Positions 1-64,000 of a stretch of 64,000 bases of DNA are shown one piece after another. Where the stretch lies: the IMG/VR virus record IMGVR_UViG_3300012347_000106, positions 4,476 through 68,475 of that record; one strand, given 5' to 3'. How positions within the stretch are numbered: the stretch's first letter is position 1; each line of letters begins with the position of its first letter. This DNA comes from a virus. The notes beneath the pieces are model-generated. The model had not been told where the DNA came from. It saw only the letters and a list, made by a program, of their open reading frames with translations, and made no database searches. A program made the position numbers and the translations under genes.

Positions 1-1579
1 TCTTGCCAACCACATTCTGCTCGAACCAGCCTTTGGTTGTAGATGGGGCAATGCCCGTATCCATCACGTTCTGCAGGGTGAATGGCGCAGCCGCCTCGCC
101 ACCGCGCAGTGGCAGTTTGAATTGGTACGGCCCCGTGCGGGCGTATGGTGGCACCGGGGTAGGTGCGCCGGGAGTGACGGGCTCCACTGCGGTTGGGACC
201 GGGAGGGCTCCGCCGCCTTCTTCAGGGAACAGCTCGGATTGTGTTCGGGCCTTGACCGCATCGGGCTGAGTCAGCAGGTCAGGCGCATTGGCCAACGCGG
301 GGAATTTCTGGCGAGCCTTGGCGTCGTCTGCCGCAGCAGCCGCTTGCGCTTCTTTCGCAGCGCGGATGCTTTCAATGTCGCTCTGGGTGTAGAGCGCCAT
401 CTGTTCGGTCAGCTCGGCTACACGGGCTTTGACTTCAGGGGTTTGCGGCTGCTGCTTGAGGCGTTCGCGCTCTTGCGCCAGCTCTGGGTACCCGCGCTGG
501 AAATCCAACCCCAAGTCCTGCTGCCCCTCGGTTTTTGTCAGCTGCTGCGTAATGGCGTCGATTCGAGCCTGTGTCTCTGGCGTAGGTGCTTCGGCGCGCA
601 GTGCATCCCGTTCAGCCATCAACTCTGGCATTGTGGCAGCAGGTGCTTCTCTCGCGGCGACGGGCTTGCCCATCTCCTCGGGTGTGAACATGGTGCCTTG
701 AGTGCCGGGTGCTGCATCGACGGGCAGTTGGGCTCCGGGCTGCGCCGGTGGTGTTTCGCCGGGTGTTGTCTTCGCTCCCCGGGCGCGACGGCCGAGGGCC
801 AAGTCCATCAGGCCCTGCACAAGCGCGCCGGTGGCACCACCATACGCGGCTTGCTCACCCAGACCATCAATCAGTTCTTGCTCGGGTTTGTACACACCCT
901 TGGCAATGAGGTTTTGCGCGAATCCTGATGCAGCTTCTTGGGCCGCCTCTTCGCCGCCCGCGATCAGTGCACGCTTGACAGCCTCGACCCCCGCAGCTTT
1001 AGACGCCGTTGGGATGCGGGACAAGATGCGGACCGGGGCGAACGCTTCCAGCGCGCCGGGTACCATACCCAAGGCAGTCGCCTTACTGCGTTGTTCATCA
1101 GTTGCCCCAGCCTCCTCCGCGCGCGTGCGGGCTTCACCGGCACCGGCTCCGACACCCATACCGACTGCCGCTGCGCGGCCAGCCCAGCCAAACGGGCCGG
1201 TCAACAAGAATGGGGCTGTGGAGCCGACGGCTTCGCCCAACTTTCGAGATATGGCGTCTTCGTACCCGGCGTTTGCAGCAAACGGCTCTTTGGCAGCAGT
1301 GGCCACCGACTTGATCTTTTCCCGAGCGGATTTCTCCATGTCCTCGGGGAGCAGCGCGGACGCGCCAGTGGCGGCACTTTCCACCAAATTAACCGCGCCG
1401 GGGACGAGACCCTTGAACGCTTCCTTGACATGCCCGAGTGCTGTGGTTTCTGGGGGCTTCGCTCCAGCGTCCGGGTTTTGCGCCAGTACGGCTTGTGCCA
1501 CCTCCGCATCACTTGCCCCCGGTGGGCCCTCAATCTGGTAGGTTCGTCCGTTGGGTGCTGTGATGCGGTAGAGTGGCAT
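1..1579 (-). CDS. virion-associated protein, Ala/Gly-rich, N-terminal part only (runs off left edge)
   Basis: Manual minus-strand translation from the ATG at about 1579 (MPLYRITAPNGRTYQIEGPP...) stays open to position 1. The plus-strand ORFs here (122..928, 702..1541, 938..1660) are low-complexity antisense shadows. The start lies a few nt after the stop of the preceding late gene. Confidence 0.5.
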   Translation of the reverse strand, partial: MPLYRITAPNGRTYQIEGPPGASDAEVAQAVLAQNPDAGAKPPETTALGHVKEAFKGLVPGAVNLVESAATGASALLPEDMEKSAREKIKSVATAAKEPFAANAGYEDAISRKLGEAVGSTAPFLLTGPFGWAGRAAAVGMGVGAGAGEARTRAEEAGATDEQRSKATALGMVPGALEAFAPVRILSRIPTASKAAGVEAVKRALIAGGEEAAQEAASGFAQNLIAKGVYKPEQELIDGLGEQAAYGGATGALVQGLMDLALGRRARGAKTTPGETPPAQPGAQLPVDAAPGTQGTMFTPEEMGKPVAAREAPAATMPELMAERDALRAEAPTPETQARIDAITQQLTKTEGQQDLGLDFQRGYPELAQERERLKQQPQTPEVKARVAELTEQMALYTQSDIESIRAAKEAQAAAAADDAKARQKFPALANAPDLLTQPDAVKARTQSELFPEEGGGALPVPTAVEPVTPGAPTPVPPYARTGPYQFKLPLRGGEAAAPFTLQNVMDTGIAPSTTKGWFEQNVVGK

Positions 1580-1585
1580 GGTGCG

Positions 1586-3220
1586 CTATGGGTTTACGAC
1601 TTGGGCTTTACCCCAGCCGGCGTTACTGGTTCCGCCGGGGCTTCCTGCGCCGGGGGCTGACGCCATTGTACGACCCTCTGCCGCTGCCATCAACCGGGCA
1701 GTTTCCGCTTGAATCATCTGCTGCATATACGACGGGTCTTTAGCGGCCTTCATCTGCATGGCCATGTTGGCTTTGAGCGTCGCGTTGACGTTGTCCATCG
1801 CCTTGTCCGCGATCGAAGCTCGGTCCTTGGCAGTGAGTTCTCCACGCCCTTCTGTGCGCGTATTGGCCGCAGCCAATTGGTATCCACCCTGCACATGCGC
1901 CACGTCCATCCGGCCCTTCTGCTCCACTTGGGTTTTGTAGATGCCGGACGCAATCTCAGCATCCTTGCCGGTGATGTCCATGATGCCTTTGACGCCGAAC
2001 TCACGGGCTTTAGACATGCGGGCGTCAGCCTTCTCCTCGAAGGATTGGGCTGTTTTCCAGTCGTCGCGGGACTCGGCACGGCGAGCATTTTCGATGTCGG
2101 CCATGGCCTTCTGGCGTTCCTTGGCGGCTTTCTTCATGTCTTTCATGGCACCGGAATACTCTTCCAGCCCCGCCATGGCGCCCTTGCCAATATTCTCAAA
2201 TGCGTGTGGGGACGTCCCTGACATCATGCCAAGACCTGCTTTAAAGATCGCAACGCCAATGGCTTCGTCTTTCTCTTTGGCGGCACCGGATTCCTCCGAC
2301 TTCAGCATTTCCTCATACTTGGAGTACGCTACGCCTTCAGGTTTACCGTCGTCCCGGCGCTTGCGTGAGGCTGCAACGGCGGCTTCTTCATCCTTATAGA
2401 ACTTGTCCAGATCGTTGCGCATGCTCTTGGTATCCAAGAACTGGCCGGACAGCTTTTTGGCCTCGTCGATGGATGGTGCGCCAGCACCGGGGGCCCCGCG
2501 CAATGCAGCGGCTTCTTTGGTGCCGCCAAGGCCAGCTTCAACCTTCGGTTTTGGTGCCGGCGCCGTGGGTGCAGCAGGTGTAACTTTGGCCTCCATCTGC
2601 TGGGGTGTCATACGTTCTGTTGGTCGAGATACCGGCGCGGCCGCTGGGGGCACAACCGGTGTAGCGGACAACTGCGCAAGCTCGGCCGTACCCTCAGCAG
2701 CACGCTCTGGGGAGCCGAATAGGTAGTTTGCAAAGCTGGTTTTCTGGCGGGCGGCAAGCTCGTCCTGCTGCCGCTGTGCCATTGCGCGTTCGCGTTCCGC
2801 TTTAATTCTGTCGGCTTCGCGGTTGTCTTGCCACCACTTTTCGTATGACTGGGGAATGCGAGATACGTCCTGCACAAACTGGGACTGTGAACCGTTAAAG
2901 CGATCCACGCCACCACCATCGGCAAAGGCCACGATGCCACCATCAGCAAAACCCATCTCGCCTGTGGGGAGTGCTGCAATACCCGCACCATCGGGCGACT
3001 GCTGGGGGGCCATAGCCTGCAGGGCTTGGTCGACGACTTTGGGCTGCTCCTGCATGGAGCCCGCTTGTGCGGACGCCCGCAAGTCCTTGCGACGCTTGGA
3101 TTCCGACATGGCCAAGGCCATGATATACGGGTCCGACTTGTGCATCGCGGCGTACTGCTGCAACGCTTGGTCTGGCATCTTGGCCAGACGGGACGTGATC
3201 TGCTCAATATTAATCATCAC
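1586..3220 (-). CDS. virion protein (putative internal/ejection protein), charged and Ala-rich
   Basis: 544-aa ORF with a 4-nt overlap with the upstream gene. It sits at the distal end of the late operon among low-complexity virion-protein-like genes. No recognisable catalytic motif. Confidence 0.5.
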   Translation of the reverse strand: MMINIEQITSRLAKMPDQALQQYAAMHKSDPYIMALAMSESKRRKDLRASAQAGSMQEQPKVVDQALQAMAPQQSPDGAGIAALPTGEMGFADGGIVAFADGGGVDRFNGSQSQFVQDVSRIPQSYEKWWQDNREADRIKAERERAMAQRQQDELAARQKTSFANYLFGSPERAAEGTAELAQLSATPVVPPAAAPVSRPTERMTPQQMEAKVTPAAPTAPAPKPKVEAGLGGTKEAAALRGAPGAGAPSIDEAKKLSGQFLDTKSMRNDLDKFYKDEEAAVAASRKRRDDGKPEGVAYSKYEEMLKSEESGAAKEKDEAIGVAIFKAGLGMMSGTSPHAFENIGKGAMAGLEEYSGAMKDMKKAAKERQKAMADIENARRAESRDDWKTAQSFEEKADARMSKAREFGVKGIMDITGKDAEIASGIYKTQVEQKGRMDVAHVQGGYQLAAANTRTEGRGELTAKDRASIADKAMDNVNATLKANMAMQMKAAKDPSYMQQMIQAETARLMAAAEGRTMASAPGAGSPGGTSNAGWGKAQVVNP

Positions 3221-4770
3221 TGACCTTCCATCATGTCGGCAATCGCCAAATCCATCAACCCGCCGGAGGCGTACCCGCGAGCGACACCGCCCTTGGCCAT
3301 CAGCTTGCTTGCGCCATAGGCTGCAGTGCCGAGACCCGCCACCTGAGATGCCGCACTGGGTGCGGCCGAGTACATAGTCTGTGTTGAGCCAGACGGCGTG
3401 CCGCGCAGCAGGTTGGATTGGAACTCCAGTTGCTGGTATGGGAACTTCTGCTGGTTCTGGAAGTCTTCGTACTGCTGGCTAAGGACGTTTTGCACCTGCT
3501 GCTGCTGCTGTGTGCCGTACGCATTCTGCAGCTTGTTGACGTCCATGGCCTGACCAAACTGCTGGCCACCAAGTGCACCCAACTGACCTGCGCCTGTGAG
3601 CGCGGTCTGCAAGCCCTGAAGGCCGAGACCTGCACCGTATTGGCGAGACTGCTCTTCGAGCTGCTGCGCGGCCTGACCGTACTGCGCTCCGGCTTGTGCA
3701 CCCGTCATTGCCTGCTGTGCAGCAAACTGGTTCGCTGCCTCTTGGGCTTGCTGGGCCGACATGCCGTACTGGGCCTGCAACTGAGCGGCGCTCAAGCCTT
3801 GACCTGCACCAAACTGACGAGACTGCTCCGCCAACTGTTGGGCGTTCAAGCCGTACTGCTGGTTTGCCAAGGCTGCCTGAAGGCCCGTCTGCGCGCCGAG
3901 CTGTTGAGTGCTCAGTTTGGAAGCCAAATTCTGCTGACCCACAGTCAGTCCAGCCTGTTGGTTGGCTTGCTGCGCCTGCAGTCGAGCGGCCTGCTCTTGG
4001 TTGAATTGCTGCTGAGCCTGCTGGTATGCGGCCTGTGAGCCTGTGGCTTGAATGTCACCAAGCTGCGTGCCGAGGTTGCGCTGGCGCTCCGCTTCGACGA
4101 TGGCCTGACGAGAGCCGCCGAACGCGCCTTGGCCTACCGCTTGTGCTTGGTTCTGATTGCGCTGAATTTCCGAGGCGCGCGTTGCTTCGCGCTGCTGCAT
4201 TCCAACAACGCTCTGCATGTACGGCGACATGTAGGCTTCTGCCGCGTTTGGCTGGGCAAACGACTGCGTGCGAACCTGCTGCGCCGGGCCCATGCCGTAC
4301 TGGTTGAGCTGCGGTGCCTGCACTTGCTGCGCGTTGAACTGCCCGGTTTCATATTGGCCCGGGGCTTGGAAGGGGTTCTGGAACTGCGATGGGTTGTACT
4401 GACCCGGAGCTTGGAACTGGTTCTGGAACTGCCCGGCATCATAACCCGTGTTGAGTGCGCGATCGGACGCTGTTGCTGCTGTTGCCGCACCCAAACCTGT
4501 TGCCGCCGAAGGCTGCATTGACCCAGCGCCTTGGAAGGCTTGCTGCTGCAGTGGCGTGAACTGCGCTGTGCGCTCACCTTGGTAGGCTTGGTACGGCGAG
4601 TTGGACAGTGCAGAGCCTTTGCCCAGCACTTCTTGCGCGTAGGGTTTGGCCCAGTCTGGCAGGTCTTGGGTCTGCGTTGTGCTAGATGGACCTCCGCCAC
4701 CGCCGCCATCCATTGGGTAGAGACGCCGGTTGTCGGCTGAGTAGCCGCTGAATTTGTTGCCGATAATCAT
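3217..4770 (-). CDS. Gln-rich low-complexity virion protein (putative internal/ejection protein)
   Basis: The ORF track gives 3217..4884. I moved the start to the in-frame ATG at 4770, which overlaps the GNAT gene stop (ATGA coupling) rather than giving a 118-nt overlap. The protein has long Q/A/G-rich repeats. Confidence 0.5.
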   Translation of the reverse strand: MIIGNKFSGYSADNRRLYPMDGGGGGGPSSTTQTQDLPDWAKPYAQEVLGKGSALSNSPYQAYQGERTAQFTPLQQQAFQGAGSMQPSAATGLGAATAATASDRALNTGYDAGQFQNQFQAPGQYNPSQFQNPFQAPGQYETGQFNAQQVQAPQLNQYGMGPAQQVRTQSFAQPNAAEAYMSPYMQSVVGMQQREATRASEIQRNQNQAQAVGQGAFGGSRQAIVEAERQRNLGTQLGDIQATGSQAAYQQAQQQFNQEQAARLQAQQANQQAGLTVGQQNLASKLSTQQLGAQTGLQAALANQQYGLNAQQLAEQSRQFGAGQGLSAAQLQAQYGMSAQQAQEAANQFAAQQAMTGAQAGAQYGQAAQQLEEQSRQYGAGLGLQGLQTALTGAGQLGALGGQQFGQAMDVNKLQNAYGTQQQQQVQNVLSQQYEDFQNQQKFPYQQLEFQSNLLRGTPSGSTQTMYSAAPSAASQVAGLGTAAYGASKLMAKGGVARGYASGGLMDLAIADMMEGQ

Positions 4771-5174
4771 AGCTCGATCCTCATCACATTGTGGGTCTTG
4801 TTCAGACCCATTTTCTCGTACATCGGGACCAAGTTGTCTTGGCACCAGCATTGTGCTTTTGTGGCCCCGTTCAGGCGCATCCACTGCATGGCTTCTTCAA
4901 ACACATGCTTGCGGACAATTGACTTTCCGCCCATCAAGTGAGCGTGTGCCACCCGGTGCATGGGCATGTCCTGAAAGCTGATCGTCACCGCGCCCGTGAT
5001 GCCTTCATTGGGCTCTTCCCAAACCAGCAGGTGGTACGCGCCAGTGCGCACACCGTATTCAACCTGCTCAATGGTGATAGCGCCGGGGTCGATGTCGATG
5101 GCTTTTTGCAGCAAAGGAGCAGCCAACGGCCAGATGGACGGCATGAGGTTTGGCGGAACTTGGTGCAGTGGCAT
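4767..5174 (-). CDS. GNAT-family N-acetyltransferase
   Basis: 135 aa. The C-terminal region (LNGATKAQ...NLVPMYEKMG) resembles the GNAT acetyl-CoA-binding motifs. It is translationally coupled on both sides within the virion-protein block. Confidence 0.55.
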   Translation of the reverse strand: MPLHQVPPNLMPSIWPLAAPLLQKAIDIDPGAITIEQVEYGVRTGAYHLLVWEEPNEGITGAVTISFQDMPMHRVAHAHLMGGKSIVRKHVFEEAMQWMRLNGATKAQCWCQDNLVPMYEKMGLNKTHNVMRIEL

Positions 5175-5176
5175 GG

Positions 5177-6574
5177 TTACACAGGCAGGAGTTTTTCGGC
5201 GCGGCTGTTGACGGCTACGCGGTCTTTGCCGACAGTCTTGGAGCGAGCCTTTTGCACGCGGTCCATCATGGCGTACAGCTTGCGTGCGCCAGCTTCGGTC
5301 GAGCCATTGCCCAACTCAGACACAATGCGCGCAGGCACCACGAACTCACCGTCCGCCAGACGGGCGGGGCGCTTTTCACCGATGGTTGCAGGGATGTCGT
5401 CAGACACACCGTCGCCGGGGCCGCGCAGCAAACGTCCGCCGTCCGAGTAGTCGCCCAGATGGCTTTGGCCACCTTGGGCCAGAGATGCAATACCGCCTTG
5501 GGCGTATCGCATGCCGCCGTTGGCCATCACGGTCTCAGCTTGGTTGCGGTCAGACATAGCCTCGACTGGGCCGGTGTCCATGAGACCACCGCCCGCCGCT
5601 GTGCGGGTGTAGATGGGGTTGAAGTAGTTGCGCTGCCCTGTGGCTGCGCCGGTATAGCCTGCTTGAGGGTCTGCAACGCGGCCGGGATCGTAGCTGTACA
5701 TCCAAGGCTTCTCGGATGGTTTTTGCGCGGCCTTCTCGGGTTCTTGCATCAACAGCGGGAGACCTGCAGCGTAGCCGTACTTCAGCAAACCCATGCCACC
5801 GCCAACACCGGTAGCTTCCACGCCCTTAGATGCGGCGTTACCCATAAAGGCTTCGCGTCCGGCTTCGGTTCCCAAGTTCTTGAAACCTTGGCCGAGCTGT
5901 GAAAACTTGTCGGCCATTGGGGTTGGGGCCGGTGTTGTTGTTGGGACTGCCGCCGCCGCATTGATGGGAGAGACTGGCGGAGCCGAAAACGCAGAAGGCT
6001 GAATGCCTTGAGCAGCCATGTCTGCTTGAAAACCTGCACCCAATTGACCGGCAGTTTGTGCGCCCATGGACGCGCCAGTAGCCCCCACCGTCGGGGTTAT
6101 GCCCTGAGCAGCCATAGAGGCCTCAAAACCTGTACCCAGTTGTGCGGCTGTCTGAGGGCCCATAGACCCCACCCCCGCAGCGCCAGCCTCTGCCGCACCA
6201 ACACCTGCAGCGCCAGCACTCATCAAACCGCCAGCCAAACCCGCACCGCCAAATGCGCCCATGCCCGCCATCAAGCCCTTGCTTAAGCTACCTGTGGCAA
6301 CGCCGTAACCAGCGCCAGTAATACCGGCAGCCATCAACGGGGTCAACGCACCGCCCGACGCAACGGACAAACCAGCGCCAATTACCATGGGCAGGATGCT
6401 CGACAGGAAGCCAGCTTCTGGCAGGCCGGTGTCTGGGTTGGTGGTCAGGGAGCCGCCATGTGCTTTGGCAAGCGCCTGCAGGCCAGCCACCTCTTGTGGG
6501 GCCATGTGGACGAGTTGAGTGTCGGGGCCACGGCCGCGAGAGGCCATGTGTTGTGCGGCAAGTTGTAGGCTCAT
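5177..6574 (-). CDS. Gly/Ala-rich virion protein (putative internal/ejection or tail-associated protein)
   Basis: 465 aa with long G/A-rich segments and a structured C-terminal domain. Part of the late operon. Confidence 0.55.
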   Translation of the reverse strand: MSLQLAAQHMASRGRGPDTQLVHMAPQEVAGLQALAKAHGGSLTTNPDTGLPEAGFLSSILPMVIGAGLSVASGGALTPLMAAGITGAGYGVATGSLSKGLMAGMGAFGGAGLAGGLMSAGAAGVGAAEAGAAGVGSMGPQTAAQLGTGFEASMAAQGITPTVGATGASMGAQTAGQLGAGFQADMAAQGIQPSAFSAPPVSPINAAAAVPTTTPAPTPMADKFSQLGQGFKNLGTEAGREAFMGNAASKGVEATGVGGGMGLLKYGYAAGLPLLMQEPEKAAQKPSEKPWMYSYDPGRVADPQAGYTGAATGQRNYFNPIYTRTAAGGGLMDTGPVEAMSDRNQAETVMANGGMRYAQGGIASLAQGGQSHLGDYSDGGRLLRGPGDGVSDDIPATIGEKRPARLADGEFVVPARIVSELGNGSTEAGARKLYAMMDRVQKARSKTVGKDRVAVNSRAEKLLPV

Positions 6575-6612
6575 TTGTGCCTCTCGGGAAGGGGGTTGAT
6601 CGAGTCTATCAT

Positions 6613-7251
6613 TTACGGGGGTGTCGGTCTAGGGTCTGGCAGTGGGCCGATGAAGTTCACCGACATCACTGAAGACGGGATTCCGGGGTGTGGGCTGGTT
6701 GCGGTATCAGCGGCAAGCTGCACAGTTGTGTCCGAGGCGGAAATCATCAACTCCAGATACTCCCCGACTTGCATGTCAATGTCGAAAGAATACGCAACCG
6801 GGGCATAAGCTCCGGGGCCAGAAATGGTGTATGCGCGGGTGGAATACCCAATGTCTGTGCCATTGCGTCGAATCCACAGAAACACGTTCTTTGAGCTGTT
6901 GTTGGTGCTTTCAAGCTGTCCGCTGAATTGGAAGTTGTATATACCACCAATCCCGATCAGGATTCGGCTGGTCGTGCTCAGCGACACCGCATTACTCAGA
7001 TATGTGGCGTTATACACCACGGGGTACGCTGTGTTAGCAGCTGCAATCGTCTGGTCCGCAGTATTGAAGAACAATCCTGATGGACAATCCACGAACCTTC
7101 CGCCGTTCACCCCCAAGACCGAGGACAGCGCGTTGTCGAGCTGGTTGAAGTACAGACGCAGCACATCGCTGTGCTGGTTGTGGAAGCGCGGCTCGTACTC
7201 CTGCGGGGCAACCGGCAGGAACGGAGGGCGGGTAATGGTGAGCCGGGTCAT
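6613..7251 (-). CDS. structural protein (tail-associated), hypothetical
   Basis: 212-aa ORF with a 4-nt overlap with the upstream 647-aa gene. Confidence 0.5.
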   Translation of the reverse strand: MTRLTITRPPFLPVAPQEYEPRFHNQHSDVLRLYFNQLDNALSSVLGVNGGRFVDCPSGLFFNTADQTIAAANTAYPVVYNATYLSNAVSLSTTSRILIGIGGIYNFQFSGQLESTNNSSKNVFLWIRRNGTDIGYSTRAYTISGPGAYAPVAYSFDIDMQVGEYLELMISASDTTVQLAADTATSPHPGIPSSVMSVNFIGPLPDPRPTPP

Positions 7252-9191
7252 CGGCGGCCATCCGGACGAATGTCAATTGACGGCACGCCAAGCTGCCACT
7301 GCACGCCCAGCCCGTCAGAGCCGACCCGGAACGCCATCTGGCGACCGCGCACACGGGTGTACACAATCTCGGTGAACTGCTGCACCACGTAGTTGCGCTG
7401 GCCCTGATAGTTCTGGGCGCTCACGACATCCGGGGCGGGCGCTGTGCCGTAGTTTGAGCCCGGGTTCTGCCGAGGGCGCACGGTGAATGTGACCGAGGGG
7501 TTGTTCACGTACGAGCCGTCAAACGTCACGTCGGGGATCATGCGCCACACAAAGCCGTAGTTGTGGCCGTCGCCAATGTTGATGTCGGCAGACTGGATGT
7601 AGGACTCGATTGCAGTGGGTGGGTTGGTTGTGCCGTCGTCCACGCCGTCTTCGTGATAGATCAACTGGCCGTTGTAGCCTGCTGCCGTCGGGAAGTCACG
7701 CAGTGGTGAGTCAACCCAAGCGGTGCGCGCCATGTTTCCGTACGACCAAATTTTCTCCAAGTGGTTGTACACCACGTAGCGGTCGATCTCGGTCGAGTTG
7801 GCCGAGCAGTAAAACCACCAGATTTCGTTGAAGCCTTCGTTGGTGCTGGCAAAGAACTGGTACTGCTGCTGCAGGTTAATGTCGCCGAAGATGTACTGGC
7901 GCAGGGGGCAATAGAGCGTTTCCACACGACCGGAGTACATGTAGAACTTGTCCAAACCCATCCAGTACGTGACGTTCGCGGCCGTGGCAATTGCGTTCGG
8001 GCCAGCAATTGACAGGTTTGCACCCAAAATCTGGAAGCCCCAGACGTACGGCGGGCCAAGGTACTGCATGGAGTACAGGGCTGCATCTGTCCACACCAAG
8101 ATTTCTTGGCGAGTCTGCAGGTTGGCCACGATGGACGAACCCGTGCTCAGGCGGTAACTGCCCGCTTGGTTGGTTGCTGCGGGTGCCCACATGGCGTAAT
8201 TTTCTTGGTCTGACCAGCGAACCAAGAGCGGGTCAATGGCTGTTTCACCGTAATCATTGCAACCAAAAGCCAGCACAAAACGAGAGGCGTCTGAGACGGC
8301 AACCGCATTGCACACCGACGGGCAGCTTGTGTCGGTGGTGTACGGAGAGGGGCTGGTTGAGCTAAGCAAAACCGCACGGTCGTAGACAGTCGGGCTGGCA
8401 TTCACCTTCCACAGGTACAGAGCGCCGCCCCGGGGGTTGATGATGAGGTCTTGGCCGTAGTTGGCCTGACTCCAGAGGCGCATTTGAATGTCCACGCCAA
8501 GGCCGCCCGGAGCGGCTTCACCCCAGCCTGTAAGCGTGCCGCCAGAATCCCCACCCCATCCGCCAGCACCCCAGCCAACACCCGTGGTGTAAATTTCGCC
8601 ACCAACAGAAACTTGATACGCAAAGTCCGCCGCGCCTGTTGTGCCAGACGACGTGGCAGGCGATGAAACCGTGATGCTGTATGTGTTCGACGTGAGGTAC
8701 GTGATGCGGAACTCTTGGTTTAGGGCTGCAGCCGGAATGCCGTTGATGGCTCCACCGACTCCGGAAATCGTCACAAAGTCCCCCGTAACGCCGTTGTACC
8801 CGGTGTCATTCACCACCACAGTGGTCGAGCCATTCGTCGTGGTGAAAGCGTTGGACGCTACTGTGCTCTCCAAGCGAAGCGGCGTGATGTCGTAAAAATT
8901 ACCGCCAGAGGTTTGCTGTATGTAGTATTTGAGGTTTGTGCCCAGCCCCATCAGGTTGAATCCGGACAGCGTGATCCAGTTCCACAGAGATCGGCAAACA
9001 CCCCAGAATGAGCCAGTAGGCGGCTGCAGTGTTGCCTCTGCCGTACCGGTATCCAGCGTCCAGCCACCAATTTTCTCGGGGTAGCCCGAGCGAAAGCGCA
9101 CCTTGTCCATCTCGAACCAAGTGCCTTCATTGGCCAGTGATGTCGATTCTCGGTTGACGCCGGGTCGTAGCTGGAGTTTTTGCAATGGCAT
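7248..9191 (-). CDS. large tail protein (putative tail tubular/nozzle-type), hypothetical
   Basis: 647 aa, beta-rich. It follows the lysis cassette and homing endonuclease in the late operon. Confidence 0.5.
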   Translation of the reverse strand: MPLQKLQLRPGVNRESTSLANEGTWFEMDKVRFRSGYPEKIGGWTLDTGTAEATLQPPTGSFWGVCRSLWNWITLSGFNLMGLGTNLKYYIQQTSGGNFYDITPLRLESTVASNAFTTTNGSTTVVVNDTGYNGVTGDFVTISGVGGAINGIPAAALNQEFRITYLTSNTYSITVSSPATSSGTTGAADFAYQVSVGGEIYTTGVGWGAGGWGGDSGGTLTGWGEAAPGGLGVDIQMRLWSQANYGQDLIINPRGGALYLWKVNASPTVYDRAVLLSSTSPSPYTTDTSCPSVCNAVAVSDASRFVLAFGCNDYGETAIDPLLVRWSDQENYAMWAPAATNQAGSYRLSTGSSIVANLQTRQEILVWTDAALYSMQYLGPPYVWGFQILGANLSIAGPNAIATAANVTYWMGLDKFYMYSGRVETLYCPLRQYIFGDINLQQQYQFFASTNEGFNEIWWFYCSANSTEIDRYVVYNHLEKIWSYGNMARTAWVDSPLRDFPTAAGYNGQLIYHEDGVDDGTTNPPTAIESYIQSADINIGDGHNYGFVWRMIPDVTFDGSYVNNPSVTFTVRPRQNPGSNYGTAPAPDVVSAQNYQGQRNYVVQQFTEIVYTRVRGRQMAFRVGSDGLGVQWQLGVPSIDIRPDGRR

Positions 9192-9200
9192 GTTGGCCTC

Positions 9201-9917
9201 TTAGGTGAGCACGGCCAGCGCGTGGTTGATGTGCTTGATACGGTCTTCTGATCCCATTATCTCAGGGGAGGGTTCGTTTGTCACCAGTCGTCTTTTGGCT
9301 TCCGCTCTGGCCTTTGCCAAGGCTGAAAGTTTGGCTTTTGTTGCATCCGACATCGGCTTCCCAATTCTGGATACCGACATCCGAGCGCGTGTTTCTGGAG
9401 ATTTCTTTCTACCCTTGTGGGCAGCAGACATTTTTTGGCGCGTCTCAAGCGGAATTTTCCGCCCCATCTTGGCAAGTGAAAGTCTTGCGCGAACCTCGTC
9501 CGACGGGCTCACCCCTTTGTTTCCCGGCGATTTTCCGGTTTGGGCTTCTGCAAGTTTGGCTCTGTGCTCGGCACTTTTTGGTGGGAGTTTTTTCCCCTTG
9601 TGCGCCATCGACATTTTTTGTCGCGTTTCCATGCTGTGCTTGGACCCTGACGCGCCCTCTCCGCCAAGCGTCATGTTTACCAGTGGTACCCTCATGTCTG
9701 CAAAGCAAGAGATTAAAAAGCGCTCATGCAAGAAAGCCTCTTCTTCTGTCGGCCAGTACGCAACAACTTCAGCTTGAAAGCTGTGCTTTGCAGCAACTCT
9801 TTTCCAATACTCACTGCGGCCGTGTATAGAATGGGCGCGGGAGCCGCGTCCTTTGCCGATGTAAAAGACTTTGCCATCCGACTTGCGGACGTGCAGGTAC
9901 GTGTAAAAGCCAGTCAT
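9201..9917 (-). CDS. GIY-YIG homing endonuclease with NUMOD3 DNA-binding repeats
   Basis: N-terminal YTYLH...FYIGKGRG...R..E (GIY-YIG core). There are 5-6 tandem NUMOD3-like repeats (ETRQKMSxAHKGKK). The C-terminal 15 aa resemble the C-terminus of the adjacent endolysin. Confidence 0.85.
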   Translation of the reverse strand: MTGFYTYLHVRKSDGKVFYIGKGRGSRAHSIHGRSEYWKRVAAKHSFQAEVVAYWPTEEEAFLHERFLISCFADMRVPLVNMTLGGEGASGSKHSMETRQKMSMAHKGKKLPPKSAEHRAKLAEAQTGKSPGNKGVSPSDEVRARLSLAKMGRKIPLETRQKMSAAHKGRKKSPETRARMSVSRIGKPMSDATKAKLSALAKARAEAKRRLVTNEPSPEIMGSEDRIKHINHALAVLT

Positions 9918-10513
9918 GCAGCGAGCACTTCCAGTGCATGCTTAATGTGTTTGATGCGGTCATCCAACCCAATAACGCCACCATTTATTTTTTTCGTCAT
10001 CCCGGTGTAGTCCTTGGCGTCAGCCTCTTTGTTCAGACCGCGCTTGTTCCAGAACCATGCAGCGCTCAGGGCGGCGTACTTGGGGGACAAGATCAGGTCA
10101 GGGGAGTGGATGAAGTCCTCGCCCAGCGCGTCGCCGCACAGGGTGTAGTTGTCCTTGCCTGTGAGCTGAATCAGGCCACGCCCTTTGTACAGGCTACCTT
10201 CTTCCGTCTCTTCGGTGCCGTTGCCCATCCGGCCGCCGTAGACCTTGTTGGCGATCTTGTCGGGGTTGCGGTGGTACGGCTGAGCTGACTCCAGCGTGGG
10301 GAACCGGCTGGGCCAGACACGGCACAGGGACTCGGCCGAGTAGTTCAGGTTCTCCTGCAGGGTCTTGAAGTTGCCAGACTCGTGTGCGCACTGGCCAATG
10401 AACGCCGCCATCCGCAGGGGGGTGTTGATCTCGTAGCGCTGAAAAGCCTCGTTCAGCGGGCCCAGCCAATCTTCGGAGATGTGCAGTTCTTTGAGCTGTT
10501 CAGCGGTAATCAT
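9914..10513 (-). CDS. endolysin, glycoside hydrolase family 19 (chitinase-like lysozyme)
   Basis: QCAHESGNF and YKGRGLIQLTGKDNY catalytic-region signatures of GH19. 4-nt overlap with the holin-like gene. Confidence 0.85.
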   Translation of the reverse strand: MITAEQLKELHISEDWLGPLNEAFQRYEINTPLRMAAFIGQCAHESGNFKTLQENLNYSAESLCRVWPSRFPTLESAQPYHRNPDKIANKVYGGRMGNGTEETEEGSLYKGRGLIQLTGKDNYTLCGDALGEDFIHSPDLILSPKYAALSAAWFWNKRGLNKEADAKDYTGMTKKINGGVIGLDDRIKHIKHALEVLAA

Positions 10514-11016
10514 TTCATGTCCTTGAGTTTCTGGATTTCGTCAGCTTTGTCTTTGGAGCCTTGAGAACTTCCACGGTGGAAGTTGAGCACCGTTCCGGCC
10601 AGCGTCCAAAGCGAGCCAAGAGCGGTGTAGGCCAGCGCCTTGTTGGCGTCCGGCACACCCTTGAAGAAGATGATGAACGTCATGAACAGCGCTCCACCGA
10701 CGATCATTATGTCAATGACGTACGCCACGTTTTTGGCCAAAACAGATGCAACCGAAGAGTTCTGAATCTCGGCATTCATCTTTCGGGCGCTGTCTGTGTT
10801 GGCGTTGTGCAGCTCAAACTTCTTCACGTCGATTTCCGCAAGTTTCTGAGCCGCTTGAGGGTCTGCTTGGATGGCTTGCGTGACCGCTTCAACCGTGTCC
10901 TCGACACCCAACTTCTCAGCGATTGCCTTGACCGCCATGCCACCCAAAGGGCCGGTAACAGCGGTAGCCAGCAAAGGAGCCACATTTTTAAGCAGTCCTG
11001 CAAGAACGTCATTCAT
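10510..11016 (-). CDS. holin-like membrane protein (two C-terminal transmembrane helices, charged tail)
   Basis: The ORF track gives 10510..11100. I use the start at Met29 (MNDVLAGLL), which abuts the stop of the upstream gene and has a GGGGA SD. There are two hydrophobic helices followed by a KDKADEIQKLKDMK tail. It lies immediately upstream of the endolysin. Confidence 0.5.
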   Translation of the reverse strand: MNDVLAGLLKNVAPLLATAVTGPLGGMAVKAIAEKLGVEDTVEAVTQAIQADPQAAQKLAEIDVKKFELHNANTDSARKMNAEIQNSSVASVLAKNVAYVIDIMIVGGALFMTFIIFFKGVPDANKALAYTALGSLWTLAGTVLNFHRGSSQGSKDKADEIQKLKDMK

Positions 11017-11633
11017 TAATTTCCCCTTTTGGTCAGCATGGCGCTGGCGATTTCCATCATGAATTTTACTTGCTCGGGGTTCTGGGGCGGCTCCGCCCAC
11101 CCGACCGTGATCTGCCCGACGAAGCGGTGGTTATCTGGCGGCACGCTGATCCTGCAGGTATAGGTCACACCCTTCTCGATGTACCACAGGCCGACTTCGG
11201 ACTGCGCGTACCGATACTCCGAGCACGGAATCTGGTTGGTCATCAAGGAGATCACATCGTTGTTGTTGCCGGTGTTCTGGCTGAACAGGCCGACGTCGAT
11301 GTCTTCTATGCTCTTGTCCCGCCCGTCTTTGGTGTACGCCTTGTACAGCGTCCGACTGTTGAACAGCGGGTTTACCTTGAAGACGGCAACGACCGTCGCG
11401 CCAGTCTTTTTGAACATCATTGCGCTGGCCTCGTCCGCACGGCTGGTGTTGATCTCCGGCAGCTTCTTGGACTCCCGATACGCGTCGCGCATGAACTCTT
11501 GGTTCTGCCACAGGAAATAGCCAGCAAAGGCAACCGCACCCATCACGAGAATGGCGAACAGCTTGAACGGGGAGTCCACATACCCCAGCACCTTATCGAG
11601 CGTGGAGTCGGCGTTGAGCTTCTCTTCACTCAT
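11016..11633 (-). CDS. N-terminally membrane-anchored (type II) protein in lysis cassette, function unknown
   Basis: 205 aa with a single N-terminal TM (LFAILVMGAVAFAGYFLW) and a Cys-containing globular domain. It sits in the i-spanin position but is not coiled-coil-like. Confidence 0.45.
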   Translation of the reverse strand: MSEEKLNADSTLDKVLGYVDSPFKLFAILVMGAVAFAGYFLWQNQEFMRDAYRESKKLPEINTSRADEASAMMFKKTGATVVAVFKVNPLFNSRTLYKAYTKDGRDKSIEDIDVGLFSQNTGNNNDVISLMTNQIPCSEYRYAQSEVGLWYIEKGVTYTCRISVPPDNHRFVGQITVGWAEPPQNPEQVKFMMEIASAMLTKRGN

Positions 11634-12088
11634 CGCAAGTGCCTCATGTACAGCACGATGCCGTAGATCATCAGTGCGGCCAGAACAACCGTGGCCACTC
11701 CAACTGCAACGTACTCGGCCATCCGTTCCGCTCGCTTCTTGCGCTCTATGGCGGCGCGGGCTGCGGCTTCTTTGGCTTCACGACGGCGACGGGCTGCGGC
11801 TGCTTGAAACTTGACCCAGTCGTCCCACATGCCCGGACGGCCCGCATAAACCATGGACTCTCGCAGATGCTCTTCTTGCTGCTTGAGCTGCTCCAGCGCC
11901 ATGAACTCTTCCATGTCGGAGCGTTCGGCACCGCCTGCGGCTTTGCTGGTCGCCTTTTCCTGAATCTTGGCCTTGTTGTCAAAGTAATCGAAGACGCGGC
12001 CGCCGAGCGCGGACAGCTCCTTGCCGTTGGCCAGAGCCGCCTTGATTACGTTGAATGCAGCATTGGCTGCCGCCAATTCAGCCAGCAT
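11630..12088 (-). CDS. tail-anchored membrane protein (C-terminal TM, Arg-rich coiled coil) in lysis cassette
   Basis: 152 aa with a C-terminal TM (VAVGVATVVLAALMIYGIVLY) and an upstream Arg/Ala/Glu-rich helix. Overlaps the next gene by 4 nt. Confidence 0.45.
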   Translation of the reverse strand: MLAELAAANAAFNVIKAALANGKELSALGGRVFDYFDNKAKIQEKATSKAAGGAERSDMEEFMALEQLKQQEEHLRESMVYAGRPGMWDDWVKFQAAAARRRREAKEAAARAAIERKKRAERMAEYVAVGVATVVLAALMIYGIVLYMRHLR

Positions 12089-13681
12089 TTACGCCGTCCG
12101 TTTCCACATGTACACGGTGATGTACGGCTGGTAGTTTGCGTTTGTTCCAGATGCGCCTGCGGAGTCAACAGTCACGGTGTGCGTGTGGCTGCCAGCGGTG
12201 TCTGTCACCATGGTCGTGTAAGGGCCACCGTCAAGGCTACCCCGAGTTACGTTGTACGTATCCCCTCCGTACGCGTAGCCGTTAGTGTTGCCGTTATTGC
12301 TTGTTTTATGATTGTGTGAACCAGCAGTATCTGTGCTTGCTGTGTGCGTGTGGCTCACATTGATGGCGTCAGCACTACCGCCAGTCTCTTCTGCGGTATT
12401 AAACAGTGCGTTGCCGGAATCAAAACCAACAGGCACGCGCCCGGCACCGAACGCCGACCATGTGCCAAAGCCCAGCAACGAGCTAGGGTTGGCGCTGTTG
12501 GTGGCGTTTATGTATACCGATCCGACAGGGTGCAGCGCTTGCAGTGCGGCCTGAACAAACGCAGTCGTGGCCATTGTTGTGTTGCTGGTGCCAAAAGTCT
12601 GAGTTGTTCCGGTGGCCGCCGAGGCTACAGTGGTTGTGACCGTGGATGCATTTGTGGCGTTCGTGGCGTTTGTGGCGTTCGTGACCGCAGTGGAGCCGAT
12701 CTGCCCAACAATGTCAGCCGCACTGGCCACAGAGATCGCACTGGTTCCTGCGCCTTTGAGCAAAGCGCCAGAGGTGAACGAAGATGCGCCTGTTCCGCCA
12801 TCGGCAACAGCCAAGTCGGTAATCCCCGTGATCGAACCGCCAGTGATTGCCACGCTGCTGGCGGCCTGCGTTGCCATGGTTCCAAGGCCGAGGTTTGTTC
12901 GTGCATCTGCGGCAGTTGAAGCACCCGTGCCACCATCTGCAACTGCTAAATCTGTGATGCCCGTAATGGAGCCGCCGGTAATTGACACGCTACTTGCCGC
13001 CTGTGTGGCCATGGTGCCGAGGCCAAGGTTTGTTCGTGCATCTGCGGCAGTTGAAGCCCCTGTACCTCCATCTGCCACGGCCAAGTCGGTGATGCCGGTG
13101 ATGGAGCCGCCAGTAATCGCTACGTTGTTAGCCGCCTGTGTGGCGATCGTGCCCAGACCCAAGTTGGTGCGCGCATCCGCAGCCGTCGAAGCGCCCGTGC
13201 CACCATCTGCAACTGCCAAATCAGTAGCCAGAGTCAGGGATGACAGGTGGTTGTTCTGGAACACAAAGTTGGTTCCGTCTGACCACACGGTGACGGTCTT
13301 GCCCGCAGGGATTGCCACACCCGTACCGGCTGCAGTCGTGTTGCCGATCACGGTCGAGTTGTAGATCGTGGCGGTATAGCTGCTGGCGTTGTAGATGGTG
13401 TACTGCTTTGAGGCCGGGGGCGCATACACGGCAAAGTTGGCACCAGTGGATGTGGTCAATGCAATGTTTGCGTGCACGGACTGGTTGAGCGCTGCAGTTG
13501 CAGAGCCGCCGTTGATGTACGTCAGCGCTTGACTGGCCGAAGCCACAGACACAGAAATGTATCCCGCCACCGCCTGCTCAATGACGTAAGCCAAGTTGGT
13601 GTTGGTCGTTGTACCCCACGTACCGGCTTGATCGCCGGTTGTGATGAGTTCAATACGAAGGTCTGGGGAGTAGGTGCTCAT
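12089..13681 (-). CDS. tail fibre protein with tandem Phage_fiber_2-type repeats and C-terminal HxH tail-collar-like domain
   Basis: About 3.5 copies of a 44-aa repeat (DLAVADGGTGASTAADARTNLGLGT.ATQAA..V.ITGGSITGIT). The C-terminal HTHTASTDTAGSHNH...HTHTV motifs are typical of fibre tip domains. Confidence 0.8.
   Translation of the reverse strand: MSTYSPDLRIELITTGDQAGTWGTTTNTNLAYVIEQAVAGYISVSVASASQALTYINGGSATAALNQSVHANIALTTSTGANFAVYAPPASKQYTIYNASSYTATIYNSTVIGNTTAAGTGVAIPAGKTVTVWSDGTNFVFQNNHLSSLTLATDLAVADGGTGASTAADARTNLGLGTIATQAANNVAITGGSITGITDLAVADGGTGASTAADARTNLGLGTMATQAASSVSITGGSITGITDLAVADGGTGASTAADARTNLGLGTMATQAASSVAITGGSITGITDLAVADGGTGASSFTSGALLKGAGTSAISVASAADIVGQIGSTAVTNATNATNATNASTVTTTVASAATGTTQTFGTSNTTMATTAFVQAALQALHPVGSVYINATNSANPSSLLGFGTWSAFGAGRVPVGFDSGNALFNTAEETGGSADAINVSHTHTASTDTAGSHNHKTSNNGNTNGYAYGGDTYNVTRGSLDGGPYTTMVTDTAGSHTHTVTVDSAGASGTNANYQPYITVYMWKRTA
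12690..13270 (-). repeat. intragenic tandem repeat, about 132-nt unit x about 3.5 (tail fibre repeat region)
   Basis: Near-identical 132-nt units visible directly in the nucleotide sequence (gcagttgaagc.cc.gt.cc.ccatctgc.ac.gc.aa.tc.gt.atgcc.gt.atggagccgcc.gt.at.g..acg.t..t.gccgcctgtgtggc.at.gt.cc.ag.cc.ag.tt.gt.cg.gcatc.gc). Confidence 0.85.
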
Positions 13682-13706
13682 GGCGTGATCCTTGGTTGCC
13701 CGAATT

Positions 13707-13946
13707 TTACGCGTTAGGTGTCAACGCTGCTTTAATTTCTTCTGGTGTTGTTGCAGCATCTACAGCGGCCTGCATGCTTGCGTACTTGTCTCTGATGGCT
13801 TGCCGTGCGGCCTCGGCATCTTGCGCAGATACGCCGGGAATTTGCTTGGCAATCACGTCATCGTGGGGCCCGAACTCCTCCGCCCGAGCAGCGCGCCGAA
13901 CGTCGTGCGCGATGTCTTTTGCCTTGTTCATGTTTATGCGAATCAT
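13707..13946 (-). CDS. hypothetical protein (possible fibre assembly factor)
   Basis: 79-aa ORF between the two fibre genes with a 4-nt overlap with its upstream neighbour. Confidence 0.4.
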   Translation of the reverse strand: MIRINMNKAKDIAHDVRRAARAEEFGPHDDVIAKQIPGVSAQDAEAARQAIRDKYASMQAAVDAATTPEEIKAALTPNA

Positions 13947-14203
13947 TGGGCCTCCTCCTCCGCCGGGAACTCACTGGACTCAGCGCCCACGCCGTCTGTC
14001 AATACGGCAACGTCCACTTCCCATGCCGCTCTAAAAGTTCGGTCCTCTGGGATGTCACTTGCGTCCACAATCTTGAAAGGCTTGCCCGCAGGTACATCCT
14101 TAAGGGCGACGGCCTCAATGCCGTATTGCTCAACTATTTCTAGCGCAGGCACAACGATGGCCACGCCGCCTTCGTCCGTTTGGTAGATGATTCGTTTGGT
14201 CAT
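13943..14203 (-). CDS. hypothetical acidic protein
   Basis: 86-aa ORF immediately downstream of the giant fibre gene. Confidence 0.4.
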   Translation of the reverse strand: MTKRIIYQTDEGGVAIVVPALEIVEQYGIEAVALKDVPAGKPFKIVDASDIPEDRTFRAAWEVDVAVLTDGVGAESSEFPAEEEAQ

Positions 14204-14212
14204 GTCTTTACC

Positions 14213-17200
14213 TTATCTAAAAACTGCCACATGTATCAGGCTCATGTCTGCCAACGCGCCTGCGTTCACGCCCGCCGAGAAGTTGCGAGTAAGAACTCCT
14301 ACACCGGCTGTGGTTTGCGTACCGAACTGCGACGACCGCACGGTGACTGAGGTGCCTTCGTTGGCCACAGACAGCGCGACGTAGTTAGTGTCCGGCATGG
14401 CTGTTGTGAAGTTCACGGTATACGTTCCTGTGCCGCCATCGGTGATACTTGATACGTTTGCGCTGGCGCGGATCGCTACGGTGCCTGTACCGTTAAAGTT
14501 CACCCAAGCGCGGCTCGGATAGTCGGGGTACAGTGTAGTTCCACCGGGCACAACACTCGACCGCTGGCCGTTTTGGGCAACACGGAAAACTTCTGTGAAA
14601 GTGATCGGAGTGCCTGCCCCGCCAGAAGGAGCGGTAAACCACTGGTGCGCACCGCCAGTCTGGAGGTACTGCGCGGCAGCACTGGAGCTGTTCGCGTACA
14701 TAAACCCGCCGTTGTAGTACGCGTTTGTTTGCGTGTAGAGCTCTCCCACCCCGGCGTACAGCCCGTAACCCGGCAATCCGCCAAGCTCCAGTGCTTTGTA
14801 CCCGCTTGCCGCCAAACTGTTGGTGCTTGGCGTAACACCTATGCCCAGACTCCCACTCGCATTCAGCGTCATCGCCTGAGTGAAGCTGATAGCGTTACCT
14901 GCTGTGCCAGAAGGTGCAGTATAGAAACGGTGCTGACCATTGATCTGCAAATGACGGCTTGCAAAGTCAGTTGCGTTGTAAATCCAGTTGGTTCCGTTCC
15001 AATATGCGTTGTGAACAAGGTCTGTTTCGGTAGTAGCGTTTACCAGAGCGCCACGACCAACTTGGTAAGCCTTGTAGACACTCCAAGCGCTAGGAGTAAC
15101 CCCCAAGCCGAGGTTACCGGAGGAGTCAAGGGTGGCAACAGTCGTGCTGTTTGTCTTGAGAAGAATCTTGCCGCTTGCGGTCAGGTTTGCAATAACCTGA
15201 TCCCCTGCAAACATACCCAAGTCGCCCTGATGCGTGCCACCAGCGTCATACAACGATATAACAGGATATGCACTGGTTCCGCTACCACCCAAGTCTTGAA
15301 TTTTCATCACACCTTGGTTGGAAACAACGACACCCGCAACGTGTAATTTTGTAGAAGGAGAACTCGTCCCAATACCCAGATTACCGGAGGAGTCGAGGCG
15401 CATGCGCTCGGTATTGTTGGTTCCGAAACGCATGAAACCGTTTTCCCAGTTCCACAGCGTCACATCGTTTGTTGCAACAGAACTTGCATAACCAATGCTG
15501 AACCCGTTTGATGCGTTCGATGGGTGCTTGAACGTCTGAACAGCGAAATTAACGGAACCGTCGCCGCGAACAACAAGTCGGTCAGTGCCCATACTTGTAG
15601 TACCAATGCCCAGATTCCCACTCGCATTCAGCGTCATCGCTTGAGTAAAAGTGATGGCAGCACCTGCTGTGCCGGAGGCTGCGGTAGAAAAAGTAAATGT
15701 TCCGCCTGTTTGCCGTAAACGCGTTGCAGCTACGGTCGATGTAATGTATTTCCAGTTTCCGTCATAGTAAGCGTTTGACGTAAAAACAGAGTCATCATTG
15801 CCACCAGCAAAGGCACCGTTTGTGCCGGCTTGCAGTGGTCGATAGTAGGAACTCCAAGCACTCGGAGTAACCCCCAAACCAAGGTTGTTGGAGTTATCCA
15901 GCGTCATCCGTGTCGACGGTGTGTCACGAGTTCCACCAGAAAACGTCATCACGCCGTTGCTACGGTCAAAGCTAATTCGCCCAGCACCAGACCCTGAAGC
16001 AGAGTACCCACCCAAGCCAAGTGAGCTTGCTGTCCCCGAGGTGGTCAGCCAAGCGCCGTCAGTTGCATCGCCAGCAACAACGAGTTTGAATGTTGGAGAA
16101 GTTGTCCCAATACCCAGACCTGTGCTGGTCAGGCGCATGGTTTCAGAGCCAGCAACCTCCCAAATAGAAACACCAGTTGATGTAATTTTGTATCTTGCTG
16201 CTCCACCAGTTCGGAAATTAAGATCAGTGCCGCTTGCCAGCATTCCTAATGTGTAAGAACCAAGTGCGTTCAAGTAATAGCCAGCACCAGAGCCGCTTGC
16301 AAATACGTTTGTTCCGTCAAAAGCCAGCGCACTACCAGTGGCAAGTGCCGAAGTCGAGGACGCGTAAACCACACCGTTTGCCGTGAACGTGGTTAACCCC
16401 GTACCGCCGTTGGTAGTAGGCAAGGTTCCACTCACATGTGTTGCCAAACCGATCTTGCCCCAAGCCGGAGCAGTACCAACGCCACCAGACACCAGCGCGT
16501 TACCAGAGACTACATCCGCGAGCTTGGCCAGTGAAGACGTCGTATTTGCGTACAACAAGTCGCCCACAGCATAGGAAGACTGGCCAGTGCCGCCGTAAGC
16601 AGCAGCAACAGTGCTGCCATTCCAAGTGCCAGCAGCAAGAGTGCCGACGCCAGTAATCCCAGTGTACGATCCGTTAAGACGCGCAACAGGGAGCGTTCCT
16701 GATGTGATGTTTGCTGCATTGGTAGTGTCTGTTGTTGCCGAAGGAGCCAAGCCCGAAACGTCGGACGCAGCAATCGTTCCCCACGACGGGGCTGCAGAGA
16801 CTCCGCCGCCAGCGCCCGTCTGGGTTAAAAAGGTTTTGGTCGTTGTGGTGTTGCCCGCCAGCGCGGACAAGGTGTTGGTTGCTGACGAGTAGACCAGATC
16901 GCCTAGCGTGTAGGTTGTCAGACCTGTGCCGCCGTTGGAAGTTGGCAGTGCTCCCGATACCGCACCAGACTGGTTCAACGCAACCGCGTTCCACTCGACG
17001 TTTGTCGCACTAGCGTTCATGACGAGCGACTTATACGCAGTGCCCCTTGCCAGCCTGCCCCATGTGTCAGTGCTGGAGCCGTACAAAATATCACCGGTCT
17101 CGACGGTGTTTGTACCCGTTCCGCCGTTGGTTGCGGCCACCACACCAGTCAGCGAAAGCGTGTTGCCCGTCAAGTTTAGTGGGGCGACGGCGTTGTAGCT

Positions 17201-18502
17201 CGGCACTTGACTGAACTCAGTAAACGTAATGGCTGTCGTGCCAAACACAATAATGTCTGTGTTATTGCAGATAAACGAAAAATAGCCGAGCGTAGCGCCG
17301 CTCTGAACAAAAAAGTAGTCCCCACCACCAAGAGAGTTTGGGTCGCCTTCTGAGGACGTATCAGTGTCGGCCGAGCGGGTCAGTACCCAGTTATCAATGC
17401 CTGATCCTACGGCGGTTACGACATACACGCCGTTCTGGGTTCCAGTGGTTTGCTGCCAAACCAAAACTCGATCGTTCGTGGACATGGCCACGCCGTCAAC
17501 GTAAAGGGGTTCTTGCGTACCTGAGTTGGTCAGCGTCGCCCCCACGCCCAAAGTGCCGTTGTTGTAAGTTGCTGTCAGGTTGCCTGTGGTGGCCACCAGC
17601 ACCGGGGTGTGGACGTGAAAGCCGTTGGAGGTGGCATTGTCAACATATGCCTTGGTTGCGGCCTGCAAAGCAAGCGTTGGATCGGCAGCCAGCAATACGG
17701 TGGACTGGAACTCCGCAGCGCCTGTGATGGTGGCCGTGCCAGCCACGGAGATGTCGCCGGTCAGCTCTACACTCTGGTCGGCTCCTTTGATCCGAACAGC
17801 CTCATTGGCTGTGTCAACCCCGCCCGCAAACAGCACAACGTCTTTGCTGGCCGTCTGGTTGCCGATGAAGAAGTCATCCCCGTCATGGAAAACATAACCA
17901 GAACCGGGCGTGAACAAGGGGTAGTCCACCGAGGTGTAGTTCGAACTGTTAATGCCAATGTCGGTGAAGTTGGTGAAGCCGTCTGTCGTGGCATCGTTGT
18001 ACACCACAAAGTCAGCGGAGGCGGAGGAGCCGTCGTTCTGGTTCAGGTTGTAAACCTGCCCGAACGAATCCACGTTACCAACAAACTTGCCAAGCTCAGC
18101 CTCAAGAGATGGGTTGACCGTGACACCACCCCCAAGAATTGTGATGGGGCCGCCGTCAATTAGCGTCTGGCCATCAGGCTCTTCGTATATCGCACGCTCA
18201 GCGGGGTATGTGACAAACACATCCTTGGCCCCAACTGAGAAGTTAACCAGTGTCCCCGCGTTGCTGGACTCGAACACCACGTCCCGCGACAAGTACCATG
18301 TGCCTGCAACCTGCGTAACAGTGCCCTTACCGACTTCCCACTCGCTACCAGACTGCAAGGCAATCGTGTAGTACGTGATGTTTCCGTCACCAATGGCGCT
18401 GAAATCTTGATAGCCTGTTGCGGCGACGCCGAGCGTTGCCGTCCCCGTGCCGGTAACGCCAGAAGAAACTTTTACTCGGTCTTTTAAAACAATGTTGGCC
18501 AT
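14213..18502 (-). CDS. giant modular tail fibre/tailspike-like protein
   Basis: 1429 aa, Gly/Thr/Ser-rich, with repeated SGNLG(I/L)G(T/V)TSPS and FTQAMTLNASG modules. Uninterrupted minus ORF. All plus-strand ORFs inside are antisense. Confidence 0.75.
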   Translation of the reverse strand: MANIVLKDRVKVSSGVTGTGTATLGVAATGYQDFSAIGDGNITYYTIALQSGSEWEVGKGTVTQVAGTWYLSRDVVFESSNAGTLVNFSVGAKDVFVTYPAERAIYEEPDGQTLIDGGPITILGGGVTVNPSLEAELGKFVGNVDSFGQVYNLNQNDGSSASADFVVYNDATTDGFTNFTDIGINSSNYTSVDYPLFTPGSGYVFHDGDDFFIGNQTASKDVVLFAGGVDTANEAVRIKGADQSVELTGDISVAGTATITGAAEFQSTVLLAADPTLALQAATKAYVDNATSNGFHVHTPVLVATTGNLTATYNNGTLGVGATLTNSGTQEPLYVDGVAMSTNDRVLVWQQTTGTQNGVYVVTAVGSGIDNWVLTRSADTDTSSEGDPNSLGGGDYFFVQSGATLGYFSFICNNTDIIVFGTTAITFTEFSQVPSYNAVAPLNLTGNTLSLTGVVAATNGGTGTNTVETGDILYGSSTDTWGRLARGTAYKSLVMNASATNVEWNAVALNQSGAVSGALPTSNGGTGLTTYTLGDLVYSSATNTLSALAGNTTTTKTFLTQTGAGGGVSAAPSWGTIAASDVSGLAPSATTDTTNAANITSGTLPVARLNGSYTGITGVGTLAAGTWNGSTVAAAYGGTGQSSYAVGDLLYANTTSSLAKLADVVSGNALVSGGVGTAPAWGKIGLATHVSGTLPTTNGGTGLTTFTANGVVYASSTSALATGSALAFDGTNVFASGSGAGYYLNALGSYTLGMLASGTDLNFRTGGAARYKITSTGVSIWEVAGSETMRLTSTGLGIGTTSPTFKLVVAGDATDGAWLTTSGTASSLGLGGYSASGSGAGRISFDRSNGVMTFSGGTRDTPSTRMTLDNSNNLGLGVTPSAWSSYYRPLQAGTNGAFAGGNDDSVFTSNAYYDGNWKYITSTVAATRLRQTGGTFTFSTAASGTAGAAITFTQAMTLNASGNLGIGTTSMGTDRLVVRGDGSVNFAVQTFKHPSNASNGFSIGYASSVATNDVTLWNWENGFMRFGTNNTERMRLDSSGNLGIGTSSPSTKLHVAGVVVSNQGVMKIQDLGGSGTSAYPVISLYDAGGTHQGDLGMFAGDQVIANLTASGKILLKTNSTTVATLDSSGNLGLGVTPSAWSVYKAYQVGRGALVNATTETDLVHNAYWNGTNWIYNATDFASRHLQINGQHRFYTAPSGTAGNAISFTQAMTLNASGSLGIGVTPSTNSLAASGYKALELGGLPGYGLYAGVGELYTQTNAYYNGGFMYANSSSAAAQYLQTGGAHQWFTAPSGGAGTPITFTEVFRVAQNGQRSSVVPGGTTLYPDYPSRAWVNFNGTGTVAIRASANVSSITDGGTGTYTVNFTTAMPDTNYVALSVANEGTSVTVRSSQFGTQTTAGVGVLTRNFSAGVNAGALADMSLIHVAVFR

Positions 18503-18511
18503 TTGTGCCTC

Positions 18512-19192
18512 TTATGACTGCGTTTTCACGGGGTTCCATGGGGCGCTCTGACTATCATCAGTAACCCCCCAAGCATTTGCTTGGCTGGCATTGACGGCAG
18601 ACCAAGCCGACGACTGGCTGGCATTTATTGTGCCCCATGTTGAAGCCTGACTGTCGTTGACCCCACCCCAACTGCCTGATTGCGAGTCGTTGATGATCTC
18701 CCAAAGGAAGCCGCCAATGATTTGGTCGATGGCCGTGGCACTACCGGTGATGGTAGCGAAAAACACAGCGCTTGCCAAGAACGTGTCTACGATACCTACT
18801 TCCTCAAGCACCTGCGCATTAAACACGGAAGCGGCAACCGACACACTCGAATCGCCAAAAACCGAGTCCTCGACCTGCACGGCAAAATCGACGCTTGTGG
18901 CTATATCGTCTGAAGCTGCAGCGGACTCGTCAAGCGATATGTTGAAAATGGCTGTAAGCGACAAGTCTGCTGTCGCTGCTGCAGTTTCGTCGGCGGTAGC
19001 GCTAAACGTAGAGGCGACAACCTGCGCAACATCTGCGCCAACCACAGTATCCGCCTGAGTTGCAAGGAACGCCGCAAATGACGAAACAAACTGGGATGCG
19101 GCCGCCGCCTCATCAAGGATGGCGTCGTATGCTACGCCAAACTCACCAGTTGCCCCCAGTGGGGCCGCAGACAGTGGCGCGAACCCGAGCAC
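18512..19192 (-). CDS. repeat-containing tail-associated protein
   Basis: 226 aa. The C-terminal part has five tandem xxDSQSxxW units and the N-terminal part has DE(A/S)AAAS repeats. The periodicity is visible at the nucleotide level. Confidence 0.5.
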   Translation of the reverse strand: MLGFAPLSAAPLGATGEFGVAYDAILDEAAAASQFVSSFAAFLATQADTVVGADVAQVVASTFSATADETAAATADLSLTAIFNISLDESAAASDDIATSVDFAVQVEDSVFGDSSVSVAASVFNAQVLEEVGIVDTFLASAVFFATITGSATAIDQIIGGFLWEIINDSQSGSWGGVNDSQASTWGTINASQSSAWSAVNASQANAWGVTDDSQSAPWNPVKTQS

Positions 19193-19204
19193 TGGGAGTG
19201 GCCT

Positions 19205-19783
19205 TTACGCTGCGTCGAGGCTGAAGGTGTATGTGATGTTCAGCGTGTCGCCAGACACCACAGTGCGGTCGCCGGGAGACTGGAAGTCCGCCTCAGAGAA
19301 CAACACACCGGAAGTGCCGCTGGCCACTGTGCACAGGAACGCCCCAGCCACCACGCCCCCAGCGCCTGTGATTGAAAAAGACGAAGGCGAAGCGCTGTTG
19401 CTGATGACGGATGGATCAGCCGTGGATGCCGTACCAAACGTGATGGCTTTGCGCGATCCAGAGTAGTCGGTAAACTCAGTCCACCCAGCGTGCGAAGCCA
19501 GTGTGTCGGCAGCGGCATACGCAGTTGCGGAGCCGGGTCCAGCCACCAATCCGAGGTAGAACGCAGCCGTGTAGGTCGAGCCCTTGAAGTACTGAGTGTT
19601 CATGCTCTGCAGACCTTCGTTGACCACGAGGTTGTGCACGCTGTCTTCCCATTTCAAGTTGCCGTCTTTGTCGAGGCACTGAACGTGGTACACACCGCCA
19701 CCCTGAGCGGCGGAGCCAAAACCTGTTTTCGCAAGCAAGCCTGCGGATGCGGCATCGCCGGAATGCGCTTTTTCTTTGAACAT
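19205..19783 (-). CDS. structural protein, hypothetical
   Basis: 192-aa ORF packed within the late operon. Confidence 0.5.
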   Translation of the reverse strand: MFKEKAHSGDAASAGLLAKTGFGSAAQGGGVYHVQCLDKDGNLKWEDSVHNLVVNEGLQSMNTQYFKGSTYTAAFYLGLVAGPGSATAYAAADTLASHAGWTEFTDYSGSRKAITFGTASTADPSVISNSASPSSFSITGAGGVVAGAFLCTVASGTSGVLFSEADFQSPGDRTVVSGDTLNITYTFSLDAA

Positions 19784-19794
19784 CTTAAACCTCT

Positions 19795-20211
19795 TTAGGA
19801 GATACGGATCAGCGCACTGGTCGCTGTGTTGGCGGGCATCTGCACCGTGAATGTTGTCGTGGCGGTTTTATCCGACCCGAAGTCCAACACCGCAATAGCC
19901 TTGTTGCTCTTGCTGGCATTGTAAATGAGGGCACCACGAGCAGTGAATGCTGCGGGGTCCCATGACGGATCGGCAAAGTCCACGTAAGCAGTGGTGTCAG
20001 CAGTCAGAACGGTAACGCCTGTCAGCGTCTTGCCGCCGGCCGTGTAACCTGTACCCGAGGTCTCACCCGCTGTGGTGTACACCGTGGTGGCTGCGCCGAG
20101 ATCGGCCGTGGCCAAGAACAACGCCATCTTGATGGTGTCCGTCTCAAGGTCGTGCACTCCAAGCAGGATATCCTGCTTGAAGCTCGTGGTGAGGGTTTGG
20201 TCAAATGCCAT
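19795..20211 (-). CDS. structural protein, hypothetical
   Basis: 138-aa ORF in the late operon. Confidence 0.5.
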   Translation of the reverse strand: MAFDQTLTTSFKQDILLGVHDLETDTIKMALFLATADLGAATTVYTTAGETSGTGYTAGGKTLTGVTVLTADTTAYVDFADPSWDPAAFTARGALIYNASKSNKAIAVLDFGSDKTATTTFTVQMPANTATSALIRIS

Positions 20212-20212
20212 T

Positions 20213-20887
20213 TCAGTTCACCGGTTGTCTGTACTGGCCAGAACGGTACGCGTCCTGACGTTCCATGCCATCGCCCAGACGTTTTGCCAGACCCAAAGCC
20301 TCGGTGTACTTGCTGTTGTACAACTGAACCATGTCGGCTTCGCCCTTCATGAATGTAACAGCCTCAACCAGAGCGCCGTACAGCAGCACGGAGTCAAAGT
20401 TGTCACCAAGCCAAGTCTCGCCAGCAGTGACGATCGACTCGGGGTAGTAGTAGTAGTGCAGCTCAACAGAGTACACAGCGCTGGGCGTTGGTCCAAGGAT
20501 CAGCGACAACTCGTTCGTGATGATCGGAGCTTCGTCGTTCGTGGTCGTTGGGCCAAACAGCGCGTAATACTTGGGGATGCCGGTGCTTGTCGGAGTGGGG
20601 TACGCCTGACGAATGAAGTTGACGTCCTTGTTGAGCAAAAACTCATACGCGCCCGCAGGGTCGATGACCGCCAAGGAGTACACCGCCAAGAAATCAGCAG
20701 GGGTGGACAGGTACTTGTTGTTTGTCGATGTGGAGCCCGTCACGTTCTTGCGCAACGAAGGGAACTGCACCGTGTTGTAGATGCGCTGCTCCGCCTGCTT
20801 GACGAACACCGGGATGTTGTCAATGAAGTCTTGGTCGAAGTTCTGCGTGTAATCGCAGATCGCAGCGGTCAACTGGGTGTAGTTCAT
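20213..20887 (-). CDS. structural protein, hypothetical
   Basis: 224-aa ORF in the late operon. Confidence 0.5.
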   Translation of the reverse strand: MNYTQLTAAICDYTQNFDQDFIDNIPVFVKQAEQRIYNTVQFPSLRKNVTGSTSTNNKYLSTPADFLAVYSLAVIDPAGAYEFLLNKDVNFIRQAYPTPTSTGIPKYYALFGPTTTNDEAPIITNELSLILGPTPSAVYSVELHYYYYPESIVTAGETWLGDNFDSVLLYGALVEAVTFMKGEADMVQLYNSKYTEALGLAKRLGDGMERQDAYRSGQYRQPVN

Positions 20888-20894
20888 GTTCGTA

Positions 20895-21161
20895 TCAGGC
20901 CATTGGGCCGCGAGCCATTACGCCCTTGGTGGCTGCGCCAGTACCGCGAATTTTGATGCCCGAGGTCTTGGTGGGGTATTCACCCTTGGACTTGTCGATG
21001 TTGCCGACACTTGCGTCCACCGTGCTCAGGTCGCTACGGTTCGGACCCTTGCCGGGGTTTGTCGAGGCTTTGACAGCCTTACCCGCCATGGTGTGCGGCT
21101 TGGCGTAGACGCCGGCTTGGCCAACTTCCTTGCCCATCATCTTTTTGCTGAATGTAGCCAT
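20895..21161 (-). CDS. small Lys/Gly-rich basic protein (paralog family member)
   Basis: 88 aa, highly basic. It shares K/G-rich motifs with 21164..21352, 22455..22688, 22690..22935 and 23158..23430. Confidence 0.45.
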   Translation of the reverse strand: MATFSKKMMGKEVGQAGVYAKPHTMAGKAVKASTNPGKGPNRSDLSTVDASVGNIDKSKGEYPTKTSGIKIRGTGAATKGVMARGPMA

Positions 21162-21163
21162 GA

Positions 21164-21352
21164 TTAGCCTCGCTTCTGTGCTGCGATTTTAGCCAAGTTG
21201 CGGCCCATCGACTTCATGTTGGCGTTGGTTTTGCCGCCGCCCTTGCCCTTGCCGCCATTTTGGATGGCAACTGATGGGCCGTCATCGCCCAGATTCTTGC
21301 CTTTTGTCTTGCCCTTGGAGGCGATGCCGTCTGCAGATCGTGTAAATGCCAT
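21164..21352 (-). CDS. small Lys/Gly-rich basic protein (paralog family member)
   Basis: 62 aa. TRSADGIASKGKTKGK resembles TRADGVVTKGHTKGK of 22690..22935. Confidence 0.4.
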   Translation of the reverse strand: MAFTRSADGIASKGKTKGKNLGDDGPSVAIQNGGKGKGGGKTNANMKSMGRNLAKIAAQKRG

Positions 21353-21362
21353 GATAGGCTCC

Positions 21363-21752
21363 TTAATTCGTCACTACCGTGACTGTACCAACAAAACCCG
21401 CTGCCACCAAGTCATTTGGCGTCAGCGCGGCATCGAAAAAGCTTGCCCCACCCACCGGGGCCCAACCCCATTGGATGTCCCGGCTACCACCGCCGTTGAA
21501 CCCATCCGCCAACAGACCTGAGGTCACGTACGTGGTATCCCGGCGTGGGTTGCGTAGAGCCTGCGGGTCGTCAACCGGGAACGTGCCCAGCATCAGCTGC
21601 GGTTGGTCCGGGTCCCAGCACTCAGAGCACACCAGCAGCTCGTACTTGCGCTGTTTAACGATCTCCGTCCGGAGCTCTTTGAGCTTGTACTGCTGCCCGC
21701 ACCGGTCGCACATGGCGATCGCGCGTTTGCCCGATGCGAACCGATTGGCCAT
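21363..21752 (-). CDS. zinc-ribbon-containing structural protein, hypothetical
   Basis: 129 aa with CDRC...CSEC Cys pairs. Confidence 0.45.
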   Translation of the reverse strand: MANRFASGKRAIAMCDRCGQQYKLKELRTEIVKQRKYELLVCSECWDPDQPQLMLGTFPVDDPQALRNPRRDTTYVTSGLLADGFNGGGSRDIQWGWAPVGGASFFDAALTPNDLVAAGFVGTVTVVTN

Positions 21753-22451
21753 TTAGGTCCCACCCCCGATGAACATGTGGCGTGGCACAAACCGGACGGC
21801 CGCTTTTTCGCGGTCTTCGCTTGACGCCAAGTCCCACGCTTCGTCATACTGGGCTTTGAGAATCTGGAGGCGATCCAATGCACCGGGCACCTTCATGGCC
21901 AGATAGTACGCCAGCCCAGCAATCATGGCGGGGATGAAGCGGAACGGCATATCCATCGTGTTCACGCCCTCACCGGCGTTCTGGATGCGGCGCAGACGCC
22001 AGTACACCAGCGTGTAGGTCTGCACGTTGTCTGGGACTGGCCACACAGTAAACCGTGGGGTGTTCAAGCGCTCAATCCAAATCTGGATCGGGCGCGCCTG
22101 AGTCAGTTTGTTGGGGATCGTGGCGTACGTAGAAACACTGATACGTGTGATGGTCAGGTCTGCTTGAGTCGACACACTGCCAGCACCGGTGCGGATGACG
22201 TGCTCCATCAAATCCACAGTGTCGGCCGGCAGCTCATATGTGGCCACGCCCGGCGTAAGCACCTGCGTGCCTTGCTCGAACGTCCACATGTTGACTCCGC
22301 GGTTGGCCCAATCAGCGAACAGCAGGTTCAGCGAACGTCGGGCTGTGCGCAGGTCGTAGCCAGTCCGCATCTCCGAGCCCACGCGCTCGAACGCCTCCTC
22401 GACGATTTCAGTCAGGTCGACGTTGAAGTTTGCGACTCCGGATGTGGTCAT
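21753..22451 (-). CDS. head-tail joining/adaptor-like protein, hypothetical
   Basis: 232-aa ORF in the head-tail connector region of the late operon. Confidence 0.45.
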   Translation of the reverse strand: MTTSGVANFNVDLTEIVEEAFERVGSEMRTGYDLRTARRSLNLLFADWANRGVNMWTFEQGTQVLTPGVATYELPADTVDLMEHVIRTGAGSVSTQADLTITRISVSTYATIPNKLTQARPIQIWIERLNTPRFTVWPVPDNVQTYTLVYWRLRRIQNAGEGVNTMDMPFRFIPAMIAGLAYYLAMKVPGALDRLQILKAQYDEAWDLASSEDREKAAVRFVPRHMFIGGGT

Positions 22452-22454
22452 GAT

Positions 22455-22688
22455 TTACTTCTTTGCGGTTTTGGCAGAGTCGATGAACGCCTGCGCGGTA
22501 GGGGCACCTTTTTGCCCCGGTTTGCGCATCTTAGCCCCACGAGCCCGCTTGGCGTTGATGTTGGCGTACAGCCCCACAGGACCGCCTTCAGCGTACTGCG
22601 TGAAGTCGGTGTCATCCCGGCGCGCTTTTTTAACGCCGCCGGGCATTTTAGAGGGGGCGATGGCCCCCATTCCGCGGCTGGCTCGCAT
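22455..22688 (-). CDS. small Lys/Gly-rich basic protein (paralog family member)
   Basis: 77 aa, very basic. Confidence 0.45.
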   Translation of the reverse strand: MRASRGMGAIAPSKMPGGVKKARRDDTDFTQYAEGGPVGLYANINAKRARGAKMRKPGQKGAPTAQAFIDSAKTAKK

Positions 22689-22689
22689 G

Positions 22690-22935
22690 TTACTTCTTCT
22701 TGGCCATGCCGCCGCTGCACATAGCGATCTGCTTGCCCTTGGTGTGACCCTTGGTCACGACGCCATCTGCGCGGGTTACGCCGCCGGACTTGAGACCGGC
22801 ATGAGCCTTGGAAGCGGGCATGCTGGCGTGCTTGGCCAACGAGTCAGCGCCGCCTTTTTTCTTGTCCATCATCGCCTTGAAACCGGCGTTCATTTTTGTA
22901 GCCATGGTGTACCACCTTTGAGAATGCGGGTTCAA
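22690..22935 (-). CDS. small Lys/Gly-rich basic protein (paralog family member)
   Basis: 81 aa, very basic. Confidence 0.45.
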   Translation of the reverse strand: MNPHSQRWYTMATKMNAGFKAMMDKKKGGADSLAKHASMPASKAHAGLKSGGVTRADGVVTKGHTKGKQIAMCSGGMAKKK

Positions 22936-22952
22936 CCGCGGTTGGAAATTCG

Positions 22953-23156
22953 TTACTCTTGCCCAGAATCGGGCTTCTTACGGCGGATCAACTCCGCAAA
23001 CGGCTTGCCCGTCACCATCTCTGCGATACGCATCAGGGTCCAGACAGCACCAATCAAACCAAACACAGGGGTCAACATCTGCAAAAAGGACCCAATTGCT
23101 GCAAACACAGAAAGAATGTCCATCGTGTTCTTTACGGTGTCGTGGTTTTGTGTCAT
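22953..23156 (-). CDS. small membrane protein
   Basis: 67 aa with one or two hydrophobic helices. Confidence 0.4.
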   Translation of the reverse strand: MTQNHDTVKNTMDILSVFAAIGSFLQMLTPVFGLIGAVWTLMRIAEMVTGKPFAELIRRKKPDSGQE

Positions 23157-23157
23157 T

Positions 23158-23430
23158 TCAGCACTTCCATCTTGCCAGTGAAGCCGCCTTGCGGGTTGGC
23201 TGCCCCTTTTCGTCCTTCATCGGGCCGGGCATGCCCGACATCCGTGCGCAGAACGAGTCCTTGCGCGCGCCACCTTGGGGCTGTGGAGCCTTCAGGTTAC
23301 TTCCGGTCTCCCGGTTGTACTTGGCGCGACCCTTTGCAGTCAAGCCCGCCCCTTTGGAGACCGGCAGCTTTTCGCCACGGCCAACCGCAAGGGAGGGGCC
23401 TTTCTTTTTTGGGGCTGCTGCTTTAGCCAT
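23158..23430 (-). CDS. small Lys/Gly-rich basic protein (paralog family member)
   Basis: 90 aa, very basic (MAKAAAPKKKG...). Confidence 0.45.
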   Translation of the reverse strand: MAKAAAPKKKGPSLAVGRGEKLPVSKGAGLTAKGRAKYNRETGSNLKAPQPQGGARKDSFCARMSGMPGPMKDEKGQPTRKAASLARWKC

Positions 23431-23719
23431 AGAACACCGTTACCGATGCAATATTGGTCAGTGTTGCATACACATCGGTCTCAAACAAAACGCCTTCCTG
23501 TGGAATAGCCACATAGAACGAGTTGGGGTTTGAGTTGGATGGGATGTCAATTTCAATCAGCGTTGTGCCGCTGGAGCCGCCGTCTTTCAACAGGAGCGTG
23601 CCCGCTGCGCTTGCAGTTGCGCAAATCGAAAACCCTTTGACCCGTGTACGACCTGCGTAGACGGAGCCAGAAGCGTTGACGTGTTTTGCGCTTACATCAC
23701 CTTGCATTGCCATAATCAA
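23423..23719 (-). CDS. small beta-rich head-associated protein, hypothetical
   Basis: 98-aa ORF overlapping its downstream neighbour by 8 nt. Confidence 0.45.
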   Translation of the reverse strand: MIMAMQGDVSAKHVNASGSVYAGRTRVKGFSICATASAAGTLLLKDGGSSGTTLIEIDIPSNSNPNSFYVAIPQEGVLFETDVYATLTNIASVTVFYG

Positions 23720-23756
23720 TCTCCTTTAAAGCAGGGGCCGAAGCCCCCGAGATCAA

Positions 23757-24158
23757 TTAAGCTGCAACGGCGCCGTTCAATGCAACGATGGCCCAGCCGG
23801 CAGCGGTGTACACCAGAGTGGCGGACTCGCCGACACCGGTGAACGTGATGGTGGAGAAGCCAATCTTTGTGGTGGGTGTCAACACAGCGGAGCCGCCGTC
23901 AACAGTGTGCACAATGGTCTTCAGCTGGCCGGCAGTGCCGTCAGCCAAAGTCAGGGCTTGAGCCGAACCTGTGGAGGTCAGCGAGGTGACCATGTTGGTG
24001 ACGTCAACGGCGCCGGCGCCAGACAAAGCTTGTACGCCACCAACGAGGGCGTTGCCAACAGACGAAGTGACGGTTACAGCGCCGGTGGTGGAGCTGATGG
24101 AAATGGTTTGGAAGCCGTTCTGCGAGCGAACTGGGCCGGAGAAGGTGGTATTAGCCAT
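23757..24158 (-). CDS. Thr/Ser/Gly-rich beta protein (possible head decoration or tail tube-like protein)
   Basis: 133 aa. First gene after the capsid gene terminator. Confidence 0.5.
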   Translation of the reverse strand: MANTTFSGPVRSQNGFQTISISSTTGAVTVTSSVGNALVGGVQALSGAGAVDVTNMVTSLTSTGSAQALTLADGTAGQLKTIVHTVDGGSAVLTPTTKIGFSTITFTGVGESATLVYTAAGWAIVALNGAVAA

Positions 24159-24255
24159 GATGATTCCTCATGCGGTTAAGGCGTATCTGTCTGCATGACG
24201 TCGGCCCGGAGCCGTCAGATACACCGGAAAAGTCCGGGGGTGTGTGCAATATACC

Positions 24256-24285
24256 CCAAAAGAAAAGGGCCCACAAGGGGCCCTT
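24256..24285 (-). terminator. intrinsic terminator downstream of major capsid gene
   Basis: On the minus strand: GGGCCCCTTGTGGGCCC hairpin followed by TTTTCTTTT, 20-30 nt after the capsid gene stop. Confidence 0.6.
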
Positions 24286-24307
24286 CTCAAATATTCCCGA
24301 AGGAATA

Positions 24308-25216
24308 TTAAGCGCCGGGAGAACCGTAAGCGCCCAGTGGGTCAGACACGCCGAAGCTGTAACGCTCGCGGGCCTTGTAACGGACGTTGCCGGTGTCGAA
24401 GTCACCGTCCATGGAGTTGCTCAAAGGCGAACGCACGAAGTGCTTCAGACCGTTAGGCACGTCAGTCATCAAGAACCAAGCGTTTGTGTCAGTCAAGAAG
24501 TGGTTCACGGTGTAACCACCGGGGATCGAACCGTTGTTCTTGATGGCGTTGATGTCGTTGTCGGTTGTACCAACGCGCAGTTCTGTTTCCAGCAGGCGGG
24601 TAGCGACGAACATCAATGCTGGTGGAACCACCAACTTCTTAGGCTTGGCTGCGATCAGCAGGCCGCGTTCGTCTGTCCAAGCAGCGATCTGAATGACAGC
24701 GTTTTCCAACGATGTTTCGTTCAAGTCGGCAGCAGTGGCAGGGCGGTTGCTGTTGACGCCACCAGAGATCAGGGGGTGGGCTGTCGAGAACAGAACTTGA
24801 CCGTCACCATAAGTGGGGCCACCGGCAAAGCCGTTGTTCAGAACCGAGGCAGCTTTGACCTGCTTGGTGTAAGCCATACCACGGGCCAGAGCCTTGGTGT
24901 AGCGGCTGGACAACGAGTCATACAAGTTGTCTTCCACTGCTTCTTCCGTGATGGAGAAGCCCATTGCAATGGTTTCGTGGGTGTAACGAGCAGTCCATGC
25001 TTCTTGTGCGTTGTCATAAGCGATGGCAGAGCCTTCGTTCTTGACAGGAGCAGCGGAGAAGCCCGACAGCTTGGTTTCTTCTTCAAAGCTACGCTCCGAG
25101 GACTCGGTTTCGTAGATTTCTTTGTGCTCTTCGCCGTACTTAGCGTACTCCAGACCGAACAAAGCGTTCAGGCCGGGGAGCAATTCCTTGAGCAGTTGTG
25201 CGCGTGAAATAGCCAT
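24308..25216 (-). CDS. major capsid protein (HK97-fold type)
   Basis: 302 aa. It follows the scaffold and decoration-like genes, is followed by a strong terminator, and has a composition typical of HK97-fold coat proteins. Confidence 0.65.
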   Translation of the reverse strand: MAISRAQLLKELLPGLNALFGLEYAKYGEEHKEIYETESSERSFEEETKLSGFSAAPVKNEGSAIAYDNAQEAWTARYTHETIAMGFSITEEAVEDNLYDSLSSRYTKALARGMAYTKQVKAASVLNNGFAGGPTYGDGQVLFSTAHPLISGGVNSNRPATAADLNETSLENAVIQIAAWTDERGLLIAAKPKKLVVPPALMFVATRLLETELRVGTTDNDINAIKNNGSIPGGYTVNHFLTDTNAWFLMTDVPNGLKHFVRSPLSNSMDGDFDTGNVRYKARERYSFGVSDPLGAYGSPGA

Positions 25217-25226
25217 GGTTTACTCC

Positions 25227-25805
25227 TTAAACACCGGTGGTGCTGTTGTATTGGTGGGTGTTGATTTTCACCAACAGTTCCACATACGAATCCGAACCGG
25301 TTGCTGTGTCAGGCACAACGTCGATCACGCGGATTGGCAAAGTGGCGGTGGTGTTTGTGCTGGAGCTCAACACTGCGACGCCGGAATCACCAGTTGTGGT
25401 GTTGCCTGCGTTCTGCACCAAGGCCATGTTGGAACCCACCACGCTGCGGCTCACGCCAGCAATCACGGTAGTGCCCGACACGACGGCCACTTTGAACAGA
25501 GCTTGCTGGTCGTCAACCACATAACCCACTGGGTTGGTGGCGCCGGCTGGCAGGTTCTGAGCGTAAACGGTTTGGCCCAAGGAGTTTGTGTAGGAACCGC
25601 CAACGAACACACCGCAAGGGGTGGCTGCTGTGGTGCCGGTGTCCTTGTTCAGGTAACCGTCAACGATGAGCACTGCGTCACCAAAAAAGGTGGCAGTGTA
25701 GCCAGATGCCATAGGAATCTGGCGGAAGGCGCCTGCGTACGGTTTGCCATCAAGAGAGTTGATGGGTTTCAGACCGTACGGAGCGCTGACTGTTGGATAA
25801 GCCAT
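25227..25805 (-). CDS. capsid-associated protein (possible decoration protein)
   Basis: 192-aa beta-rich ORF between the scaffold-side genes and the capsid gene. Confidence 0.5.
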   Translation of the reverse strand: MAYPTVSAPYGLKPINSLDGKPYAGAFRQIPMASGYTATFFGDAVLIVDGYLNKDTGTTAATPCGVFVGGSYTNSLGQTVYAQNLPAGATNPVGYVVDDQQALFKVAVVSGTTVIAGVSRSVVGSNMALVQNAGNTTTGDSGVAVLSSSTNTTATLPIRVIDVVPDTATGSDSYVELLVKINTHQYNSTTGV

Positions 25806-25823
25806 GTTAATACCCCAAAAAAG

Positions 25824-26276
25824 TTAAATACCCTTACCGAAAGTGACTTTGGTGCTGCGTTCTTTGAACATAGGCATCCGTGGGTCATTCTCGCGCATGT
25901 AGGTGTTGTCCACTGATTGCATCTGCGCGTCAGCTTGTTGGCTGTAATACGCATTCCGCTGGTCAACGAACTCCACCGGGGTTTTGCAGAGCAACAGACC
26001 GCCGACTTGAACCGAATCAGGGAACCGCTTGTCATCGGTACCGAAGAGACGAATCTCGGGGTGGTCAGAAGCCCGTACAGGTTCCCAGCCTTCGCGGAGC
26101 TTTGACGAAATATTGGTCGCGTCATCCTTGTTCAGCGTGCTGATACGAATCCAACGGAACGCATAGCCCGGCTCCGGTGTGGGGTCGGGCAGAAGTTGGG
26201 GCGGCAGCCACTTCGCTGGGCGAGTGGTGGATGCACGAGTCGTCAGATCACGCTTATCACGAATTTGTTCAGCCAT
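25824..26276 (-). CDS. hypothetical head morphogenesis protein
   Basis: 150-aa ORF. Confidence 0.45.
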   Translation of the reverse strand: MAEQIRDKRDLTTRASTTRPAKWLPPQLLPDPTPEPGYAFRWIRISTLNKDDATNISSKLREGWEPVRASDHPEIRLFGTDDKRFPDSVQVGGLLLCKTPVEFVDQRNAYYSQQADAQMQSVDNTYMRENDPRMPMFKERSTKVTFGKGI

Positions 26277-26277
26277 T

Positions 26278-27231
26278 TTATTTCCTCATTTCTTCCGCAA
26301 CCTTACGCGCATAGAGTTCCAAAGGAACACCCAGCCGCTTGGCGATTTCGACCTGCGATTTGGTAAGTACGACCTTTCGGGGCGCAGTACTCCGCGTTGC
26401 CGGTGCGACAACATTCGATGTTTTCGGCGAAGGAGTCGCATCCGCCGGCTTCTCAGACTCGAATGCATCTGAGAATCTTCCCCGCATTTCGGCGTCGATT
26501 GCCTTGTAGTAATCGTCGCTGCCTAAGGTAATCCCATTGTCAACCAGTTCAGAATGAAAGCCAAGTGCGTAAGCTGTCATCTTCTTGTTGTTCCCCCACC
26601 ACGGATTGCGGTCTTGCCACGCGCGCAGTTTCGGGTCAACTTGTGGCTCTGGTTGAGCTTGTTGCTGAGTTTGTACCTCAGTTTCTGTATCTTGTAAAGG
26701 GGTAGGACGGAAATTCTGCACACGGTCCACATTCAGCTTGGCCGTGGTCAGTGCTTCCTGCGCGTCAACCAGCGCATCAGAGTCGCCAGCTTCATACGCC
26801 GCCTTGTACTTGGCCTTGGCTTTTTCCATCTCATTGGCAGCCACCAACTTGGCCTGCTCAATGTAGGCGGTCTGGCCGTGAGACAGCGTGCCCTTGAGCT
26901 TCTTGTTCTCTTCAATGATGGCCTGCGCCATACGAACAGCTTCCTCGCGCTCACGCACGGCGGCCTCTTTGGCACGGCGCTCTTCGTGGTAGCCCTTGGT
27001 GAAGTGCTGGATGCGCTTGCGCACGCTCTCGTCGTACTTGGACAGCTCGTCGTCGGTCACGTCCTTGGGCGGCTCGGCCATCGGCTTGCGGCCGCGGTCG
27101 GCTTCAGGGGTGTCGTCAACGACTTCGATTTCAGGCTTCTCTTCGGCCTCAGGCGCCACCACCGCGCCGCCCTTGCGGGGATTCTCCTCGACCTCGTCGG
27201 GGAACTCGAATTCAGTTTTTTCGATGTTCAT
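26278..27231 (-). CDS. scaffolding protein
   Basis: 317 aa, acidic, Glu/Lys/Ala-rich and helical/coiled-coil. Lies between the portal and capsid genes. Confidence 0.6.
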   Translation of the reverse strand: MNIEKTEFEFPDEVEENPRKGGAVVAPEAEEKPEIEVVDDTPEADRGRKPMAEPPKDVTDDELSKYDESVRKRIQHFTKGYHEERRAKEAAVREREEAVRMAQAIIEENKKLKGTLSHGQTAYIEQAKLVAANEMEKAKAKYKAAYEAGDSDALVDAQEALTTAKLNVDRVQNFRPTPLQDTETEVQTQQQAQPEPQVDPKLRAWQDRNPWWGNNKKMTAYALGFHSELVDNGITLGSDDYYKAIDAEMRGRFSDAFESEKPADATPSPKTSNVVAPATRSTAPRKVVLTKSQVEIAKRLGVPLELYARKVAEEMRK

Positions 27232-27240
27232 GGCTGCTCC

Positions 27241-27642
27241 TTATGGACGTTGGATGCCGCGGGGGTCTTGGACAACCGCTTCGACGGAGTCATCATTGAT
27301 GAGTCGCCACTCGGTGCCGTGAATCTTCATGCGGGTGCCGCTGTTCGGGCGAACCAACACGAAGTCGCCGACCTTGCAGCTTGCACCGCTCGGGAACCGC
27401 TTCTCGTCTTTAAAGGCATCAGGGCCCATCTTTGCCACGAACAGCACTGGAGACAGCAGCTCTTCGTGCATCATGGTCTGGCTGGCTTTAAGCAAGCCGC
27501 CTTCGTACTCTTCTTTGGCCTCTGGAAGCATGCACAGGAGGTGGTATGTCACTGGGTCGGGAATCTGCTTGGCTTTGTCCTCAACAGGCTTGTTGAGCAG
27601 GCCAGACAGGTCCACCGCTTGGACGTCGAAGTTAGTCGTCAT
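27241..27642 (-). CDS. hypothetical protein
   Basis: 133-aa ORF. Confidence 0.45.
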   Translation of the reverse strand: MTTNFDVQAVDLSGLLNKPVEDKAKQIPDPVTYHLLCMLPEAKEEYEGGLLKASQTMMHEELLSPVLFVAKMGPDAFKDEKRFPSGASCKVGDFVLVRPNSGTRMKIHGTEWRLINDDSVEAVVQDPRGIQRP

Positions 27643-27832
27643 CGTTCTCTTTCAGTCTACGCAGGAGGTCGTTGATTTCGGACTGTGCGGTCAACAGACC
27701 CCGGATAACCCCGCACAGGTTTTGGTAGGCGGGGTAGTCTTTAGCCACCCCGTCACCCAAACTTTCAATCAGTTCTTGGCGCCGCGTCTCCAACTTTTCA
27801 TGGAGGAGATCAAGTACTTTGCTGTCCATCAC
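27632..27832 (-). CDS. hypothetical small protein
   Basis: 66-aa ORF overlapping the portal gene stop by 4 nt. Confidence 0.4.
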   Translation of the reverse strand: MMDSKVLDLLHEKLETRRQELIESLGDGVAKDYPAYQNLCGVIRGLLTAQSEINDLLRRLKENDDD

Positions 27833-30291
27833 TCACCCTTTTTGGTTGGTTTATCCATGGCCGCGCGGCTCTTGGCGATGTCGATGCCCATGCGGACACC
27901 CTCGCGCTCTTGGTCGGACTGCAGTTTCTTCTCCGCCTGCTGAGCTTGCTGGCCGGCTTTGAAGCCATCCAGCTCCATCTTGCCTTCCAACGCTTGCTTT
28001 TTGAGCTCCAGCTCGTCGGCTTTGGCGGCGGAGTCGAGCTGCAGCTTCTTCTCTTTGATGCCGATCTCGCGCTCCTTGAGCGCCAGTTCCTGCTGCTGCA
28101 TCTGAACCATCGGGTCCTGTTGCTGCTGCTGGGCCTGCTCTTGGGCTGCCTTCGCCTGATTCACCTGCAAAACCTGCTGAGCAGCCTGAGCCATCATGCT
28201 CGACAGGGCCAATTCGACCTCTGGTGGCAGGTCCTGATCGTCTGGCGGCAGGGAGATACCCATCTGCTGCTCGATTTTCTGGCGGTAGGCAAAGCCTGCG
28301 TGCTCCGCAATGTGAGCCATCATGGCTGCCTGCATGGCCTGCGCCTGTGGGTTTTGCCCGATCAACTTCATGATCTCGGGGTCCTGCATTGCGGACATGT
28401 GCACCTGAATGTGCGCTTGGTGGTCCTGATACTGGAACGCCTTGACAGGTTTCATGTTGATGACGGCCATGTTCTCGAACACGGGGTCCTTCGGCTTCAT
28501 GTCTTCCTTGAGCGGGATCAGCTTGTCGGCGTTCTTGATGCCCAAGACCTCAACCATCTGGCGGTGCAGCTGCGGCAGGTCATAAATCTGGGGGGCGCCC
28601 TGCGACATCTGGAACACAGCTTGGTACTGCATGATCCGCTGGGCCATGGTCGAGCTGTTGGGGTCCGACACGGGGATCACGTCCACCATGTCGTAGTCCG
28701 CGCGCTTGGCCGCGCGGTCACCGCCGGCCGGGCTGTACTCGTACGCCACAGGGGTGTTGTCGCGGATGATCTCTTTGAGGAGCTTGAACTCCTGCTTCAT
28801 GGCGAAGTGCACACGCGCCTGCACGGCCGACATGGTTTTCAGCTGACGCTCCAGCAAAGCCAGCGTGGTACCCACCGGAGCGTTTGCGCTCATGTCGGAG
28901 ACGTTCATGTCCGCAATCGAGCCCAGACGGCGGGCTTCCTCCGTGATGCGGTCCAGCAGAGCTGCCAGAACTTGGCTTGGCTCCTTGTACGGCAGGGGCA
29001 TGATGTTGTCACGCACAGTGCCGCTGGTCACGTCCACGTCGCGGAACTCACCGGGAGCGATCGGGGTGTCGTCGCCTTTGATGCGCAGGCCGCGGGCCTT
29101 CAAGCCACCGGGCAAGTTGCTCAGCGTGCCGGCGTCGACCAGCTGACGAATCAGGGATGTGCCCGCACGGGCGTAGCCGCCAATCAGGTGGATGTAGCCG
29201 ATGCCATAGGCGCCGAACCCGGGGATGTAATCGTATTGGACGAAGTGCTGGCGCTTGAGTTTGACCTCGTCGTCCTCTTTCCAGTTACGGTAGATGGACA
29301 GGACTTCGTTGGTGCCGCGGTCGATCGTGATGACGTATGGGCGGGCCACTTCATCCTCGTCCTCGTAGCCGGGCAGGTCCATGTCGACGTGCACCTCGAA
29401 GAACTGGTAACGGTCGTCGTCTGTGAGGGAAAAGCCTGTGTCCTTGGCCTTCTGCTTCTCAATGTCGGAGGGGTACGACTTGGGCTCGCCCAGATCGACA
29501 TCACGGTAAAACCCGGTGACCTGCAGCTTCTTGACTTCGTTCTTGGTCTTGCGCAGGACGTGCGTGGCGCGCTCGGCTGTGCGGATGCCGGTCGATCCGT
29601 AAGGGAGGATCACGTCTTCGGCGGGCACAAAGATCGAGACCTGACGGTTCAAGCTCGGGTCAAAGTAGACCTTTTTGAACGCAGCGCCGGCCAGTCCCAA
29701 GTTGAACAGCATGCGCTCGTGCTCAGGGCGGTACTCGGGCATCTGCTCGGTGAGCTTGAAGTTCATGTCGTCGCGCACGCGCTCGGCAGCTTCTTCCTTG
29801 AGCTTGTCGATCGCACCGATGATTTCGGTCTTGACGGGGCCCTGAGCTGGGAACGTCTCGATGATCGTCTCGGACTGGAATCGCACAGCCGCTTCTGTCA
29901 GCAGTGTGCTGAACACGCCGCAGGCGCCGTCCCACGGCTCGGTGCGCTCTTCGTACTTCATGCCGAGGACTTCGAGGCCCTTGGTATAGATGTCAACCCA
30001 GTCTTTACGGCCGGTGATGTCGGCTTCGATCAGCGCAACCAGATCAGACGCCACAGTCTGCAGGTCGCCCTCATCCATGAACTCGGCGAGGTTGGAGTCG
30101 AACTTCTCTGAGCCGTCGTCCCGCTCTGGCATGAGGTCAATCTCCATGCCGTCGATGCCGATCTTCACGCCTTCTGGGTCTTCGATCTCAATCTCAATCG
30201 CGGGGGTGTCGTCGTGCTGGATACCGGCAAGGGGGTCAAGTCCCATGGGTGCGGGTACCAGTGCGGGGTTCATGCTGTTCGATGCGGCCAT
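27829..30291 (-). CDS. portal protein
   Basis: 820 aa, immediately downstream of TerL. The C-terminal Gln-rich helical segment (QVNQAKAAQEQAQQQQQDPMVQMQQQELALKEREIGIKEKK) resembles P22-type portal barrel extensions. Confidence 0.75.
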   Translation of the reverse strand: MAASNSMNPALVPAPMGLDPLAGIQHDDTPAIEIEIEDPEGVKIGIDGMEIDLMPERDDGSEKFDSNLAEFMDEGDLQTVASDLVALIEADITGRKDWVDIYTKGLEVLGMKYEERTEPWDGACGVFSTLLTEAAVRFQSETIIETFPAQGPVKTEIIGAIDKLKEEAAERVRDDMNFKLTEQMPEYRPEHERMLFNLGLAGAAFKKVYFDPSLNRQVSIFVPAEDVILPYGSTGIRTAERATHVLRKTKNEVKKLQVTGFYRDVDLGEPKSYPSDIEKQKAKDTGFSLTDDDRYQFFEVHVDMDLPGYEDEDEVARPYVITIDRGTNEVLSIYRNWKEDDEVKLKRQHFVQYDYIPGFGAYGIGYIHLIGGYARAGTSLIRQLVDAGTLSNLPGGLKARGLRIKGDDTPIAPGEFRDVDVTSGTVRDNIMPLPYKEPSQVLAALLDRITEEARRLGSIADMNVSDMSANAPVGTTLALLERQLKTMSAVQARVHFAMKQEFKLLKEIIRDNTPVAYEYSPAGGDRAAKRADYDMVDVIPVSDPNSSTMAQRIMQYQAVFQMSQGAPQIYDLPQLHRQMVEVLGIKNADKLIPLKEDMKPKDPVFENMAVINMKPVKAFQYQDHQAHIQVHMSAMQDPEIMKLIGQNPQAQAMQAAMMAHIAEHAGFAYRQKIEQQMGISLPPDDQDLPPEVELALSSMMAQAAQQVLQVNQAKAAQEQAQQQQQDPMVQMQQQELALKEREIGIKEKKLQLDSAAKADELELKKQALEGKMELDGFKAGQQAQQAEKKLQSDQEREGVRMGIDIAKSRAAMDKPTKKGE

Positions 30292-30300
30292 TTCGGGTCC

Positions 30301-31818
30301 TTAGTAATACGCGGCCCGGCGGGGCTGCTGGAAAGCTTGATTATCCTCGTGGTCTGTGCTTAGACGCAACAGGCCACCTTTGCGCACGCGCATCAAGGCC
30401 AGAGTCATCGTGTCCACCTCGTCGTCGTGCTCGCCGGCCGGGAACGCCAAAATCTCCTCGACGGTCTGCGCAGCCCACGAAGTCTCGGGGAACCAGACGT
30501 GGCCGGAGGCGAACATGTCGGCTACGGCGTTGAGCCGGGCGATCTTGTCCTGACCCTTACCCGGGCTGAAGTCCTGCACAAATACGCCAGAGCGGCGCAT
30601 CTCGTCGATCAGCGGCTGACCGCTGGCTTTCGCTTCCACAATCACGCTGTCCGGCTCCCAGTCGGCGTACTGCTCGTGGGCCATGGCTTTGAGCTCGGGG
30701 AACTCATACTTGCCCTTGACCTTGTTGAGCAGAATGACGTTCTGGGTGTTGTCCTCCTCGTTATGCCACACACCCCACGTATGGCACACAGAAAAGTCCG
30801 AGCGCTGCTTGGTGGTGAGCGCCGTATCGAACGCCTGCACGGTGAAGTCAATCTTGGGCGGCATATCGCCCTTCCACCATTTAATCCATTCCCGCTTGAT
30901 GATCGCAGCCTCGGCAGCTGTTGGGTTCTGCTGGTACTGGGCATACCACTGCCACATGATGTGGTGCATCGACGCCCGAGTCTGCTGCAGGCTTTCTAGT
31001 GTCCACTGCTCTGGCCAGATGGATTTCTCGTTCTCGGTGCCCTCGTTCAGGATGGCCGGGAACTCAAACGCCTCGTAGTTGTCTCCGCCCTCGTTCATGG
31101 CAGAGTCTTTGAGCAGCCGGCCGATCAGGTCCCGCTGGTGCCACCGGGTGTGGAGTACGCAGATTTTCCCGTCTGGCATCAGACGTGTTCGCAGACCGGC
31201 ACTGAACCATTCGTAGGCGTTGTCCAGCGAGTTGGTGTTACCCGCCTTGATGTCCTGCTCGGACAACGGATCGTCAGCAATGATGAGGTGGGCACCTCGG
31301 CCGGCCAGCGCGCCGCCCACACCGATCGCAAAGTATTCACCGCCCGCAGTGGTGTTCCACTGGGCAGCCGCCTTGGCGTCACTTGCAATCTTGGTGTTCG
31401 GGAAAATTCGGGCGTATTCCGGAGAGTTAATCAGGTTCCGCACCTTGCGTGCCATGACAATCGCCAAGTCAGCAGTGTGGGACGCCACGATCACCTTGTG
31501 GTCCGGGTGCCGGCCGAGGTACCAAGCGGGGTAGTAGATGGAGATCATCTGGGACTTGCCCATACGCGGCGCCATGCTCACGGCGATCCGGTTTTTGATG
31601 TTCTCCTCCACATCCATCAGGAGGGAGCCCAGCCTTTTGAGGTGGGCACCGAATTTGTAGCTCTTGTCGACCGCCGCAATGAACGCAAGGAAGTCATCCT
31701 GCGCCGCCTGCACAGATTTACGCTCTTCGAGCTCATCAAACATGGCCAGCAGCTCCGCCGCCTCGGCATGAGGCATGCTTTTCACCAATTTTTCGACGAT
31801 TGCGGGCGTGAGCTGCAT
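30301..31818 (-). CDS. terL: terminase large subunit
   Basis: 505 aa with an N-terminal ATPase region (Walker A-like) and a C-terminal nuclease-type acidic motifs (IIADDP, HEDNQ). Conserved TerL architecture, directly upstream of the portal. Confidence 0.85.
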   Translation of the reverse strand: MQLTPAIVEKLVKSMPHAEAAELLAMFDELEERKSVQAAQDDFLAFIAAVDKSYKFGAHLKRLGSLLMDVEENIKNRIAVSMAPRMGKSQMISIYYPAWYLGRHPDHKVIVASHTADLAIVMARKVRNLINSPEYARIFPNTKIASDAKAAAQWNTTAGGEYFAIGVGGALAGRGAHLIIADDPLSEQDIKAGNTNSLDNAYEWFSAGLRTRLMPDGKICVLHTRWHQRDLIGRLLKDSAMNEGGDNYEAFEFPAILNEGTENEKSIWPEQWTLESLQQTRASMHHIMWQWYAQYQQNPTAAEAAIIKREWIKWWKGDMPPKIDFTVQAFDTALTTKQRSDFSVCHTWGVWHNEEDNTQNVILLNKVKGKYEFPELKAMAHEQYADWEPDSVIVEAKASGQPLIDEMRRSGVFVQDFSPGKGQDKIARLNAVADMFASGHVWFPETSWAAQTVEEILAFPAGEHDDEVDTMTLALMRVRKGGLLRLSTDHEDNQAFQQPRRAAYY

Positions 31819-31830
31819 TTTTTGGGGTGT

Positions 31831-32439
31831 TTATTTGGCGTCTACGTCGTCAACGGAGATTTCTGGCATGGTTGGCCGGGCAGTTGGGGTCACTTCCCCC
31901 TCAATTACCTTGGTCAGGCGCTCGCGCAGCAGCTGTTCGAGCTCTTCAGTCGGCCGATGGCGCATCGTGATCTCGGTTTTGTCCGTAAACAGCCCCACGT
32001 CGGACACTTTGCCCAGCAATTCCAGCGATTTGAGCCGGATTCGTGGGTCGGCATTGGCAGTTTCTGCCAAAAGCTTGTTGGTTACGTATGTTCTGAGCTG
32101 CGCCGCGGACTTCACGACGGTCTTGTCGTACTCGTTGAGCAGAGATTGCAGGTAAACCACCACCGGTGGGGACGATAGGTCCTGATCCGAGGCCAGTTGC
32201 TGGCCTGAAAAGATGGCACGGGCCAAATCTTTGTCTTCTTCGGCAATCTGGGAGGGGTCTGGCAGCCCATCGGAGTCCACCAATGCAGACATGGCAGCAG
32301 CCACCCGGGCCTCAAGGGACTCGAATGTGGGTGAGAAGTCCGCAAGCGGGACGTCGTAGTCGATGGTTGTCTGGTATGCCATGGGAGGGAATCGCACTCC
32401 TGTGTGTTGGGCGGATTGTAGTGTAATTTTTTTAGCCAT
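31831..32439 (-). CDS. putative terminase small subunit / first late gene
   Basis: 202-aa ORF immediately upstream of TerL at the start of the late operon. No recognisable motif. Confidence 0.4.
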   Translation of the reverse strand: MAKKITLQSAQHTGVRFPPMAYQTTIDYDVPLADFSPTFESLEARVAAAMSALVDSDGLPDPSQIAEEDKDLARAIFSGQQLASDQDLSSPPVVVYLQSLLNEYDKTVVKSAAQLRTYVTNKLLAETANADPRIRLKSLELLGKVSDVGLFTDKTEITMRHRPTEELEQLLRERLTKVIEGEVTPTARPTMPEISVDDVDAK

Positions 32440-32479
32440 GCATTTTATTTTCGATGGGGGGCCTTTCCTGTATGAAGGG

Positions 32480-32505
32480 GGTGGGGGTCCCCCAATATCG
32501 GAATT
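32480..32505. promoter_or_regulatory. perfect 26-bp palindrome (CCCAATATCGG-AATT-CCGATATTGGG) in divergent promoter hub; candidate operator
   Basis: Exact reverse-complement symmetry around a GAATTC centre. It lies between the late-operon start (32439) and the early promoter (32668), just downstream of a TATATAAT element on the minus strand. Confidence 0.55.
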
Positions 32506-32520
32506 CCGATATTGGGTTTA
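32506..32520 (-). promoter_or_regulatory. candidate late promoter -10 region (TATATAAT)
   Basis: AT-rich TATATAAT about 70 nt upstream of the first late gene. No good -35. Confidence 0.3.
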
Positions 32521-32667
32521 ATTATATATAGGAGTGTGGGGAAGAGGTGGTGGCGGCTACGACACTCAGCGTAAGCGGACGCGAGGAGTCCCAGTTGCCA
32601 GTTGGACGCCCCGGGGTAGGGTGGGGTTTGGCCTCCAGACTTTTAAGGTTAGGAGTTTGGGTAAGCG

Positions 32668-32696
32668 TTGACAATACCTATATACCTATATACAAT
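32668..32696 (+). promoter_or_regulatory. early promoter P1, sigma70-like (TTGACA-17-TACAAT)
   Basis: Consensus -35 TTGACA, 17-nt spacer, -10 TACAAT, 50 nt upstream of the first early gene. Confidence 0.7.
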
Positions 32697-32745
32697 TGAT
32701 CCCATCGACGCAATACCGCTTCGATACATCCTAAAGGAAATCATC

Positions 32746-33276
32746 ATGTCAGTTATCAATGCATCCATCATCAACGCCGTCATCAAGTCTTTTGAGGGCG
32801 AAGCCAAAGCCATCGCCAAAGCTCGCACGGCTCAGGACAAAGCCATCCAGTCAGCACTCGATGCCATGTTTATCGCTTGCGACAAGCCAAAGGCTGAGTT
32901 TCTCAAAGGTAACGCCAAGACCAATCCAGCACGGGGCCAGATCAAAGGCATGTTCGACGCCATCGTCGAGGCCGGTTACATCAGCAAGTCGTCAGGCGCA
33001 TCGTATCAGTCAGCCTTCTGGATTGCCTTCGAGCAGGGCGTCGAGTTCAAGCGTGATCTGAACAACAAGAAAGACAAGACCGAAGGCGGCGAAGCCAAGA
33101 CAAGCGCCAAAGCATCGGGCGCAGTGCAAAGCACCAGCCGCACCGACTTGGACAAGACACTCAGCAAAGCAATGGCGCAGGCCCGCTTGCTTGGCTTGCT
33201 GGATTTTGCGGCTGACTTGGTTGACTTGTGCCAAGACCGCTTGGATGGTTTCGAGGAAACCGTGCTCAGCAAGTGA
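32746..33276 (+). CDS. early protein, hypothetical (helical, Lys/Ala-rich)
   Basis: The ORF track ORF starts at the TTG of the -35 element. The true start is ATG at 32746 with an AAAGGA SD. 176 aa. Confidence 0.55.
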   Translation: MSVINASIINAVIKSFEGEAKAIAKARTAQDKAIQSALDAMFIACDKPKAEFLKGNAKTNPARGQIKGMFDAIVEAGYISKSSGASYQSAFWIAFEQGVEFKRDLNNKKDKTEGGEAKTSAKASGAVQSTSRTDLDKTLSKAMAQARLLGLLDFAADLVDLCQDRLDGFEETVLSK

Positions 33277-33281
33277 TACCC

Positions 33282-33325
33282 AAGGGCGCAAGCCCTTGCC
33301 GCCCGGCTTCGGCCGGGCTTTTTTT
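33282..33325 (+). terminator. tandem-hairpin intrinsic terminator
   Basis: AAGGGCgcaaGCCCTT, then GCCCGGCttcgGCCGGGC, followed by TTTTTTT. Confidence 0.7.
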
Positions 33326-33475
33326 CGCCTGTACTTTTTGGAGCCCGAGTTTCCCCACGTCTGTGGGGAAACGTCATAGTAGTGCGACCGTGCGGGAGAG
33401 TGAGCGGGAGTACACGCAGCCGAGTGTGAGGGAGTGGCAGGCACCGGGCGACCGCAGCGCCGGGCCGCCGAAAAG

Positions 33476-33491
33476 TTTTAAGCTTAAAAGT
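33476..33491. repeat. palindromic early-region motif copy (variant TTTTAAGCTTAAAAG)
   Basis: Member of the CTTTTAAGGTTAAAAG family. Confidence 0.6.
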
Positions 33492-33613
33492 ATTGCCTTG
33501 TTGTTGTTGCGGAACAGACGTACAAAAAATCAGGGTGCGTTACAAAACCCCTGTATCAGAACTAAAGCAAAATAGCCCACGGAAAAACTGCAATGAAATC
33601 AACAACTTACAGC

Positions 33614-33630
33614 AGAGAGAGAGAGAGAGA
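33614..33630. repeat. (GA)8-9 dinucleotide microsatellite
   Basis: agagagagagagagaga inside the inverted-repeat-bounded element. Confidence 0.8.
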
Positions 33631-33715
33631 TTAGATATTTATTTGTTTATTGTTACTGATGTACAGGCTTTTAGGTATGAAAAGCTAGGAAAGGTCTTTG
33701 GCTCATTGGCAGAAG

Positions 33716-33730
33716 TTTTAATGTTAAAAG
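33716..33730. repeat. palindromic early-region motif copy (variant TTTTAATGTTAAAAG)
   Basis: Inside the inverted-repeat-bounded element. Confidence 0.6.
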
Positions 33731-33962
33731 TTTGGCCCGGTCAAGGGGTCTCTGGCAGGCTCCACAACCCCTGTATCCACGTCACCGTGAAGATAATAGC
33801 ACCCCCGTTCTCCTCAACCCCCTGTGTTTGTGGGGCTTCCACGCAATCACTTTACATTCCTTGTATCGTAGCAACTTTCCCCATTTGTGTACATCTGTTC
33901 CGCAACAACAACCAGCGAACCCGTGATATACTGGGCACCCCAACAACCAGTCAAGGACTACT

Positions 33963-34763
33963 ATGACCGACCCCATGACCTCCATCACCCTCGAAATCCC
34001 CACCGCCGTGGCCCACAAAATCTCCGAGACTGCCCCCGGCACCCTTGCAGAGACGGCACTCATCGCCCTGCGACTCTACCACGGCTTGGGACTCGACGCC
34101 CGCACCACACTCACCGAGCTGGCCACACACCACAGCCTCACCCCTGCCAAAACCCTGCGACTTGCCATTGAGCAACTGAAGGCGGACACCACACGCTTGC
34201 AGCTTGGTACGGGCACGGCTGGCCGACCCATTGTGAACGGCGACCGTGATGCAGATATATATGCCAAGACCCGGACAGGCATCACCCATGCCACCATCGC
34301 CGCTGCGTACGGCATCTCCCTCGTGCGCGTTGGGCAGATCGTGGCCAAGCAACGTGCCATAAATAAGGACACTACCAAACGGGCGACCCGCACCGCCAAT
34401 GACCCGTGGAATATCGGATTAGCTATGGACGCTGGCCTGAGCGCCGAGGCCGCTGCCGCCCGATACAACCTGACTGTGGACGAAGTGGCCGAACGATACG
34501 CCGCCTACCGCGCCAACTTGCCAGCCAACCCCAACATGCTCGACAAGATCAACGCCGGGCGCACCGCAGAGTCTTCGACTCAGGCAGCGTCTTCAACACA
34601 GGAAGTTTTAACCTTAAAAGAACCACCACGCAAACTGGCAGTCATCCCACCATCCATGAGGAACCCTGAACTGTTCGCAGAGGCCAAGCCGATCAAAATC
34701 CCTGACCCAGCCACAGTGGACATGTCCATGTTTGACCCAAACAACCCAGACTTCGCCATCTAA
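33963..34763 (+). CDS. early protein with HTH-like segment, putative DNA-binding regulator
   Basis: 266 aa with an AAGGA SD. The helix-turn-helix-like stretch ATIAAAYGISLVRVGQIVAKQ and a second AARYNLTVDEVAERYAAY segment. Confidence 0.5.
   Translation: MTDPMTSITLEIPTAVAHKISETAPGTLAETALIALRLYHGLGLDARTTLTELATHHSLTPAKTLRLAIEQLKADTTRLQLGTGTAGRPIVNGDRDADIYAKTRTGITHATIAAAYGISLVRVGQIVAKQRAINKDTTKRATRTANDPWNIGLAMDAGLSAEAAAARYNLTVDEVAERYAAYRANLPANPNMLDKINAGRTAESSTQAASSTQEVLTLKEPPRKLAVIPPSMRNPELFAEAKPIKIPDPATVDMSMFDPNNPDFAI
34606..34620. repeat. palindromic early-region motif copy (reverse orientation TTTTAACCTTAAAAG), inside a CDS
   Basis: Inside the 3' part of gene 33963..34763. Confidence 0.6.
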
Positions 34764-34775
34764 GGAGCCATTACT

Positions 34776-35027
34776 ATGACAACACCCGCCCCGACCTTTC
34801 ACACCATCGAGCTTGACCTTCCCCTTGATGTGGCCGATGAACTAGCTGCCAAGGCTGGCAGTGTCGATGCTGCCGTGGTTCACGCCCTGCAGGAATACCT
34901 CAAAACCGACTACAACTACAGGGACAAGGTCATCAAACACGTGCACAGCGTAGGCAAAACCGTGGAGGCCATAGCCCGAATCTATGCCATGAGCGAAGCC
35001 GACATCACTGCAATCATCAACAGCTAA
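34776..35027 (+). CDS. hypothetical small protein
   Basis: 83 aa with an AAGGAG SD. Confidence 0.5.
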   Translation: MTTPAPTFHTIELDLPLDVADELAAKAGSVDAAVVHALQEYLKTDYNYRDKVIKHVHSVGKTVEAIARIYAMSEADITAIINS

Positions 35028-35035
35028 GCCAAAAT

Positions 35036-35055
35036 GGGCCCTCTACGGAGGGCCC
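35036..35055. terminator. GC-rich hairpin (GGGCCCTC-tacg-GAGGGCCC), terminator-like
   Basis: Perfect 8-bp stem just after the stop of 34776..35027. No strong T-run on the plus strand and a weak one on the minus strand. Confidence 0.4.
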
Positions 35056-35074
35056 AAACCCCACCGAAATAGCT

Positions 35075-35103
35075 TGACATATATAGGTATTTGTGATAGA
35101 ATA
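35075..35103 (+). promoter_or_regulatory. early promoter P2, sigma70-like (TTGACA-17-TAGAAT)
   Basis: Same architecture and TATA-rich spacer as P1. Confidence 0.65.
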
Positions 35104-35598
35104 CATATATCGAGTTGAGCATCGTCTCCACTTTACAGCCAGCCTTATCCATGTGCGGCTCATGTTCGTTAACAACCCAGATACCGTTAGGATTAACCAT
35201 AACTTTTAAGGTTAAAGGTTTTCCGATCAAGCCGCCGTTGCACAAGCAAAAGTCGTGTACTAGGAATTACGCCAGACAGAGGGACAGCCACCAAGCATCC
35301 CCGACATGGATATGAGATCAGTCCCCACAGACGAGAAGGCGTCCCGTATAGCCGGGGCATGAGTGTGGAGTACGAGTAGTGTGATGAACATCACCGAAGA
35401 GGAAAGCACCATGCAATGCAAACGCATACTACTTAAATGGTCGGGTTCCTCTGTCAGAAATGAGCCATGAACCCTTGGGGGTGGGACAGCCACCGTGCTG
35501 GATATATCACCCCGACGCAACCTATCGTAGTCCAAGATATTTATATATCTTTCAGCGCATGGGCAACCGTGCGCTGTTGAATATGTAAGGAGAAACAC
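35104..35598 (+). ncRNA. candidate promoter-proximal noncoding RNA / long structured leader (about 490 nt)
   Basis: No credible ORF (the 66-73 aa ORFs have poor composition). It lies downstream of P2, contains one palindromic motif copy (about 35204-35218) and a duplicated GGGACAGCCACC box (about 35282 and about 35482). Confidence 0.3.
35204..35218. repeat. palindromic early-region motif copy
   Basis: TTTTAAGGTTAAAGG in the P2 leader. Confidence 0.6.
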
Positions 35599-35868
35599 AT
35601 GAACGAATACATCTGGGAGTGGCAGCAAGGTGACGGCGACCACATCTGGCTGAGAGATTTTTCAGGGCGACTGGCCCAAGAACGCAACAACAACTCAAGC
35701 TCGGTTGGGTACATCGAGCCGACCAAAGATGGCTGGCTCATAGCATCGTGGAACCCGCACAAGGAGATTGCAACGCTGCCGGACACGATGACCAAGGGTG
35801 AAGTCATGACCGTAGCCAAGACAATACTTTTAAGCTTAAAGCAAACTGGAAGTGAGGGAAGAGAATGA
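35599..35868 (+). CDS. hypothetical early protein
   Basis: 89 aa with an AAGGAG SD. Confidence 0.5.
   Translation: MNEYIWEWQQGDGDHIWLRDFSGRLAQERNNNSSSVGYIEPTKDGWLIASWNPHKEIATLPDTMTKGEVMTVAKTILLSLKQTGSEGRE
35827..35841. repeat. palindromic early-region motif copy (variant CTTTTAAGCTTAAAG)
   Basis: Just upstream of the 35865 start. Confidence 0.55.
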
Positions 35869-36131
35869 AACACAGATGGGAAACAGACGCACGATTTCCA
35901 GACGACTTTGATCTGGAGGTGCAGGTCACTGAAGACGACTGGCACATGATCGCCTTCATCCGATGGATAAAAACAGACAAGCACTACAAGTGCGTGTTCA
36001 TAAACATGGAGGGCGGCAAGTTCCCCGATGGCGAGATATTCAAGACCAAGCGCGGCGCCATGAACTTCTGCGTGCGCCACCTGCCTGTGATGTGGATCAG
36101 GCACAACGCAAACACTGGAGACAACTCATGA
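35865..36131 (+). CDS. hypothetical early protein
   Basis: 88 aa with an ATGA overlap with the upstream gene. Confidence 0.5.
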   Translation: MKHRWETDARFPDDFDLEVQVTEDDWHMIAFIRWIKTDKHYKCVFINMEGGKFPDGEIFKTKRGAMNFCVRHLPVMWIRHNANTGDNS

Positions 36132-36367
36132 ACTACTACTGGAGGAACGACGCTCGCACCCCACGCCAGCACTGGTTGCACGTTGACCCCGAAAACATAA
36201 TGATGAGAGTGGCAGGGCTGGTGTATGAGGTCACGCCCGATTCGTTCAGCGTATACGGCGAGGACTTCGAGAAGAACCCCTACGCCCGCAAGTTCCTCGG
36301 CACCATGCCTACGCTCGAAGAAGCCAAGGACATGCTGGTCACCATCACGGCCAGCCAAAACCTTTAA
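36128..36367 (+). CDS. hypothetical early protein
   Basis: Start placed at Met56 of the track ORF 35963..36367 (ATGA overlap with the upstream stop). 79 aa. Confidence 0.45.
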   Translation: MNYYWRNDARTPRQHWLHVDPENIMMRVAGLVYEVTPDSFSVYGEDFEKNPYARKFLGTMPTLEEAKDMLVTITASQNL

Positions 36368-36376
36368 GGTTAAAAG
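36362..36376. repeat. palindromic early-region motif copy
   Basis: CTTTAAGGTTAAAAG, then t, then the ATG of 36378. Confidence 0.65.
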
Positions 36377-36377
36377 T

Positions 36378-36638
36378 ATGACCGACCGAGTAATCAAAGA
36401 CGGCTACATCCGCATCGTGCACGACGACAGCGTGATCTGGTACATCGACAACGACAAAGAGAATTCCGAGTTCGTCGTTGCACGGTTCCCCTTTGTGCCT
36501 GACTACCACCTGTGCGACTTCGTGGATGACAACGACGACATGACCTCGTCCGACCTGTGCGAGCGACCCTTGCAACAGTTCAAAACCCTGACCCAAGCCC
36601 TCGCTGTACTCAAACCAACCGAAGGAGAGCAATCATGA
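36378..36638 (+). CDS. hypothetical acidic early protein
   Basis: Start at Met52 of the track ORF, directly after a motif copy (CTTTAAGGTTAAAAGT-ATG). 86 aa. Confidence 0.5.
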   Translation: MTDRVIKDGYIRIVHDDSVIWYIDNDKENSEFVVARFPFVPDYHLCDFVDDNDDMTSSDLCERPLQQFKTLTQALAVLKPTEGEQS

Positions 36639-37372
36639 CAGCACACACCAAACTCAAACTGCACCTCGAACGCTACGCATACAAGCGTGGCCGTAACACA
36701 GGCGAAGCCCCTGCCGATTCATCACGCAGAGGCAAGACACACTTCCGTGTCATCCAAGGTAACGGTGGGCAGATGCTGGTGCGTATGCACAGCGCAGACC
36801 TCATCACCGCCTATGAGGATGGGCGCATCGTGCTCGACACACGAGGCTGGCACGCATCGCCAACAACACGCTCGTGCATGAACGACGCACTGACTAGCTT
36901 CTTCGGCATGGGCTATCTGTTCAGCGTGCGTAAGGGTGGGTACTCGCAGACCGGCGTACGCATGAACGGCAAGACGTACAGGTACTATGACGGGATGGCG
37001 TTCGACGCCGAGGGCAAGCTGATGGGCCAAGCCAAGCAGTTCTCAGCCAAGCGCCCCGACCGTGAAGAAACCGCCGAGTTTCGTTTTGACATTAAACATT
37101 CGGGGTTCGTTGATATGTTCCCTGTTCTGTATGCGGCGGCCGAGGTTCCTGAGAAATCGTGGATTGCAATACCCACGTACAAAATCATGGCCTCTGACGT
37201 TCACTCCAACTACTGGCCTGACCTCGTGGCGCTTACAAAGTACAGCACCTACTGGGCACGGCATTGCAACAAACCATCGCACCCCGATCACAAAGCTGCA
37301 CTGAGGTCACTCATTGCAAGCCAAACCCGAACAATGACCAAGCTCGTCGATACCGACGAGACAGTCTTGTAA
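36635..37372 (+). CDS. hypothetical early protein
   Basis: 245 aa with a GAAGGAG SD and an ATGA overlap. Confidence 0.5.
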   Translation: MTAHTKLKLHLERYAYKRGRNTGEAPADSSRRGKTHFRVIQGNGGQMLVRMHSADLITAYEDGRIVLDTRGWHASPTTRSCMNDALTSFFGMGYLFSVRKGGYSQTGVRMNGKTYRYYDGMAFDAEGKLMGQAKQFSAKRPDREETAEFRFDIKHSGFVDMFPVLYAAAEVPEKSWIAIPTYKIMASDVHSNYWPDLVALTKYSTYWARHCNKPSHPDHKAALRSLIASQTRTMTKLVDTDETVL

Positions 37373-37391
37373 GCCGAGCGAAAGCTCAAAC

Positions 37392-37406
37392 CTTTAATCT
37401 TAAAAC
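37392..37406. repeat. palindromic early-region motif copy (variant CTTTAATCTTAAAAC)
   Basis: Upstream of candidate promoter P3. Confidence 0.5.
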
Positions 37407-37413
37407 TTAGGAG

Positions 37414-37442
37414 TAGACATGACAACCCATCGTCGGTAAAAT
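37414..37442 (+). promoter_or_regulatory. candidate promoter P3 (TAGACA-17-TAAAAT)
   Basis: Near-consensus elements with 17-nt spacing, about 25 nt upstream of gene 37465. Confidence 0.4.
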
Positions 37443-37464
37443 ACAGCTTTCACAGGAGCTTTTC

Positions 37465-37944
37465 ATGAACGCAAGTTACCGACACGGACAGTCCCCACGG
37501 GGCGCACAGACCAACATCTACCGACGTTGGCAACACATGATTCAACGCTGTCATAACCCAAAGGACAGAGACTACCCCCGATATGGTGGGCGAGGTATTT
37601 CCGTATGTGATCGTTGGCGATATGCAGACGAGACGCATACTGGGTTCGAGTACTTCCTCCTCGATATGGGGCTACCACCTAGCAGGTCACACTCGATTGA
37701 CCGCAAAGAAGTGGATGGGGATTACAGCCCCGAGAATTGCCGGTGGGCTACGCCTACTGAGCAAGCCAACAACCGTCGAAGCACAAAAATGCTGACCATC
37801 GACGGCGAAACAAAACCGTTATCTGACTGGTGCAAACAATACAGCATCGGCAGTAAGACGGTACTTTACCGCCTCAAGCACAGAGGCATGACCCCTAAAG
37901 AAGCAATCACAACGCCACTTACGTGGACAAAGGAAAAATCATGA
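37465..37944 (+). CDS. putative homing-endonuclease-family DNA-binding protein (YGGRGIxVCDRW motif family)
   Basis: 159 aa. IYRRWQHMIQRCHNPKDRDYPRYGGRGISVCDRW is the signature found in stand-alone phage proteins usually annotated as HNH/homing endonucleases. AGGAG SD. Confidence 0.5.
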   Translation: MNASYRHGQSPRGAQTNIYRRWQHMIQRCHNPKDRDYPRYGGRGISVCDRWRYADETHTGFEYFLLDMGLPPSRSHSIDRKEVDGDYSPENCRWATPTEQANNRRSTKMLTIDGETKPLSDWCKQYSIGSKTVLYRLKHRGMTPKEAITTPLTWTKEKS

Positions 37945-39008
37945 GCATGTCTATCAATCTGAACCAAGCCGCCACCCTGATTCGCAATGTCGGTACGACC
38001 AATACATTGTTGCTTCGCGGCACCCCCGGCATCGGCAAATCATCCATCTTGCAGACACTCGAACGTGAACTGCCGGACTATCAAATCTGCTACATCGACG
38101 TAGCCAACCTCGACCTCGGCGATCTGGGCATGCCTGTGATCGACAAAGACACAATGGTCACCAACTACGCACCCAACGCTCGCTTCGGTGTAGGCAAGGG
38201 CCAGACACGCCCTGTCGTGCTGATGCTCGACGAGTTGGGTAAAGCGTCACGCCCTGTGCTCAACATGCTGTTGCCTGTGATTCTCGAAGGTCGCATCGGT
38301 GATGTGCCCCTGCCTACCGGCTCCATTGTGTTCGGCACAACCAACCTCGACACTGACGGCGTGGGTGACAACATCCCAGCCCATGCGTTCAACCGTATGA
38401 CTGTCGTGACTGTGGCCAACCCATCGGCCGACCAGTGGATTGACTGGGCATCGGGCCACAACGTAGCCCCCGAGGTGATGGCGTTTGCCAAGCAGTACCC
38501 GCAGGTCTTCGACTGCTATGCAGACCTCGACAAGAAAGACAAGAACCCCTACATCTTCAACCCCATGACGGGCAACGTGCGGGCCTTCTGCTCACCTCGT
38601 TCACTGGTCAAAGCATCGAACATCGTCAAGCAACGCAGTGTGCTCGGCACCTCGTTGATTCCAGCCCTCGCAGGTACTGTCGGTGAAGCCGCAGCCCGTG
38701 ACATGGAAGCCCTCGTGAATCTGGCAGATCAGTTGCCACTGTTCGAGAACATCGTGAAGGCTCCGACCAAGACCAAGGTGCCCGATAGCGTAGGTGCCCT
38801 GTTCATCCTTGCGTTCATGCTGGCAGGTCGTGTCGATGCTGACAACCTCGACCCTGTGATGGAGTACGCCGAGCGTATGTCTGCTCAGTCATTCGAGGCG
38901 CATGCCCTGTTCGTTACATCCCTTGCATCCAACCGCGCCAAGGTGGGTATGGCATGTAAGAACCGTAAGTTCACTGCCGCCGCCGCCAAGCTCGGCAAAT
39001 ACTTTTAA
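37941..39008 (+). CDS. MoxR-like AAA+ ATPase
   Basis: Walker A GTPGIGKSS, Walker B VLMLDELGK, sensor/arginine-finger region. Length and architecture fit the MoxR/CbbQ family. Confidence 0.75.
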   Translation: MSMSINLNQAATLIRNVGTTNTLLLRGTPGIGKSSILQTLERELPDYQICYIDVANLDLGDLGMPVIDKDTMVTNYAPNARFGVGKGQTRPVVLMLDELGKASRPVLNMLLPVILEGRIGDVPLPTGSIVFGTTNLDTDGVGDNIPAHAFNRMTVVTVANPSADQWIDWASGHNVAPEVMAFAKQYPQVFDCYADLDKKDKNPYIFNPMTGNVRAFCSPRSLVKASNIVKQRSVLGTSLIPALAGTVGEAAARDMEALVNLADQLPLFENIVKAPTKTKVPDSVGALFILAFMLAGRVDADNLDPVMEYAERMSAQSFEAHALFVTSLASNRAKVGMACKNRKFTAAAAKLGKYF

Positions 39009-39017
39009 GGTTAAAAG
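39002..39017. repeat. palindromic early-region motif copy
   Basis: CTTTTAAGGTTAAAAG, 14 nt before the ATG of 39031. Confidence 0.65.
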
Positions 39018-39030
39018 ATAGGAGCACATC

Positions 39031-39531
39031 ATGAAATCAAACACTGACCTGACCCCCGAGACCAAAGACATCGACCGCGCTGCGGTCGTAGCCAAGTTCC
39101 GGTCAAACCTTGCGTCCCAAATGGAGACGGCACTCGACAGTTTTAACGCAGACAAAATCGTCCGGGAAATCGTAGCCGATGCCAAACGCCAACAAGAACA
39201 ATTGGTGATGCGGGTGATCGGGCTTGACACTAGATATGGCGGAAACTGGGAGGTCGATCACTGCAACGGACGCATGAGCAACATAACCGAGTTCGTCAAT
39301 CAAACGTGCGGCCCCATGCTGCGCGAAGCCCTTGCTGAGCTAATTAAAGATGAGGTCGAAGACCTGCGGAAGAAAGTTCGACCGAAACTCAAGGCCGCTA
39401 TCGTCAAGGAGTTAAACAACAACTGGAATCGGTCTATAGACACTGCCGCCGCAGAGGTTGTTAAGTCATTGGCCGCGCAGTGCGCGGAAGAATTTAAAGC
39501 CGACTTCTCCAAGGACAACGCATCATGCTAA
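39031..39531 (+). CDS. hypothetical protein (helical)
   Basis: 166 aa, preceded by a motif copy and a GGAG SD. Confidence 0.5.
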   Translation: MKSNTDLTPETKDIDRAAVVAKFRSNLASQMETALDSFNADKIVREIVADAKRQQEQLVMRVIGLDTRYGGNWEVDHCNGRMSNITEFVNQTCGPMLREALAELIKDEVEDLRKKVRPKLKAAIVKELNNNWNRSIDTAAAEVVKSLAAQCAEEFKADFSKDNASC

Positions 39532-39695
39532 TCATCGAACAGCAATCCAACGGCCAGAACATCGTGAAGATCAAGAAGGACTGGCACCCCAACCGCATCG
39601 GCAAAGCCTATGCACCGAGCAAGAACTACGTGGACAGCCGCTTCATGGAGAAGGTGCAGAGCGCACTGCTGTCTAAGCGAGGGTCAGGCAAATGA
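39525..39695 (+). CDS. hypothetical small basic protein
   Basis: 56-aa ORF below the track cutoff, translationally coupled at both ends (ATGCTAA / AATGA). Confidence 0.35.
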   Translation: MLIIEQQSNGQNIVKIKKDWHPNRIGKAYAPSKNYVDSRFMEKVQSALLSKRGSGK

Positions 39696-39970
39696 GAGAG
39701 TTCACCAAGCATGTGATCCTTGCACTCAAGGAAGACGATTGGATCATCAATAGTCGAGCGATCAAGCACGTCAAATCGTTTCTCGTCATTGAGACCGACG
39801 GCATGCAACCTTACGAGGTGCCGTTCAAGTTCACTTGGTGGGAGCGCCGAGTAGTCGGGTACTACGTGCGCAAACTGCGCGACCGCATGCTGATGGCTAA
39901 GCTCATTGAGTACAGGCTCAACCCACGCAAACCGTCGAACTACTCACACGAAGACACGTTTCTCAAATAA
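39692..39970 (+). CDS. hypothetical protein
   Basis: 92 aa. Confidence 0.45.
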   Translation: MREFTKHVILALKEDDWIINSRAIKHVKSFLVIETDGMQPYEVPFKFTWWERRVVGYYVRKLRDRMLMAKLIEYRLNPRKPSNYSHEDTFLK

Positions 39971-39986
39971 CTTTTAACCTTAAAGG
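39971..39986. repeat. palindromic early-region motif copy (reverse orientation)
   Basis: CTTTTAACCTTAAAGG, 10 nt before the ATG of 39996. Confidence 0.65.
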
Positions 39987-39995
39987 AAATCAATC

Positions 39996-40544
39996 ATGAC
40001 CGCTAACGCTTTTGACATGGTGCGCAAAATTCGCCACCTCCCCGGTTTGCAACTCAAAGCAACCATCGACCCAACACAAATCAGCAAGCGTGTGAAGAAC
40101 GCCGCGCAGAAGATGCTGCGCTCTGGGGTACTGGTGGGTGGCTACACAAGCAAGTCTCGTATGCTGGCTGAGCAGTTGGAGTCAACCTTTGGGCAGCCGC
40201 TCGTTGGTAGTGCGACTAACTGGGGTGCGTTTATCAGAGACATGTCTATGGTGCCCAAGGCTGGACGTGACCAGTTGGTGGAACTCCTCAACGCATCACG
40301 GCTGATCGAGCATGCGGGCCATCCGAACACCACCTACATCAACCCACGATACGAACGTATGGTGGAAATCGCCAAGAACACCCGAACCGGGAAGGTTTCG
40401 TTCAACGCATACAACAGAGACATGAACATTCAGATCATGGAGTTCGTGGGTTCCCTCCGCACACCTGAGCAGGTTGCCGCACATGCGGCGCTGGCCGACA
40501 GGCTGGATGATCCGAAGCCGTTCGCCATCAACATGTACGAATAA
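39996..40544 (+). CDS. hypothetical protein
   Basis: 182 aa, preceded by a motif copy (reverse orientation) and an AAGGAAA SD. Confidence 0.5.
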   Translation: MTANAFDMVRKIRHLPGLQLKATIDPTQISKRVKNAAQKMLRSGVLVGGYTSKSRMLAEQLESTFGQPLVGSATNWGAFIRDMSMVPKAGRDQLVELLNASRLIEHAGHPNTTYINPRYERMVEIAKNTRTGKVSFNAYNRDMNIQIMEFVGSLRTPEQVAAHAALADRLDDPKPFAINMYE

Positions 40545-40560
40545 CTTTTAACCTTAAAAG
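40545..40560. repeat. palindromic early-region motif copy (reverse orientation)
   Basis: CTTTTAACCTTAAAAG after the stop of 39996..40544. Confidence 0.65.
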
Positions 40561-40586
40561 AAAGCGCAGTAGGTTATAATACTGGC

Positions 40587-41075
40587 ATGAACACATTAAC
40601 TTATGACCGATTGCGCAAAGTCCTCAACTACGACGCACACACCGGCGTGTTTACTTGGCGAACCAAACTCAGCCGAAAGGTTGTTGTTGGCCGTGAAGCT
40701 GGCACGCTAAAACCCAACGGGTATGTATCCATTCGTATCGACCAAAAAGCGTACTACGCGCATCGCCTTGCGTGGTGCTATGTGTACGGTGACTGGCCGG
40801 ACGAAGAGGTCGACCACATTGATGGGGACAAGACCAACAACTGCATAGCAAATCTCAGGCAGGCCAGCCGTAAGCAAAACATGGAAAACCGTGTTCAGCC
40901 CACTGGCGCGTCTGGGTATCGTGGAGTTTGTTGGCTGAAGGCCAACCAGAAATGGCGGGCCAGTATCGTCCATAACGGAAAAAACATCTACTTAGGATTG
41001 TTCAACACGGCGGAAGAGGCAAGCGCTATGTACCGCGATGCCGCCGCTTTCTTTCATACACACAACAGGAGTTAA
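40587..41075 (+). CDS. HNH endonuclease with C-terminal AP2 DNA-binding domain (homing endonuclease)
   Basis: HNH core (AHRLAWCYVYG...VDHIDGDKTNNCIANLRQASRKQN) plus an AP2-type domain (SGYRGVCWLKANQKWRASIVHNGKNIYLGLFNTAEEASAMYRDAA). Confidence 0.8.
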   Translation: MNTLTYDRLRKVLNYDAHTGVFTWRTKLSRKVVVGREAGTLKPNGYVSIRIDQKAYYAHRLAWCYVYGDWPDEEVDHIDGDKTNNCIANLRQASRKQNMENRVQPTGASGYRGVCWLKANQKWRASIVHNGKNIYLGLFNTAEEASAMYRDAAAFFHTHNRS

Positions 41076-41077
41076 TC

Positions 41078-42268
41078 ATGAATGTAGCTGATCGAATCAA
41101 AAAATGTCACATCGCAATAATGCAACACAAGAAGTTCTGCGCTTACTCAGGCATCCTTGCCTGTGGCAAAGTAACTGTCAACACCGATGTACCAACGGCC
41201 GCAACAGACGGCTGGAACGTCATCTACAACCCCGAGTTCATCGCTGAGCACATGCCCACTGACCCGGAACTGCGCTTCCTTGTACTGCACGAGGCAACGC
41301 ACAAAGCATACCGTCACATGGTGACATGGCGCGCACTGCACGAGGAGAACGCACGGCTTGCCAACGTGGCCGCTGACTTCTTCGTGAACCTGACACTGCA
41401 GGACACTGATGACGGTGAAGGCTTCATCAAGATGCCCAAGATCGGCGTGCCCCCTGAGTCTAAGTACCGTGGCTGGTCTGTCGCCATGATCTACGCTGAC
41501 CTCAAGAAACAGATGGACGAGCAAGAGGCAAGTGGTGGGGGTGGTAACGGCAATGGTGGCGAGAACGGTGAACTCGACGAGCACGACTGGTCGGGCAACG
41601 ATGCCAACGGTGACCCCGCCAAGGAACAGCAACAAGCTGACGAGATTCAACGCGCCATCCGTCAGGGCGAGATCATGCGCAAGAAGCTGGCAGGTAAGGG
41701 TGCTGGCCAATCGGACGGCTTGTTCGGCGACCTCATGGCCCCCGCCATCGACTGGAAGAAAGTGTTGCGCGAGTTCATCACCGAGACATGCGCAGGTCGT
41801 GACGAGTCTTCATGGCGCAAGCCCAACCGCCGCTACCTCGGCATGGACATTTACATGCCCTCGATGGTCGGCACAACTATGACGGAACTCGTGATCGGCT
41901 TCGACACATCCGGCTCGATCTTCGGTGGCAACGAGATGACACGCTTCGTGTCTGAGATCAAGACCATCATCGAGGACGTCAAGCCAAGCAAGGTGCATGT
42001 GATCTATTGGGACACACGAGTTGCAGGGCACCAGACATTCGATGACGGACAGTTCGCTGTTCAGGAACTCAAGATCAAAGGCGGTGGCGGCACAGACGGT
42101 TCTGTGCTGTTCGACTACCTGCGTGACAAGCACATCAACCCACAAGCCATCGTGCAGTTCACTGACGGCTATGTCGGTAGCTGGGGCCGCACTGACGTGC
42201 CTACGCTGTGGGCCATCACATCGGACTTGGTGGCACCGTTCGGCACATCCATCAAGGTGGAAGTATGA
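41078..42268 (+). CDS. vWA-domain protein with N-terminal HExxH metallopeptidase-like domain (DUF2201 type)
   Basis: LVLHEATH zinc-binding motif in the N-terminal domain. The C-terminal vWA/MIDAS-like region is GFDTSGS...DG. This is the typical partner of MoxR ATPases. Confidence 0.7.
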   Translation: MNVADRIKKCHIAIMQHKKFCAYSGILACGKVTVNTDVPTAATDGWNVIYNPEFIAEHMPTDPELRFLVLHEATHKAYRHMVTWRALHEENARLANVAADFFVNLTLQDTDDGEGFIKMPKIGVPPESKYRGWSVAMIYADLKKQMDEQEASGGGGNGNGGENGELDEHDWSGNDANGDPAKEQQQADEIQRAIRQGEIMRKKLAGKGAGQSDGLFGDLMAPAIDWKKVLREFITETCAGRDESSWRKPNRRYLGMDIYMPSMVGTTMTELVIGFDTSGSIFGGNEMTRFVSEIKTIIEDVKPSKVHVIYWDTRVAGHQTFDDGQFAVQELKIKGGGGTDGSVLFDYLRDKHINPQAIVQFTDGYVGSWGRTDVPTLWAITSDLVAPFGTSIKVEV

Positions 42269-42504
42269 GTGAACTCCAGAAGCGGTGGACACGCGTTGAC
42301 CCCGAGGGTGGCGCGACTAGGTGGGTTCTCAAAGGGATAAGCGGGGGGTGGAACCGGGCGGTCATCAAGCGCAATCCCATTAGTGATGAGTGGAGGTTGC
42401 TCATTTGGGGCGACGGGGATTGGGGCAAGCCCATCGACGTAAAAACACTACGCGCTGCCAAAGCCCTCGGCCGTATCCTCGCCGCCACAGCGACAAACAT
42501 TTAA
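42265..42504 (+). CDS. hypothetical protein
   Basis: Start at Met20 of the track ORF (ATGA overlap). 79 aa. Confidence 0.45.
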   Translation: MSELQKRWTRVDPEGGATRWVLKGISGGWNRAVIKRNPISDEWRLLIWGDGDWGKPIDVKTLRAAKALGRILAATATNI

Positions 42505-42513
42505 GGTTAAAAG
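42498..42513. repeat. palindromic early-region motif copy
   Basis: CATTTAAGGTTAAAAG, then t, then the ATG of 42515. Confidence 0.65.
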
Positions 42514-42514
42514 T

Positions 42515-42667
42515 ATGACCGATAAGCGACGATACATCCAAGTGGTACTGCTGGGCATGCCCCGCGACCCCCGACTGGCGGATGCCGCCCTCTTCTTCTA
42601 CCACGCCGAGGTGCCTATGAATGAGGCACGAGGCTACCTCGAAACCCTTGCGAGAAAGATGAAATGA
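42515..42667 (+). CDS. hypothetical small protein
   Basis: 50-aa ORF just after a motif copy. Below the track cutoff. Confidence 0.3.
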   Translation: MTDKRRYIQVVLLGMPRDPRLADAALFFYHAEVPMNEARGYLETLARKMK

Positions 42668-42791
42668 AATACACAGGCCCTGCCAAACCTATCCCCACGC
42701 ACATTGAACTTGTCAGTGACAAAGCGGAGCGCATCGTGTTCCTGCTTGGACTGATTGTCGTGGCCCTTGACGTTTTTATTTGGAGACCGTA

Positions 42792-43067
42792 ATGAGCATC
42801 AAAGAATTTATCCGCCGCTGGTTGTTGGACGATGACCGCAAAGAAATCCGAGCCAACATTAACTTGCAGGAAACCGAACGACCCTCGACTACCCCTGTGC
42901 GTACGTTCACTGTGAGCGAGGCCATGAACGGCACGTACCTCACATTCCAACGGCGCAAGTACAACCCCAACGGGCCAGACGAGTTCCGGCACGAGATGTA
43001 CATCGTGCAGCCCGATGAGTCCTTGATTGATGCGATCAGCACTGTGCTGGTCTTAACGGAGAAATGA
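42792..43067 (+). CDS. hypothetical protein
   Basis: 91 aa. Confidence 0.45.
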   Translation: MSIKEFIRRWLLDDDRKEIRANINLQETERPSTTPVRTFTVSEAMNGTYLTFQRRKYNPNGPDEFRHEMYIVQPDESLIDAISTVLVLTEK

Positions 43068-43068
43068 C

Positions 43069-43458
43069 ATGGGATACAGATCAGATTTGAAGGTGCTCAT
43101 CTACCCCGATGCTTGCGCCAGCGAAGAGCAAATGCTGGAGAAGTACGAGCAACTCAAAGTGTTGATGGGCACTACGTTCAAGGAGGTAGTGGACGAATAC
43201 TTTGGCAGTTGTATGACATGGATGCACAAAGAGCATGCGCTGATGTTCAGTCTGGAGGGCGTGAAGTGGTACCCGGGCTACAAGGATGTGCAGATGTTCG
43301 AGAAGATGGTGGAGGCGTTTCGATCGGAGGAAGTCGCCGGTTACTGCACAGAGTACATACGCATCGGAGAGGAGAACGACGACGTTGAGGAGGGCCACAC
43401 GGGCGACAACAACCAGTACTACCTGTCTGTGCGGCGTTTGATCGACTGCAACATATGA
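43069..43458 (+). CDS. hypothetical acidic protein
   Basis: 129 aa. Confidence 0.5.
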   Translation: MGYRSDLKVLIYPDACASEEQMLEKYEQLKVLMGTTFKEVVDEYFGSCMTWMHKEHALMFSLEGVKWYPGYKDVQMFEKMVEAFRSEEVAGYCTEYIRIGEENDDVEEGHTGDNNQYYLSVRRLIDCNI

Positions 43459-43781
43459 CCAGCGACGACTTTGAATGGGTGGAGGATGGCTTTGACGTTC
43501 ACCGCCTCGCCCACAAGGAGCGCGAGATGACTATCGCGGTCATCAAGAACTTCAACGGGTGGTACATACAGGTGCAGGGGTCGTCACCCAAACGCGTACT
43601 GAATGTAGCCGATCACATTGACAGCCTCGAAGCGGCGAAAACCATCGCCATGATTCACGCTAACCAACACATGGATGGATACCCAGATGTCAACACTTAC
43701 CGCAAAAGAGCTATCCCTGCAGCACCCGAAACGGTTCCAGCAGGAGTATTCAAAATGGACAGAGTACGCCGCCGATTATGA
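43455..43781 (+). CDS. hypothetical protein
   Basis: 108 aa with an ATGA overlap upstream. Its 3' end overlaps the next ORF by about 100 nt. Confidence 0.4.
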   Translation: MTSDDFEWVEDGFDVHRLAHKEREMTIAVIKNFNGWYIQVQGSSPKRVLNVADHIDSLEAAKTIAMIHANQHMDGYPDVNTYRKRAIPAAPETVPAGVFKMDRVRRRL

Positions 43782-44313
43782 CTGGTGGGAATGGACGGAG
43801 GAACGACTGCGAGAGACGCTTGCACCTGCTGGTGTGCGTGTTACCCGCATCTTGTTCAGCCTGTCGTACAGCCAAGGGGACTACGCCACGTTCGAGGGGC
43901 GCATCAACATCGACATGTGGATGGAAGCCAACAAAGACGGCGACCAGACCTACGCAGAGAAGTACCCTGCCGTGCATCTTGCTGTGCGGGATTATGGCGA
44001 CTACGCATCGGCCACGACGTACAACCGTTCGTGCGGGGCGCGGGTCAACTTTGACGGCAACGTCATCGGCAACACCTACCCCACGGGCATCTTTGCAGGG
44101 CTTGAGCAGGAGGCATGGGACGATCTGGTCGAGGAACAGTTCTACAGCGCGGGTTTTGAGCAAGCGTTGCAGGACTACGTGGACGACATATCACGTCAGC
44201 TCTACCGCGACCTGCGGGATGAGTACGAGCACCTGACCAGCGAAGAATCATTCATCGAGTCGTGCGAATGCAACGACGTAACTTTTGAAATTGAAGAGGA
44301 GTGCACAGCATGA
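43675..44313 (+). CDS. hypothetical acidic protein (start uncertain)
   Basis: 212-aa ORF. Its first Met is far inside the preceding ORF and no alternative start follows that ORF's stop. Confidence 0.4.
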   Translation: MDTQMSTLTAKELSLQHPKRFQQEYSKWTEYAADYDWWEWTEERLRETLAPAGVRVTRILFSLSYSQGDYATFEGRINIDMWMEANKDGDQTYAEKYPAVHLAVRDYGDYASATTYNRSCGARVNFDGNVIGNTYPTGIFAGLEQEAWDDLVEEQFYSAGFEQALQDYVDDISRQLYRDLRDEYEHLTSEESFIESCECNDVTFEIEEECTA

Positions 44314-44573
44314 AATACAAAATATCCGTAAGCGGCATACCGCTCATCCTGAACGAGGCGCAGATGAACCTGCTATTGACCGCAGTGCAGGACGCTGAGC
44401 AACTGGCCGAGAAGCATGTGGGCAACCACAAGGGGTCGCAGGGGTACAACAACGCGTACATCCCCACTGTCGAGGTCAAGCAACCGCATGACTGGCTGGG
44501 TGTAACCATCGTGGCCGATGACTTCGTTGACGCCACCAAGTTGGCCATGAAGTTGGACCGCGATGAGAGTTAA
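44310..44573 (+). CDS. hypothetical protein
   Basis: 87 aa with an ATGA overlap. Confidence 0.45.
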   Translation: MKYKISVSGIPLILNEAQMNLLLTAVQDAEQLAEKHVGNHKGSQGYNNAYIPTVEVKQPHDWLGVTIVADDFVDATKLAMKLDRDES

Positions 44574-44835
44574 GTGGGAGATACATGGCAGGAACAACGA
44601 CGTCCAAGAACTTTACATCCGGTTCAGTGACGGGCAGACCAGCGAGTGGCGCATCGTAGGGTGGGTGCAGGAGTGTTCGTACCCCAAGCACGGCTTCCTC
44701 GTCTACTGCCACTGGATAGGCGCTGCGCCTGACTACCCCGAAGGTAAATTGTTCGAGACGGCTAAGCAAGCCCGACGTGCACTCAAAGCATCCGCAGTCG
44801 TCGCCGTTGTCGGCGGCTTTCGCGGCATCAAATAA
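44563..44835 (+). CDS. hypothetical protein
   Basis: 90 aa. Confidence 0.45.
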   Translation: MRVKWEIHGRNNDVQELYIRFSDGQTSEWRIVGWVQECSYPKHGFLVYCHWIGAAPDYPEGKLFETAKQARRALKASAVVAVVGGFRGIK

Positions 44836-44836
44836 A

Positions 44837-44852
44837 CTTTTAAGGTTAAAAG
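44837..44852. repeat. palindromic early-region motif copy
   Basis: CTTTTAAGGTTAAAAG, then aa, then the ATG of 44855. Confidence 0.65.
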
Positions 44853-44854
44853 AA

Positions 44855-45283
44855 ATGAATGACATGACACTACTGACCAAGATTGTAGTCGGAGACGACT
44901 ACGGGGCCCCGGCCATTGATGCCGCCATCGGGAAAACAATCAGCAACATGGCGCTTACCAACGACGTGCTGCACATTACGTTCACCGATGGGTACAGGCT
45001 GAACATCTCTGATGAAGGGCAGTCTTGCTGTGAGCATCGGTACATGACCACAGACGACGTGATGGACGAGTACGTAGGCGCGGTGCTGGTAAGCGTATCG
45101 GTTCTGGATGCGCCGAACATCGAGCAACTGCCAGACGAGACCGGCTACTGCAGTGCCGACGAGCATGAGGTGCAATTTCTGCGCATCACCACAAGTAAGG
45201 GTGACGTAACTTTCGTTACCCACAATGAACACAACGGCTACTACGGTGGCATTTCAGTCTACGCCCGAGGAGAAAACACATGA
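44855..45283 (+). CDS. hypothetical protein
   Basis: Start at Met27 of the track ORF, directly after a motif copy. 142 aa. Confidence 0.5.
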   Translation: MNDMTLLTKIVVGDDYGAPAIDAAIGKTISNMALTNDVLHITFTDGYRLNISDEGQSCCEHRYMTTDDVMDEYVGAVLVSVSVLDAPNIEQLPDETGYCSADEHEVQFLRITTSKGDVTFVTHNEHNGYYGGISVYARGENT

Positions 45284-46194
45284 ACTACATCACTGACATC
45301 AAACCCTCCGCCGTTGCTGGCGTCGCTCGTTCCGCCATGATGGTGGACCTGCACATCTCCGTGTACTCGGGGCGCAAGCAAGACAAGTCAACCCAAGCCG
45401 AGGTCGTGGCCAACAAGGGGGCCAACTCCAAGCGTGCCGCATCCGTGTACAAGAATCTGTTCAGCGAGTGCAAAGAACTCGATGCCCTGACCAAGTTTCA
45501 AGCACGAGCACGGGCCGAGCACTACCGCCTCACACTGCCGTGGAATGACCAAGGCGCACGTCTCTTGCCCACTGCCTCACTGCTGGAGTACCAACAGATC
45601 ATGGGGCGCTATCGCAACGAGTTCGACCTGCTGGTTGATGCGTTCCTCGACAAGTACGACACGCTCGTAGCGGCGGCCGCCTTCCAACTCGGCACGCTGT
45701 TCGACCGCAAGGAATACCTGACACGTTCGCAGGTGTCCCTGCGCTTCCGCATGGAGTCGAGCTTCACACCCCTGCCTACCGGCGGCGACTTCCGTTTAGA
45801 TGTGGAGAGCGAGGTACAGCGCGACCTGATCGCCAAGTACGAAGCCCAGCTCGAAGCCAAGCTGTCACAGGCCAACCGTGATGCGTGGGATCGACTACAC
45901 GATGCGTTGCTGCGCTTGTCTGATCGACTGACCATCGACGAGGACGGCAAGAAGAAAGTGTTCCACGACACCACCGTTACCGGGGCAGTGGAGCTGTGCG
46001 AGCTGCTCACTACTATGAACATCATGAAAGACCCTCAGCTTGAGTCAGCGCGACGTAAGTTAGAGGAAGTATTGTCAGGCATCACACCGAAAGAATTGCG
46101 CGATGAGCACAGCACCCGTATTCAAACCAAGCAGAAAGTTGACGCCATCCTCGATGCCTTCGACTGGGGTAGCGATGACAGCGTGGACGCGTAA
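45280..46194 (+). CDS. hypothetical protein (helical, 304 aa)
   Basis: ATGA overlap upstream. No assignable motif. Confidence 0.5.
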   Translation: MNYITDIKPSAVAGVARSAMMVDLHISVYSGRKQDKSTQAEVVANKGANSKRAASVYKNLFSECKELDALTKFQARARAEHYRLTLPWNDQGARLLPTASLLEYQQIMGRYRNEFDLLVDAFLDKYDTLVAAAAFQLGTLFDRKEYLTRSQVSLRFRMESSFTPLPTGGDFRLDVESEVQRDLIAKYEAQLEAKLSQANRDAWDRLHDALLRLSDRLTIDEDGKKKVFHDTTVTGAVELCELLTTMNIMKDPQLESARRKLEEVLSGITPKELRDEHSTRIQTKQKVDAILDAFDWGSDDSVDA

Positions 46195-46234
46195 AGACGT
46201 AGGGCGGCTATGGCTAAACACAGTACACCCAAAC

Positions 46235-46489
46235 ATGCAACAAACACATGAACGCGAATACCGCTACGAAGAGCGCGACGACATGTACCACCTCAAATGC
46301 TGGCAAAACGGCGTTGAGACTTCATGGCGTGGCGAGTTGAACAGCCGACCGGAGTGGCTCAAGCACATCGTCAACACGGCGATCGTAGGGTCACACCTCA
46401 AGACGGTTCACGTACCGCCACCCAATGCCATCGTGTGGTTCACCACCGATCTCGACAACAACCTCTTAACCTTTTTGGAACTCACATGA
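46235..46489 (+). CDS. hypothetical protein (start uncertain)
   Basis: First in-frame Met after the upstream stop. 84 aa. Confidence 0.35.
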   Translation: MQQTHEREYRYEERDDMYHLKCWQNGVETSWRGELNSRPEWLKHIVNTAIVGSHLKTVHVPPPNAIVWFTTDLDNNLLTFLELT

Positions 46490-46566
46490 TCTACAATAAT
46501 CGCAGCCCCACAAACCGGCAAGTCTGTGGGGCCACTTCCCAAACCATCATGTAAAGGCATGACATC

Positions 46567-47052
46567 ATGAGCGAGCTGAATTCTACTCGTCTGCGCGAGC
46601 TTCTTACCTACGACCCCGCAACCGGCATATTTACATGGCGTATTGGCCGCAAAGGGCGCAGCACCAAGGCTGGGGCCCGTGCTGGGCGTCCGCATGTCAA
46701 AGGCTACGAGTGGATTGGTGTAGATGGCGAGCGCATCATGGCGCACCGCATTGCGTGGTGCTACACGCACGGGTACTGGCCACCCCACCAGATCGACCAC
46801 ATTAACGGCGACCGCGCCGATAACCGTTTGAGCAACCTACGGCTTGCGACACCGGCCGAAAATTTGCAGAACAAGAGACACCCCAACGGGGCAAACCCCT
46901 ATCGAGGGGTACGCAATTCCCACGGGCGTTGGCAAGCATCCATCTACGTGAATAAGAAGTTTGTCCACTTAGGAATGTTTGACACCCCAGAAGATGCCCG
47001 CGATGCGTACATACGCGCTAAGCGGGTTCATCACACTTTCAACACCCTCTAA
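46567..47052 (+). CDS. HNH endonuclease with C-terminal AP2 DNA-binding domain (homing endonuclease), paralog of 40587..41075
   Basis: AHRIAWCYTHG...IDHINGDRADNRLSNLRLATPAENLQN plus the AP2-like NPYRGVRNSHGRWQASIYVNKKFVHLGMFDTPEDARDAY. The two paralogs are clearly alignable. Confidence 0.8.
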   Translation: MSELNSTRLRELLTYDPATGIFTWRIGRKGRSTKAGARAGRPHVKGYEWIGVDGERIMAHRIAWCYTHGYWPPHQIDHINGDRADNRLSNLRLATPAENLQNKRHPNGANPYRGVRNSHGRWQASIYVNKKFVHLGMFDTPEDARDAYIRAKRVHHTFNTL

Positions 47053-47061
47053 GGACCCTGT

Positions 47062-47553
47062 ATGCGATATGAAAATTTGACAGACGACGAACTTATCCGC
47101 GAGGCCGACGGGCAGAGCGGCCTCATCAAAGCACTGAGCGAGCGCCTTGAGATGCGACAGAAGCCACACATGACTGCATTCGAGGAGCAAGCCTTCTTCA
47201 TGCTGGCGTGTGGCCAGACGGTGCATGAGGGCAACCCGGCGCAGGCCGAGATGTATCGTGAACTGATCGACGAAGAGTTCACTGAGATGCTGCAAGCGGA
47301 AGCCGACGGCAACGAAATAGAAGAGTTCGATGCTGTGCTTGACATGATCGTTGTGCTGATCGGTTACGGCCTGTCCCGTGGCTGGCCTATGAACGAAGGC
47401 TGGGCCGAAGTCATGCGATCCAACATGGCCAAGATCGACCCGAAGACAGGCACCGTGCGCCGCCGTGAAGACGGCAAGATTCTCAAGCCCGATGGCTGGA
47501 CACCACCTGATCTGGCGTCCCTCCTCAACCCCGCACAACGCGAAATGTTTTAA
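47062..47553 (+). CDS. MazG-like all-alpha nucleoside triphosphate pyrophosphohydrolase
   Basis: EEFTEMLQAEADGNEIEEFDAVLDMIVVLIGYG matches the MazG/NTP-PPase metal-binding helix pattern. Confidence 0.5.
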   Translation: MRYENLTDDELIREADGQSGLIKALSERLEMRQKPHMTAFEEQAFFMLACGQTVHEGNPAQAEMYRELIDEEFTEMLQAEADGNEIEEFDAVLDMIVVLIGYGLSRGWPMNEGWAEVMRSNMAKIDPKTGTVRRREDGKILKPDGWTPPDLASLLNPAQREMF

Positions 47554-47563
47554 GGTTAAAAGA
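47548..47563. repeat. palindromic early-region motif copy
   Basis: GTTTTAAGGTTAAAAG, then aa, then the ATG of 47565. Confidence 0.65.
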
Positions 47564-47564
47564 A

Positions 47565-47756
47565 ATGAAGCACTTCATCCTCCTGCTGGGCGTTGCCCTT
47601 GGTGGGTACTTCCTCTGGTACTACCTCAACAACCGAGAGCGTGTGTGGGCGACCATCATGCTTAAGCGGCACCTGTTCGCTGTACTGTTTCTCATCGCCG
47701 TCGCGGTGTTCTTCTTGGTGGTGCAGACCACCGTTCATTCCACTAAGCTCATCTGA
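47565..47756 (+). CDS. small two-TM membrane protein
   Basis: 63 aa with two hydrophobic helices, directly after a motif copy and immediately upstream of the SPFH lipoprotein gene. Confidence 0.45.
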   Translation: MKHFILLLGVALGGYFLWYYLNNRERVWATIMLKRHLFAVLFLIAVAVFFLVVQTTVHSTKLI

Positions 47757-47765
47757 AAGAAATCC

Positions 47766-48569
47766 ATGAAAACTATCCTCACTGCTATCGCTCTCGCATC
47801 CCTGTCCGCTTGCACGCAAATCGACACTGGCAACATTGGCGTCGAGTCAACCTTGGGCCAAGTCAAGAAGGAAACGATGCCACCCGGCGTCTACTTCACC
47901 ATGTTCAAGCGCGTCACTGAGGTGTCCGCCAAAGAGCTGCCCCTGCAACTCAACGACCTGAAGCCACAGACAAAAGACAAGATCACGCTGGCTGACCTCG
48001 ATGTGGACATCTACGTTCAGATGGACCCGAGCAAAGCCGCCGACATCATGACGCGCTGGCCCGGCGATATGGTCGAGTTCAAGGGTGAAGAAGGCGTTCG
48101 TCTCGGCAACAACTACGTCACACGTCAAGCGCGTGAGGCGGTCTACAACGTGGTCTCGCAGTACGGCTCTGATACCGTCCACACTGAGCGCGTGAACATC
48201 GCAGCCAAGGTTGTCGAAGCCCTCCAGAATGACCTCGATGACTCGGCTGGCAAGGGCTGGTATTTTGTCCGCTCCGCCAACGTGCGTAACCTAGTGACCG
48301 ACCCAGCACTTGAGGCTGCAATCAAGGAAAACGCAAACCGCAATTTCCAGATCGCATCCAAGCAAAAGGAAGTTGAGTTGGCCAAGGCTGAAGCAGACCG
48401 CAAGCGCGTTGAAGCCCAAGGCGATGCCGATGCCATCCGACTACGCGCAAGTGCTATCACCACTGCTGGCGGCAAAGAATACGTCGAGCTGAAGGCAATC
48501 GAGAAGTGGGACGGCAGACTGCCTACCACCATGCCCGGCCAAGTCACACCGTTCGTGCACATCAAATAA
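47766..48569 (+). CDS. SPFH/Band-7 (prohibitin/stomatin-like) domain lipoprotein
   Basis: Signal peptide with lipobox LSAC. The SPFH-like core has a coiled-coil tail (QIASKQKEVELAKAEADRKRVEAQGDADAIRLRA). Confidence 0.65.
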   Translation: MKTILTAIALASLSACTQIDTGNIGVESTLGQVKKETMPPGVYFTMFKRVTEVSAKELPLQLNDLKPQTKDKITLADLDVDIYVQMDPSKAADIMTRWPGDMVEFKGEEGVRLGNNYVTRQAREAVYNVVSQYGSDTVHTERVNIAAKVVEALQNDLDDSAGKGWYFVRSANVRNLVTDPALEAAIKENANRNFQIASKQKEVELAKAEADRKRVEAQGDADAIRLRASAITTAGGKEYVELKAIEKWDGRLPTTMPGQVTPFVHIK

Positions 48570-48579
48570 GGAGAACAGC

Positions 48580-49047
48580 ATGAAGTTCAATAAGTTCACC
48601 AAGCAAGCCATCGTCCGTGCAATCATTCAGGACATCCCACCCATCGACAGCGAAGCCCGTGCCAAGGCTATCCACGAAGCCATCGTCAAGGCCATGAGCC
48701 CAGAGGTTCGCAAGCTATTCAAGACCCATCCGAGCGCATTGCGCAAGGCAAGTGTTCGATACGCCAACCCATTCCGCACTTGGGGCAGCGACGTTACCGT
48801 GGGCGATGTGACTGATAAACAGCTCGCGGAAATCTGTAAGCCGTACGAGACGCAAGAGGAGGAACGTGCACAAGCGGAGCGCAAGCTGGGCCGCGCGTTC
48901 GAGGGTATCAACACACTCAAGCAAGCACTGACCACATTCCCTGAGTTCAAGAAGTACTACCCAACCGAGGAAGAGCCGACTAAGAATCTGCCAGCACTCG
49001 CAAACGTCATGGCCGATCTGAGCAAGCTCGGCTGGCCAAAGAAATAA
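48580..49047 (+). CDS. hypothetical protein
   Basis: 155 aa with an AAGGAG SD. Confidence 0.5.
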   Translation: MKFNKFTKQAIVRAIIQDIPPIDSEARAKAIHEAIVKAMSPEVRKLFKTHPSALRKASVRYANPFRTWGSDVTVGDVTDKQLAEICKPYETQEEERAQAERKLGRAFEGINTLKQALTTFPEFKKYYPTEEEPTKNLPALANVMADLSKLGWPKK

Positions 49048-49057
49048 GGAGCACACC

Positions 49058-49555
49058 ATGCCTGATCTGAAATCTGAATTGTCCAAAGTCATCAACTCAT
49101 GGGAGACACCTGTGGCTACACCAACACCTACTTACGCCCCGTCCGGCCATCGAACCACAACGAACTCAACGCGCACCACATTCAACTACGTGCGTGACAA
49201 CCCCGGAATGACACGAGCCGAAGTCATAGCAGGTCTGGCAAAGGTTGGTGTGAAGCTCGGCTCCTCATCATCACTGATAGCTACACTGGTGGCTCGGGGT
49301 AACCTGCGACTGACCAGTGGCGGTCTGTTGTTCGCTACGCAGAAAGAGTACAAGCCGTTGCCAAACCCTAAAACCCGAGTCGTTAAGAAGAAGGCCGCAC
49401 CTGTTGTTGAGGCGCCTGTTGCAGCTCCCGCACCGACCGTTGCTACAACCTACGCTACACCCGCCGATTGGACTGTTGAGTCAGTGGTCGACAACCTGAA
49501 CGTGCGTCAAGCGATGGCTGTGTACGCAGAGTTGCGCAAAATCTTCGGAGAGTGA
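49058..49555 (+). CDS. hypothetical protein (Pro/Ala/Thr-rich linker)
   Basis: 165 aa with an AAGGAG SD. Confidence 0.5.
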   Translation: MPDLKSELSKVINSWETPVATPTPTYAPSGHRTTTNSTRTTFNYVRDNPGMTRAEVIAGLAKVGVKLGSSSSLIATLVARGNLRLTSGGLLFATQKEYKPLPNPKTRVVKKKAAPVVEAPVAAPAPTVATTYATPADWTVESVVDNLNVRQAMAVYAELRKIFGE

Positions 49556-49556
49556 G

Positions 49557-49703
49557 ATGAACGCCATCATCGCTTTTCTTAAACGCTGGCTTGGCCCTGT
49601 CAAGCCCGCACAGACCGATGAACACTGCCCCTTCTGCCATGGCTTGGGCTACGACAGCAGTGGGTTCACTTGCACTTGCTTGAGGGAGAAGAAGCATGAC
49701 TGA
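49557..49703 (+). CDS. small Cys-rich (zinc-ribbon-like) protein
   Basis: 48-aa ORF with CPFCHG...CTC, coupled to its neighbours. Below the track cutoff. Confidence 0.3.
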   Translation: MNAIIAFLKRWLGPVKPAQTDEHCPFCHGLGYDSSGFTCTCLREKKHD

Positions 49704-49884
49704 AGTCAGATTTCAAATCATGCCAGCACAAGACCCCAACTGGAAGTGCTACTTGTTTGGCAACACACCTAGCGGACACGGCATGATTTACATCCCGGCG
49801 GAGGGCCAAGTGCCCAACTGGTTTGTGCGCTGGATGATGAAGGTGTGCCTTGGTTGCACATGGGTTAAGAAGGAAAACACATGA
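49696..49884 (+). CDS. hypothetical small protein
   Basis: 62 aa. Confidence 0.4.
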   Translation: MTEVRFQIMPAQDPNWKCYLFGNTPSGHGMIYIPAEGQVPNWFVRWMMKVCLGCTWVKKENT

Positions 49885-50048
49885 AAGACGAAGCATTGAA
49901 GCTGGCGCTGGAAGCGTTGGAAGACAGGACAAGTCTTATGAAGTGGCAAGCAGCCCGTGATGCAGTTAAAAAAGCCTTGGCACAGCCAGAGCATAAGCCG
50001 GTGGCCTACGAAAGCAGAGTCGCTCATATGTTTGGAGATAAGCGATGA
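49881..50048 (+). CDS. small protein paralogous to the N-terminus of the RF-1-domain protein
   Basis: The first roughly 40 nt (atgaaagacgaagcattgaagctggcgctggaagcgttggaag) are nearly identical to the start of the next gene (MKDEALKLALEALE vs MTKDEALKLALEALE). Exact end is +/-1 nt. Confidence 0.35.
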   Translation: MKDEALKLALEALEDRTSLMKWQAARDAVKKALAQPEHKPVAYESRVAHMFGDKR

Positions 50049-50740
50049 CCAAAGACGAAGCATTGAAGCTGGCGCTGGAGGCGTTGGAAGCACACGCAGA
50101 CATCGGCATTAAGTCTGACAAAGCCATCACCGCCATCAAGCAAGCCCTTGCAGCACCTGTGCAGCCTGTGGCGTTTCTTGCAAACGGGACGCGCTTCAAA
50201 ATCAGCTATGACAGCCGCCAAAGCGGAGGCCAGATTCACGGCATTCCTCCAGAACTTGGCGGGCAATGGGTTGCGCTCGTTGCAGCCGAGGATGATTGCC
50301 ACCTGAAGCTCGCCACCCCACCCGCAGCACCTGTGCAGGAGCCGACGAAGCTGAAGCCCGAAGATGTGATTGTCGAAACTTACTCAACCCAAAAAGGCGG
50401 GTTCGTTCTCAAGCCCGACAACGGCGTGCGCTTGATCCACAAGCCAACTGGCATCGTCATGCAGTGCGCCAGTGAGCGCAGCCAGCACCGCAACCGTGAC
50501 CAAGCGTGGCGAGACTTGGAGCGTTACCTCTATGGGGCCAGACCTCAACCCGCAGCACAGCGGCAATGTGTTGGGCTGACTGAGCGAGAGATTGAGCTAC
50601 TTGACGGGATGATTGCGGTGCAACTTGACCATGCAGCGCGGTGCGACGGTATTGCAAACCGCACGATGGCCGAGAAGCAAAAAGGCTGGGACATGGAGCG
50701 CGTGGCGCTACTGCAAAAATTAAAGAAGGAAAAATCATGA
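50045..50740 (+). CDS. peptide-chain-release-factor-like (RF-1 domain, ArfB/class I RF GGQ-domain family) protein
   Basis: VRLIHKPTGIVMQCASERSQHRNRDQAWRDLERYL matches the conserved RF-1 domain core. At the canonical GGQ position the sequence reads KGGF, although two GGQ tripeptides occur about 55 residues upstream. Confidence 0.55.
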   Translation: MTKDEALKLALEALEAHADIGIKSDKAITAIKQALAAPVQPVAFLANGTRFKISYDSRQSGGQIHGIPPELGGQWVALVAAEDDCHLKLATPPAAPVQEPTKLKPEDVIVETYSTQKGGFVLKPDNGVRLIHKPTGIVMQCASERSQHRNRDQAWRDLERYLYGARPQPAAQRQCVGLTEREIELLDGMIAVQLDHAARCDGIANRTMAEKQKGWDMERVALLQKLKKEKS

Positions 50741-50970
50741 ACATCGTGATCTACACCAAGTCGCAGTGCCCCAACTGCACGACAGCAAAGATTCTGCTGG
50801 AAAGCAAAGGGATTAATTACATGGGGATCGACTGCGACAACCCGTACGAATTTGATGGACTTCGCCAAAAGCATCCAGAGGTTAAGCAACTGCCCCAGAT
50901 ATTCATCAACGGTCAGCGTGTCGGTGGACTGGCTGGTCTGCAAGCAGCGTTGAAGGAGATGGGTCTATGA
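50737..50970 (+). CDS. glutaredoxin-like protein (CPNC active site)
   Basis: 77 aa. N-terminal IVIYTKSQCPNCTTAK plus a C-terminal GG...L pattern of the glutaredoxin/NrdH fold. Confidence 0.65.
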   Translation: MNIVIYTKSQCPNCTTAKILLESKGINYMGIDCDNPYEFDGLRQKHPEVKQLPQIFINGQRVGGLAGLQAALKEMGL

Positions 50971-51167
50971 GCGATTACCCGATCAAATACAACCTTCCAG
51001 AGCCGTGCGAATACGCCTTTATCCAAACACCAAAACCCGTTGGCTACTGGATTTTGGACCCCGGTGGTGTGGTGCATACGCAGTTTGCGATGTTCAGCAA
51101 ACCAACGGGCGAGCAGATCAAGAACACCGAGCAAATGTTCGGTTGGAAATGGAAGGACGCTAAATGA
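50967..51167 (+). CDS. hypothetical small protein
   Basis: 66 aa, coupled. Confidence 0.4.
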   Translation: MSDYPIKYNLPEPCEYAFIQTPKPVGYWILDPGGVVHTQFAMFSKPTGEQIKNTEQMFGWKWKDAK

Positions 51168-51376
51168 AAACAGTGATTGAGATGGCGCGTGAGGCTGGCA
51201 TGAACCTTACACCTGCACAGTTTTCTGGTGTGCTTGAGGATGAGATAGACGAGTTTCAGCTTAAGCGTTTTGCCGAGCTTGCCCGTGCTGAAGAAAACGA
51301 AGCCTGTGCCCTGATCGCAGACGAAGCAGCGCCCTATAACGCAGCGGACCTGATCCGCAAAAGGATGAAAAAATGA
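51164..51376 (+). CDS. hypothetical small protein
   Basis: 70 aa, coupled. Confidence 0.4.
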   Translation: MKTVIEMAREAGMNLTPAQFSGVLEDEIDEFQLKRFAELARAEENEACALIADEAAPYNAADLIRKRMKK

Positions 51377-51579
51377 CAACCAAGACCACACACGACCAGC
51401 TTGCGCTGGTGGATGTGTTCCATCACTGGGCTCCGATCGACCCTGCCAAGCCCCCTCCTCGGGGGGTGAAGCTTCTGCTGATTGACGAGCGCTTGGGGGT
51501 GGCTACCATTGGCAGTTACTCACCAACGGCCTCGTGGACACACTACGCGGGGCTACCAACATTCAAGAGGGAACCATGA
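51373..51579 (+). CDS. hypothetical small protein
   Basis: 68 aa, coupled. Confidence 0.4.
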   Translation: MTTKTTHDQLALVDVFHHWAPIDPAKPPPRGVKLLLIDERLGVATIGSYSPTASWTHYAGLPTFKREP

Positions 51580-51758
51580 ACGAAGAGCCCATCTTAGGAT
51601 ACGACAAGGACGGCAACCCGATCCACGAAACCAAGCGTGGCTACATCTACACCGCAGCCTGCATCATGTGCTGTAAGTGCCGGACGCTCATTCGCGGCTC
51701 GGGGGGCCCTATGCACGGGAGCGTTTGCGTACCATGCCACAACAAGGAGAACACATGA
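51576..51758 (+). CDS. small Cys-rich zinc-finger-like protein
   Basis: Start at Met15 of the track ORF. 60 aa with CIMCCKC...CVPCH. Confidence 0.4.
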   Translation: MNEEPILGYDKDGNPIHETKRGYIYTAACIMCCKCRTLIRGSGGPMHGSVCVPCHNKENT

Positions 51759-51892
51759 ACGAAGAAGACCGCCAACTGGACTTGGCCCTTGCCGAGTGTG
51801 AGGCTGAGAACCGCCTACTGCGTGCACGCAACGAACGCCTTGAGCGCGAACTGCGAGAGCTGCGGGCACTGCTTGAGGATGACGGGAAATGA
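51755..51892 (+). CDS. small coiled-coil protein
   Basis: 45-aa ORF (start at Met27 of the track ORF). Leu/Arg/Glu heptads. Confidence 0.3.
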   Translation: MNEEDRQLDLALAECEAENRLLRARNERLERELRELRALLEDDGK

Positions 51893-52158
51893 GCAACACA
51901 AACACAGGTGGGCCAGCGTTTCCAGCATGGGAGCAAGATGAATACGGGTCGAAGTTTTTTAACGAAGGCATGACCCTGCGCGACTACTTTGCTTCCGACG
52001 CGATGAAGGGGATTATTTGCGCACCCAATGCAGACGATGACACGACCCCCGCTGTCTATCTTAGTGACGGCCTCGGGTTTTCTGATGGTATGCGAGGTCG
52101 TATTGCAGTGGCCGCGTACGCAATGGCAGACGCCATGCTAAAAGCGAGAGCCCAATGA
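51889..52158 (+). CDS. hypothetical protein
   Basis: 89 aa. Confidence 0.45.
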   Translation: MSNTNTGGPAFPAWEQDEYGSKFFNEGMTLRDYFASDAMKGIICAPNADDDTTPAVYLSDGLGFSDGMRGRIAVAAYAMADAMLKARAQ

Positions 52159-52625
52159 GAAAGCGCAGTAAGTACCGACCCAAGGGGGTCATACGCGACA
52201 CCATGACTTGGGTGCAGGCTGGCATGAAGCGCGTTGATGCGATCAGTGCTGGCACCACGCTCAAGATCAGGAACCACGATGCCATGAACAGCTTGCGTTT
52301 GGGTGCGGCTACGCGGCGCGAGATCGACGCCATCATCGACGCCATGAATGTGGCCGAGGCTTTGTGCAAACGCGGCACGGGTGGTGACTGGCTGGCGGAG
52401 ATTCAAGCTGCGCAGGATCACCTACTGGAGCTGGCCCGGCGCGGTGTTGCCAACGACATGCGATTCATCGTACGCGGTGAAGAACTCAAGGCGCTCAACC
52501 TTGGCATGGAGATACACGACGCACAGCTTGAAGCTGTGACGGTGCGCGAGTTGGAACTCGCCATGAATGATGTAATGGAAAACCTACGCCTCAAGAAAAT
52601 GCGGCACATTGTGGAGACAGTATGA
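52155..52625 (+). CDS. hypothetical protein
   Basis: 156 aa. Confidence 0.5.
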   Translation: MRKRSKYRPKGVIRDTMTWVQAGMKRVDAISAGTTLKIRNHDAMNSLRLGAATRREIDAIIDAMNVAEALCKRGTGGDWLAEIQAAQDHLLELARRGVANDMRFIVRGEELKALNLGMEIHDAQLEAVTVRELELAMNDVMENLRLKKMRHIVETV

Positions 52626-52858
52626 CTTACCCAGAGACATGGCCTGATGGCACCCCCAAGTCGATGAACAACGCCTTCAACTGGCGTGTCGGAGAGGCTA
52701 CGGCCGTCCCCTTCGTTGCAAACAAGAACCTACGCGCACGCGACCTGCACTCCAATGGAAACATCTACACCTACACCAAAGCCGCGAAGCCGTCGAACAA
52801 GTTCACCGGCGGCAAGCCGCCCAAAGGCAACAAAATGTTCACCATCAAAAAGCAGTAA
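52622..52858 (+). CDS. hypothetical protein
   Basis: 78 aa. Confidence 0.45.
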   Translation: MTYPETWPDGTPKSMNNAFNWRVGEATAVPFVANKNLRARDLHSNGNIYTYTKAAKPSNKFTGGKPPKGNKMFTIKKQ

Positions 52859-52939
52859 CCGACTGTGGCCGTTTCCGGTCGTCATCGGTACACTACCGTT
52901 CCTTGAAATCCCACTCCCACCAATCGAAGAAGCCCTCCT

Positions 52940-53254
52940 ATGACACAAATCGAAATGTTTCCTGACGCCCCGAACCCTACCGACGTTGACGCTGTGCTTG
53001 CCCAGCGAGGCAGCCGCTACGGTAAATTCATTGACGTCTCCATAGCCACGGTGGCCATCCAAGAAGCGGTGTACGCCAACATGGCAGCCGACAAAATCAA
53101 CTCACTGGACCCAGATATGTCTGTTGCCATCGACATGATCTGTCACAAACTGGCCCGCATAGCTGTCGGTGATGCCGAGTACGTTGACAACTGGGTTGAC
53201 ATTGCAGGCTACGCTAAGCTCGTAGCCGAGCGGCTTGAAGGGCGGATACTCTGA
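52940..53254 (+). CDS. hypothetical protein
   Basis: 104 aa. Confidence 0.45.
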   Translation: MTQIEMFPDAPNPTDVDAVLAQRGSRYGKFIDVSIATVAIQEAVYANMAADKINSLDPDMSVAIDMICHKLARIAVGDAEYVDNWVDIAGYAKLVAERLEGRIL

Positions 53255-53634
53255 TGGCAACGCCTGAGTCAAAGGTCAAGGCCAAAATCCACGCACTGCT
53301 CAAGAAGCACAAGGCGTATGCAGTCAACTACATCGGCGGCATCTCTGCCAACAACGGCACGCCTGACATCCTTGCGTGCCTCAACGGGCGGTTCATCGGC
53401 ATCGAAGCCAAGGCTGGCAAGAACAAGCCGACCGACCTGCAAACTCTTAACCTTAAAAGAATTGACGAAGCTGGCGGTCTGGCATTGGTCATCAATGAAG
53501 AGAACCTCAACCAACTGGAGGACATCCTTGAAGCACCCCACCCCCGATCCAATTACCAGCTTTTTGCAAGACCACTCACCGAAACTGACACCGGAACAGG
53601 AACGCCGGTTAAACGCAAACCTAAGGAGGCGTGA
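53254..53634 (+). CDS. VRR-NUC domain nuclease (PD-(D/E)xK)
   Basis: GTPDILAC...FIGIEAKAGKNKPTDLQ gives the PD...E.K catalytic triad arrangement of VRR-NUC. Confidence 0.65.
   Translation: MATPESKVKAKIHALLKKHKAYAVNYIGGISANNGTPDILACLNGRFIGIEAKAGKNKPTDLQTLNLKRIDEAGGLALVINEENLNQLEDILEAPHPRSNYQLFARPLTETDTGTGTPVKRKPKEA
53445..53459. repeat. palindromic early-region motif copy (reverse orientation) inside VRR-NUC CDS
   Basis: TCTTAACCTTAAAAG within 53254..53634. Confidence 0.5.
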
Positions 53635-54197
53635 ACGCTATGCCAAAAAGAAAGACCTCAAGTGGGCCCCAACAGCTGGACTGCTCGGACGGAGCCAAGA
53701 TGCTGATCGACCAGATGAAGGAACACCCTGAAGAGTTCAAGGGTTACGCTGGGAAGTTCACCAGCATACTGGATAAAGCCCGCACGGCCACGCAAGGTGG
53801 CGTCACTGCTATGTCCAAGCGGGACGTCATTGCCATCATGGATGCTGCGGAAACGCACCTCTACGAAGTATGGCTGGCCGAGGATGTGCTGACTCAGATC
53901 ATGAAGCCGAAGCCGGAAGAAGAAGGAAAAGCGTGGGGCACCACCACCGGGCGCAGTCCGGGTAAGTCAGTGATCGGCCAACTGCAGGGGGGTACCATTT
54001 CCAACGCTGCAGCATATTCAAACAGCATCGGGGCCTCTAACACAGCCACCTCGCAGTACATAGAGCAGGTGTACCGGATAGAGCAGGAGAAGTACGCGCT
54101 GAAGCTGGAGAGGGAGCGCTACGAGCAAGAGGAATTTAAACGACGCGAACACGAACACGCGATGCGCATCACAAAACCGGGTTGGACGCTCAGATGA
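53631..54197 (+). CDS. hypothetical protein
   Basis: 188 aa. Confidence 0.5.
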   Translation: MNAMPKRKTSSGPQQLDCSDGAKMLIDQMKEHPEEFKGYAGKFTSILDKARTATQGGVTAMSKRDVIAIMDAAETHLYEVWLAEDVLTQIMKPKPEEEGKAWGTTTGRSPGKSVIGQLQGGTISNAAAYSNSIGASNTATSQYIEQVYRIEQEKYALKLERERYEQEEFKRREHEHAMRITKPGWTLR

Positions 54198-56083
54198 AAA
54201 TTGTCACATTCGATGCGGAGACGTACTACGACCGCGAGTACAGCTTGAGCAAGATCACCACTGAGGACTACGTGCGTTCGCCGCAGTTCGAGCTGATTGG
54301 TTTTGCCATTAAGACCAACGACGGCCCCAGTCAGTGGGTGCCCAAGCCTGAGTGCGAGGCGTTCATCAAGTCCTTCGACTGGTCTGACGCGATGGTGGTG
54401 TGCCAGAACACAGCCTTCGATGGCGCCATCCTCGATTGGCACTACGGCGTCAAGCCGCTGGTGTGGGCCGACACGCTGGGCATGTCCCGCGCCCTGTACC
54501 CGCACGACCGGGCGCATAGCCTCAAGGCGCAAGCCGAACGCATGGGTGTGGGGGTCAAGGGTGACGAGGTGATGAACGCCATCGGCAAACGCTACGCTGA
54601 CTTCTACGATGCGGAGCTGGCACGGTACGCCGCTTACTGCATCAACGACGTGGAGCTGACGTACGACATCTTCATGATGTACATGGACGCTGGCTTTCCA
54701 AAGCAAGAGTTGAAGCTGATCGACCTGACACTGCGCATGTTCATTGAGCCTGTGCTGGAGCTAGACTCTGAGCTGCTGCGTGAGCACTTGGAAGCCGTGA
54801 AGGAGGCCAAGCTGGCTCTGCTGGAGACGGTGCGCGACCACATGCTCAAGGACGCTGACCCAGACTACGTGCATGCGATCTACACCGAGGGTATGGACGG
54901 CATCAAGAAGCTGCTCATGTCCAACGACAAGTTCGCACTGGCCCTGCAGTCACTGGGCGTTACGCCACCTACCAAGATCAGCGCGGCTACCAAGAAGACG
55001 GCATGGGCATTTGCCAAGACAGACGAGGCGTTCAAGGCGCTTGAGGAACACGAAGATGAAAGAGTGCAAGCGCTGGTGGCTGCCCGACTCGGGAATAAAA
55101 CCACACTGGAGGAGACTCGTACGGAGCGCTTTATTGGGATGGCTCGTCGCGGCAAGTTTCCGGTTCCTCTGCGTTACTACGGTGCTCATTCTGGTCGTTG
55201 GTCCGGCCAAGATTCTGTAAACCTGCAGAACCTGCCGTCACGCGGCGCGAACGCTGGCAAGATCAAGAAAGCCATTCTGGCCCCCAAGGGCTACGTGGTG
55301 ATCGACTGCGACTCCGCGCAGATTGAGGCCCGTGTGCTGGCGTGGCTGGCAGGGCAAGAGGATTTGGTTCAAGCGTTCAGGGACAAGCAAGATGTTTACA
55401 AACTCATGGCGACGAAAATTTACGGTATCGCGCTTGACGGCGTCAACAAAACACAGCGTCAGGTTGGCAAGACTGTTGTTCTTGGGGCTGGTTACGGCGT
55501 CGGCCACGTCAAGCTACAACTGTTCCTTAAAACCCAAGCGGGCGTTGAAGTTACGCTTGAGGAAGCCAAGCGCATTATCGACACGTACCGCAGCGCTTCC
55601 TACAAGATCGCCGACTTCTGGCGTACGGCGGGCGAAGCGCTCACGGCGTTGACGGTTGGTCAGTCTATGCAGGTGGATGCGGTGGGCTTGATACGCGCCG
55701 TACCCGGCAAAGGCTTGACGCTGCCAAGCGGTCTGCACATCCAGTACCCCAACCTGCGCGCAGTGACTAACGCCGATACGGGCAAGCAAGAGCTGGTGTA
55801 CACATCCAAAGGGTTGCCTGTTCGCATCTACGGCGGGAAGGTCGTGGAGAACATCTGCCAAGCGGTGGCCCGTCAGGTGGTGGCCGAGCAGATGCTGCGA
55901 GTATCCAAGCGGTACAAGGCGGTGCTGACGGTGCACGACGCTGTGGCCATCGTTGCCAAGGAGGAAGAAGCCACCGAGGCCCAAGCCTATCTGGAAGAGT
56001 GCATGAGTTGGGTTCCCAAGTGGGCGACTGGCCTGCCTCTGGCATGTGAATCCGGCATGGGCGCTTCCTACGGCGACTGTTGA
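54194..56083 (+). CDS. DNA polymerase, family A (Pol I-like) with 3'-5' exonuclease domain
   Basis: Exo motif FDAETYY. Motif A VVIDCDSAQIEARVLA, motif B RQVGKTVVLGAGYG, motif C LTVHDAV. Confidence 0.85.
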   Translation: MKIVTFDAETYYDREYSLSKITTEDYVRSPQFELIGFAIKTNDGPSQWVPKPECEAFIKSFDWSDAMVVCQNTAFDGAILDWHYGVKPLVWADTLGMSRALYPHDRAHSLKAQAERMGVGVKGDEVMNAIGKRYADFYDAELARYAAYCINDVELTYDIFMMYMDAGFPKQELKLIDLTLRMFIEPVLELDSELLREHLEAVKEAKLALLETVRDHMLKDADPDYVHAIYTEGMDGIKKLLMSNDKFALALQSLGVTPPTKISAATKKTAWAFAKTDEAFKALEEHEDERVQALVAARLGNKTTLEETRTERFIGMARRGKFPVPLRYYGAHSGRWSGQDSVNLQNLPSRGANAGKIKKAILAPKGYVVIDCDSAQIEARVLAWLAGQEDLVQAFRDKQDVYKLMATKIYGIALDGVNKTQRQVGKTVVLGAGYGVGHVKLQLFLKTQAGVEVTLEEAKRIIDTYRSASYKIADFWRTAGEALTALTVGQSMQVDAVGLIRAVPGKGLTLPSGLHIQYPNLRAVTNADTGKQELVYTSKGLPVRIYGGKVVENICQAVARQVVAEQMLRVSKRYKAVLTVHDAVAIVAKEEEATEAQAYLEECMSWVPKWATGLPLACESGMGASYGDC

Positions 56084-56790
56084 CTGGTAAACTGGGGGTC
56101 CAAACAAACCTCCGGTTCACTTCTATGGCACTCGCTCATTCCTATTCGTCCGTCAAAGACTACGAGGGCTGCGCCCGTCGTTATCACGAAGTTCGTATCC
56201 TCAAAAAATTCAAGTCACAAGACACTACAGCAACACTTTATGGAACAGCAGTTCACAAAGCCTTTGAAGACTTCATCAAGGATGGCACCCCACTCCCTGA
56301 GAGTTTTGCGCAATACAAGCCATTCGTGGAACCTCTCGCTGCCCACCCGGGCGACATCCGATGCGAGGAAAGAATGGCGATCCGAGCTGACTTTAGCCCG
56401 TGTGAATTCTTTGACAAAGACGTATGGTTCCGGGGAATTCCGGACTACCTTGCCATCAGCAAGTCAGGGAAGACAGCCCTCGTAGGCGACTACAAGACCG
56501 GCAAGTCCAGCCGGTATGCGGACACCGCGCAGCTCGAACTCATGGCCGCTATGGTCATGCTGCACCACCCCACCGTGGACAAAGTTAAAGGCGCCCTGTT
56601 GTTCGTGGTGGTTGGCGACATCATCAAGGCTGAGTACACTCGTGCTCAGCTCCCCGAGATTCTGTCCAAGTGGGCAGGCAGAGCCGGGGCCATCGAGAAG
56701 GCCGTAGACGTGGGGGTGTGGAATCCCCGCAGTTCAGCTCTCTGCAAGTTCTGCCCCGTCAACACATGCGAGTACCATCATGGCAACTAA
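56080..56790 (+). CDS. PD-(D/E)xK nuclease of RecB/Cas4-like type with C-terminal Cys cluster
   Basis: GIPDYLAI...VGDYKTGKS nuclease motif and CKFCPVNTCEYHH cysteine cluster. Confidence 0.65.
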   Translation: MTGKLGVQTNLRFTSMALAHSYSSVKDYEGCARRYHEVRILKKFKSQDTTATLYGTAVHKAFEDFIKDGTPLPESFAQYKPFVEPLAAHPGDIRCEERMAIRADFSPCEFFDKDVWFRGIPDYLAISKSGKTALVGDYKTGKSSRYADTAQLELMAAMVMLHHPTVDKVKGALLFVVVGDIIKAEYTRAQLPEILSKWAGRAGAIEKAVDVGVWNPRSSALCKFCPVNTCEYHHGN

Positions 56791-57064
56791 GCGCAACTAC
56801 AAACAAGAATACGAGCGGTATCAGGGCACCCCTGAGCAGCTCAAGGCACAGTCCGAACGTCACAAGGCGCGACGTGCGTACGAGAAGGCCAATGGCGATC
56901 TGCCATCAACCGTAGACGTGGACCACAAGAAGGCCATGTCCAAGGGCGGCTCGTCCAAACTCAGCAACCTGCGGGCCGCTCCGCAGTCTGAGAACACCAG
57001 CTTCTCCCGCACAAAAACAGGTGCGATGAAGTCCCAAATTTCCAAGCGCGAGCGCAAAAAGTAA
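56780..57064 (+). CDS. small HNH-like nuclease
   Basis: VDVDHKKAMSKGGSSKLSNLRAAPQSEN fits the DH...SKGG...N.L...N HNH pattern. 94 aa. Confidence 0.45.
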   Translation: MATKRNYKQEYERYQGTPEQLKAQSERHKARRAYEKANGDLPSTVDVDHKKAMSKGGSSKLSNLRAAPQSENTSFSRTKTGAMKSQISKRERKK

Positions 57065-57116
57065 GTTACGATTTGGCTGCCAGCGACAACTGGCGGCATG
57101 ATTCTCCTAAGTGTTC

Positions 57117-57147
57117 GGCCGGGTAGGCAGCTACCCGGCCACTTTTT
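57117..57147 (+). terminator. intrinsic terminator
   Basis: GGCCGGGTAG-gcag-CTACCCGGCC hairpin followed by ACTTTTT. Confidence 0.65.
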
Positions 57148-57177
57148 CCGTCCATCAACATTTTCTATTCACAATCC

Positions 57178-58731
57178 ATGCAAGTCATTGAAGACAAAGC
57201 GCTGCTGTTCAACACGCGCAAAGCAGGGCAGATCACCGCGATCATTCCCAAGAGTAAAGTCGTTGCAAGCAACGGCGATGTAGACCAACTGCTGGTCAAC
57301 TGGGGCTTCGATGAGGTGCAGCTCCTGCGCAATATGGGCATCAAGGATGTCCCAAGCCCCATACGAGGTCGATACAAATGGCCGGGCATGTTCTCCCCGT
57401 TCGACCACCAGCGCACCACTGCAGACTTCCTCACACTCAACCCTCGATGCTTCGTGTTCAACGAGGCTGGCACTGGCAAGACGAGTGCTGCCGCGTGGGC
57501 TGCCGACTACCTTATGCAGCAGGGCAAGGTCAAGCGCGTACTCGTGGTGTGCCCCGTGTCCATCATGGAGACTGCGTGGCGCTCTGACTTGTTCAAGACC
57601 GTGATGCACCGCACAGTGGCTATCGCGCAAGGCTCACGCACACAGCGCCAAGCCGTCATCAAGGGCAACTACGAGTTCGTCATCATCAACTTCGATGGCG
57701 TGAAGGTTGTGACGCAAGAGCTGATCGACGGCGGGTTTGATCTCATCATTGTGGACGAGGCCAACGCCATCAAGACCGTGCAGACCGAACGCTGGAAATG
57801 CTTGGCTGCGCTGGTCAAGCCCAGTACCCGACTGTGGATGATGACGGGCACACCGGCATCGCAGTCTCCGCTCGATGCATACGGCTTGGCCAAGCTGGTG
57901 AACCCCGATGCTGTGCCTAAGTTCTTCGGCTCGTTCCGCGACCGCGTGATGATTAAGCTCTCGCAGTACCGATGGGTGCCGCGTCAAGATGCGCAAGCAA
58001 TCGTGCACCAAGTGTTGCAGCCAGCCATCAGGTTCACCAAGGCCGAGTGTCTGGACCTGCCAGACATGCTGTACTCCACACGCGAGGTGCCACTGACACC
58101 GCAGCAGACCAAGTACTATGACGCAATCAAAAAGCAAATGGCCGTCATCGCGGCAGGCTCTGAAGTCACGGCCGTCAATGCAGCATCCATGCTCAACAAG
58201 CTGCTCCAGATTTCACAGGGCGCGGTCTACACGGACGATAGGGATGTGGTTGAGTTTGATGTGGACAACCGCGTCAATGAACTTCTCGATGTGATAGCCG
58301 GAACCAATGAGAAGGTGCTGGTGTTCGTGCCGTACCGGCACACGCTGGAGATGCTCAACGACCGCGTCATCAAGGCAGGCTACACCACGGCAACCATCCA
58401 CGGGGGCGTGGCTGCGGGCAAGCGAGCCGAGATCATCAAGGAGTTCCAGACCGAGGACGACCCGCGAGTTCTCATCATGGTGCCGCAGGCCACAGCCCAC
58501 GGGATTACCCTGACTCGTGCCAACCAAGTGGTGTGGTGGGGTCCAGTAAGCTCCACGGAAATCTACATTCAAGCCAATGCCCGCGCCCACCGAGCAGGGC
58601 AGAAAAACTGCGTTACAGTCACGCACTTGCAGGGCAGCCCCGTCGAGCGGCGCATGTACTCTCTCCTGCAAAGCAAGGTCGATCTTCACCAAGCGTTGGT
58701 GGATTTGTATAAGCAGGAGATTGAGTCGTGA
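57178..58731 (+). CDS. SNF2-family (SF2) DNA helicase/ATPase
   Basis: Motif I NEAGTGKT, motif II IIVDEANAIK, plus a C-terminal helicase domain with the conserved arginines of motif VI (QANARAHRAGQ). Confidence 0.8.
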   Translation: MQVIEDKALLFNTRKAGQITAIIPKSKVVASNGDVDQLLVNWGFDEVQLLRNMGIKDVPSPIRGRYKWPGMFSPFDHQRTTADFLTLNPRCFVFNEAGTGKTSAAAWAADYLMQQGKVKRVLVVCPVSIMETAWRSDLFKTVMHRTVAIAQGSRTQRQAVIKGNYEFVIINFDGVKVVTQELIDGGFDLIIVDEANAIKTVQTERWKCLAALVKPSTRLWMMTGTPASQSPLDAYGLAKLVNPDAVPKFFGSFRDRVMIKLSQYRWVPRQDAQAIVHQVLQPAIRFTKAECLDLPDMLYSTREVPLTPQQTKYYDAIKKQMAVIAAGSEVTAVNAASMLNKLLQISQGAVYTDDRDVVEFDVDNRVNELLDVIAGTNEKVLVFVPYRHTLEMLNDRVIKAGYTTATIHGGVAAGKRAEIIKEFQTEDDPRVLIMVPQATAHGITLTRANQVVWWGPVSSTEIYIQANARAHRAGQKNCVTVTHLQGSPVERRMYSLLQSKVDLHQALVDLYKQEIES

Positions 58732-59030
58732 GCAACATAATTGACTTTGCCAAGCTGAAGGAAGCCCAGAAGCCACATGCCAGCGGACAGTGCTATTGCA
58801 TGGCGTGCAGCCACGAGTGGATGGGTGTGTGGCCCGTGGGCACTACCGAAATGGAATGCCCGGAGTGCAAGAGCATGCGCGGTCGCAGCAAATACGACTA
58901 CGCCCCGGCGAAAGGTGTTCAGGTCTGGTCCTGCATGCTCTGCGGAAACCAACTATTCAATCTGCTACCAGACAGAGTGCACTGCCCCGGATGCGGTTGC
59001 CAGTGGGATTACGAAGACCTAAAGCCTTGA
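58728..59030 (+). CDS. zinc-ribbon-rich small protein
   Basis: 100 aa with several CxxC pairs (CYCMAC, CPEC, CMLC, CPGCGC). Confidence 0.5.
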   Translation: MSNIIDFAKLKEAQKPHASGQCYCMACSHEWMGVWPVGTTEMECPECKSMRGRSKYDYAPAKGVQVWSCMLCGNQLFNLLPDRVHCPGCGCQWDYEDLKP

Positions 59031-59089
59031 CACTAGTATTTGACACTGTATAATTTCAATTCGTTCAACGCAAATCAAAAGGAAATCAC

Positions 59090-59368
59090 ATGAACATAAA
59101 GAAGACGACTGAGGAAATCCTTGCGGACATTCCTAAAAACCTCGGGGTAGACGTTGAGTCACACACGGTTCTGGGCACAACCCCAGAGTTCGCGTGGTAC
59201 GAAGTTGAAGTCCTGTTGAAGGACATGCAGCAGACCCGTATGTGGGAAGCTCGCATCAAGCGCTTAGTTGACGTGATGACTGCGCACCGTACCCAGCAAG
59301 ACAAAATGATTGCCCAACTCATGGATGAGAACCGCGCCCTCAAGAAACAAATTACGGGGGGTGCGTAA
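59090..59368 (+). CDS. hypothetical protein
   Basis: 92 aa with an AAAAGGAAA SD. Confidence 0.45.
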   Translation: MNIKKTTEEILADIPKNLGVDVESHTVLGTTPEFAWYEVEVLLKDMQQTRMWEARIKRLVDVMTAHRTQQDKMIAQLMDENRALKKQITGGA

Positions 59369-59369
59369 G

Positions 59370-59756
59370 ATGGATGCCAACACACTGATAAAGGTTTACG
59401 TCAAGATTCGTGACGCTAAAGCCGCCAAACAAAAAGAGATGGAAGCAGAGGTTGCTGCACTCGACGAGCAACTGAGCACCATCGAAGCCGAACTGCTGGA
59501 GCTGTGCAAGACCACAGGCCAAGACGGTGGCAAAACACAATTCGGATCGTTCCGCCGATCCGTCAAGACTCGGTACTGGACCTCCGATTGGGACAGCATG
59601 TACCGTTTCATCAAAGAACACGATGCGCCAGAACTTCTGGAGCGCCGCGTAAGTCAGACCACCTTCAAGGAATTCCTGAAGGACAACCCTGACAAAATGC
59701 CCGAGGGGATGAATGTGGAGTCTCGTTACGCCATCACCGTCACCCGAGCACGTTAA
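59370..59756 (+). CDS. hypothetical protein
   Basis: Start at Met21 of the track ORF. 128 aa. Confidence 0.45.
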   Translation: MDANTLIKVYVKIRDAKAAKQKEMEAEVAALDEQLSTIEAELLELCKTTGQDGGKTQFGSFRRSVKTRYWTSDWDSMYRFIKEHDAPELLERRVSQTTFKEFLKDNPDKMPEGMNVESRYAITVTRAR

Positions 59757-59774
59757 ATCAACCAAGGAAATCAA

Positions 59775-60686
59775 ATGAGCAACATGACACTTTTCAAATC
59801 CGGTTCCGTTATCCCCGACTACCTGCGTGAGGCATCTGACGCAACCACCAAAGACATCGCTGGCTCGTCCGGCGGCAAGAGCATCTCCATCAAGGGCGGC
59901 GTATGGCGCATGGTGGTTGGTGGTGAGGAAGTCGCAAAGAACGAAGAGCGCTCCATGAACATCGTGGTCATCTCTGCCGGTAAGGGTGTGTCCCGCACGT
60001 TCTATGCGGACAAATACGAAGAAGGCAAAGACATCAAGCCAGCATGCTGGTCGGCCGAAGGCGCTGTGCCCAACGAAGAAGTGCCGAACCCACAAGCCAA
60101 GACCTGCGCTACCTGCCCTCAGAACATCGAAGGCTCCGGTGATGGTAAGTCCCGCGCCTGCCGTTACAGCAAGCGTCTGGCTGTGGCTTTGGAGAACGAT
60201 ATTGCTGGCAACATCTACCGCCTGTCGGTGCCCGCCAAGTCCTACTTCGGCAAGGCTGACGGTGACAAGATGCCTCTGCAAGCCTACGGCAAGTTCCTGT
60301 CTGGCCACGGTATCCCAATCACTGGCGTTGTGACCGAAGCCCGCTTCGACACAGCAGAAGCCGTGCCTGTCCTGAAGTTCCGCGCTGTGCGCCCACTGGA
60401 GCGTTCCGAATGGGAAGCTGCCAAGGCCCAGAGCTTGACCGAAGACGCCATGCAAGCCGTTGAGTTCAAGATGGTGCCGAGCAAGACGGACAGCAAGCAA
60501 GCCGCGCTGCCCGCAGCGTTCAAGGATGCAGACATTCCTGCCAAGGAAGAAGCACCCAAGGCGCAAGCTGAAGAAGTGGCTGAGCCAGTCAAGCGCCCCG
60601 CCAAGGCCAAGGCTGATGCAGCTCCCGTAACCAACTCAAAGGTCGCTGACATTTTGAGCGACTGGGCGACTGACGACGATGCGTGA
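59775..60686 (+). CDS. putative single-stranded DNA-binding protein (zinc-ribbon, acidic C-terminal tail)
   Basis: Four-Cys cluster (C..C..C..C) in the N-terminal half and an acidic C-terminus ADILSDWATDDDA as in phage/bacterial SSB tails. Sits among replication genes. Confidence 0.45.
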   Translation: MSNMTLFKSGSVIPDYLREASDATTKDIAGSSGGKSISIKGGVWRMVVGGEEVAKNEERSMNIVVISAGKGVSRTFYADKYEEGKDIKPACWSAEGAVPNEEVPNPQAKTCATCPQNIEGSGDGKSRACRYSKRLAVALENDIAGNIYRLSVPAKSYFGKADGDKMPLQAYGKFLSGHGIPITGVVTEARFDTAEAVPVLKFRAVRPLERSEWEAAKAQSLTEDAMQAVEFKMVPSKTDSKQAALPAAFKDADIPAKEEAPKAQAEEVAEPVKRPAKAKADAAPVTNSKVADILSDWATDDDA

Positions 60687-60927
60687 TAGAACCCGAGGGT
60701 ATGACTCCCTCTTCATCCGGAAGGTAGAAGAAGCCGACCAGAAGCCGGCTGTTCTGCAGCTGGCCGATGTGTGCATCGAAAAGAACATCCCCGTCACGGA
60801 AGTGGCGGCTTTGTTCGGGGTGACACGCGCGACTATCTACAACTGGATGACGGGGCTGACAACACCAAACCCTCGGTATCTGGCCATGATCCCAAAGATC
60901 ACCACACGCTTGTCCAAGCGTAAGTGA
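60679..60927 (+). CDS. small HTH DNA-binding protein
   Basis: VTEVAALFGVTRATIYNWMTG helix-turn-helix. Confidence 0.5.
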   Translation: MRDRTRGYDSLFIRKVEEADQKPAVLQLADVCIEKNIPVTEVAALFGVTRATIYNWMTGLTTPNPRYLAMIPKITTRLSKRK

Positions 60928-60935
60928 TCGCGCCC

Positions 60936-60972
60936 AGCGGGGCGGTAGGTCTTCCTGCCGCCCCCTTTTTTA
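60936..60972 (+). terminator. intrinsic terminator
   Basis: GCGGGGCGG...CCGCCCC hairpin followed by TTTTTTAT. Confidence 0.6.
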
Positions 60973-60994
60973 TTCCAGCTACCCGAGAGGTTAT

Positions 60995-63829
60995 GTGACT
61001 GATTTTCTCAATTCCGTTCTGCCCACACAGGGCACGTACTGCACGGTAGGGATACGGTCCGGTGTTGTCAAACAATCGTTTCACCCGACGATTGATGACG
61101 TTGATGCTGTGAGCACTGCGCTCGTAGGTAAGGGTGTTGATGCGTACTTCGCACTGGCCACCTTCAATGACGATTCGAGCCGCAAGGTGGAGAACGCCGC
61201 GTTCCTGCGGGCTTTCTTTTTGGACTTGGACTGCGGAACGGGCAAGCCCTACGCTGACCAGCCTGCCGCTGCCCAAGCACTCTCCGTATTCATTTCAAGC
61301 ACCGGGCTCCCCAGCCCTACAGTGGTCAATTCAGGCGGTGGTCTGCATGTGTACTGGCCGTTGACCCAAGACATCCCGGCAGCCGATTGGTTGCCACACG
61401 CGAAATCCCTTAAGCGGTTGTGCACTCAGCACAACCTGCACGCCGACCCTGCGGTGACTGCGGACTGCGTTCGTATCCTGCGGGTGCCCGGCACTCAGAA
61501 CTACAAGACGGCGCCAGCGCGTCCGGTACAGATCGTTGCACAAGGTCAGCCGACTGATCTTAATGTGTTCATCCAATGCCTGCCCCCGGCACCCGTTGAT
61601 TTGTCTGCAGCCAAACAGTTTGGCATGGACGCTTCGACCCGTGACATCGCCGGTGGTGAGTTCCCCAAGTGCATGTTCTCCCGCATCGTCACCCGCAGCA
61701 TGGGCACTACCGGCTGTGCGCAGATCAAGCACGCGCTGGAGAACGCTGCTACCTTGGAAGAACCCCTGTGGCGTGCCGCCCTGTCCATCGCAGTTCGCTG
61801 TGAGGATGGTGCTGATTCGATCCACAAGTTGTCCAAGGCGCACCCCGGCTACACGGCATCGAACACCGAAGCCAAGGCAGCCGAGACCAAGGGCCCCTAC
61901 ACCTGCCAGTGGTACCGCGACAACAACGCCGAAGGCTGCAAGGGCTGCAAGCAGAACATCAGCAGTCCCATCCTGATCGGCAAGATCGTGGAGGAAGCCC
62001 CGGTTACGGATGACCACTACGTGATCGAGAAGGAAGAAGACGAGGACTCGCCCGTCGTGGCCCTGTCGATTCCGGCCTACCCGTATCCATACTTTCGCGG
62101 TGTAAACGGCGGGGTGTTCCGCAAGGACAGGGACAAGGACGGTGACGACGTCGAGGTTGAAGTCTACCCAGACGACCTATATCTGACAGAGCGCTTCTTC
62201 GACTCCGATGAGCACGACAGCGGTGACGGTGAGATGGTCGGCATCAACCTGCACATGCGCAAAGATGGTGTGCGCCGTTTCTTCGCCCCAGTCACCACGC
62301 TGTTCGCTACGGACAAGCTGCGTGACCTGTTGGTGCGCAATGGTGTCGTCGCCTACGGTAAAAAATTGGAAGTTCTCATGGCTTATTTCGCATCCGCAAT
62401 TCGTAAGCTGCAGTCCCAGTACGCAGCCAACCGCACCCGCAATCAGATGGGGTGGACTCCTGACCTGCTGGGCTTCGTCGTTGGTGAGTTGGAATACACC
62501 GCCTCTGGCGTCAAGCTGGCACCTCCTGCCAGTGGCACACGTCAGTTGGCTGCCGCGTTCAAACCGACCGGCAGCTTGGAAGAGTGGAAGAAGATCGCCA
62601 ACTTCTACAACCGCCCCGGCCTTGAGCCGCATGCACTGGCACTGTTCTTTGGCTTCGGCTCCCCTCTGCTGCGCCTGATCGAAGGCAACGTGGTCAAGGG
62701 CGCGATGGTGCACCTCAAGCACAACGGGTCTGGCTCCGGCAAGTCCACTGCTCAGATGGTGGCCAACTCGATCTTCGGGCACCCCGATGACCTGCTCATG
62801 AAGAAGGAGGACACCTATGCCTCCAAGATGCACATGCTGGGTATGGTCAACAGCCTGATCTATACCGTGGACGAGATCACGAACGAGAAGGCCGAAGTGT
62901 TGTCCGACATGGCCTACGGCTTCACCTCCGGGCGCGGCAAGCACCGTATGGAGTCCCAGTCCAACAAGATGCGGGCGAACCACACAGTCTGGTGCAACAT
63001 CACGCTGACCTCGGGCAACGCCTCGGTGACGGACGTACTGCAGCAATACAAGAGCACGGCTGACGGCGAACTGCGCCGCGTGTTGGAGTTGTCTGTGCCC
63101 AAGTACACCGGTGCCACGAAGCAAGAGATCGACGCCGTGTTTGGCAAGCTCAACACCAATTTCGGTGTGGCTGGGCCCATCTACATCGAGTACGTGATGT
63201 CGCACATGGATAGCGTGCGCGCACTGCTGTCCAACATGCAGACCAAGATTGACGCTGAGTTGGGTTTGGATCAGTCCGACCGCTTCTACTCCGCCATCCT
63301 GACCTGCGCGTTTGTGGGGGCCTTGATAAGCCGCCGCCTGCAACTGCATGAGATCGAAATCTCGCACGTCTACCAATACGCGCTAGGTGCGGTGACTCAG
63401 GTTCGCGCATCGACCAAGGCCGACATCGGCGACCCAACTACCGTGGCTCAGGAAACACTGGCTGCGTTCATCAACGAGAACGTGAACAACGCGTTGGTGG
63501 CACCATTCACACCGCCCGGTGGCTTGCCTGAGCGACCTGCGGTCACGCCGAAGGGCACCCTGCGTATGCGCTACGACCCGGAAACCCGGGAGCTGGCCAT
63601 ATCTGTGGCGGAGTTCCGCAGGTTCTTTGCCATGCGGCAGGTGGACGTGAAGGACAGCATCGTGCGTCTGAACCAAGCTCGGTACATGAAGCATGATGGC
63701 AAGTCCCACCCGACACGTTTGGGTGCTGGCGCCGTTGGCGGGCTGAGCGGTATCGCCATCCGATGCTACGTGTTTGACGGAGACGCAATTGGCATCGACG
63801 AGACGGCGTTCGCTACCCCCGCCGTCTGA
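60995..63829 (+). CDS. bifunctional primase-polymerase (AEP/PrimPol) fused to D5-type SF3 helicase
   Basis: GTG start with a GAGAGG SD. N-terminal AEP motifs FLDLDCG and VVNSGGGLHVYWPL. Central zinc-binding cysteines. C-terminal Walker A KHNGSGSGKST of SF3 helicases. Confidence 0.8.
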   Translation: MTDFLNSVLPTQGTYCTVGIRSGVVKQSFHPTIDDVDAVSTALVGKGVDAYFALATFNDDSSRKVENAAFLRAFFLDLDCGTGKPYADQPAAAQALSVFISSTGLPSPTVVNSGGGLHVYWPLTQDIPAADWLPHAKSLKRLCTQHNLHADPAVTADCVRILRVPGTQNYKTAPARPVQIVAQGQPTDLNVFIQCLPPAPVDLSAAKQFGMDASTRDIAGGEFPKCMFSRIVTRSMGTTGCAQIKHALENAATLEEPLWRAALSIAVRCEDGADSIHKLSKAHPGYTASNTEAKAAETKGPYTCQWYRDNNAEGCKGCKQNISSPILIGKIVEEAPVTDDHYVIEKEEDEDSPVVALSIPAYPYPYFRGVNGGVFRKDRDKDGDDVEVEVYPDDLYLTERFFDSDEHDSGDGEMVGINLHMRKDGVRRFFAPVTTLFATDKLRDLLVRNGVVAYGKKLEVLMAYFASAIRKLQSQYAANRTRNQMGWTPDLLGFVVGELEYTASGVKLAPPASGTRQLAAAFKPTGSLEEWKKIANFYNRPGLEPHALALFFGFGSPLLRLIEGNVVKGAMVHLKHNGSGSGKSTAQMVANSIFGHPDDLLMKKEDTYASKMHMLGMVNSLIYTVDEITNEKAEVLSDMAYGFTSGRGKHRMESQSNKMRANHTVWCNITLTSGNASVTDVLQQYKSTADGELRRVLELSVPKYTGATKQEIDAVFGKLNTNFGVAGPIYIEYVMSHMDSVRALLSNMQTKIDAELGLDQSDRFYSAILTCAFVGALISRRLQLHEIEISHVYQYALGAVTQVRASTKADIGDPTTVAQETLAAFINENVNNALVAPFTPPGGLPERPAVTPKGTLRMRYDPETRELAISVAEFRRFFAMRQVDVKDSIVRLNQARYMKHDGKSHPTRLGAGAVGGLSGIAIRCYVFDGDAIGIDETAFATPAV

Positions 63830-63833
63830 GGAC

Positions 63834-64000
63834 GTGAGGCTGTTCACCCTTCACGGGGTGGACTACTTCATTCTGTGGGACTACCTGTCCATCGGGGCGT
63901 CCTTCTTCCTGCCAACCACGGCAACCAAGAAGCAAGCGTTCGAGGCACTGCAGCCGTACGCCCGGTATCTGGGAATACAGCTGCAGGTGCGCAACCGCTG
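63834..64000 (+). CDS. hypothetical protein, 5' part only (runs off right edge)
   Basis: Open frame from a GTG just after the primase stop to the window end. Confidence 0.25.
   Translation, partial: MRLFTLHGVDYFILWDYLSIGASFFLPTTATKKQAFEALQPYARYLGIQLQVRNR

Follow-up and report, generated by a model that had tools for sequence, protein, structure and literature searches.

A candidate iteron-type origin and early-operon control region bracketed by mirror-image arms in a family of uncultured freshwater phages

Described origins and operators, and the present locus

In plasmid pSC101, inverted repeats that overlap the rep promoter autoregulate rep. The early operator of phage Mu holds an IHF site between repeated operator sites, and Mor/C-dependent promoters carry dyad sites upstream and have no -35 element. 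In the origins of staphylococcal pathogenicity islands (SaPIs), iterons flank a central AT-rich region on either side (PMC9371898), and the λ origin has inverted-repeat iterons beside an A+T-rich region (PMC5043065). At the λ origin and at iteron plasmid origins (pSC101, R6K γ) the iterons bind dimers, a nucleoid protein such as IHF aids opening, and transcription activates or regulates the origin (PMC5043065).

We analyzed a locus within a 64,000-nucleotide stretch of viral DNA (the window) at which a pair of long inverted repeats brackets a short noncoding interior. The original prediction had offered three readings of this element, namely a MITE-like insertion, a replication origin, or an invertible or RNA-structured segment; these were supported in part, in that the MITE reading failed and the origin reading fitted best. 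We propose that the core of a conserved noncoding control region is enclosed by the two arms, as the outermost pair of mirror-image DNA sites, and that this region would combine an iteron-type origin with the early-operon promoter, and judging from sequence anatomy we would give this proposal about an even chance of being correct.

Similar to SaPI origins, short repeats lie here on both sides of an AT-rich centre, and the phage encodes a 944-aa primase-helicase whose helicase portion matches a solved staphylococcal pathogenicity-island protein (8tch; E = 4e-7), which we take to be a SaPI Rep-type helicase. A comparable iteron-type origin, that of a self-loading helicase initiator, is found in phage P4. 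The SaPI origin is compact and lies immediately downstream of rep, however, whereas the present region covers about 600 bp and is about 27 kb from the helicase gene; its repeats are mostly palindromic 13-mers instead of 5-6-nt iterons, it has an additional (AG)n tract, mirrored long arms and a promoter, and binding to it is predicted. With the λ, pSC101 and R6K γ origins the locus shares inverted-repeat sites adjoining an A+T-rich region, an IHF site and a promoter, and the position of the right arm over the promoter resembles that of the inverted repeats over the rep promoter of pSC101, although no recognisable O or Rep components were found here and no DnaA box was found in the region. Known origins are also compact, whereas the arms of this locus lie 355 nt apart and are off-centre to the AT tract. 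Likeness to the Mu early operator and to Mor/C-dependent promoters lies in the IHF site among repeats, the -35-less promoter and weak Mor/C-like signals in the downstream protein, although these protein matches fall below threshold (16.7 bits in Pfam, where the cut-off is 24.9; E of about 0.5-0.9 in Foldseek).

Landmarks of the noncoding region

The element is the core of a conserved intergenic region of about 690 bp that separates the first early gene from the early operon. The gene-free gap that holds it is the longest in the window; predicted at about 640 bp, it measures 686 nt (33277-33962). An ORF that spans the element (33493-33966), begins just after a motif copy, ends in an ATGA overlap and is the source of the peptide CCCGTDV was considered as a coding candidate and rejected: relatives keep merely 3-111 of its codons open, and substitutions fall evenly across the three codon positions. 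Because the ORF is neither conserved nor marked by codon periodicity, the region is regarded as noncoding, which bears out the original prediction. Upstream of the arms and between them the following landmarks were identified.

33301..33331, + strand: intrinsic terminator of the first early gene, a 7-bp all-GC stem (33301-33318) followed by T7; conserved in relatives
33349..33372, + strand: hairpin GTTTCCCCAC-gtct-GTGGGGAAAC, adjoining the invariant box
33372..33392, + strand: invariant box CGTCATAGTAGTgcGACCGTG, an inverted match to the downstream start-codon context
33393..33470, + strand: left flank, G- and purine-rich (composition over 44 relatives)
33473..33497, no strand assigned: palindromic motif copy 1 (motif 33473-33491) with its flank (AAGTTTTAAGCTTAAAAGTATTGCC), directly outside the left arm
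33538..33557, no strand assigned: iteron-like sites GTTACAAAA and CCCCTGTATC, homologous to sites of relatives; includes the first of two predicted boxes
33597..33609, + strand: AATCAACAACTTA, an exact match to the IHF consensus WATCAANNNNTTR
33614..33630, + strand: (AG)8A polypurine tract, 17 nt
33628..33730, no strand assigned: AT-rich core, candidate DNA-unwinding element, with the lowest GC of the 64 kb
33652..33665, no strand assigned: central quasi-palindromic site GTTACTGATGTACA at the right edge of the AT tract, aligning with GTTACAaTGTAAC of relatives
33713..33737, no strand assigned: palindromic motif copy 2 (AAGTTTTAATGTTAAAAGTTTGGCC; motif 33713-33731), conserved in the close clade
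33766..33777, + strand: AACCCCTGTATC, the second predicted box, an iteron-like half-site inside the C-rich right flank

The first early gene, which probably starts at an ATG near 32746 and ends at 33276, is followed by the terminator that had been predicted for it, and most of the other predicted landmarks were likewise recovered. The interior is AT-rich, its GC falling to 0.375; it contains the anticipated motif copy (33713-33731); a further copy (33473-33491) abuts the left arm from outside; the box expected in duplicate near 33547 and 33768 is exact at 33546-33557 and 33766-33777; and the dinucleotide tract is present, although slightly shorter than the (GA)9 originally described. In the window as a whole, most copies of the palindromic motif lie 2-25 nt ahead of start codons.

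Much of this anatomy is retained in relatives. The hairpin at 33349-33372 keeps its structure with unrelated stem sequences in 37 distinct relatives, and the adjoining invariant box, whose core GTCATAGTAGT is exactly complementary to the context of the downstream start codon, was found in 33 metagenome and 40 IMG/VR stretches and, among bacterial genomes, in one MAG contig only. Across 44 relatives the left flank has a mean GC skew of +0.18 and a purine fraction of 0.59, the C-rich right flank has a mean GC skew of -0.25, and this mirrored skew with an AT-rich centre is present in 44/44, the centre being at most 25% GC over 40 nt in each of the 44. The lowest-GC 60-nt and 100-nt windows of the entire 64 kb start at 33628 and 33630. 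The only match to the IHF consensus in the window is that at 33597-33609, and the consensus is enriched in relatives, 28 of the 44 having a match inside their own region. The (AG)n tract is 16-17 nt long in the eight tabulated genomes of the window clade and reaches at least 11 nt in 37/44 relatives.

The repeats themselves were compared with the remainder of the sequence. This revealed that GTTAC/GTAAC occurs at 17-24 per kb in the region versus about 1.1 outside in most relatives, a 16-20-fold enrichment, and that the repeats of most relatives are mainly palindromic 13-mers, with 11-15 copies over about 600 bp. In the window lineage the iterons are degenerate and exact GTTAC copies number only two, but the degenerate GTWAC-type family still reaches 20.4 per kb versus 4.8 outside (4-fold), and the iteron-like sites at 33538-33557 have homologues in relatives, where the sites read GTTACAAAA and ccccTGTAAC. 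GTWAC-type sites cluster on both sides of the AT centre. An opposite polarity of half-sites across that centre, as in SaPI origins, was also considered; the orientation bias is weak (odds ratio 1.5, p = 0.08). Cumulative GC skew peaks at 33759; the switch is of low amplitude and, being a maximum, differs in sign from the switch at a bacterial origin.

The iteron-like repeats, the AT-richest core, the IHF site and the mirrored flanks are the reasons why, among the readings originally offered, a replication origin fits this anatomy best, as a candidate assignment. The replication genes lie about 20-27 kb from the region. No competing origin-like region was found in the window or downstream of the helicase gene, although in a general scan of repeat density for further candidates the signal was dominated by repeats within coding sequence; downstream of the primase-helicase gene, a stretch taken from another contig held no intergenic candidate.

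Arms, promoter and downstream gene in the window and its relatives

The arms (TTGTTGTTGCGGAACAGACGTACA) lie at 33501-33524 (+) and 33888-33911 (-) and match over 24 nt with one mismatch; extended to 33497-33528 and 33884-33915, they cover 32 nt at 91% complementarity with 355 nt between them. The window holds just two copies of the arm, with none expected from 100 shuffles, and the top long-range 24-nt inverted repeat in the window scores 23/24 against a shuffle maximum of 16, placing the originally described arms far above chance. They are not centred on the AT tract. The arms and the features to the right of them are as follows.

33497..33528, + strand: left arm, with an outer (GTT)3-type element, GGAACAG, and an inner CGTACA with an A-tract
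33884..33915, - strand: right arm, spanning about -55 to -24 of the putative promoter
33924..33932, + strand: putative extended -10 promoter element TGaTATACT of the early operon, conserved in relatives
33941..33950, + strand: second CAACAACCAG, in direct orientation to the copy at the right arm's outer end (33906-33915)
33957..33967, + strand: ACTACTATGAC, start-codon context of the gene for a 266-aa multi-HTH protein (ATG 33963), complementary to the invariant box

TGnTAyACT is kept in all close relatives, and most relatives have a TAyAyT element 30-45 nt ahead of the ATG; a consensus promoter scan made no call for TGaTATACT because it has no -35. Transcription would be expected to start near 33939. 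The right arm would overlap the -35/UP zone of this conserved extended -10 promoter for a multi-HTH DNA-binding protein, and the two CAACAACCAG copies (33906-33915 and 33941-33950) sit on either side of the -10. The corresponding promoter-proximal site of other lineages holds a palindromic motif, located 21-35 nt ahead of the -10. A fixed Mor/C-like geometry at -43.5, suggested by two relatives, was rejected because the distance from motif to -10 varies between 21 and 45 nt. Downstream, the CTATGA context is at the expected position in 44/47 relatives, and in each locus examined it is where the gene starts. HTH domains are the only ones present in the 266-aa protein and its homologues; the predicted structure of the 266-aa protein is all-helical with two confident HTH modules (mean pLDDT 69), the structural model has no significant match in the PDB, and the sequence has none among solved structures.

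The region is carried at the same place by a family of uncultured freshwater phages: about 45 distinct related phage contigs, which are related metagenomic assemblies and thus not independent counts, have the same interior, landmarks and orientation between the same two genes, and most are without these arms. The large terminase of the family is about 42% identical to that of HTVC023P-type pelagiphages, the nearest isolates, papers on which make no mention of origins, repeats or promoters. Searches of 50,697 phage records by megablast with the region and by tblastn with the upstream protein gave no match, and neither did N-terminal peptides of the downstream protein in an initial scan of metagenomes.

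Arm sequences vary widely among these phages. In 11/11 close relatives the outer (GTT)3/(AAC)3 pair is conserved on both sides, while the inner part of the left arm is variable. The repeat is absent from 4/9 close lineages. Long arms cannot be essential, because L001 and L087-L089, the closest relatives, have lost arm complementarity; in L001 the right arm is kept (27/29) although the left arm is lost. A 10-mer in L001 is reversed in place. Mirror pairs occupy the same two positions in other lineages: that of L031 (32 nt, 88%, 356-nt gap) is private and unrelated in sequence to the window arms, as is that of L014 (29 nt, 86%, 338-nt gap), and L015 (18 nt, 100%, gap 373) and L008 (17 nt, 94%, gap 378) carry shorter pairs. 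Within-genome arm scores exceed cross-genome scores for the window, L031, L014 and L013. The L038 arms share only bipartite TTGTTGTTG ... GTGTAyA elements.

Within each genome the two arms share one allele, and mirrored substitutions are seen in L078. Overall, 67.7% of the cells in the pair count are paired versus 62.2% in shuffles (0/500 as high), covariation is 0.147 versus 0.093, and the 12 pairs changed on both sides are a value reached in 22/500 shuffles; complementarity also lies above slide controls, and about half of the genomes leave the stem's inner half unpaired. The window region is a recombination mosaic of L085-like (195/196), L078-like (65/68), L085-like (139/141) and L001-like (60/61) segments with crossovers inside both arms, a pattern to which chimeric assembly could contribute in part. 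The allele GTTGCGGAAC of the left arm is unique among left arms and equals the right-arm allele. Concerted change, or else the recent homogenisation of a mirror pair of ancestral date, would account for the near-identity of the arms here.

If the region is an origin with an early promoter, a phage DNA-binding protein would occupy the repeats and both arms, candidate binders being the adjacent multi-HTH protein and the SaPI-Rep-like primase-helicase. IHF would then bend the DNA, the AT-rich core would melt and the helicase would load, and occupancy of the right arm could couple early-operon transcription to the initiation complex. The left arm would be an auxiliary mirror copy, possibly for looping, that has been lost in some lineages. 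On this proposal the region would mark the replication origin and early-control hub of a widespread uncultured freshwater phage family, recognisable by the invariant box, the palindromic motif, the iterons and the (AG)n/AT core; it could serve as an annotation anchor for genome orientation, the early/late boundary and dependence on a host factor (IHF), and would offer defined sites for experimental testing.

Alternative explanations of the arms

Like MITEs and IS termini, the element has a terminal inverted-repeat pair (23/24 nt; 32 nt, 91%) around a few hundred noncoding bp, but an insertion of this kind into the intergenic region is almost certainly not the explanation: exact-pattern scans of the window, IMG/VR and 185,579 bacterial and archaeal genomes found no further arm copy or related termini, the flanks (...AAAGTATTGC before the left arm and CGAACCCGTG after the right) contain no direct repeat that would represent a target-site duplication, and there is no empty site, because relatives lacking the arms keep an orthologous interior in this location. 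The original prediction had itself named the lack of further copies or related termini, along with relatives that have the region but not the repeats, as grounds for dropping the MITE reading. In a phage, a short noncoding core enclosed by inverted repeats need not signal a mobile element. The fimS switch has a similar anatomy, with inverted repeats flanking an IHF-site segment next to a promoter, and here 24-32 bp repeats flank about 355 bp with an IHF site beside a promoter; a site-specific recombinase acting on the arms to flip the segment is nevertheless highly unlikely, as the interior has one orientation in all of the roughly 45 relatives, and a search of about 45 ORFs against Pfam or PHROGs turned up no recombinase, leaving the predicted invertible segment weakly supported at best. 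An IHF-like 13-mer on the opposite strand and side in other clades had suggested inversion of the whole interior between clades, which was rejected since forward similarity exceeds reverse-complement similarity (33/36 interior comparisons). Repeated sites occur together with IHF in λ cosB as well, and the putative small and large terminase genes are about 1-1.5 kb away, so that repeated terminase-binding sites with an IHF bend could form a pac or cos-like packaging site; this seems very improbable given that a complete gene with its own promoter and terminator stands between the region and the terminase genes, that the contig ends of relatives are not concentrated at a single position, and that an iteron-flanked AT-rich core is no known pac or cos hallmark.

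An unlikely but reasonable possibility is that the locus controls transcription only, with the right arm as primary operator and the left arm as an auxiliary operator 387 bp upstream, both serving an early-operon regulator, perhaps by IHF-assisted looping, with no role in replication. The placement of the right arm across the promoter, the CAACAACCAG copies flanking its -10, the palindromic motif at the equivalent place in other lineages, the multi-HTH product of the downstream gene with its weak Mor/C-like hints, and the retention of the promoter-proximal arm alone in L001 all suit such a scheme, which accounts neither for the universal core, AT-rich or homopolymeric, nor for the (AG)n tract, the 11-15 palindromic repeats or the mirrored G/C composition. 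It also does not exclude an origin, as origins activated or autoregulated by transcription are known (PMC5043065). The arms could instead pair as single strands, in a read-through transcript or in unwound DNA, to close a domain of about 355 nt and make, for instance, an RNase III substrate or an initiation intermediate. They dominate the predicted fold of the window sequence (z = -2.0), L031 has arms of equal length and gap with unrelated sequence, and mirrored changes of the compensatory type are observed; however, the L001 sequence folds no better than its shuffles (z = +0.5), mismatches comprise 19 disruptive changes and 8 gaps with 4 (+ strand) or 8 (- strand) G·U-compatible ones, about as expected by chance, the inner half of the stem often fails to pair, and where the stem is gone, in L001 and L087-L089, the right arm persists. 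The interior has DNA-type features (the AT tract, a T30 run in L017 and sites in both orientations), no Rfam match reaches the gathering score in the window, sub-threshold ones falling only on the upstream terminator, and a strong terminator stands ahead of the region with a conserved promoter downstream of the right arm. Such pairing is therefore improbable, and the long-range RNA stem of the original prediction is at best weakly supported. Based on the lack of G·U bias, the partnerless right arm of L001 and the purely bipartite elements of L038, we infer that the arms act at the DNA rather than the RNA level.

The repeat might also be a neutral by-product of template switching, gene conversion or recombination between conserved patches, with no function of its own, and the mosaic structure with crossovers inside both arms, the unique left-arm allele GTTGCGGAAC shared with the right arm, the lineages without the repeat and the reversed 10-mer of L001 would all fit. 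We consider this quite unlikely in view of the independent private arm pairs at the same length, spacing and positions in L031 and L014, the outer pair kept on both sides in close relatives, and complementarity in excess of both controls. A further and rather doubtful possibility is that the arm positions are selected for mutual complementarity and not for a particular sequence, the single strands pairing upon core opening or in a read-through transcript, a reading prompted by private 29-32-nt pairs, unrelated in sequence but matching in length and roughly in gap, that arose or were replaced at these two positions in three lineages or more (the window clade, L031 and L014). If the arms do pair, a stem-loop of about 355 nt would take part in origin firing or early-mRNA processing, an architecture not described for phages. 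The repeated replacement of arm sequences at fixed positions is the one feature that deserves follow-up.

Setting and inverted repeat

Gene content marks the window as phage DNA. Genes for the tail, large terminase and portal occupy the − strand up to 32439, and to the right of this a divergent junction is followed by + strand early genes, which farther right include a family A DNA polymerase, an exonuclease, a helicase and a 944-aa DUF927 primase-helicase. No close isolated phage was found, the best large-terminase match being approximately 42% identical and of the HTVC023P-type pelagiphages. The first early gene (upstream gene) was placed by a mechanical ORF list so that a near-consensus promoter falls at its start, and alignment with relatives moves the real start to an ATG near 32746 (MSVINAS...). 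Its 176-aa product has no family match, and the gene is a self-contained unit, running from promoter through terminator. As originally predicted, it ends in a strong terminator and is followed by an unusually long gene-free gap, which at 686 nt is the window's longest and reaches to the ATG (33963) of a 266-aa multi-HTH protein gene (downstream gene).

Features of the gap and its surroundings
32668-32696: near-consensus sigma-70 promoter, TTGACA-17-TACAAT (11/12)
33301-33318: terminator of the upstream gene
33473: palindromic motif 1, adjoining the left arm
33497-33528 and 33884-33915: extended arms, 32 nt, 91% complementary, gap 355 nt
33546 and 33766: exact copies of the duplicated box AACCCCTGTATC
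33597-33609, +: IHF-consensus match AATCAACAACTTA, the sole one in the window
33614-33630: (AG)8A tract
33713: palindromic motif 2
33924-33932: extended −10 TGaTATACT of a putative promoter

The inverted repeat is confirmed: a one-mismatch copy of the 24-mer TTGTTGTTGCGGAACAGACGTACA (33501-33524, +) lies at 33888-33911 (−), and this 23/24 match is the top 24-nt long-range inverted repeat, where shuffles reach at most 16. No further arm copies occur in the window at up to three mismatches, and none are expected from shuffles. The duplicated box and the interior motif copy were located as predicted; the purine dinucleotide tract is present too, as (AG)8A rather than the (GA)9 described. An ORF at 33493-33966 covers the whole element (arms plus interior) and overlaps the next gene at its end (ATGA). 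It was rejected as a gene because relatives keep just 3-111 of its codons open and substitutions are even over the three codon positions, which upholds the noncoding status of the element. Motif 1 beside the left arm reads AAAAGTATTGCC, resembling a decayed gene start.

Conserved layout and origin-like anatomy

Scans of IMG/VR and JGI metagenomes guided by proteins and by sequence patterns, together with look-ups of close homologues, yielded the orthologous region in 47 distinct, complete copies from related uncultured phage contigs (L001 and so on), 44 of which were used in family-wide analyses. In all copies obtained, the region sits between the same two genes with its landmarks in the same order: on the left, terminator, hairpin, the invariant 21-nt box CGTCATAGTAGTnnGACCGTG, a G-/purine-rich stretch and a palindromic 16-18-mer; in the middle, short GTTACA/TGTAAC-type repeats, an A-rich block, and (GA)n with an AT-rich tract; and on the right, further repeats in a C-rich stretch, a TAyAyT −10-like element and the gene start CTATGAC. 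The (AG)n tract measures 16-17 nt in the eight window-clade genomes tabulated, even though dinucleotide repeats are prone to slippage; in L017 approximately 30 T (T30) take its place, and L024 and L028 have degenerate AT-rich sequence alone. The hairpin (33349-33392 in the window, with the box) covaries, with unrelated stems in 37 relatives, and adjoins the invariant box. Its core GTCATAGTAGT is fully complementary to ACTACTATGAC, which surrounds the start codon of the downstream gene at a distance of 573 nt (33957-33967), and both are conserved family-wide; this complementarity may reflect a small-RNA seed or an anti-start element acting in cis.

Most relatives carry 11-15 GTTAC/GTAAC sites in approximately 650 bp (17-24 per kb), versus approximately 1.1 per kb elsewhere on the contig, and many of these sites form 13-bp palindromes, GTTACAaTGTAAC. 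Drift in the window lineage has turned the sites into GTACA/GTATC forms (20.4 versus 4.8 per kb), and the originally described CCCCTGTATC boxes are homologous to ccccTGTAAC half-sites. Clusters of these sites flank an AT-rich centre that contains the 60-nt and 100-nt stretches with the least GC anywhere in the 64 kb and is at or below 25% GC in 44/44 relatives analysed. Cumulative GC skew over the window peaks at 33759, and all 44 relatives have a G-rich left flank (mean skew +0.18) and a C-rich right one (−0.25). An IHF-consensus match lies inside the region in 28 of 44 relatives, with approximately 0.01 expected per region; the 13-mer is on the + strand, 17 nt left of the tract, in the window clade, whereas some clades have it across the centre and on the opposite strand. 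In L004-L008, L013, L018, L019, L022, L030, L059, L063, L065 and L077 this opposite-strand 13-mer, AATCAACAACTTA (or ...AGTTA), was seen approximately 220 nt right of (GA)n.

Iterons flanking an AT-rich centre are recognised by self-loading Rep helicases in SaPIs (PMC9371898), and in λ ori an A+T-rich region is adjoined by inverted-repeat iterons, with IHF added in plasmid origins (PMC5043065). For the helicase portion of the 944-aa primase-helicase, a match was obtained to a staphylococcal pathogenicity-island protein of solved structure (E = 4e-7). The 266-aa protein gives Pfam matches below threshold (Mor, Sigma70_r4), and its homologues contain HTH domains and no others, some being named Mor-family regulators; structure prediction gives an all-helical fold in which two three-helix modules are confident, and the PDB offers no significant match to it. 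This exact protein is already recorded, on a 68.5-kb metagenomic contig. No DnaA box was found. The window contains no comparable intergenic region elsewhere, and the stretch downstream of the primase-helicase gene, taken from another contig, offers no suitable origin candidate. Among the readings first proposed, a replication origin is the best fit to this anatomy, from which we infer origin function.

Mirrored arms and the competing readings

The right arm spans approximately −55 to −24 of the putative promoter, whose −10 is kept as TGnTAyACT in the close clade (the relatives nearest to the window) and has CAACAACCAG copies on both sides. In most relatives both arm positions hold a palindromic 13-mer with an inward A-tract, and therefore left and right sites are already mirror images, as in L015 and L008. 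In three lineages (the window clade, L031 and L014) the outer half has been swapped for private, still mirrored sequence.

Arm pairs and left-right arm identity
L015: 18 nt, 100%, gap 373 nt
L008: 17 nt, 94%, gap 378
L031: 32 nt, 88%, gap 356 nt, sequence unrelated
L014: 29 nt, 86%, gap 338 nt
Window (this and the rows below, close clade): identity 0.88
L085: 0.85
L090: 0.82
L091: 0.79
L038: 0.77
L078: 0.70
L087-L089: 0.63-0.67, near background
L001: 0.56, near background

The outer (GTT)3/(AAC)3 pair is retained on both sides in 11/11 close-clade genomes. Each genome has the same allele in both arms (…GTTGCGGAAC in the window; …GTGTGGAAC in L085, L090 and L091), and L078 carries two mirrored substitutions. 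Across ten genomes, paired cells amounted to 67.7% versus 62.2 ± 1.4 in shuffles (0/500 as high), dropping to 35-48% with partners slid, and the covariation score was 0.147 versus 0.093 (3/500); the inner half of the arms is unpaired in about half of these genomes.

A MITE-like insertion, as originally suggested, is refuted, every defining feature failing except the repeats themselves: neither second arm copies nor related termini were found, exact-pattern scans of IMG/VR and of 185,579 bacterial and archaeal genomes yielding no arm copies, target-site duplications are absent at the arm flanks, and an empty site is lacking, since relatives without arms retain an orthologous interior. These results coincide with the grounds for rejection that were set out originally. 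An invertible segment bounded by the arms is a reading left unsupported by the interior orientation, which is identical in every relative, with forward similarity exceeding reverse-complement similarity. Pairing of the arms into an RNA stem draws on the window fold (z = −2.0, owed to the arms) and is likewise unsupported. Arm mismatches have no G·U preference (4 G·U-compatible on the + strand and 8 on the − strand, 19 otherwise, plus 8 gaps), L001 does not out-fold its shuffles (z = +0.5) and keeps its right arm (27/29) with the left gone, and Rfam finds nothing in the element. In L038 the arms have in common bipartite TTGTTGTTG ... GTGTAyA elements and nothing else. Separately functional DNA sites fit these observations better than a stem.

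We commit to the arms as the predicted outer mirror-image sites for protein binding in a control region that combines an iteron-type origin with an early promoter; in it the right arm would also serve as promoter operator and the left arm would be a dispensable auxiliary copy. Orthology, enrichment of the sites, the AT core, the IHF consensus and a mirrored architecture that recurs with other sequences are established, and from them protein binding, origin function and the promoter are inferred. The feature most worth experiment is that arm sequence has been swapped repeatedly while the positions stayed fixed.

Mosaicism and the recurring palindrome

Region 33277-33962 of the window is a recombination patchwork of three relatives (L085, L078 and L001), with crossovers within the left arm, near motif 2 and within the right arm.

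Best matches of mosaic segments
33277-33472: L085, 195/196
33641-33705: L078, 65/68
33761-33901: L085, 139/141
33902-33962: L001, 60/61

Assembly chimeras are a possible source of this pattern. Because the window left-arm allele occurs in no other left arm yet is identical to the window right arm, the comparison suggests that the window arms were homogenised recently. At 5527-5550, L001 has the 10-mer CGTCTGTTCC where the window (33497-33528) has its reverse complement GGAACAGACG, and CTGTTCC is therefore a direct, not inverted, repeat there, an in-place mini-inversion.

Junctions between early-region genes repeatedly carry a palindromic 16-mer, CTTTTAAssTTAAAAG (32640-53460, approximately 15 sites, among them 36361, 37391, 39002, 39971, 40545, 42498, 44837 and 47547), mostly 2-25 nt upstream of start codons, with 24 strand-matches versus 0.02 expected. 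Its sequence varies among phage lineages with palindromy kept (AGTCTTAAGCTTAAGACT, CTTCTAAGCTTAGAAG, CTTCTAACGTTAGAAG, CATCTAATATTAGATG), and its possible roles are as an operator bound by a dimeric protein that evolves along with it, as a hairpin in RNA where translation starts, or as a junction for shuffling, comparable to the T4 promoter-stem-loop cassettes. A near-identical module, AAAAGT-ATGACCGA(C) (Met-Thr-Asp), opens several early genes right after a motif copy (36375, 42512, 33961). The early region also encodes the following.

Further early-region genes
37465-37944 and 40587-41075: two HNH endonuclease genes
37923-39008 with 41078-42268: MoxR-type AAA ATPase gene and a separate gene with DUF2201 metallopeptidase-like and VWA-like domains

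Follow-up and report, generated by a model that had tools for sequence, protein, structure and literature searches.

A conserved, highly structured non-coding RNA with a boxA-like element downstream of a phage promoter: candidate leader of an early operon

The window, by which we mean the whole 64,000-nt stretch of viral DNA analysed here, contains a gene-free gap between an 83-aa Mor-like ORF, whose stop lies at 35027, and the first early gene. Three landmarks bound this gap.

35035-35056, + strand: GC hairpin TGGGCCCTC-TACG-GAGGGCCCA, perfect over 9 bp, following the Mor-like gene
35074-35102, + strand: promoter P2, TTGACA-17-TAGAAT with a TG extended -10, from a sequence scan and conservation
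35587-35601, + strand: Shine-Dalgarno (SD) sequence AAGGAG (35587-35592) and ATG (35599-35601) of the first early gene

An earlier note on this DNA had described the hairpin, the coding sequence with its perfect SD and a single palindrome copy in the gap (TTTAAGGTTAAA at 35205-35216), all of which stand. The promoter reported there is also present, one base away from where it had been placed (at 35074-35102, not 35075-35103). The gap had further been said to hold only ORFs of 66-73 aa, which is incorrect, as a 127-aa GTG-started ORF occupies 35260-35643 on the minus strand.

The hairpin has no U-tract on the + strand, and the terminator scan scores it on the minus strand only; relatives carry a hairpin at the same position with a different stem sequence (GGGGGC/GCCCCC). 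Promoter-like matches by themselves are no more frequent in the window than chance predicts (4 found vs 5.3 expected), and the single-sequence folding energy is unusual on neither strand (z = -0.16 and +0.19). The pattern TTGAC-N17-(TG)nTAnAnT is found in 23/23 relatives checked, with a spacer that varies, and transcription would start at about 35109-35111, judging from the promoter sequence. In the scan of the window, no promoter-like or terminator-like site separates the putative RNA from the downstream genes, and no terminator-like site marks its 3' end in the window or in two relatives, L001 and L086. On the + strand, terminator-like sites are absent from 35.1-40 kb and the first strong one lies at 57117-57140, while other promoter-like sites occur at 37414 and 51482 (both weaker) and at 59027 (perfect). 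The first downstream gene differs between relatives, most of which have a second palindrome copy before it in place of a canonical SD. Genes for Mor-like HTH proteins adjoin the element, and the Mor-like proteins considered here are of 83 and 266 aa. Searches of the neighbouring small proteins against Pfam and PHROGs gave weak Mor/HTH hints only.

The observation as a whole is partly confirmed, and it rises above chance because the gap, the promoter and the gap sequence are conserved across relatives. The gene upstream of the gap has 85 relative clusters, and every fetched locus keeps a gene-free gap of 430-665 nt. Alignment with related phages, which the earlier note had suggested, thus shows gap, promoter and gap sequence conserved in every relative fetched. 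The region is 66-95% identical in nucleotides among relatives, compared with only ~50-93% identity for the flanking proteins; relative to L001 the core is ~95% identical and the adjacent protein 70%. A search for DNA similarity to cultured phages in INPHARED returned nothing by megablast or blastn, and the closest cultured terminase is only ~43% identical. A distant homolog, L122, came from a GC-rich pattern scan of viral sequences, among the matches listed.

Searches with short strings found little else. Two exact 20-23-mers retrieved only the known contig and one chance match in viral scans, and all 52 matches of a metagenome scan with the 18-mer CCGAAGAGGAAAGCACCA were attributable to chance; domain Hj (below) has two alternative versions, and this segment is part of just one of them. 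Literature searches with the conserved motifs as strings returned unrelated primer sequences only. We note that the 3' domain sequence CUAUCGUAGUCCAAGG occurs in relatives that lack an HNH gene.

The predicted fold was derived by comparison of the relatives and comprises the following elements.

35112-35134, + strand: helix Ha, the first 5' hairpin; A4 columns 10-16/25-32, 100% paired
35138-35159, + strand: hairpin Hb, GCC-A-GC...GCGGC; tentative, read from alignment A4, where the MAFFT alignment is imperfect
35164-35175 (35163-35175 with the preceding U), + strand: boxA-like GUUCGUUAACAA, ~55-65 nt after the probable transcription start
35191-35223, + strand: helix He, with the junction palindrome ACUUUUAAGGUUAAAGGU as its cap (motif core 35205-35216); closing pairs covary
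35233-35341, + strand: central domain, made up of a closing helix, Hg, Hh and a variable-tip hairpin
35233-36 with 35338-41, + strand: closing helix CGCC/GGCG; invariant, hence uninformative
35238-35249, + strand: hairpin Hg; U-A in 5 sequences, C-G in 12
35252-61 with 35320-32, + strand: long-range helix Hh; 6/8 pairs with double-sided changes
35281-35301, + strand: variable-tip hairpin with GGGACAGCCACC box 1
35342-35357, + strand: hairpin Hi with conserved loop GUAUAGCC; helix 10, 3 pairs with double changes
35358-35414, + strand: domain Hj, outer stem CAUG(A)GUG/CAC-CAUG; purine-rich AGUA/GAA-type internal loops
35382-35395, + strand: Hj inner hairpin GUGAUG-AA-CAUCAC; GUGAU/AUCAC switches to GUGGC/GCCAC
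35416-35531, + strand: 3' domain, made up of Hk, helices A and B and hairpins C and E; covariance model R1
35416-27, + strand: hairpin Hk; tentative, no covariation
35428-32 with 35527-31, + strand: helix A, ACUAC/GUAGU
35439-42 with 35519-22, + strand: helix B
35443-35474, + strand: hairpin C with an invariant GAAA tetraloop
35477-35513, + strand: hairpin E, which contains box 2
35535-35550, + strand: hairpin F, AGAUAU-UUAU-AUAUCU
35553-35576, + strand: hairpin G, CAGCGCAUGG-GCAA-CCGUGCGCUG; helix 18, 5 pairs with double changes

RNAalifold predicted 74 pairs, 39 of them compensatory. In a refined 85-pair model on the 17-sequence alignment A4, 96.1% of cells are paired, against 84.2% in shuffles (0/500 reach the model) and 33-43% when partners are slid; compensatory double changes occur in 38 pairs vs 4-10 when slid. 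Two sets of long-range RNAalifold pairs (columns 57-58/352-353 and 63-65/346-348) were dropped as invariant or partly broken. Similarly, alignment A7 of the 3' domain has 95.7% of cells paired, and 20 of its 32 pairs are doubly changed vs 4-7 when slid. Covariance model R1 of this domain gives one match in the window, at 113.8 bits, and also finds sequences outside its build (L090, L234, L021, L097 and L242, at 103-137 bits). The structure search proposed in the earlier note, with Rfam and covariance models, gave no Rfam 15 match, and our own 3'-domain model recovers the distant homolog L122 (39.9 bits, E = 6.5e-8). The conserved G.U pairs fit the + strand only, with UG at 69/90 in 17/17 sequences, at 268/285 in 14 and at 544/560 in 13.

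Individual helices illustrate this pattern of change. In Ha one pair is doubly changed and several alternate between G-C and G-U, while Hb is dispensable, being absent entirely from L094, and is altered in a compensatory way in L001 (GCG-A-CC...GGCGC). The Hi stem CCCG/CGGG becomes AAGG/CCUU, AGG/CCU or GGG/CCC, and its U.G closing pair is valid on the + strand only. Domain Hj exists in two alternative versions in the family, which MAFFT does not align; read directly, its outer stem takes the forms CAUGUGA/UCACAUG, AUGAAG/CUUCAU, AUAUUG/CAAUAU and CAUCG/CGAUG, and its predicted internal loops presumably resemble loop E. Helix A is separated from helix B by an internal loop, YUAAAU/UAUC, and varies as GUAC/GUAC (L075 and L089), ACUGC/GCAGU (L097) and GGUGC/GCACC (L122). 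Hairpin F is replaced by GGA-CACCUC...GAGGUG-...UCC in other lineages, and its 3' arm can, from the predicted pairing, alternatively extend G. Helix Hd (UUAAC/GUUAG) is tentative, with no covariation. Inserted hairpins, such as a GNRA-capped one in L021, sit at helix tips.

No ORF is conserved in frame across relatives, and each lineage has its own ORF boundaries. The 127-aa minus-strand ORF is no exception, its reading frame being interrupted in relative L021. Indel lengths are mostly not divisible by three, with 4-17 such indel runs per relative. The structured non-coding RNA or regulatory leader that the earlier note had read downstream of P2 is borne out by + strand covariation, a conserved promoter and the lack of a conserved ORF. 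At the level of comparative sequence analysis, 35103-35580 on the + strand (~470 nt) is thus supported as a conserved, highly structured non-coding RNA.

Two cues that first drew attention to the gap, the duplicated box and the genome-wide palindrome, do not carry this signal. The duplicated GGGACAGCCACC box exists as described (copies at 35281-35292 and 35483-35494, 202 nt apart), but it is not beyond chance, as 10/100 shuffles contain at least two matches. The box is lineage-specific: box 1 is the tip of a variable hairpin, and box 2 occurs in hairpin E of only three relatives. Scanning genome contigs for two GGGACAGCCACC copies separated by 175-205 nt yielded 18 unrelated repeat loci, namely REP-like hairpins by RAYT-like genes and coding repeats. 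The palindrome recurs ~14 times along the operon, where it precedes many early genes, and in relatives two junction hairpin copies bracket the core. Though a genome-wide motif, it is embedded at a conserved position of the RNA. The closing pair of He (A4 91/139) is GC in 12 sequences and AU in 5, L021 has a CCCC-GAAA-GGGG hairpin inserted beside He, and L122 carries its own palindrome, UCUAAUGUUAGA, at the He position. Instead of an RNA hairpin, the palindrome could be an operator at the DNA level.

The 5' part of the putative transcript contains a candidate boxA. In 20/20 homologs the sequence closest to GCUCUUUAACAA, with 0-3 mismatches, occupies a single homologous position. In L076, L077 and L094, a 14-nt stretch (UGCUCUUUAACAAU) exactly matches E. 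coli rrnG from boxA into the start of the spacer, and 0/2000 shuffles do as well as the exact boxA matches of these three homologs. The window copy has 2 mismatches and alone is not significant (~1.4 such matches expected in 128 kb); the copies in L086 and L087 have 3. Reference rrn boxA sequences are UGCUCUUUA and CACugcucuuuaacaauuua (PMC2724277, Table 1). The element lies in the promoter-proximal untranslated part of a long unit and is followed by ~430 nt of untranslated RNA, and boxA is known to shield other long untranslated RNAs from Rho, such as rRNA and CRISPR arrays (PMC7665894). An alternative drawing pairs its 3' half with GUUAG (columns 69-73/86-90), in a helix that shows no covariation.

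The reading we favour, with a probability of roughly one half, is that the ~470-nt RNA, at about 35110-35580, is the untranslated leader of a ~22 kb early operon and combines a boxA antitermination module with a multi-domain RNA. Host sigma70 RNA polymerase would initiate at P2, where the promoter is shown by its conservation and the start site is deduced, and boxA would appear ~55-65 nt further on, directly behind one or two small hairpins. Acting as its counterparts in rrn leaders and lambda nut do, boxA would then recruit host NusB-NusE(S10), NusA and NusG and make the elongation complex Rho-resistant. Such resistance would be needed because the first gene comes only after ~490 nt of untranslated RNA, and because neither a comparable sigma70-like promoter nor a terminator-like site was found on the + strand before ~57.1 kb. 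We infer this boxA step from sequence identity and position. The remaining ~400 nt are predicted to fold into at least three covariation-supported domains, a fold absent from Rfam. The palindrome-capped helix would be bound by the same phage-specific factor as the junction hairpins. The RNA probably shares this factor with them because the same hairpin caps a conserved helix and changes its palindrome in the distant relative, and it may act in a boxB-like role. No N-like arginine-rich protein was found next to the leader, the adjacent small proteins belonging to no recognisable N-like family.

Several known systems resemble parts of this arrangement. The rrn leaders and lambda nutL/nutR share with it a promoter-proximal untranslated leader with boxA. 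As in rrn, small hairpins lie upstream of boxA, and a long unit and a large structured untranslated RNA follow; as with lambda boxB, a phage-specific hairpin lies downstream of boxA. However, the distance from boxA to the hairpin is ~30 nt here vs 8-9 nt in lambda, and the hairpin is an AU-rich 7-8 bp palindrome that recurs ~14 times rather than a boxB, whose GNRA-like pentaloop hairpin is recognised in lambda by an arginine-rich N protein. The ~400 nt of extra conserved structure have no counterpart in rrn or lambda.

The putL/putR sites of HK022 are likewise cis structured RNAs just past a phage early promoter, with two 5' stem-loops (compare Ha and Hb), and the action on RNA polymerase over many kilobases that we propose here would parallel that of put (PMC9378689). 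However, putRNA, whose target is the zinc-binding domain of RNAP beta', is ~70 nt (PMC9378689), is lambdoid-restricted and uses neither boxA nor Nus factors, whereas here boxA is present and Hb is dispensable, and no sequence similarity is seen.

The P4 CI RNA and the P1/P7 c4 RNA are processed from the leader of the operon that they control, are ~70-80 nt long and act antisense to repeated targets. The RNA described here is similar in being a putative regulatory RNA encoded in the leader of the operon it would control, and differs in that we found neither a match to the Rfam C4 model nor repeated targets complementary to it.

The boxA module accounts for only ~15 nt and leaves ~400 nt of conserved structure unexplained. 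It is plausible, at odds that we put slightly below even, that this body past boxA represents a new class of large phage RNAs with a function of their own and a complexity like that of GOLLD, ROOL or ribozymes. Large intricately folded RNAs are rare, and new classes of them have opened new biology, as with ribozymes, riboswitches, OLE, GOLLD and ROOL, the GOLLD/ROOL type forming homo-oligomers of RNA only. If this is correct, the RNA could form an RNA-only assembly, act as a decoy or scaffold for host or defence factors at the start of infection, or be the RNA partner of the junction-hairpin factor, and the phage would co-opt the host rRNA-type boxA antitermination and chaperone system to make and fold it. 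GOLLD, ROOL and OLE are large, covarying, ornate RNAs with no known function (PMC12286853; PMC5737381). Like them, the RNA described here is phage-encoded, several hundred nt long and rich in covarying helices, and was discovered by comparison only; it differs in that their Rfam models do not match, that it is not near tRNA genes and that it heads an early operon behind boxA.

The Rfam comparison covered Intron_gpI, group II, GOLLD, ROOL, OLE, HEARO, RNase P, tmRNA, 6S, C4 and riboswitches. The whole window gave 0 matches against the 4227 covariance models of Rfam 15 at gathering thresholds, the segment 34900-35750 gave 0 at E <= 10, and nine relatives gave none on the element at E <= 10. Nor does the window contain tRNA or tmRNA genes.

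With boxA at its head, the operon offers an unusually clear handle on mechanism and lets one test directly whether a phage outside the lambdoid group borrows the antitermination machinery of rRNA operons. The ~470-nt RNA is a substrate suited to structural work, and the link to the junction hairpins could reveal how early transcripts are organised or processed.

The alternative that comes closest to this picture, and which we nonetheless consider rather unlikely, is that a ~370-nt core between the palindrome hairpins is cut from the leader and acts in trans as a stand-alone ornate RNA. It could assemble from RNA alone, offer a host or defence protein a scaffold or decoy, or be a ribozyme acting on a substrate in trans, with boxA ensuring its full transcription and folding as for rRNA. 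The size, the covarying helices, the GAAA tetraloop and the invariant single-stranded stretches exceed the needs of known antitermination leaders, and in relatives the two junction hairpins bracket the core in the manner of a gene cassette. Such an RNA would also be the first product of the strongest early promoter. The first transcribed position from an early promoter is typical for takeover or anti-defence functions. Precedents are that boxA precedes other structured or untranslated RNA genes, rRNA and CRISPR arrays (PMC7665894), and that GOLLD and ROOL are phage-encoded (PMC12286853). However, a discrete 3' end is marked by neither a terminator nor a demonstrated processing site, and expression of the downstream genes apparently relies on P2 transcripts reading through. 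The stand-alone RNA and the leader model are mutually compatible.

We regard as improbable a ligand- or protein-sensing cis leader, a large riboswitch-like or attenuator element in which a switch between F and extended G sets early expression. The alternative between the F arm and extended G appears to persist in other sequences as CAUC/GAUG, AUAUC/GAUGU and AUAU/AUAU; the element lies immediately 5' of the first early gene, and its highly conserved unpaired nucleotides could form a binding pocket. Against this, neither the window nor 9 relatives contain a match to an Rfam aptamer at E <= 10, and there is neither a terminator-like site nor a consistent SD-sequestering helix. The AAGGAG is free in the window and relatives have the palindrome there, and the 3' hairpins are swapped wholesale in L075 and L089.

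A self-splicing or mobile ribozyme, such as a group I-like intron with an HNH homing endonuclease, deserves very little weight, and the group I intron was rejected on topology and Rfam. The RNA has a similar size, GNRA tetraloops and two motifs, CAGAC..ACUAC and UAUCGUAGUCC, that we take to be similar to the classical R and S elements of group I. L075 and L089, moreover, have an HNH_3 gene in or behind the element and a duplicated 3' domain. However, the Intron_gpI and group II models do not match even at E <= 10, and the covariation nests helix B and three hairpins inside helix A, with no covarying P3-like partner and no P3/P7 pseudoknot, the core that group I introns have together with P4-P6 and P3-P9 domains. 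No gene is interrupted and exons are absent: the element opens with a promoter, the ORFs on both sides of it are complete and separate, and most relatives lack an endonuclease. The pattern of HNH genes instead agrees with a free-standing homing endonuclease whose target is a conserved RNA gene. The HNH gene of the window (37465-37944) and that of L075 are not close relatives.

Equally little credence can be given to the idea that the gap encodes a small protein or leader peptide, either from an ORF that starts at AUGCAAU (35411) or from a hydrophobic 55-aa ORF on the minus strand. AUGCAAU is invariant in 17/17 sequences and is preceded at a suitable distance by an SD-like GAGGAAAG in the lineage of the window, and the minus-strand ORF (MRLHCMVLSSS...) is common to the window and L001. 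However, the + strand ORF runs for 9 to 21 codons with a shifting stop and lacks the SD in half of the lineages. It also overlaps helices whose compensating changes lie 100-130 nt away and are not synonymous. The minus-strand ORF is frame-shifted in L021, and no ORF of at least 30 aa lies on the same columns in all relatives. For annotation, an RNA gene or leader is the appropriate label for the gap, which should not be filled with spurious ORFs. At least one public gene call (P0001) places an ORF in the conserved gap.

Finally, a DNA-level element (an operator cluster, replication origin or packaging site) is barely credible, as the changes are compensatory (Watson-Crick and G.U, up to ~110 nt apart) and strand-asymmetric, which is the signature of an RNA, and the gap has no iterons or AT-rich unwinding region, even though it contains the genome-wide palindrome, a possible protein-binding DNA site, and adjoins Mor-like HTH genes. 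Iterons and an AT-rich unwinding region sit in another gap of the window, at 33330-33962.

The window looks like the genome of a tailed phage, with structural genes on the minus strand up to ~32.4 kb and early genes on the plus strand from ~32.7 kb on; its large terminase (30301-31818) is only ~43% identical to the best cultured match. The gap is flanked by an 83-aa gene (34776-35027), whose relatives carry JGI labels as Mor-family regulators, and an 89-aa gene (35599-35868). The landmarks described in the earlier note are all present, among them a GC hairpin (35035-35056), one palindromic motif copy in the gap (35205-35216), and a Shine-Dalgarno AAGGAG (35587-35592) with an ATG at 35599. The sigma70 promoter P2, TTGACA-17-TAGAAT with a TG extension, also exists, one base away from where it had been placed (35074-35102). 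The claim that the gap holds short ORFs only misses a 127-aa minus-strand ORF (35260-35643). Because the GC hairpin has a T-run (TTTTGGCTTA) on just the minus strand, it would act as a terminator for antisense transcription and not for the upstream gene. Its counterpart in the L079 lineage has the -35 box of P2 within it.

Neither strand of the gap folds better than shuffled sequence, and searches for cultured-phage DNA matches and for tRNAs found none. The spurious minus-strand ORF of the gap, used as protein query, led to a public gene call, P0001, on the 904-nt contig L021. The 83-aa protein has relatives in 85 clusters, for 11 of which locus contexts were fetched. Every fetched locus has a gene-free gap of 430-665 nt 3' of the 83-aa gene homolog, and nhmmer detects the element in all of them. 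In IMG/VR only five contigs carry it, one being the distant homolog L122, in which a different gene pair, unrelated to the Mor-like pair, lies upstream of the promoter. The promoter, TTGAC-N17-(TG)nTAnAnT, is found in 23 of 23 sequences. The viral contig L001 has the gene order of the window and is ~95% identical to it over 35178-35538, with the neighbouring 266-aa protein only 70% identical and the first ~70 nt and last ~60 nt of the gap diverged.

We are highly confident that the structured RNA encoded by the plus strand of the gap is real and conserved; its parts are as follows.

Parts of the RNA (window coordinates)
35112-35134, plus strand: Ha, first 5' hairpin
35138-35159, plus strand: hairpin Hb, absent from L094
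35164-35175, plus strand: putative boxA, the best match lying at this position in 20/20 homologs
35191-35223, plus strand: He, capped by the palindrome
35233-35341, plus strand: central domain, closed by CGCC/GGCG, with Hg, long-range Hh (strong covariation) and a variable-tip hairpin
35342-35357, plus strand: Hi, conserved loop GUAUAGCC
35358-35414, plus strand: Hj, which has two alternative versions in the family; its internal loops are purine-rich, of AGUA/GAA type
35416-35531, plus strand: 3' domain, running from helix A through a YUAAAU/UAUC internal loop and helix B to a junction
within 35416-35531, plus strand: the junction, from which hairpins C (GAAA tetraloop, invariant) and E arise, as does an extra inserted hairpin in some relatives
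35535-35576, plus strand: 3' hairpins F and G

Covariation, in a 17-sequence alignment and a covariance model, bears out the structured ncRNA proposed in the earlier note. In a three-sequence comparison the Hi stem is CCCG/CGGG or AAGG/CCUU while its loop stays the same, GUGAU/AUCAC becomes GUGGC/GCCAC, and L021 has an inserted CCCC-GAAA-GGGG hairpin. RNAalifold on the 17 sequences gives 74 pairs, 39 with compensatory changes. A refined model of 18 helices and 85 pairs, scored on the same alignment, pairs 96.1% of cells, against 84.2% in shuffles (0 of 500 reach the model) and 33-43% with partners slid by 1-3 columns; double-sided changes occur in 38 pairs (shuffled 23.0, slid 4-10), and the covariation score is 0.374 (shuffled 0.153, slid 0.08 or less). 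Conserved G.U pairs (alignment columns 69/90 in 17 of 17 sequences, 268/285 in 14, 544/560 in 13) would be A.C on the opposite strand, which fixes the RNA strand as plus. The covariance model of the 3' domain (142 positions) has a single hit in the window (35411-35536, 113.8 bits). It also detects five homologs outside its building set (103-137 bits), a second copy of the domain in L075 and, at 39.9 bits (E = 6.5e-8), the distant L122. In the alignment derived from it 95.7% of cells pair, with double changes in 20 of 32 pairs versus 4-7 when slid; in L122, helix A changes from ACUAC/GUAGU to GGUGC/GCACC and hairpin E from GUGG/CCAC to GUCGG/CCGAC.

The RNA is most likely an early-operon leader. 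An invariant block, G..C.UUAA.AA, lies ~55-65 nt 3' of the -10 and is, judged by sequence, a boxA-like element: the best match to GCUCUUUAACAA has 0-3 mismatches across the homologs, and UGCUCUUUAACAAU, found in L076, L077 and L094, exactly matches the E. coli rrnG boxA and the start of its spacer (CACugcucuuuaacaauuua; reference boxA sequences are rrn UGCUCUUUA and lambda CGCUCUUA; PMC2724277). The assignment follows from positional conservation, the window match alone (2 mismatches) being not significant. BoxA recruits NusB-NusE, giving Rho-resistant RNA polymerase on untranslated RNA in rRNA operons and CRISPR arrays (PMC7665894). Here the first gene comes only after ~490 nt of untranslated RNA, with no promoter-like or terminator-like site between RNA and genes in any of the three sequences checked (the window, L001, L086). 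The plus strand has its first strong terminator (GGCCGGGTAGGCAGCTACCCGGCC, then a T-run) at 57117-57140, so that P2 appears to drive a unit of ~22 kb; this terminator and a perfect promoter ~1.9 kb beyond it (TTGACA-16-TATAAT, 59027-59054) are probably where the P2 unit ends and another begins. From sequence and layout, a boxA in the leader would recruit NusB-NusE and confer Rho resistance, and a processive antitermination signal would be sensible for such a unit. We give a probability of about 0.5 to a Nus-factor antitermination module at the start of the RNA as the specific mechanism. The main rival, compatible with a leader, is that the ornate body of ~400 nt works as a stand-alone RNA after processing.

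An Rfam search, a check suggested in the earlier note, returned no known family, with no match to GOLLD, ROOL, OLE, HEARO, RNase P, tmRNA, 6S, C4 or any riboswitch. The nearest known RNAs are the rrn and nut leaders, putRNA (PMC9378689) and the ornate phage RNAs GOLLD and ROOL (PMC12286853), but the RNA belongs to none of these families.

The region is predicted to be non-coding. A conserved small protein, which the earlier note had named as contrary evidence, was not found: the columns taken up by ORFs of at least 30 aa vary from relative to relative (L094 has just two such ORFs), and indel runs that are not multiples of three number 4-17 per relative. P0001 switches frame relative to the window, which argues against coding. 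This 162-aa public metagenome call, antisense to the RNA (L021 234-722), exemplifies a structured-RNA locus filled by a spurious ORF. A leader peptide, read from the short ORF at the invariant AUGCAAU (35411), keeps a slight probability, but this ORF is not what is being conserved: it spans 9 to 21 codons as its stop moves, half of the lineages have no Shine-Dalgarno, and it overlaps helices with distant compensation. A group I intron, which an HNH gene at the element in two relatives and motifs that we take to be reminiscent of R and S elements might suggest, was rejected, with helices A and B nested without a P3/P7 pseudoknot, no exons, and no match to Rfam intron models in ten sequences even at E <= 10.

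The two HNH loci (L075 1847-3073, L089 2626-3722) place an HNH_3 endonuclease gene 3' of a diverged copy of the RNA 3' half, with helix A as GUAC/GUAC; a second 3'-domain copy follows the gene or overlaps its end (L075 2860-2987, 54 bits). This looks like a free-standing homing endonuclease invading the RNA gene and carrying a cleavage-resistant target variant.

The palindrome capping He links the RNA to the early genes. Fourteen copies of ACTTTTAAGGTTAAAAGT occur in the early region only, at gene junctions (33477-53457; for example 35829-35840, 36363-36374, 39004-39015 and 47549-47560), and ACTTTTAA-NN-TTAAAAGT gives 27 strand-hits versus 0.3 expected. It often forms the last codons of the upstream protein (..LLSLKQ..) and sits 3-25 nt 5' of the next ATG. 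The He cap is a copy in every relative, and most have a second directly 5' of the first gene. In L122 the junction palindrome is GTCTAAnnTTAGAC (GTCTAA-NN-TTAGAC at 5540-5560, 5380-5395 and 5030-5050) and the in-RNA copy is altered likewise; this co-variation suggests that a phage-specific factor recognises the hairpin or DNA and that the RNA keeps a site for it. The arrangement is reminiscent of boxB and N of lambda, although the hallmarks of a lambda nut site are missing from the RNA. The palindrome may be a phage-specific protein's binding site, a processing site or a recombination boundary. The first gene 3' of the RNA differs among close relatives (window 35599-35868, L001 7682-8214), and the unrelated proteins have C-terminal residues ..AKTILLSLKQTGSE.. 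in common, since both the palindrome and the sequence flanking it are conserved, which suggests cassette-like shuffling of early genes at palindromes.

The duplicated 12-mer reported earlier, GGGACAGCCACC, is present at 35281 and 35483, but its duplication is not beyond chance. One box forms the variable tip of the hairpin in the central domain, and the other belongs to hairpin E. Since only the window, L001 and L021 have both, they are not a family feature. In very different bacterial phyla the same sequence forms the core of short hairpin repeats whose flanking arms are species-specific (genome-contig matches L003, L005, L009, L011, L015, L016 and L017), some adjoining genes that start MPR..R..PG.PHH..QRGN and resemble RAYT/IS200-like transposases. 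These repeats may be a widespread REP-like family and have no relation to the phage RNA.

Another conserved gap without ORFs, ~650 nt long (33290-33965), lies 5' of the 266-aa Mor-like gene. Listed in order, its features are a strong terminator (33301-33318), a conserved hairpin with the block CGUCAUAGUAGUGCGACCGUGGGGGAGAG, GNGNG repeats rich in G, a run of (GA)8, a stretch rich in AT, two palindrome copies (33477, 33717) and, near the gene start, a -10-like box TGATATACT. RNAalifold found little consistent structure in this gap, for which a replication origin and a complex regulatory region are both conceivable.

Follow-up and report, generated by a model that had tools for sequence, protein, structure and literature searches.

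A conserved phage ATPase/DUF2201 gene pair encloses a variable slot with two candidate partner genes

Introduction

Two phage genes expected to work as a pair can lie far apart, which raises the question of whether the genes between them belong to the same module. We analyzed a stretch of 64,000 nucleotides (positions 4,476 to 68,475 of IMG/VR record IMGVR_UViG_3300012347_000106), called the window here. The initial annotation of this DNA placed a MoxR-like ATPase and a partner protein with peptidase-like and vWA domains about 2 kb apart, and proposed that the intervening genes are either unrecognized components or insertions. RavA-ViaA, CbbQ-CbbO, NorQ-NorD, CoxD-CoxE, and midasin/Rea1 all join, as here, an AAA+ ATPase of the MoxR/dynein/midasin clade to a vWA adaptor with a MIDAS. 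In the cellular systems the adaptor grips an acidic residue of its client, and the MIDAS residues are intact in the window protein. Unlike these systems, the window's vWA protein bears a zincin peptidase domain, and the two genes are usually not adjacent.

Gene layout and the two enzymes

All eight ORFs of the region, including every one placed there by the initial annotation, are present on the + strand. The features are as follows:

37465..37944, + strand: HNH1 homing endonuclease, 159 aa, just before the ATPase, whose start it overlaps by 4 nt (ATGA)
37941..39008, + strand: MoxR/midasin-clade AAA+ ATPase, 355 aa, a core gene of the N4 gp24 type that comes first in the module
39002..39017, no strand: 16-bp palindromic motif CTTTTAAGGTTAAAAG, exact, running over the ATPase stop codon and marking the first cassette boundary
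39031..39531, + strand: s166, 166 aa, acidic, largely helical, with the invariant loop G-x3-R-x(4-6)-WEVDHCNGR
39525..39695, + strand: s56, 56 aa, basic (pI 10.2), with the motif MLIIE..SNG..V.IKKDWHP.RI
39692..39970, + strand: s92, 92 aa, basic, sporadic accessory gene
39971..39986, no strand: motif copy (CC orientation) before s182, forming the left repeat of its cassette
39996..40544, + strand: s182, 182 aa, basic alpha/beta; frequent, dispensable, and fast-evolving, directly upstream of DUF2201 in the common layout of relatives
40545..40560, no strand: motif copy after s182, forming the right repeat of its cassette
40587..41075, + strand: HNH-AP2 homing endonuclease, 162 aa, between the palindromic motif and the DUF2201 ribosome-binding site
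41078..42268, + strand: DUF2201 protein, 396 aa, the second core gene, N4 gp25 type

The four small ORFs and the HNH-AP2 gene do separate the pair by ~2.07 kb, as first annotated (2072 bp between tblastn matches and 2069 bp from stop codon to ATG). Packing is tight, with overlaps of 7 and 4 nt and spacers of 2 to 42 nt.

The ATPase length assumes the ATG start, with a further open GTG at 37923. The protein matched phrog_1297 ('ATPase') at 5e-52 and, in contrast to the cellular MoxR proteins, fell just under the Pfam gathering scores (AAA, 20.9 vs 21.2; AAA_5, 19.7 vs 22). Its family profile matched the AAA module of midasin, the best solved structure, at 4e-22 and MoxR-like 2r44 at 1e-5. Walker A K33, Walker B D97-E98, sensor-1 N135, Arg finger R152, and sensor-2 R220 are invariant and, judged by its motifs, the ATPase has the full AAA+ catalytic set. 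The DUF2201 protein combines an N-terminal HExxHxxxxH zincin-like domain with a C-terminal vWA domain whose MIDAS is complete, which upholds the initial description of both enzymes. Its matches to DUF2201_N (PF13203; 107 bits, 1.7e-30) and DUF2201 (PF09967; 68 bits, 8.5e-19) are over the Pfam cut-offs, and H71, H75, H80, D276-x-S278-x-S280, T339, and D363 are invariant across seven divergent phages. Littlefix gp75 is without the catalytic Glu of HExxH. Since at least this one lineage lacks the residue, proteolysis cannot be the universal function. Both enzyme genes are under strong purifying selection (dN/dS of 0.06-0.14 for the ATPase and 0.09-0.18 for DUF2201).

The pair in other phages

The pair was already known. 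N4 gp24 and gp25 (Schitoviridae) are 2 of the 14 core genes of N4-like phages and belong to the middle transcripts (PMC4193335). They resemble the window pair in both protein families, in order and strand, and in being early or middle genes near replication functions, although identity is only 22-29%. The window genome is not N4-like: one ORF of 1429 aa, though unannotated, has the usual size of a tape-measure gene, and no giant virion RNA polymerase was seen in the window. A MoxR and peptidase-vWA pair is also recognized in jumbo phages (PMC7824862). In those of group 2.2 (Iyer et al. 2021, PMC7824862), a MoxR ATPase likewise partners a vWA protein fused to an N-terminal metallopeptidase, and PA5oct and Bacillus G have homologs of the pair.

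Virion assembly has been suggested for the jumbo-phage pair by analogy with the MoxR-vWA of the ATV tail (PMC7824862), and chaperoning of maturation is the general role of MoxR-vWA systems (PMC7159879). We consider it unlikely that the pair, with its small partners, folds, assembles, and proteolytically processes structural proteins here. While the proposal concerned a two-gene pair, the window has additional conserved small genes as candidate partners and an early/replication context. Its module lies in a + strand block with DNA polymerase, helicase, and primase, outside the - strand structural block. Likewise, the middle transcripts of the N4 pair lie beside nucleotide-metabolism and replication genes, and in Littlefix, PS28, and D505 the module adjoins helicase and polymerase genes. 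The ternary VMAP conflict systems (Kaur et al. 2020, PMC7159879) also have a MoxR-vWA core with a dedicated third protein and variable effectors. However, they are bacterial defense systems of multicellular prokaryotes, whereas the window is from a lytic-type phage, no PADLOC match was found, and nothing in the analysis linked s166 or s56 to VMAP.

The gap between the enzymes

It had been assumed in the initial annotation that MoxR genes normally sit directly beside their partners. This is false for phages: the ATPase–DUF2201 gap ranged from 42 to 2130 bp across 57 related metagenomic loci, and isolates have from 0 to 9 or more genes between the pair. The two genes are adjacent in Pokken and Vibrio D505 and 167 bp apart in N4. 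One gene separates them in Littlefix and PS28, two in RG-2014 and JWAlpha, a single homing endonuclease gene (HEG) in CB7, four genes in PA5oct, at least seven in pVa5, and nine in Bacillus G. The slot is variable within N4-like phages too, with 0 to 7 or more genes. The opposite possibility, that the pair is normally unlinked in phages, is not borne out either. In the neighborhood survey the two genes were linked, co-directional, and in the same order in every case, mostly with a separation.

Slots of different lineages contain small genes without detectable mutual similarity, and the s56, s182, and s166 families were not found in N4-like isolates. Loci of the window's own clade most often read ATPase-s56-s182-DUF2201, to which the window adds s166, s92, and HNH-AP2, with a second HNH gene before the ATPase. 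When slot genes were clustered, s56 was near-universal, s182 was in 39 of the 57 loci, and the remainder were sporadic.

These distributions bear on whether s166, s56, s92, and s182 are all obligatory subunits or substrates of a six-component machine in which the HEG alone is foreign. The small genes are co-directional and tightly packed or overlapping, and three of them, s56, s182, and s166, are found in the slot repeatedly. Values of dN/dS were below 1 in all four genes tested (ATPase, s56, s182, and DUF2201), indicating that s56 and s182 encode real proteins. Nevertheless, such a machine is highly improbable. Minimal loci have s56 alone between the enzymes (L025, L033, L036, L053, and L071), and the more distant L064 and L065 have nothing. 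The s92 gene is confined to a handful of loci (L004, L005, L029, and L103-L105, with a weak relative in L099), s166 is absent from the 69 IMG/VR relatives, and s182 is missing from L103 even though the s166 of L103 is 98% identical. An obligatory six-component machine is contradicted by this presence and absence among close relatives.

Mobile and variable genes of the slot

The HNH-AP2 protein matched HNH_3 over the cut-off (63.6 bits, 1.3e-17), AP2 just under it (30.2 bits against 33.3; 5.6e-7), and phrog_99 at 1e-63. Its gene is missing at this site in L004, L005, L007, L009, and L012. In L020 it precedes the ATPase gene; in L035, L041, L091, and L099 it falls between the ATPase and s56 genes, and in L059 and L070 it is at yet other positions. 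HNH1, which matched phrog_3377 at 9e-51, is a mobile insertion. It is absent at this site in L103, whose homology to the window begins at 37930, and its homologs in relatives are in other places on the opposite strand. The initial annotation did not mention HNH1. Together, the two HNH endonucleases, s92, and s182 make up the variable cargo, present or absent among close relatives. The s182 model had no informative structural neighbor.

The palindromic motif has ~15 distinct sites in the window, compared to 0.12 expected. The copy at the ATPase stop codon is kept in place in L004, L005, L007, L009, L010, and L012, with variable content straight after it. In relatives without the HEG, the copy after s182 directly precedes the DUF2201 ribosome-binding site. 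Window positions 39968-39984 and 40542-40558 both align to a single copy at L103 6648-6664, and the s182 indel ends exactly at this 17-bp repeat, a piece of the 16-bp motif. Motif copies mark cassette boundaries, with at least one gain or loss (s182) exactly between two copies; the basis for a motif-mediated mechanism is this one exactly mapped indel.

Arbiol, Comeau and Krisch are said to have described in 2010 mobile regulatory cassettes, ORFs flanked by PeSLs, in the hyperplastic regions of T4-type phages. The window is similar in having a short, repeated, regulatory-looking motif that flanks small variable ORFs, with indels between copies. It differs in that the motif is a palindrome and not a promoter plus stem-loop, with a single indel mapped.

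s56 and s166 as candidate partners

Another explanation is that none of the intervening genes is related to the pair and that the slot is a permissive, well-expressed insertion site, as in the T4-type regions, with the associations of s56 and s166 due to inheritance and hot-spot reuse. Slot contents that differ and are unrelated between lineages, repeated HEG invasion, and the motif-bounded indel all agree with this, as do the limitation of s56 to one clade and the divergent s166-like genes in other contexts. We regard it as possible but doubtful on account of how s56 and s166 are distributed.

While other slot genes turn over, s56 is kept between both enzymes in all but one of ~55 clade loci (dN/dS of 0.15-0.53). 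The family forms 49 clusters in a set of 5.8 billion proteins. Its profile matched 42 of 1.84 billion representatives, 40 of them stand-alone proteins of 45-90 aa; the two weakest matches (E of 1.3e-4 and 2.2e-4) are short stretches in 1645- and 1926-aa proteins, and no fusion proteins are evident among the 42. The s56 family is narrow, made up of stand-alone proteins from one clade. Its conservation could stem from vertical inheritance of closely packed operon genes, with no physical partnership behind it.

No family was found for s166 in Pfam, PHROG, NCBIfam, or PADLOC. Five close homologs exist, and in all three whose contigs were read (P0175, P0177, and P0178) the gene is between the ATPase and s56. 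Metagenomes were scanned with the s166 motif, without the enzymes as query. The scan gave 36 loci, 12 of which have the ATPase and/or DUF2201 within ~1.8 kb; among loci with at least 3 kb on each side, 8 are linked to the enzymes and 3 are not. Distant homologs adjoin the ATPase/DUF2201 genes in ~8 divergent lineages and at least five gene orders (atp-x-s166-duf, atp-duf-s166, s166-atp-duf, duf-s166, and s166-x-atp), some outside the slot, upstream of the ATPase or downstream of DUF2201. Between the linked groups, DUF2201 identity is 21-43% and that of the enzymes 21-45%. Hot-spot reuse does not account for s166 in this number of lineages and orders, including the positions outside the slot. 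More divergent s166-like genes lie beside radical SAM, epimerase, YqaJ, and DUF932 genes, unrelated contexts which mean that the family is not exclusive to the module.

The slot contents are mixed: mobile or variable cargo, a clade-wide s56, and a cross-lineage recurrent s166. Both readings in the initial annotation were partly right, components being favored for s56 and s166 and insertions for HNH-AP2, s92, and s182.

What the module may do

We think it fairly probable that this is a conserved two-enzyme phage operon whose internal space is a variable slot, and that s56 and the s166 family stay with the pair as candidate partners. The ATPase hexamer and the vWA-peptidase would probably form an ATP-driven remodeling and cleavage machine that is expressed early or mid-infection and acts on whatever protein the MIDAS site captures. 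In this operon s56 and s166, and possibly s182, may serve as accessory adaptors, regulators, or substrates, and the invariant acidic loop WEVDHCNGR of s166 is a plausible MIDAS ligand. The remaining slot genes would be unrelated cargo exploiting the operon's expression. In the window, a slot where small genes and homing endonucleases come and go separates the two members of a known but functionally unexplained enzyme pair. Two of the slot genes, s56 and s166, recur beside the pair in other phages and are candidates for new partners of it.

Gene layout of the ATPase-DUF2201 module

Eight co-directional ORFs lie on the + strand at 37465-42268, and their junctions are either 4-7 nt overlaps or 2-42 nt spacers. 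Locating these ORFs confirmed the arrangement reported in the initial annotation, in which an ATPase and a DUF2201 protein are separated by small ORFs and an HNH-AP2 endonuclease. A second HNH endonuclease (HNH1, 159 aa), which had not been mentioned, lies directly 5' of the ATPase, the two genes overlapping by ATGA. The small proteins are named by their length in amino acids, and the gene space between the two enzymes is called the slot.

Genes of the module
37465-37944, + strand, HNH1, HNH endonuclease (phrog_3377 at 9e-51)
37941-39008, + strand, ATPase (phrog_1297 at 5e-52)
39031-39531, + strand, s166
39525-39695, + strand, s56
39692-39970, + strand, s92
39996-40544, + strand, s182
40587-41075, + strand, HNH-AP2 endonuclease (HNH_3, phrog_99)
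41078-42268, + strand, DUF2201 protein (DUF2201_N and DUF2201 in Pfam)

The module is part of a + strand early/replication block, which further along carries DNA polymerase, helicase, and primase-helicase. We infer that the facing - strand block, in which one ORF (1429 aa) has the size of a tape-measure gene, is the structural block. A scan for sigma-70 promoters and intrinsic terminators gave no enrichment in the interval, and no near-identical DNA was found among isolate phages. A 231-aa ORF at 50045-50740 matches phrog_20323, "RF-1 domain peptide chain release factor" (1.2e-14, residues 103-160), and may carry a phage ArfB/ICT1-like peptidyl-tRNA hydrolase domain. Among 185,579 species genomes, the sole relative of the window's DUF2201 protein (70% identity) is on L147, a 3.3-kb contig in a MAG of Fluviibacter sp., a freshwater betaproteobacterium bin. 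One s56 homologue likewise comes from a MAG labelled "Betaproteobacteria bacterium". Together, these are a weak hint of a betaproteobacterial host group.

Catalytic residues of the two enzymes

The DUF2201 protein scored above both Pfam gathering scores (PF13203, 107 versus 23.2 bits; PF09967, 68.3 versus 26.4 bits). A search of solved structures returned weak vWA matches and none beyond these. The zincin metal site of the window protein reads LHEATHKAYRH (HExxH). In an alignment of divergent phages, H71, H75, and H80 (HxxH...H) were invariant, as was a complete MIDAS consisting of D276, S278, S280, T339, and D363 (DxSxS, T, D). E72, present in the window, was absent from Littlefix gp75. In that protein (L001 6547-7773), the motif is AHLAMH, with Leu in place of the catalytic Glu, and all three His residues and the MIDAS are retained. 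The Littlefix lineage thus seems to have a protein that is conserved apart from a loss of proteolytic activity. Since the catalytic Glu is lost in Littlefix, remodelling, rather than proteolysis, may be the common denominator.

The ATPase alignment comprised eight divergent phage homologues, among them those of Littlefix, CB7, PA5oct, N4, and metagenomic relatives. Walker A K33, Walker B D97-E98, sensor 1 N135, the Arg finger R152, and sensor 2 R220 were all invariant, and sensor 2 is a MoxR-like SPR motif. When solved structures were searched with the ATPase profile A4, a midasin AAA module (4e-22) and the MoxR-like 2r44 (1e-5) were matched, and matches to Clp/Hsp104 and NtrC were much weaker than these. 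The ATPase thus shares with the MoxR-dynein-midasin clade its catalytic motifs, its closest solved relatives, and a vWA/MIDAS genomic partner, although its AAA_5 score (PF07728) is under the gathering cut-off, at 19.7 versus 22 bits. The score for AAA (PF00004) is also below its cut-off (20.9 versus 21.2 bits).

With tblastn, relatives were found in 792 isolate phage records for the DUF2201 protein and in 499 for the ATPase, all at <31% identity. The isolates include N4-like phages, Vequintavirinae, PA5oct-like jumbo phages, and Bacillus phage G.

The enzyme pair is linked but usually split

IMG/VR was scanned with the window's DUF2201 protein, which gave 69 loci at 62-94% identity and two at about 37%. 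Scans seeded with N4 gp25 and with the locus L064 gave few loci. When the window proteins were mapped onto the IMG/VR loci, the order and strand of the ATPase and DUF2201 genes were constant. The gap between them, determined at 57 loci, spanned 42-2130 bp and was most often close to 900 bp; only one gap exceeds the roughly 2.07 kb of the window. In all the DNA examined that held both genes, from these 57 loci of relatives and roughly a dozen isolate lineages, the pair was linked and co-directional. Phage pVa5 was the sole isolate with the partner gene outside the 3.4 kb read.

Genes between ATPase and DUF2201 in isolate phages
Pokken: adjacent
Vibrio D505: adjacent
N4: 167-bp gap
Littlefix: 1 gene
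PS28: 1 gene
RG-2014: 2 genes
JWAlpha: 2 genes
CB7: 1 HNH gene, kin to the window's HNH-AP2
PA5oct: 3 small membrane proteins and a homing endonuclease
pVa5: at least 7 genes
Bacillus G: 9 genes

This survey of relatives and isolates indicates that the pair is linked but usually split. The expectation that the two genes normally sit side by side is therefore wrong for phages, in which the gap mostly holds other genes (0 to 9 or more in isolates). The view that only adjoining MoxR and vWA genes can be partners is corrected by this work.

The 167-bp gap between gp24 and gp25 of N4 (L074 2951/2984-3163; record about 10950-11162) contains an unannotated ORF of 59-70 aa, which ends in TGAtATG at the gp25 start. 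It was considered as an s56 equivalent and rejected, since the two share no similarity and since L076-L078, in which gp25 is 63% identical, lack the gap altogether.

s56 is found almost clade-wide and s182 is variable

All + strand ORFs from the 57 gaps were clustered to describe the slot gene content. The s56 family was present in every locus of the clade formed by the window's close relatives except one (L046), with M1, L2, E5, N9, G10, K17, W20, R24, Y29, Q45, and L49 invariant. The minimal layout, ATPase-s56-DUF2201, was seen in L025, L033, L036, L053, and L071. Gene calling has picked up s56 in 49 protein clusters, and every contig returned by s56-seeded scans also has the pair. When 1.84 billion representatives were searched with the s56 profile, 42 hits were obtained, 40 of them stand-alone proteins of 45-90 aa. 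On this basis, we rejected the possibility that s56 derives from a larger protein as a detached domain; the two weakest hits were short matches in much longer proteins and were regarded as spurious.

The s182 family was found in 39 of the 57 loci, invariably directly 5' of DUF2201, and the commonest layout in the clade is ATPase-s56-s182-DUF2201. This family evolves fast, with 21-56% identity where the enzymes have 70-94% and a dN/dS of about 0.33 versus about 0.1 for the enzymes. s182 is missing from very close relatives, namely L004 and L103, the latter with an s166 that is 98% identical. AF2 gave a confident model of s182 (pLDDT 90), and comparison of this model with the PDB gave no informative neighbour. 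s92 was found at a few loci only.

The slot of L099 (4402-9159) is more expanded than that of the window, with eight intervening genes over 2.5 kb. The order is ATPase, HNH-AP2, s166-like, 78 aa, 56 aa, s56-like (55 aa), s92-like (106 aa), s182-like (187 aa), DUF2201.

None of s166, s56, s92, and s182 matched a significant family in Pfam, PHROG, NCBIfam, or PADLOC. All that the family searches gave was a GP46 hit under the threshold and weak hits to phrog_3806 for two s166 relatives. We also considered that slot genes of different lineages might be cryptic homologues, and rejected this since phmmer gave no support.

The s166 family recurs beside the pair in distant lineages

s166 was absent from all 69 IMG/VR relatives of the window. 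Its only IMG/VR relative, at 34% identity, is in a distant AT-rich phage (L073), where it likewise lies between the ATPase and DUF2201 genes. Only five close homologues were found in 5.8 billion proteins; contigs were read for three of these, and all three place the gene between ATPase and s56. No relatives of s166 were found in isolate phages by tblastn or in the 185,579 species genomes.

A metagenome scan seeded with the s166 motif [WF]EVDHCNG alone returned 36 loci. In 12 of them, local profile searches located the ATPase, DUF2201, or both at distances from s166 of up to about 1.8 kb, in several gene orders.

Gene order at s166 loci with ATPase (atp) and/or DUF2201 (duf) nearby
atp-x-s166-duf: L115, L117, L123, L124, L113
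atp-duf-s166: L111, L112
atp-duf-...-s166: L114
s166-atp-duf: L120
duf-s166: L126, L121
s166-x-atp: L128

DUF2201 identity between these arrangement groups is 21-43%, which indicates about eight independent lineages when the window's clade is included. Of the s166 loci flanked on each side by 3 kb or more, eight were linked to the pair and three were unlinked. More divergent s166-like genes were found in unrelated contexts. Proximity that is kept despite shuffled gene order is a classical signature of functional coupling. Judged by gene order, the proximity of s166 to the pair reads as functional coupling, and reuse of a single insertion hot spot cannot explain it.

Within the AT-rich lineage (L115, L117, L123, L124, L113, and L073), the ATPase and DUF2201 proteins are 90-95% identical and the s166-family proteins 49-67%. 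s166, like s182, is therefore faster-evolving than the enzymes, and its divergence here points to relaxed or diversifying selection on a small partner. AF2 gave a pLDDT of 48 for s166 with a shallow alignment. Its secondary structure, predicted at low confidence, has long helices flanking an invariant loop, G-x3-R-x(4-6)-WEVDHCNGR.

Homing endonucleases and a repeated palindrome in the slot

The HNH catalytic domain of HNH-AP2, at 40587-41075, was clearly recognized (HNH_3, 63.6 bits; phrog_99, 1e-63), and its Pfam AP2 match was slightly under the cut-off. HNH-AP2 is absent at this site in L004, L005, L007, L009, and L012, and its gene occupies at least four different positions among relatives. 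HNH1 is absent at its window position in the close relative L103. Both genes show the presence/absence polymorphism at an intergenic site beside a conserved gene that marks homing endonuclease genes (HEGs). Each of the two conserved enzyme genes has its own HEG immediately 5'. The ATPase-DUF2201 gap is a hot spot both for homing endonucleases and for cassettes flanked by a repeated motif.

This hot spot beside DUF2201 has consequences for annotation. The wrong label "HNH endonuclease" is widespread for DUF2201 proteins in PHROGs (phrog_1314) and RefSeq, including NC_008720 (N4 gp25), NC_048697 (Littlefix gp75), NC_071039 (PA5oct gp144), NC_023719 (Bacillus G gp576), and others. In these proteins, Pfam finds no HNH domain, only DUF2201_N and DUF2201. 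The HEGs that so frequently adjoin DUF2201 genes are the probable source of the label.

The motif is a 16-bp AT-rich palindrome, CTTTTAAGGTTAAAAG, with 7-bp arms and a central GG or CC. In the window it has 28 strand matches at about 15 distinct sites, compared to 0.12 expected. The sites are confined to the + strand early block at 32640-53459 and are all intergenic or at gene ends, often 3-30 nt 5' of a start codon.

Palindrome sites in the window
32640, 33475, 33715, 34605, 35203, 35827, 36361, 37391, 39002, 39971, 40545, 42498, 44837, 47547, 53444

Three copies are in the interval, at the ATPase stop codon (39002), before s182 (39971), and after s182 (40545). Close relatives conserve the palindrome at the ATPase stop and just 5' of DUF2201, and their variable slot content starts directly after the first copy. 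The HEG is inserted after the last copy and before the ribosome-binding site of DUF2201. In an alignment, the window copies flanking s182 collapse to one in L103. This change from two copies to one indicates that the s182 cassette is an indel between direct repeats of TAACTTTTAACCTTAAA; it is the one case of a motif-bounded indel that was mapped. There are 10-15 copies per locus in close relatives, and in more distant ones the copies are diverged or there are none. An over-represented intergenic motif and a motif-bounded indel (one mapped) are features shared with PeSL-like motif-flanked mobile cassettes. The palindrome probably serves in regulation, perhaps as an operator, and as a boundary of recombination, and the symmetry of 7-bp arms around a 2-nt centre suggests that it could be a protein-binding site.

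Discussion

A conserved, co-directional enzyme pair with intact catalytic residues encloses an exchangeable slot, and two small-protein families stay with the pair. The pair itself was already known. N4-like phages have 14 core genes, of which N4 gp24 and gp25 are two, both on middle transcripts (PMC4193335); these two are listed without an assigned function (PMC4193335; PMC2784036). A MoxR and metallopeptidase-vWA pair has been described in jumbo phages, with a proposed role in virion assembly and processing (Iyer et al. 2021, PMC7824862). We found genome descriptions and comparative genomics in the literature, and no functional studies of DUF2201 or gp24/gp25. The new elements are the architecture of the slot, the clade-wide presence of s56 as a component, and, foremost, the s166 family as a recurrent partner.

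The initial annotation had left it open whether the intervening genes are components of the module or insertions, and each reading holds for some of them. s56, which is clade-wide, and s166, which is recurrent, fit components; the HEGs, s92, and s182, which are absent in relatives, fit insertions. Unlike the vWA-MoxR ternary (VMAP) conflict systems, the module has no recognised third component, and neither Pfam nor NCBIfam assigned its small proteins to a family. For the six module proteins, PADLOC gave no significant match to a VMAP third component or defence profile.

By analogy with RavA-ViaA, CbbQ-CbbO, NorQ-NorD, and midasin, the vWA MIDAS would hold an acidic residue of a client, and the AAA+ ring would provide force on it, as in MoxR-vWA systems (PMC7159879). 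Cleavage of the client could fall to the fused zincin domain. s56, s166, and possibly s182 are proposed to act as adaptors, regulators, or substrates, and the acidic invariant loop of s166 is, speculatively, a candidate MIDAS ligand. The early/replication context argues for host or replication-associated clients rather than virion proteins. In its fullest form, this proposal is a retargetable early machine that would dismantle or cleave host proteins for take-over or counter-defence, with specificity or regulation supplied by fast-evolving small proteins from the exchangeable slot, s56 and s182 in this clade and the s166 family in many lineages, and with the s166 loop docked in the MIDAS. We regard this complete version as unlikely. 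If it were true, the slot would be a specificity cassette, analogous to adaptor-directed AAA+ proteases.

Few genes are universally conserved in N4-like phages, and the gp24/gp25-type pair is among them; it is also present in hundreds of other phages. For this pair, there are now two experimental handles: the s166 family (WEVDHCNGR), which is found with the pair across distant lineages, and s56, which is fixed in one clade.
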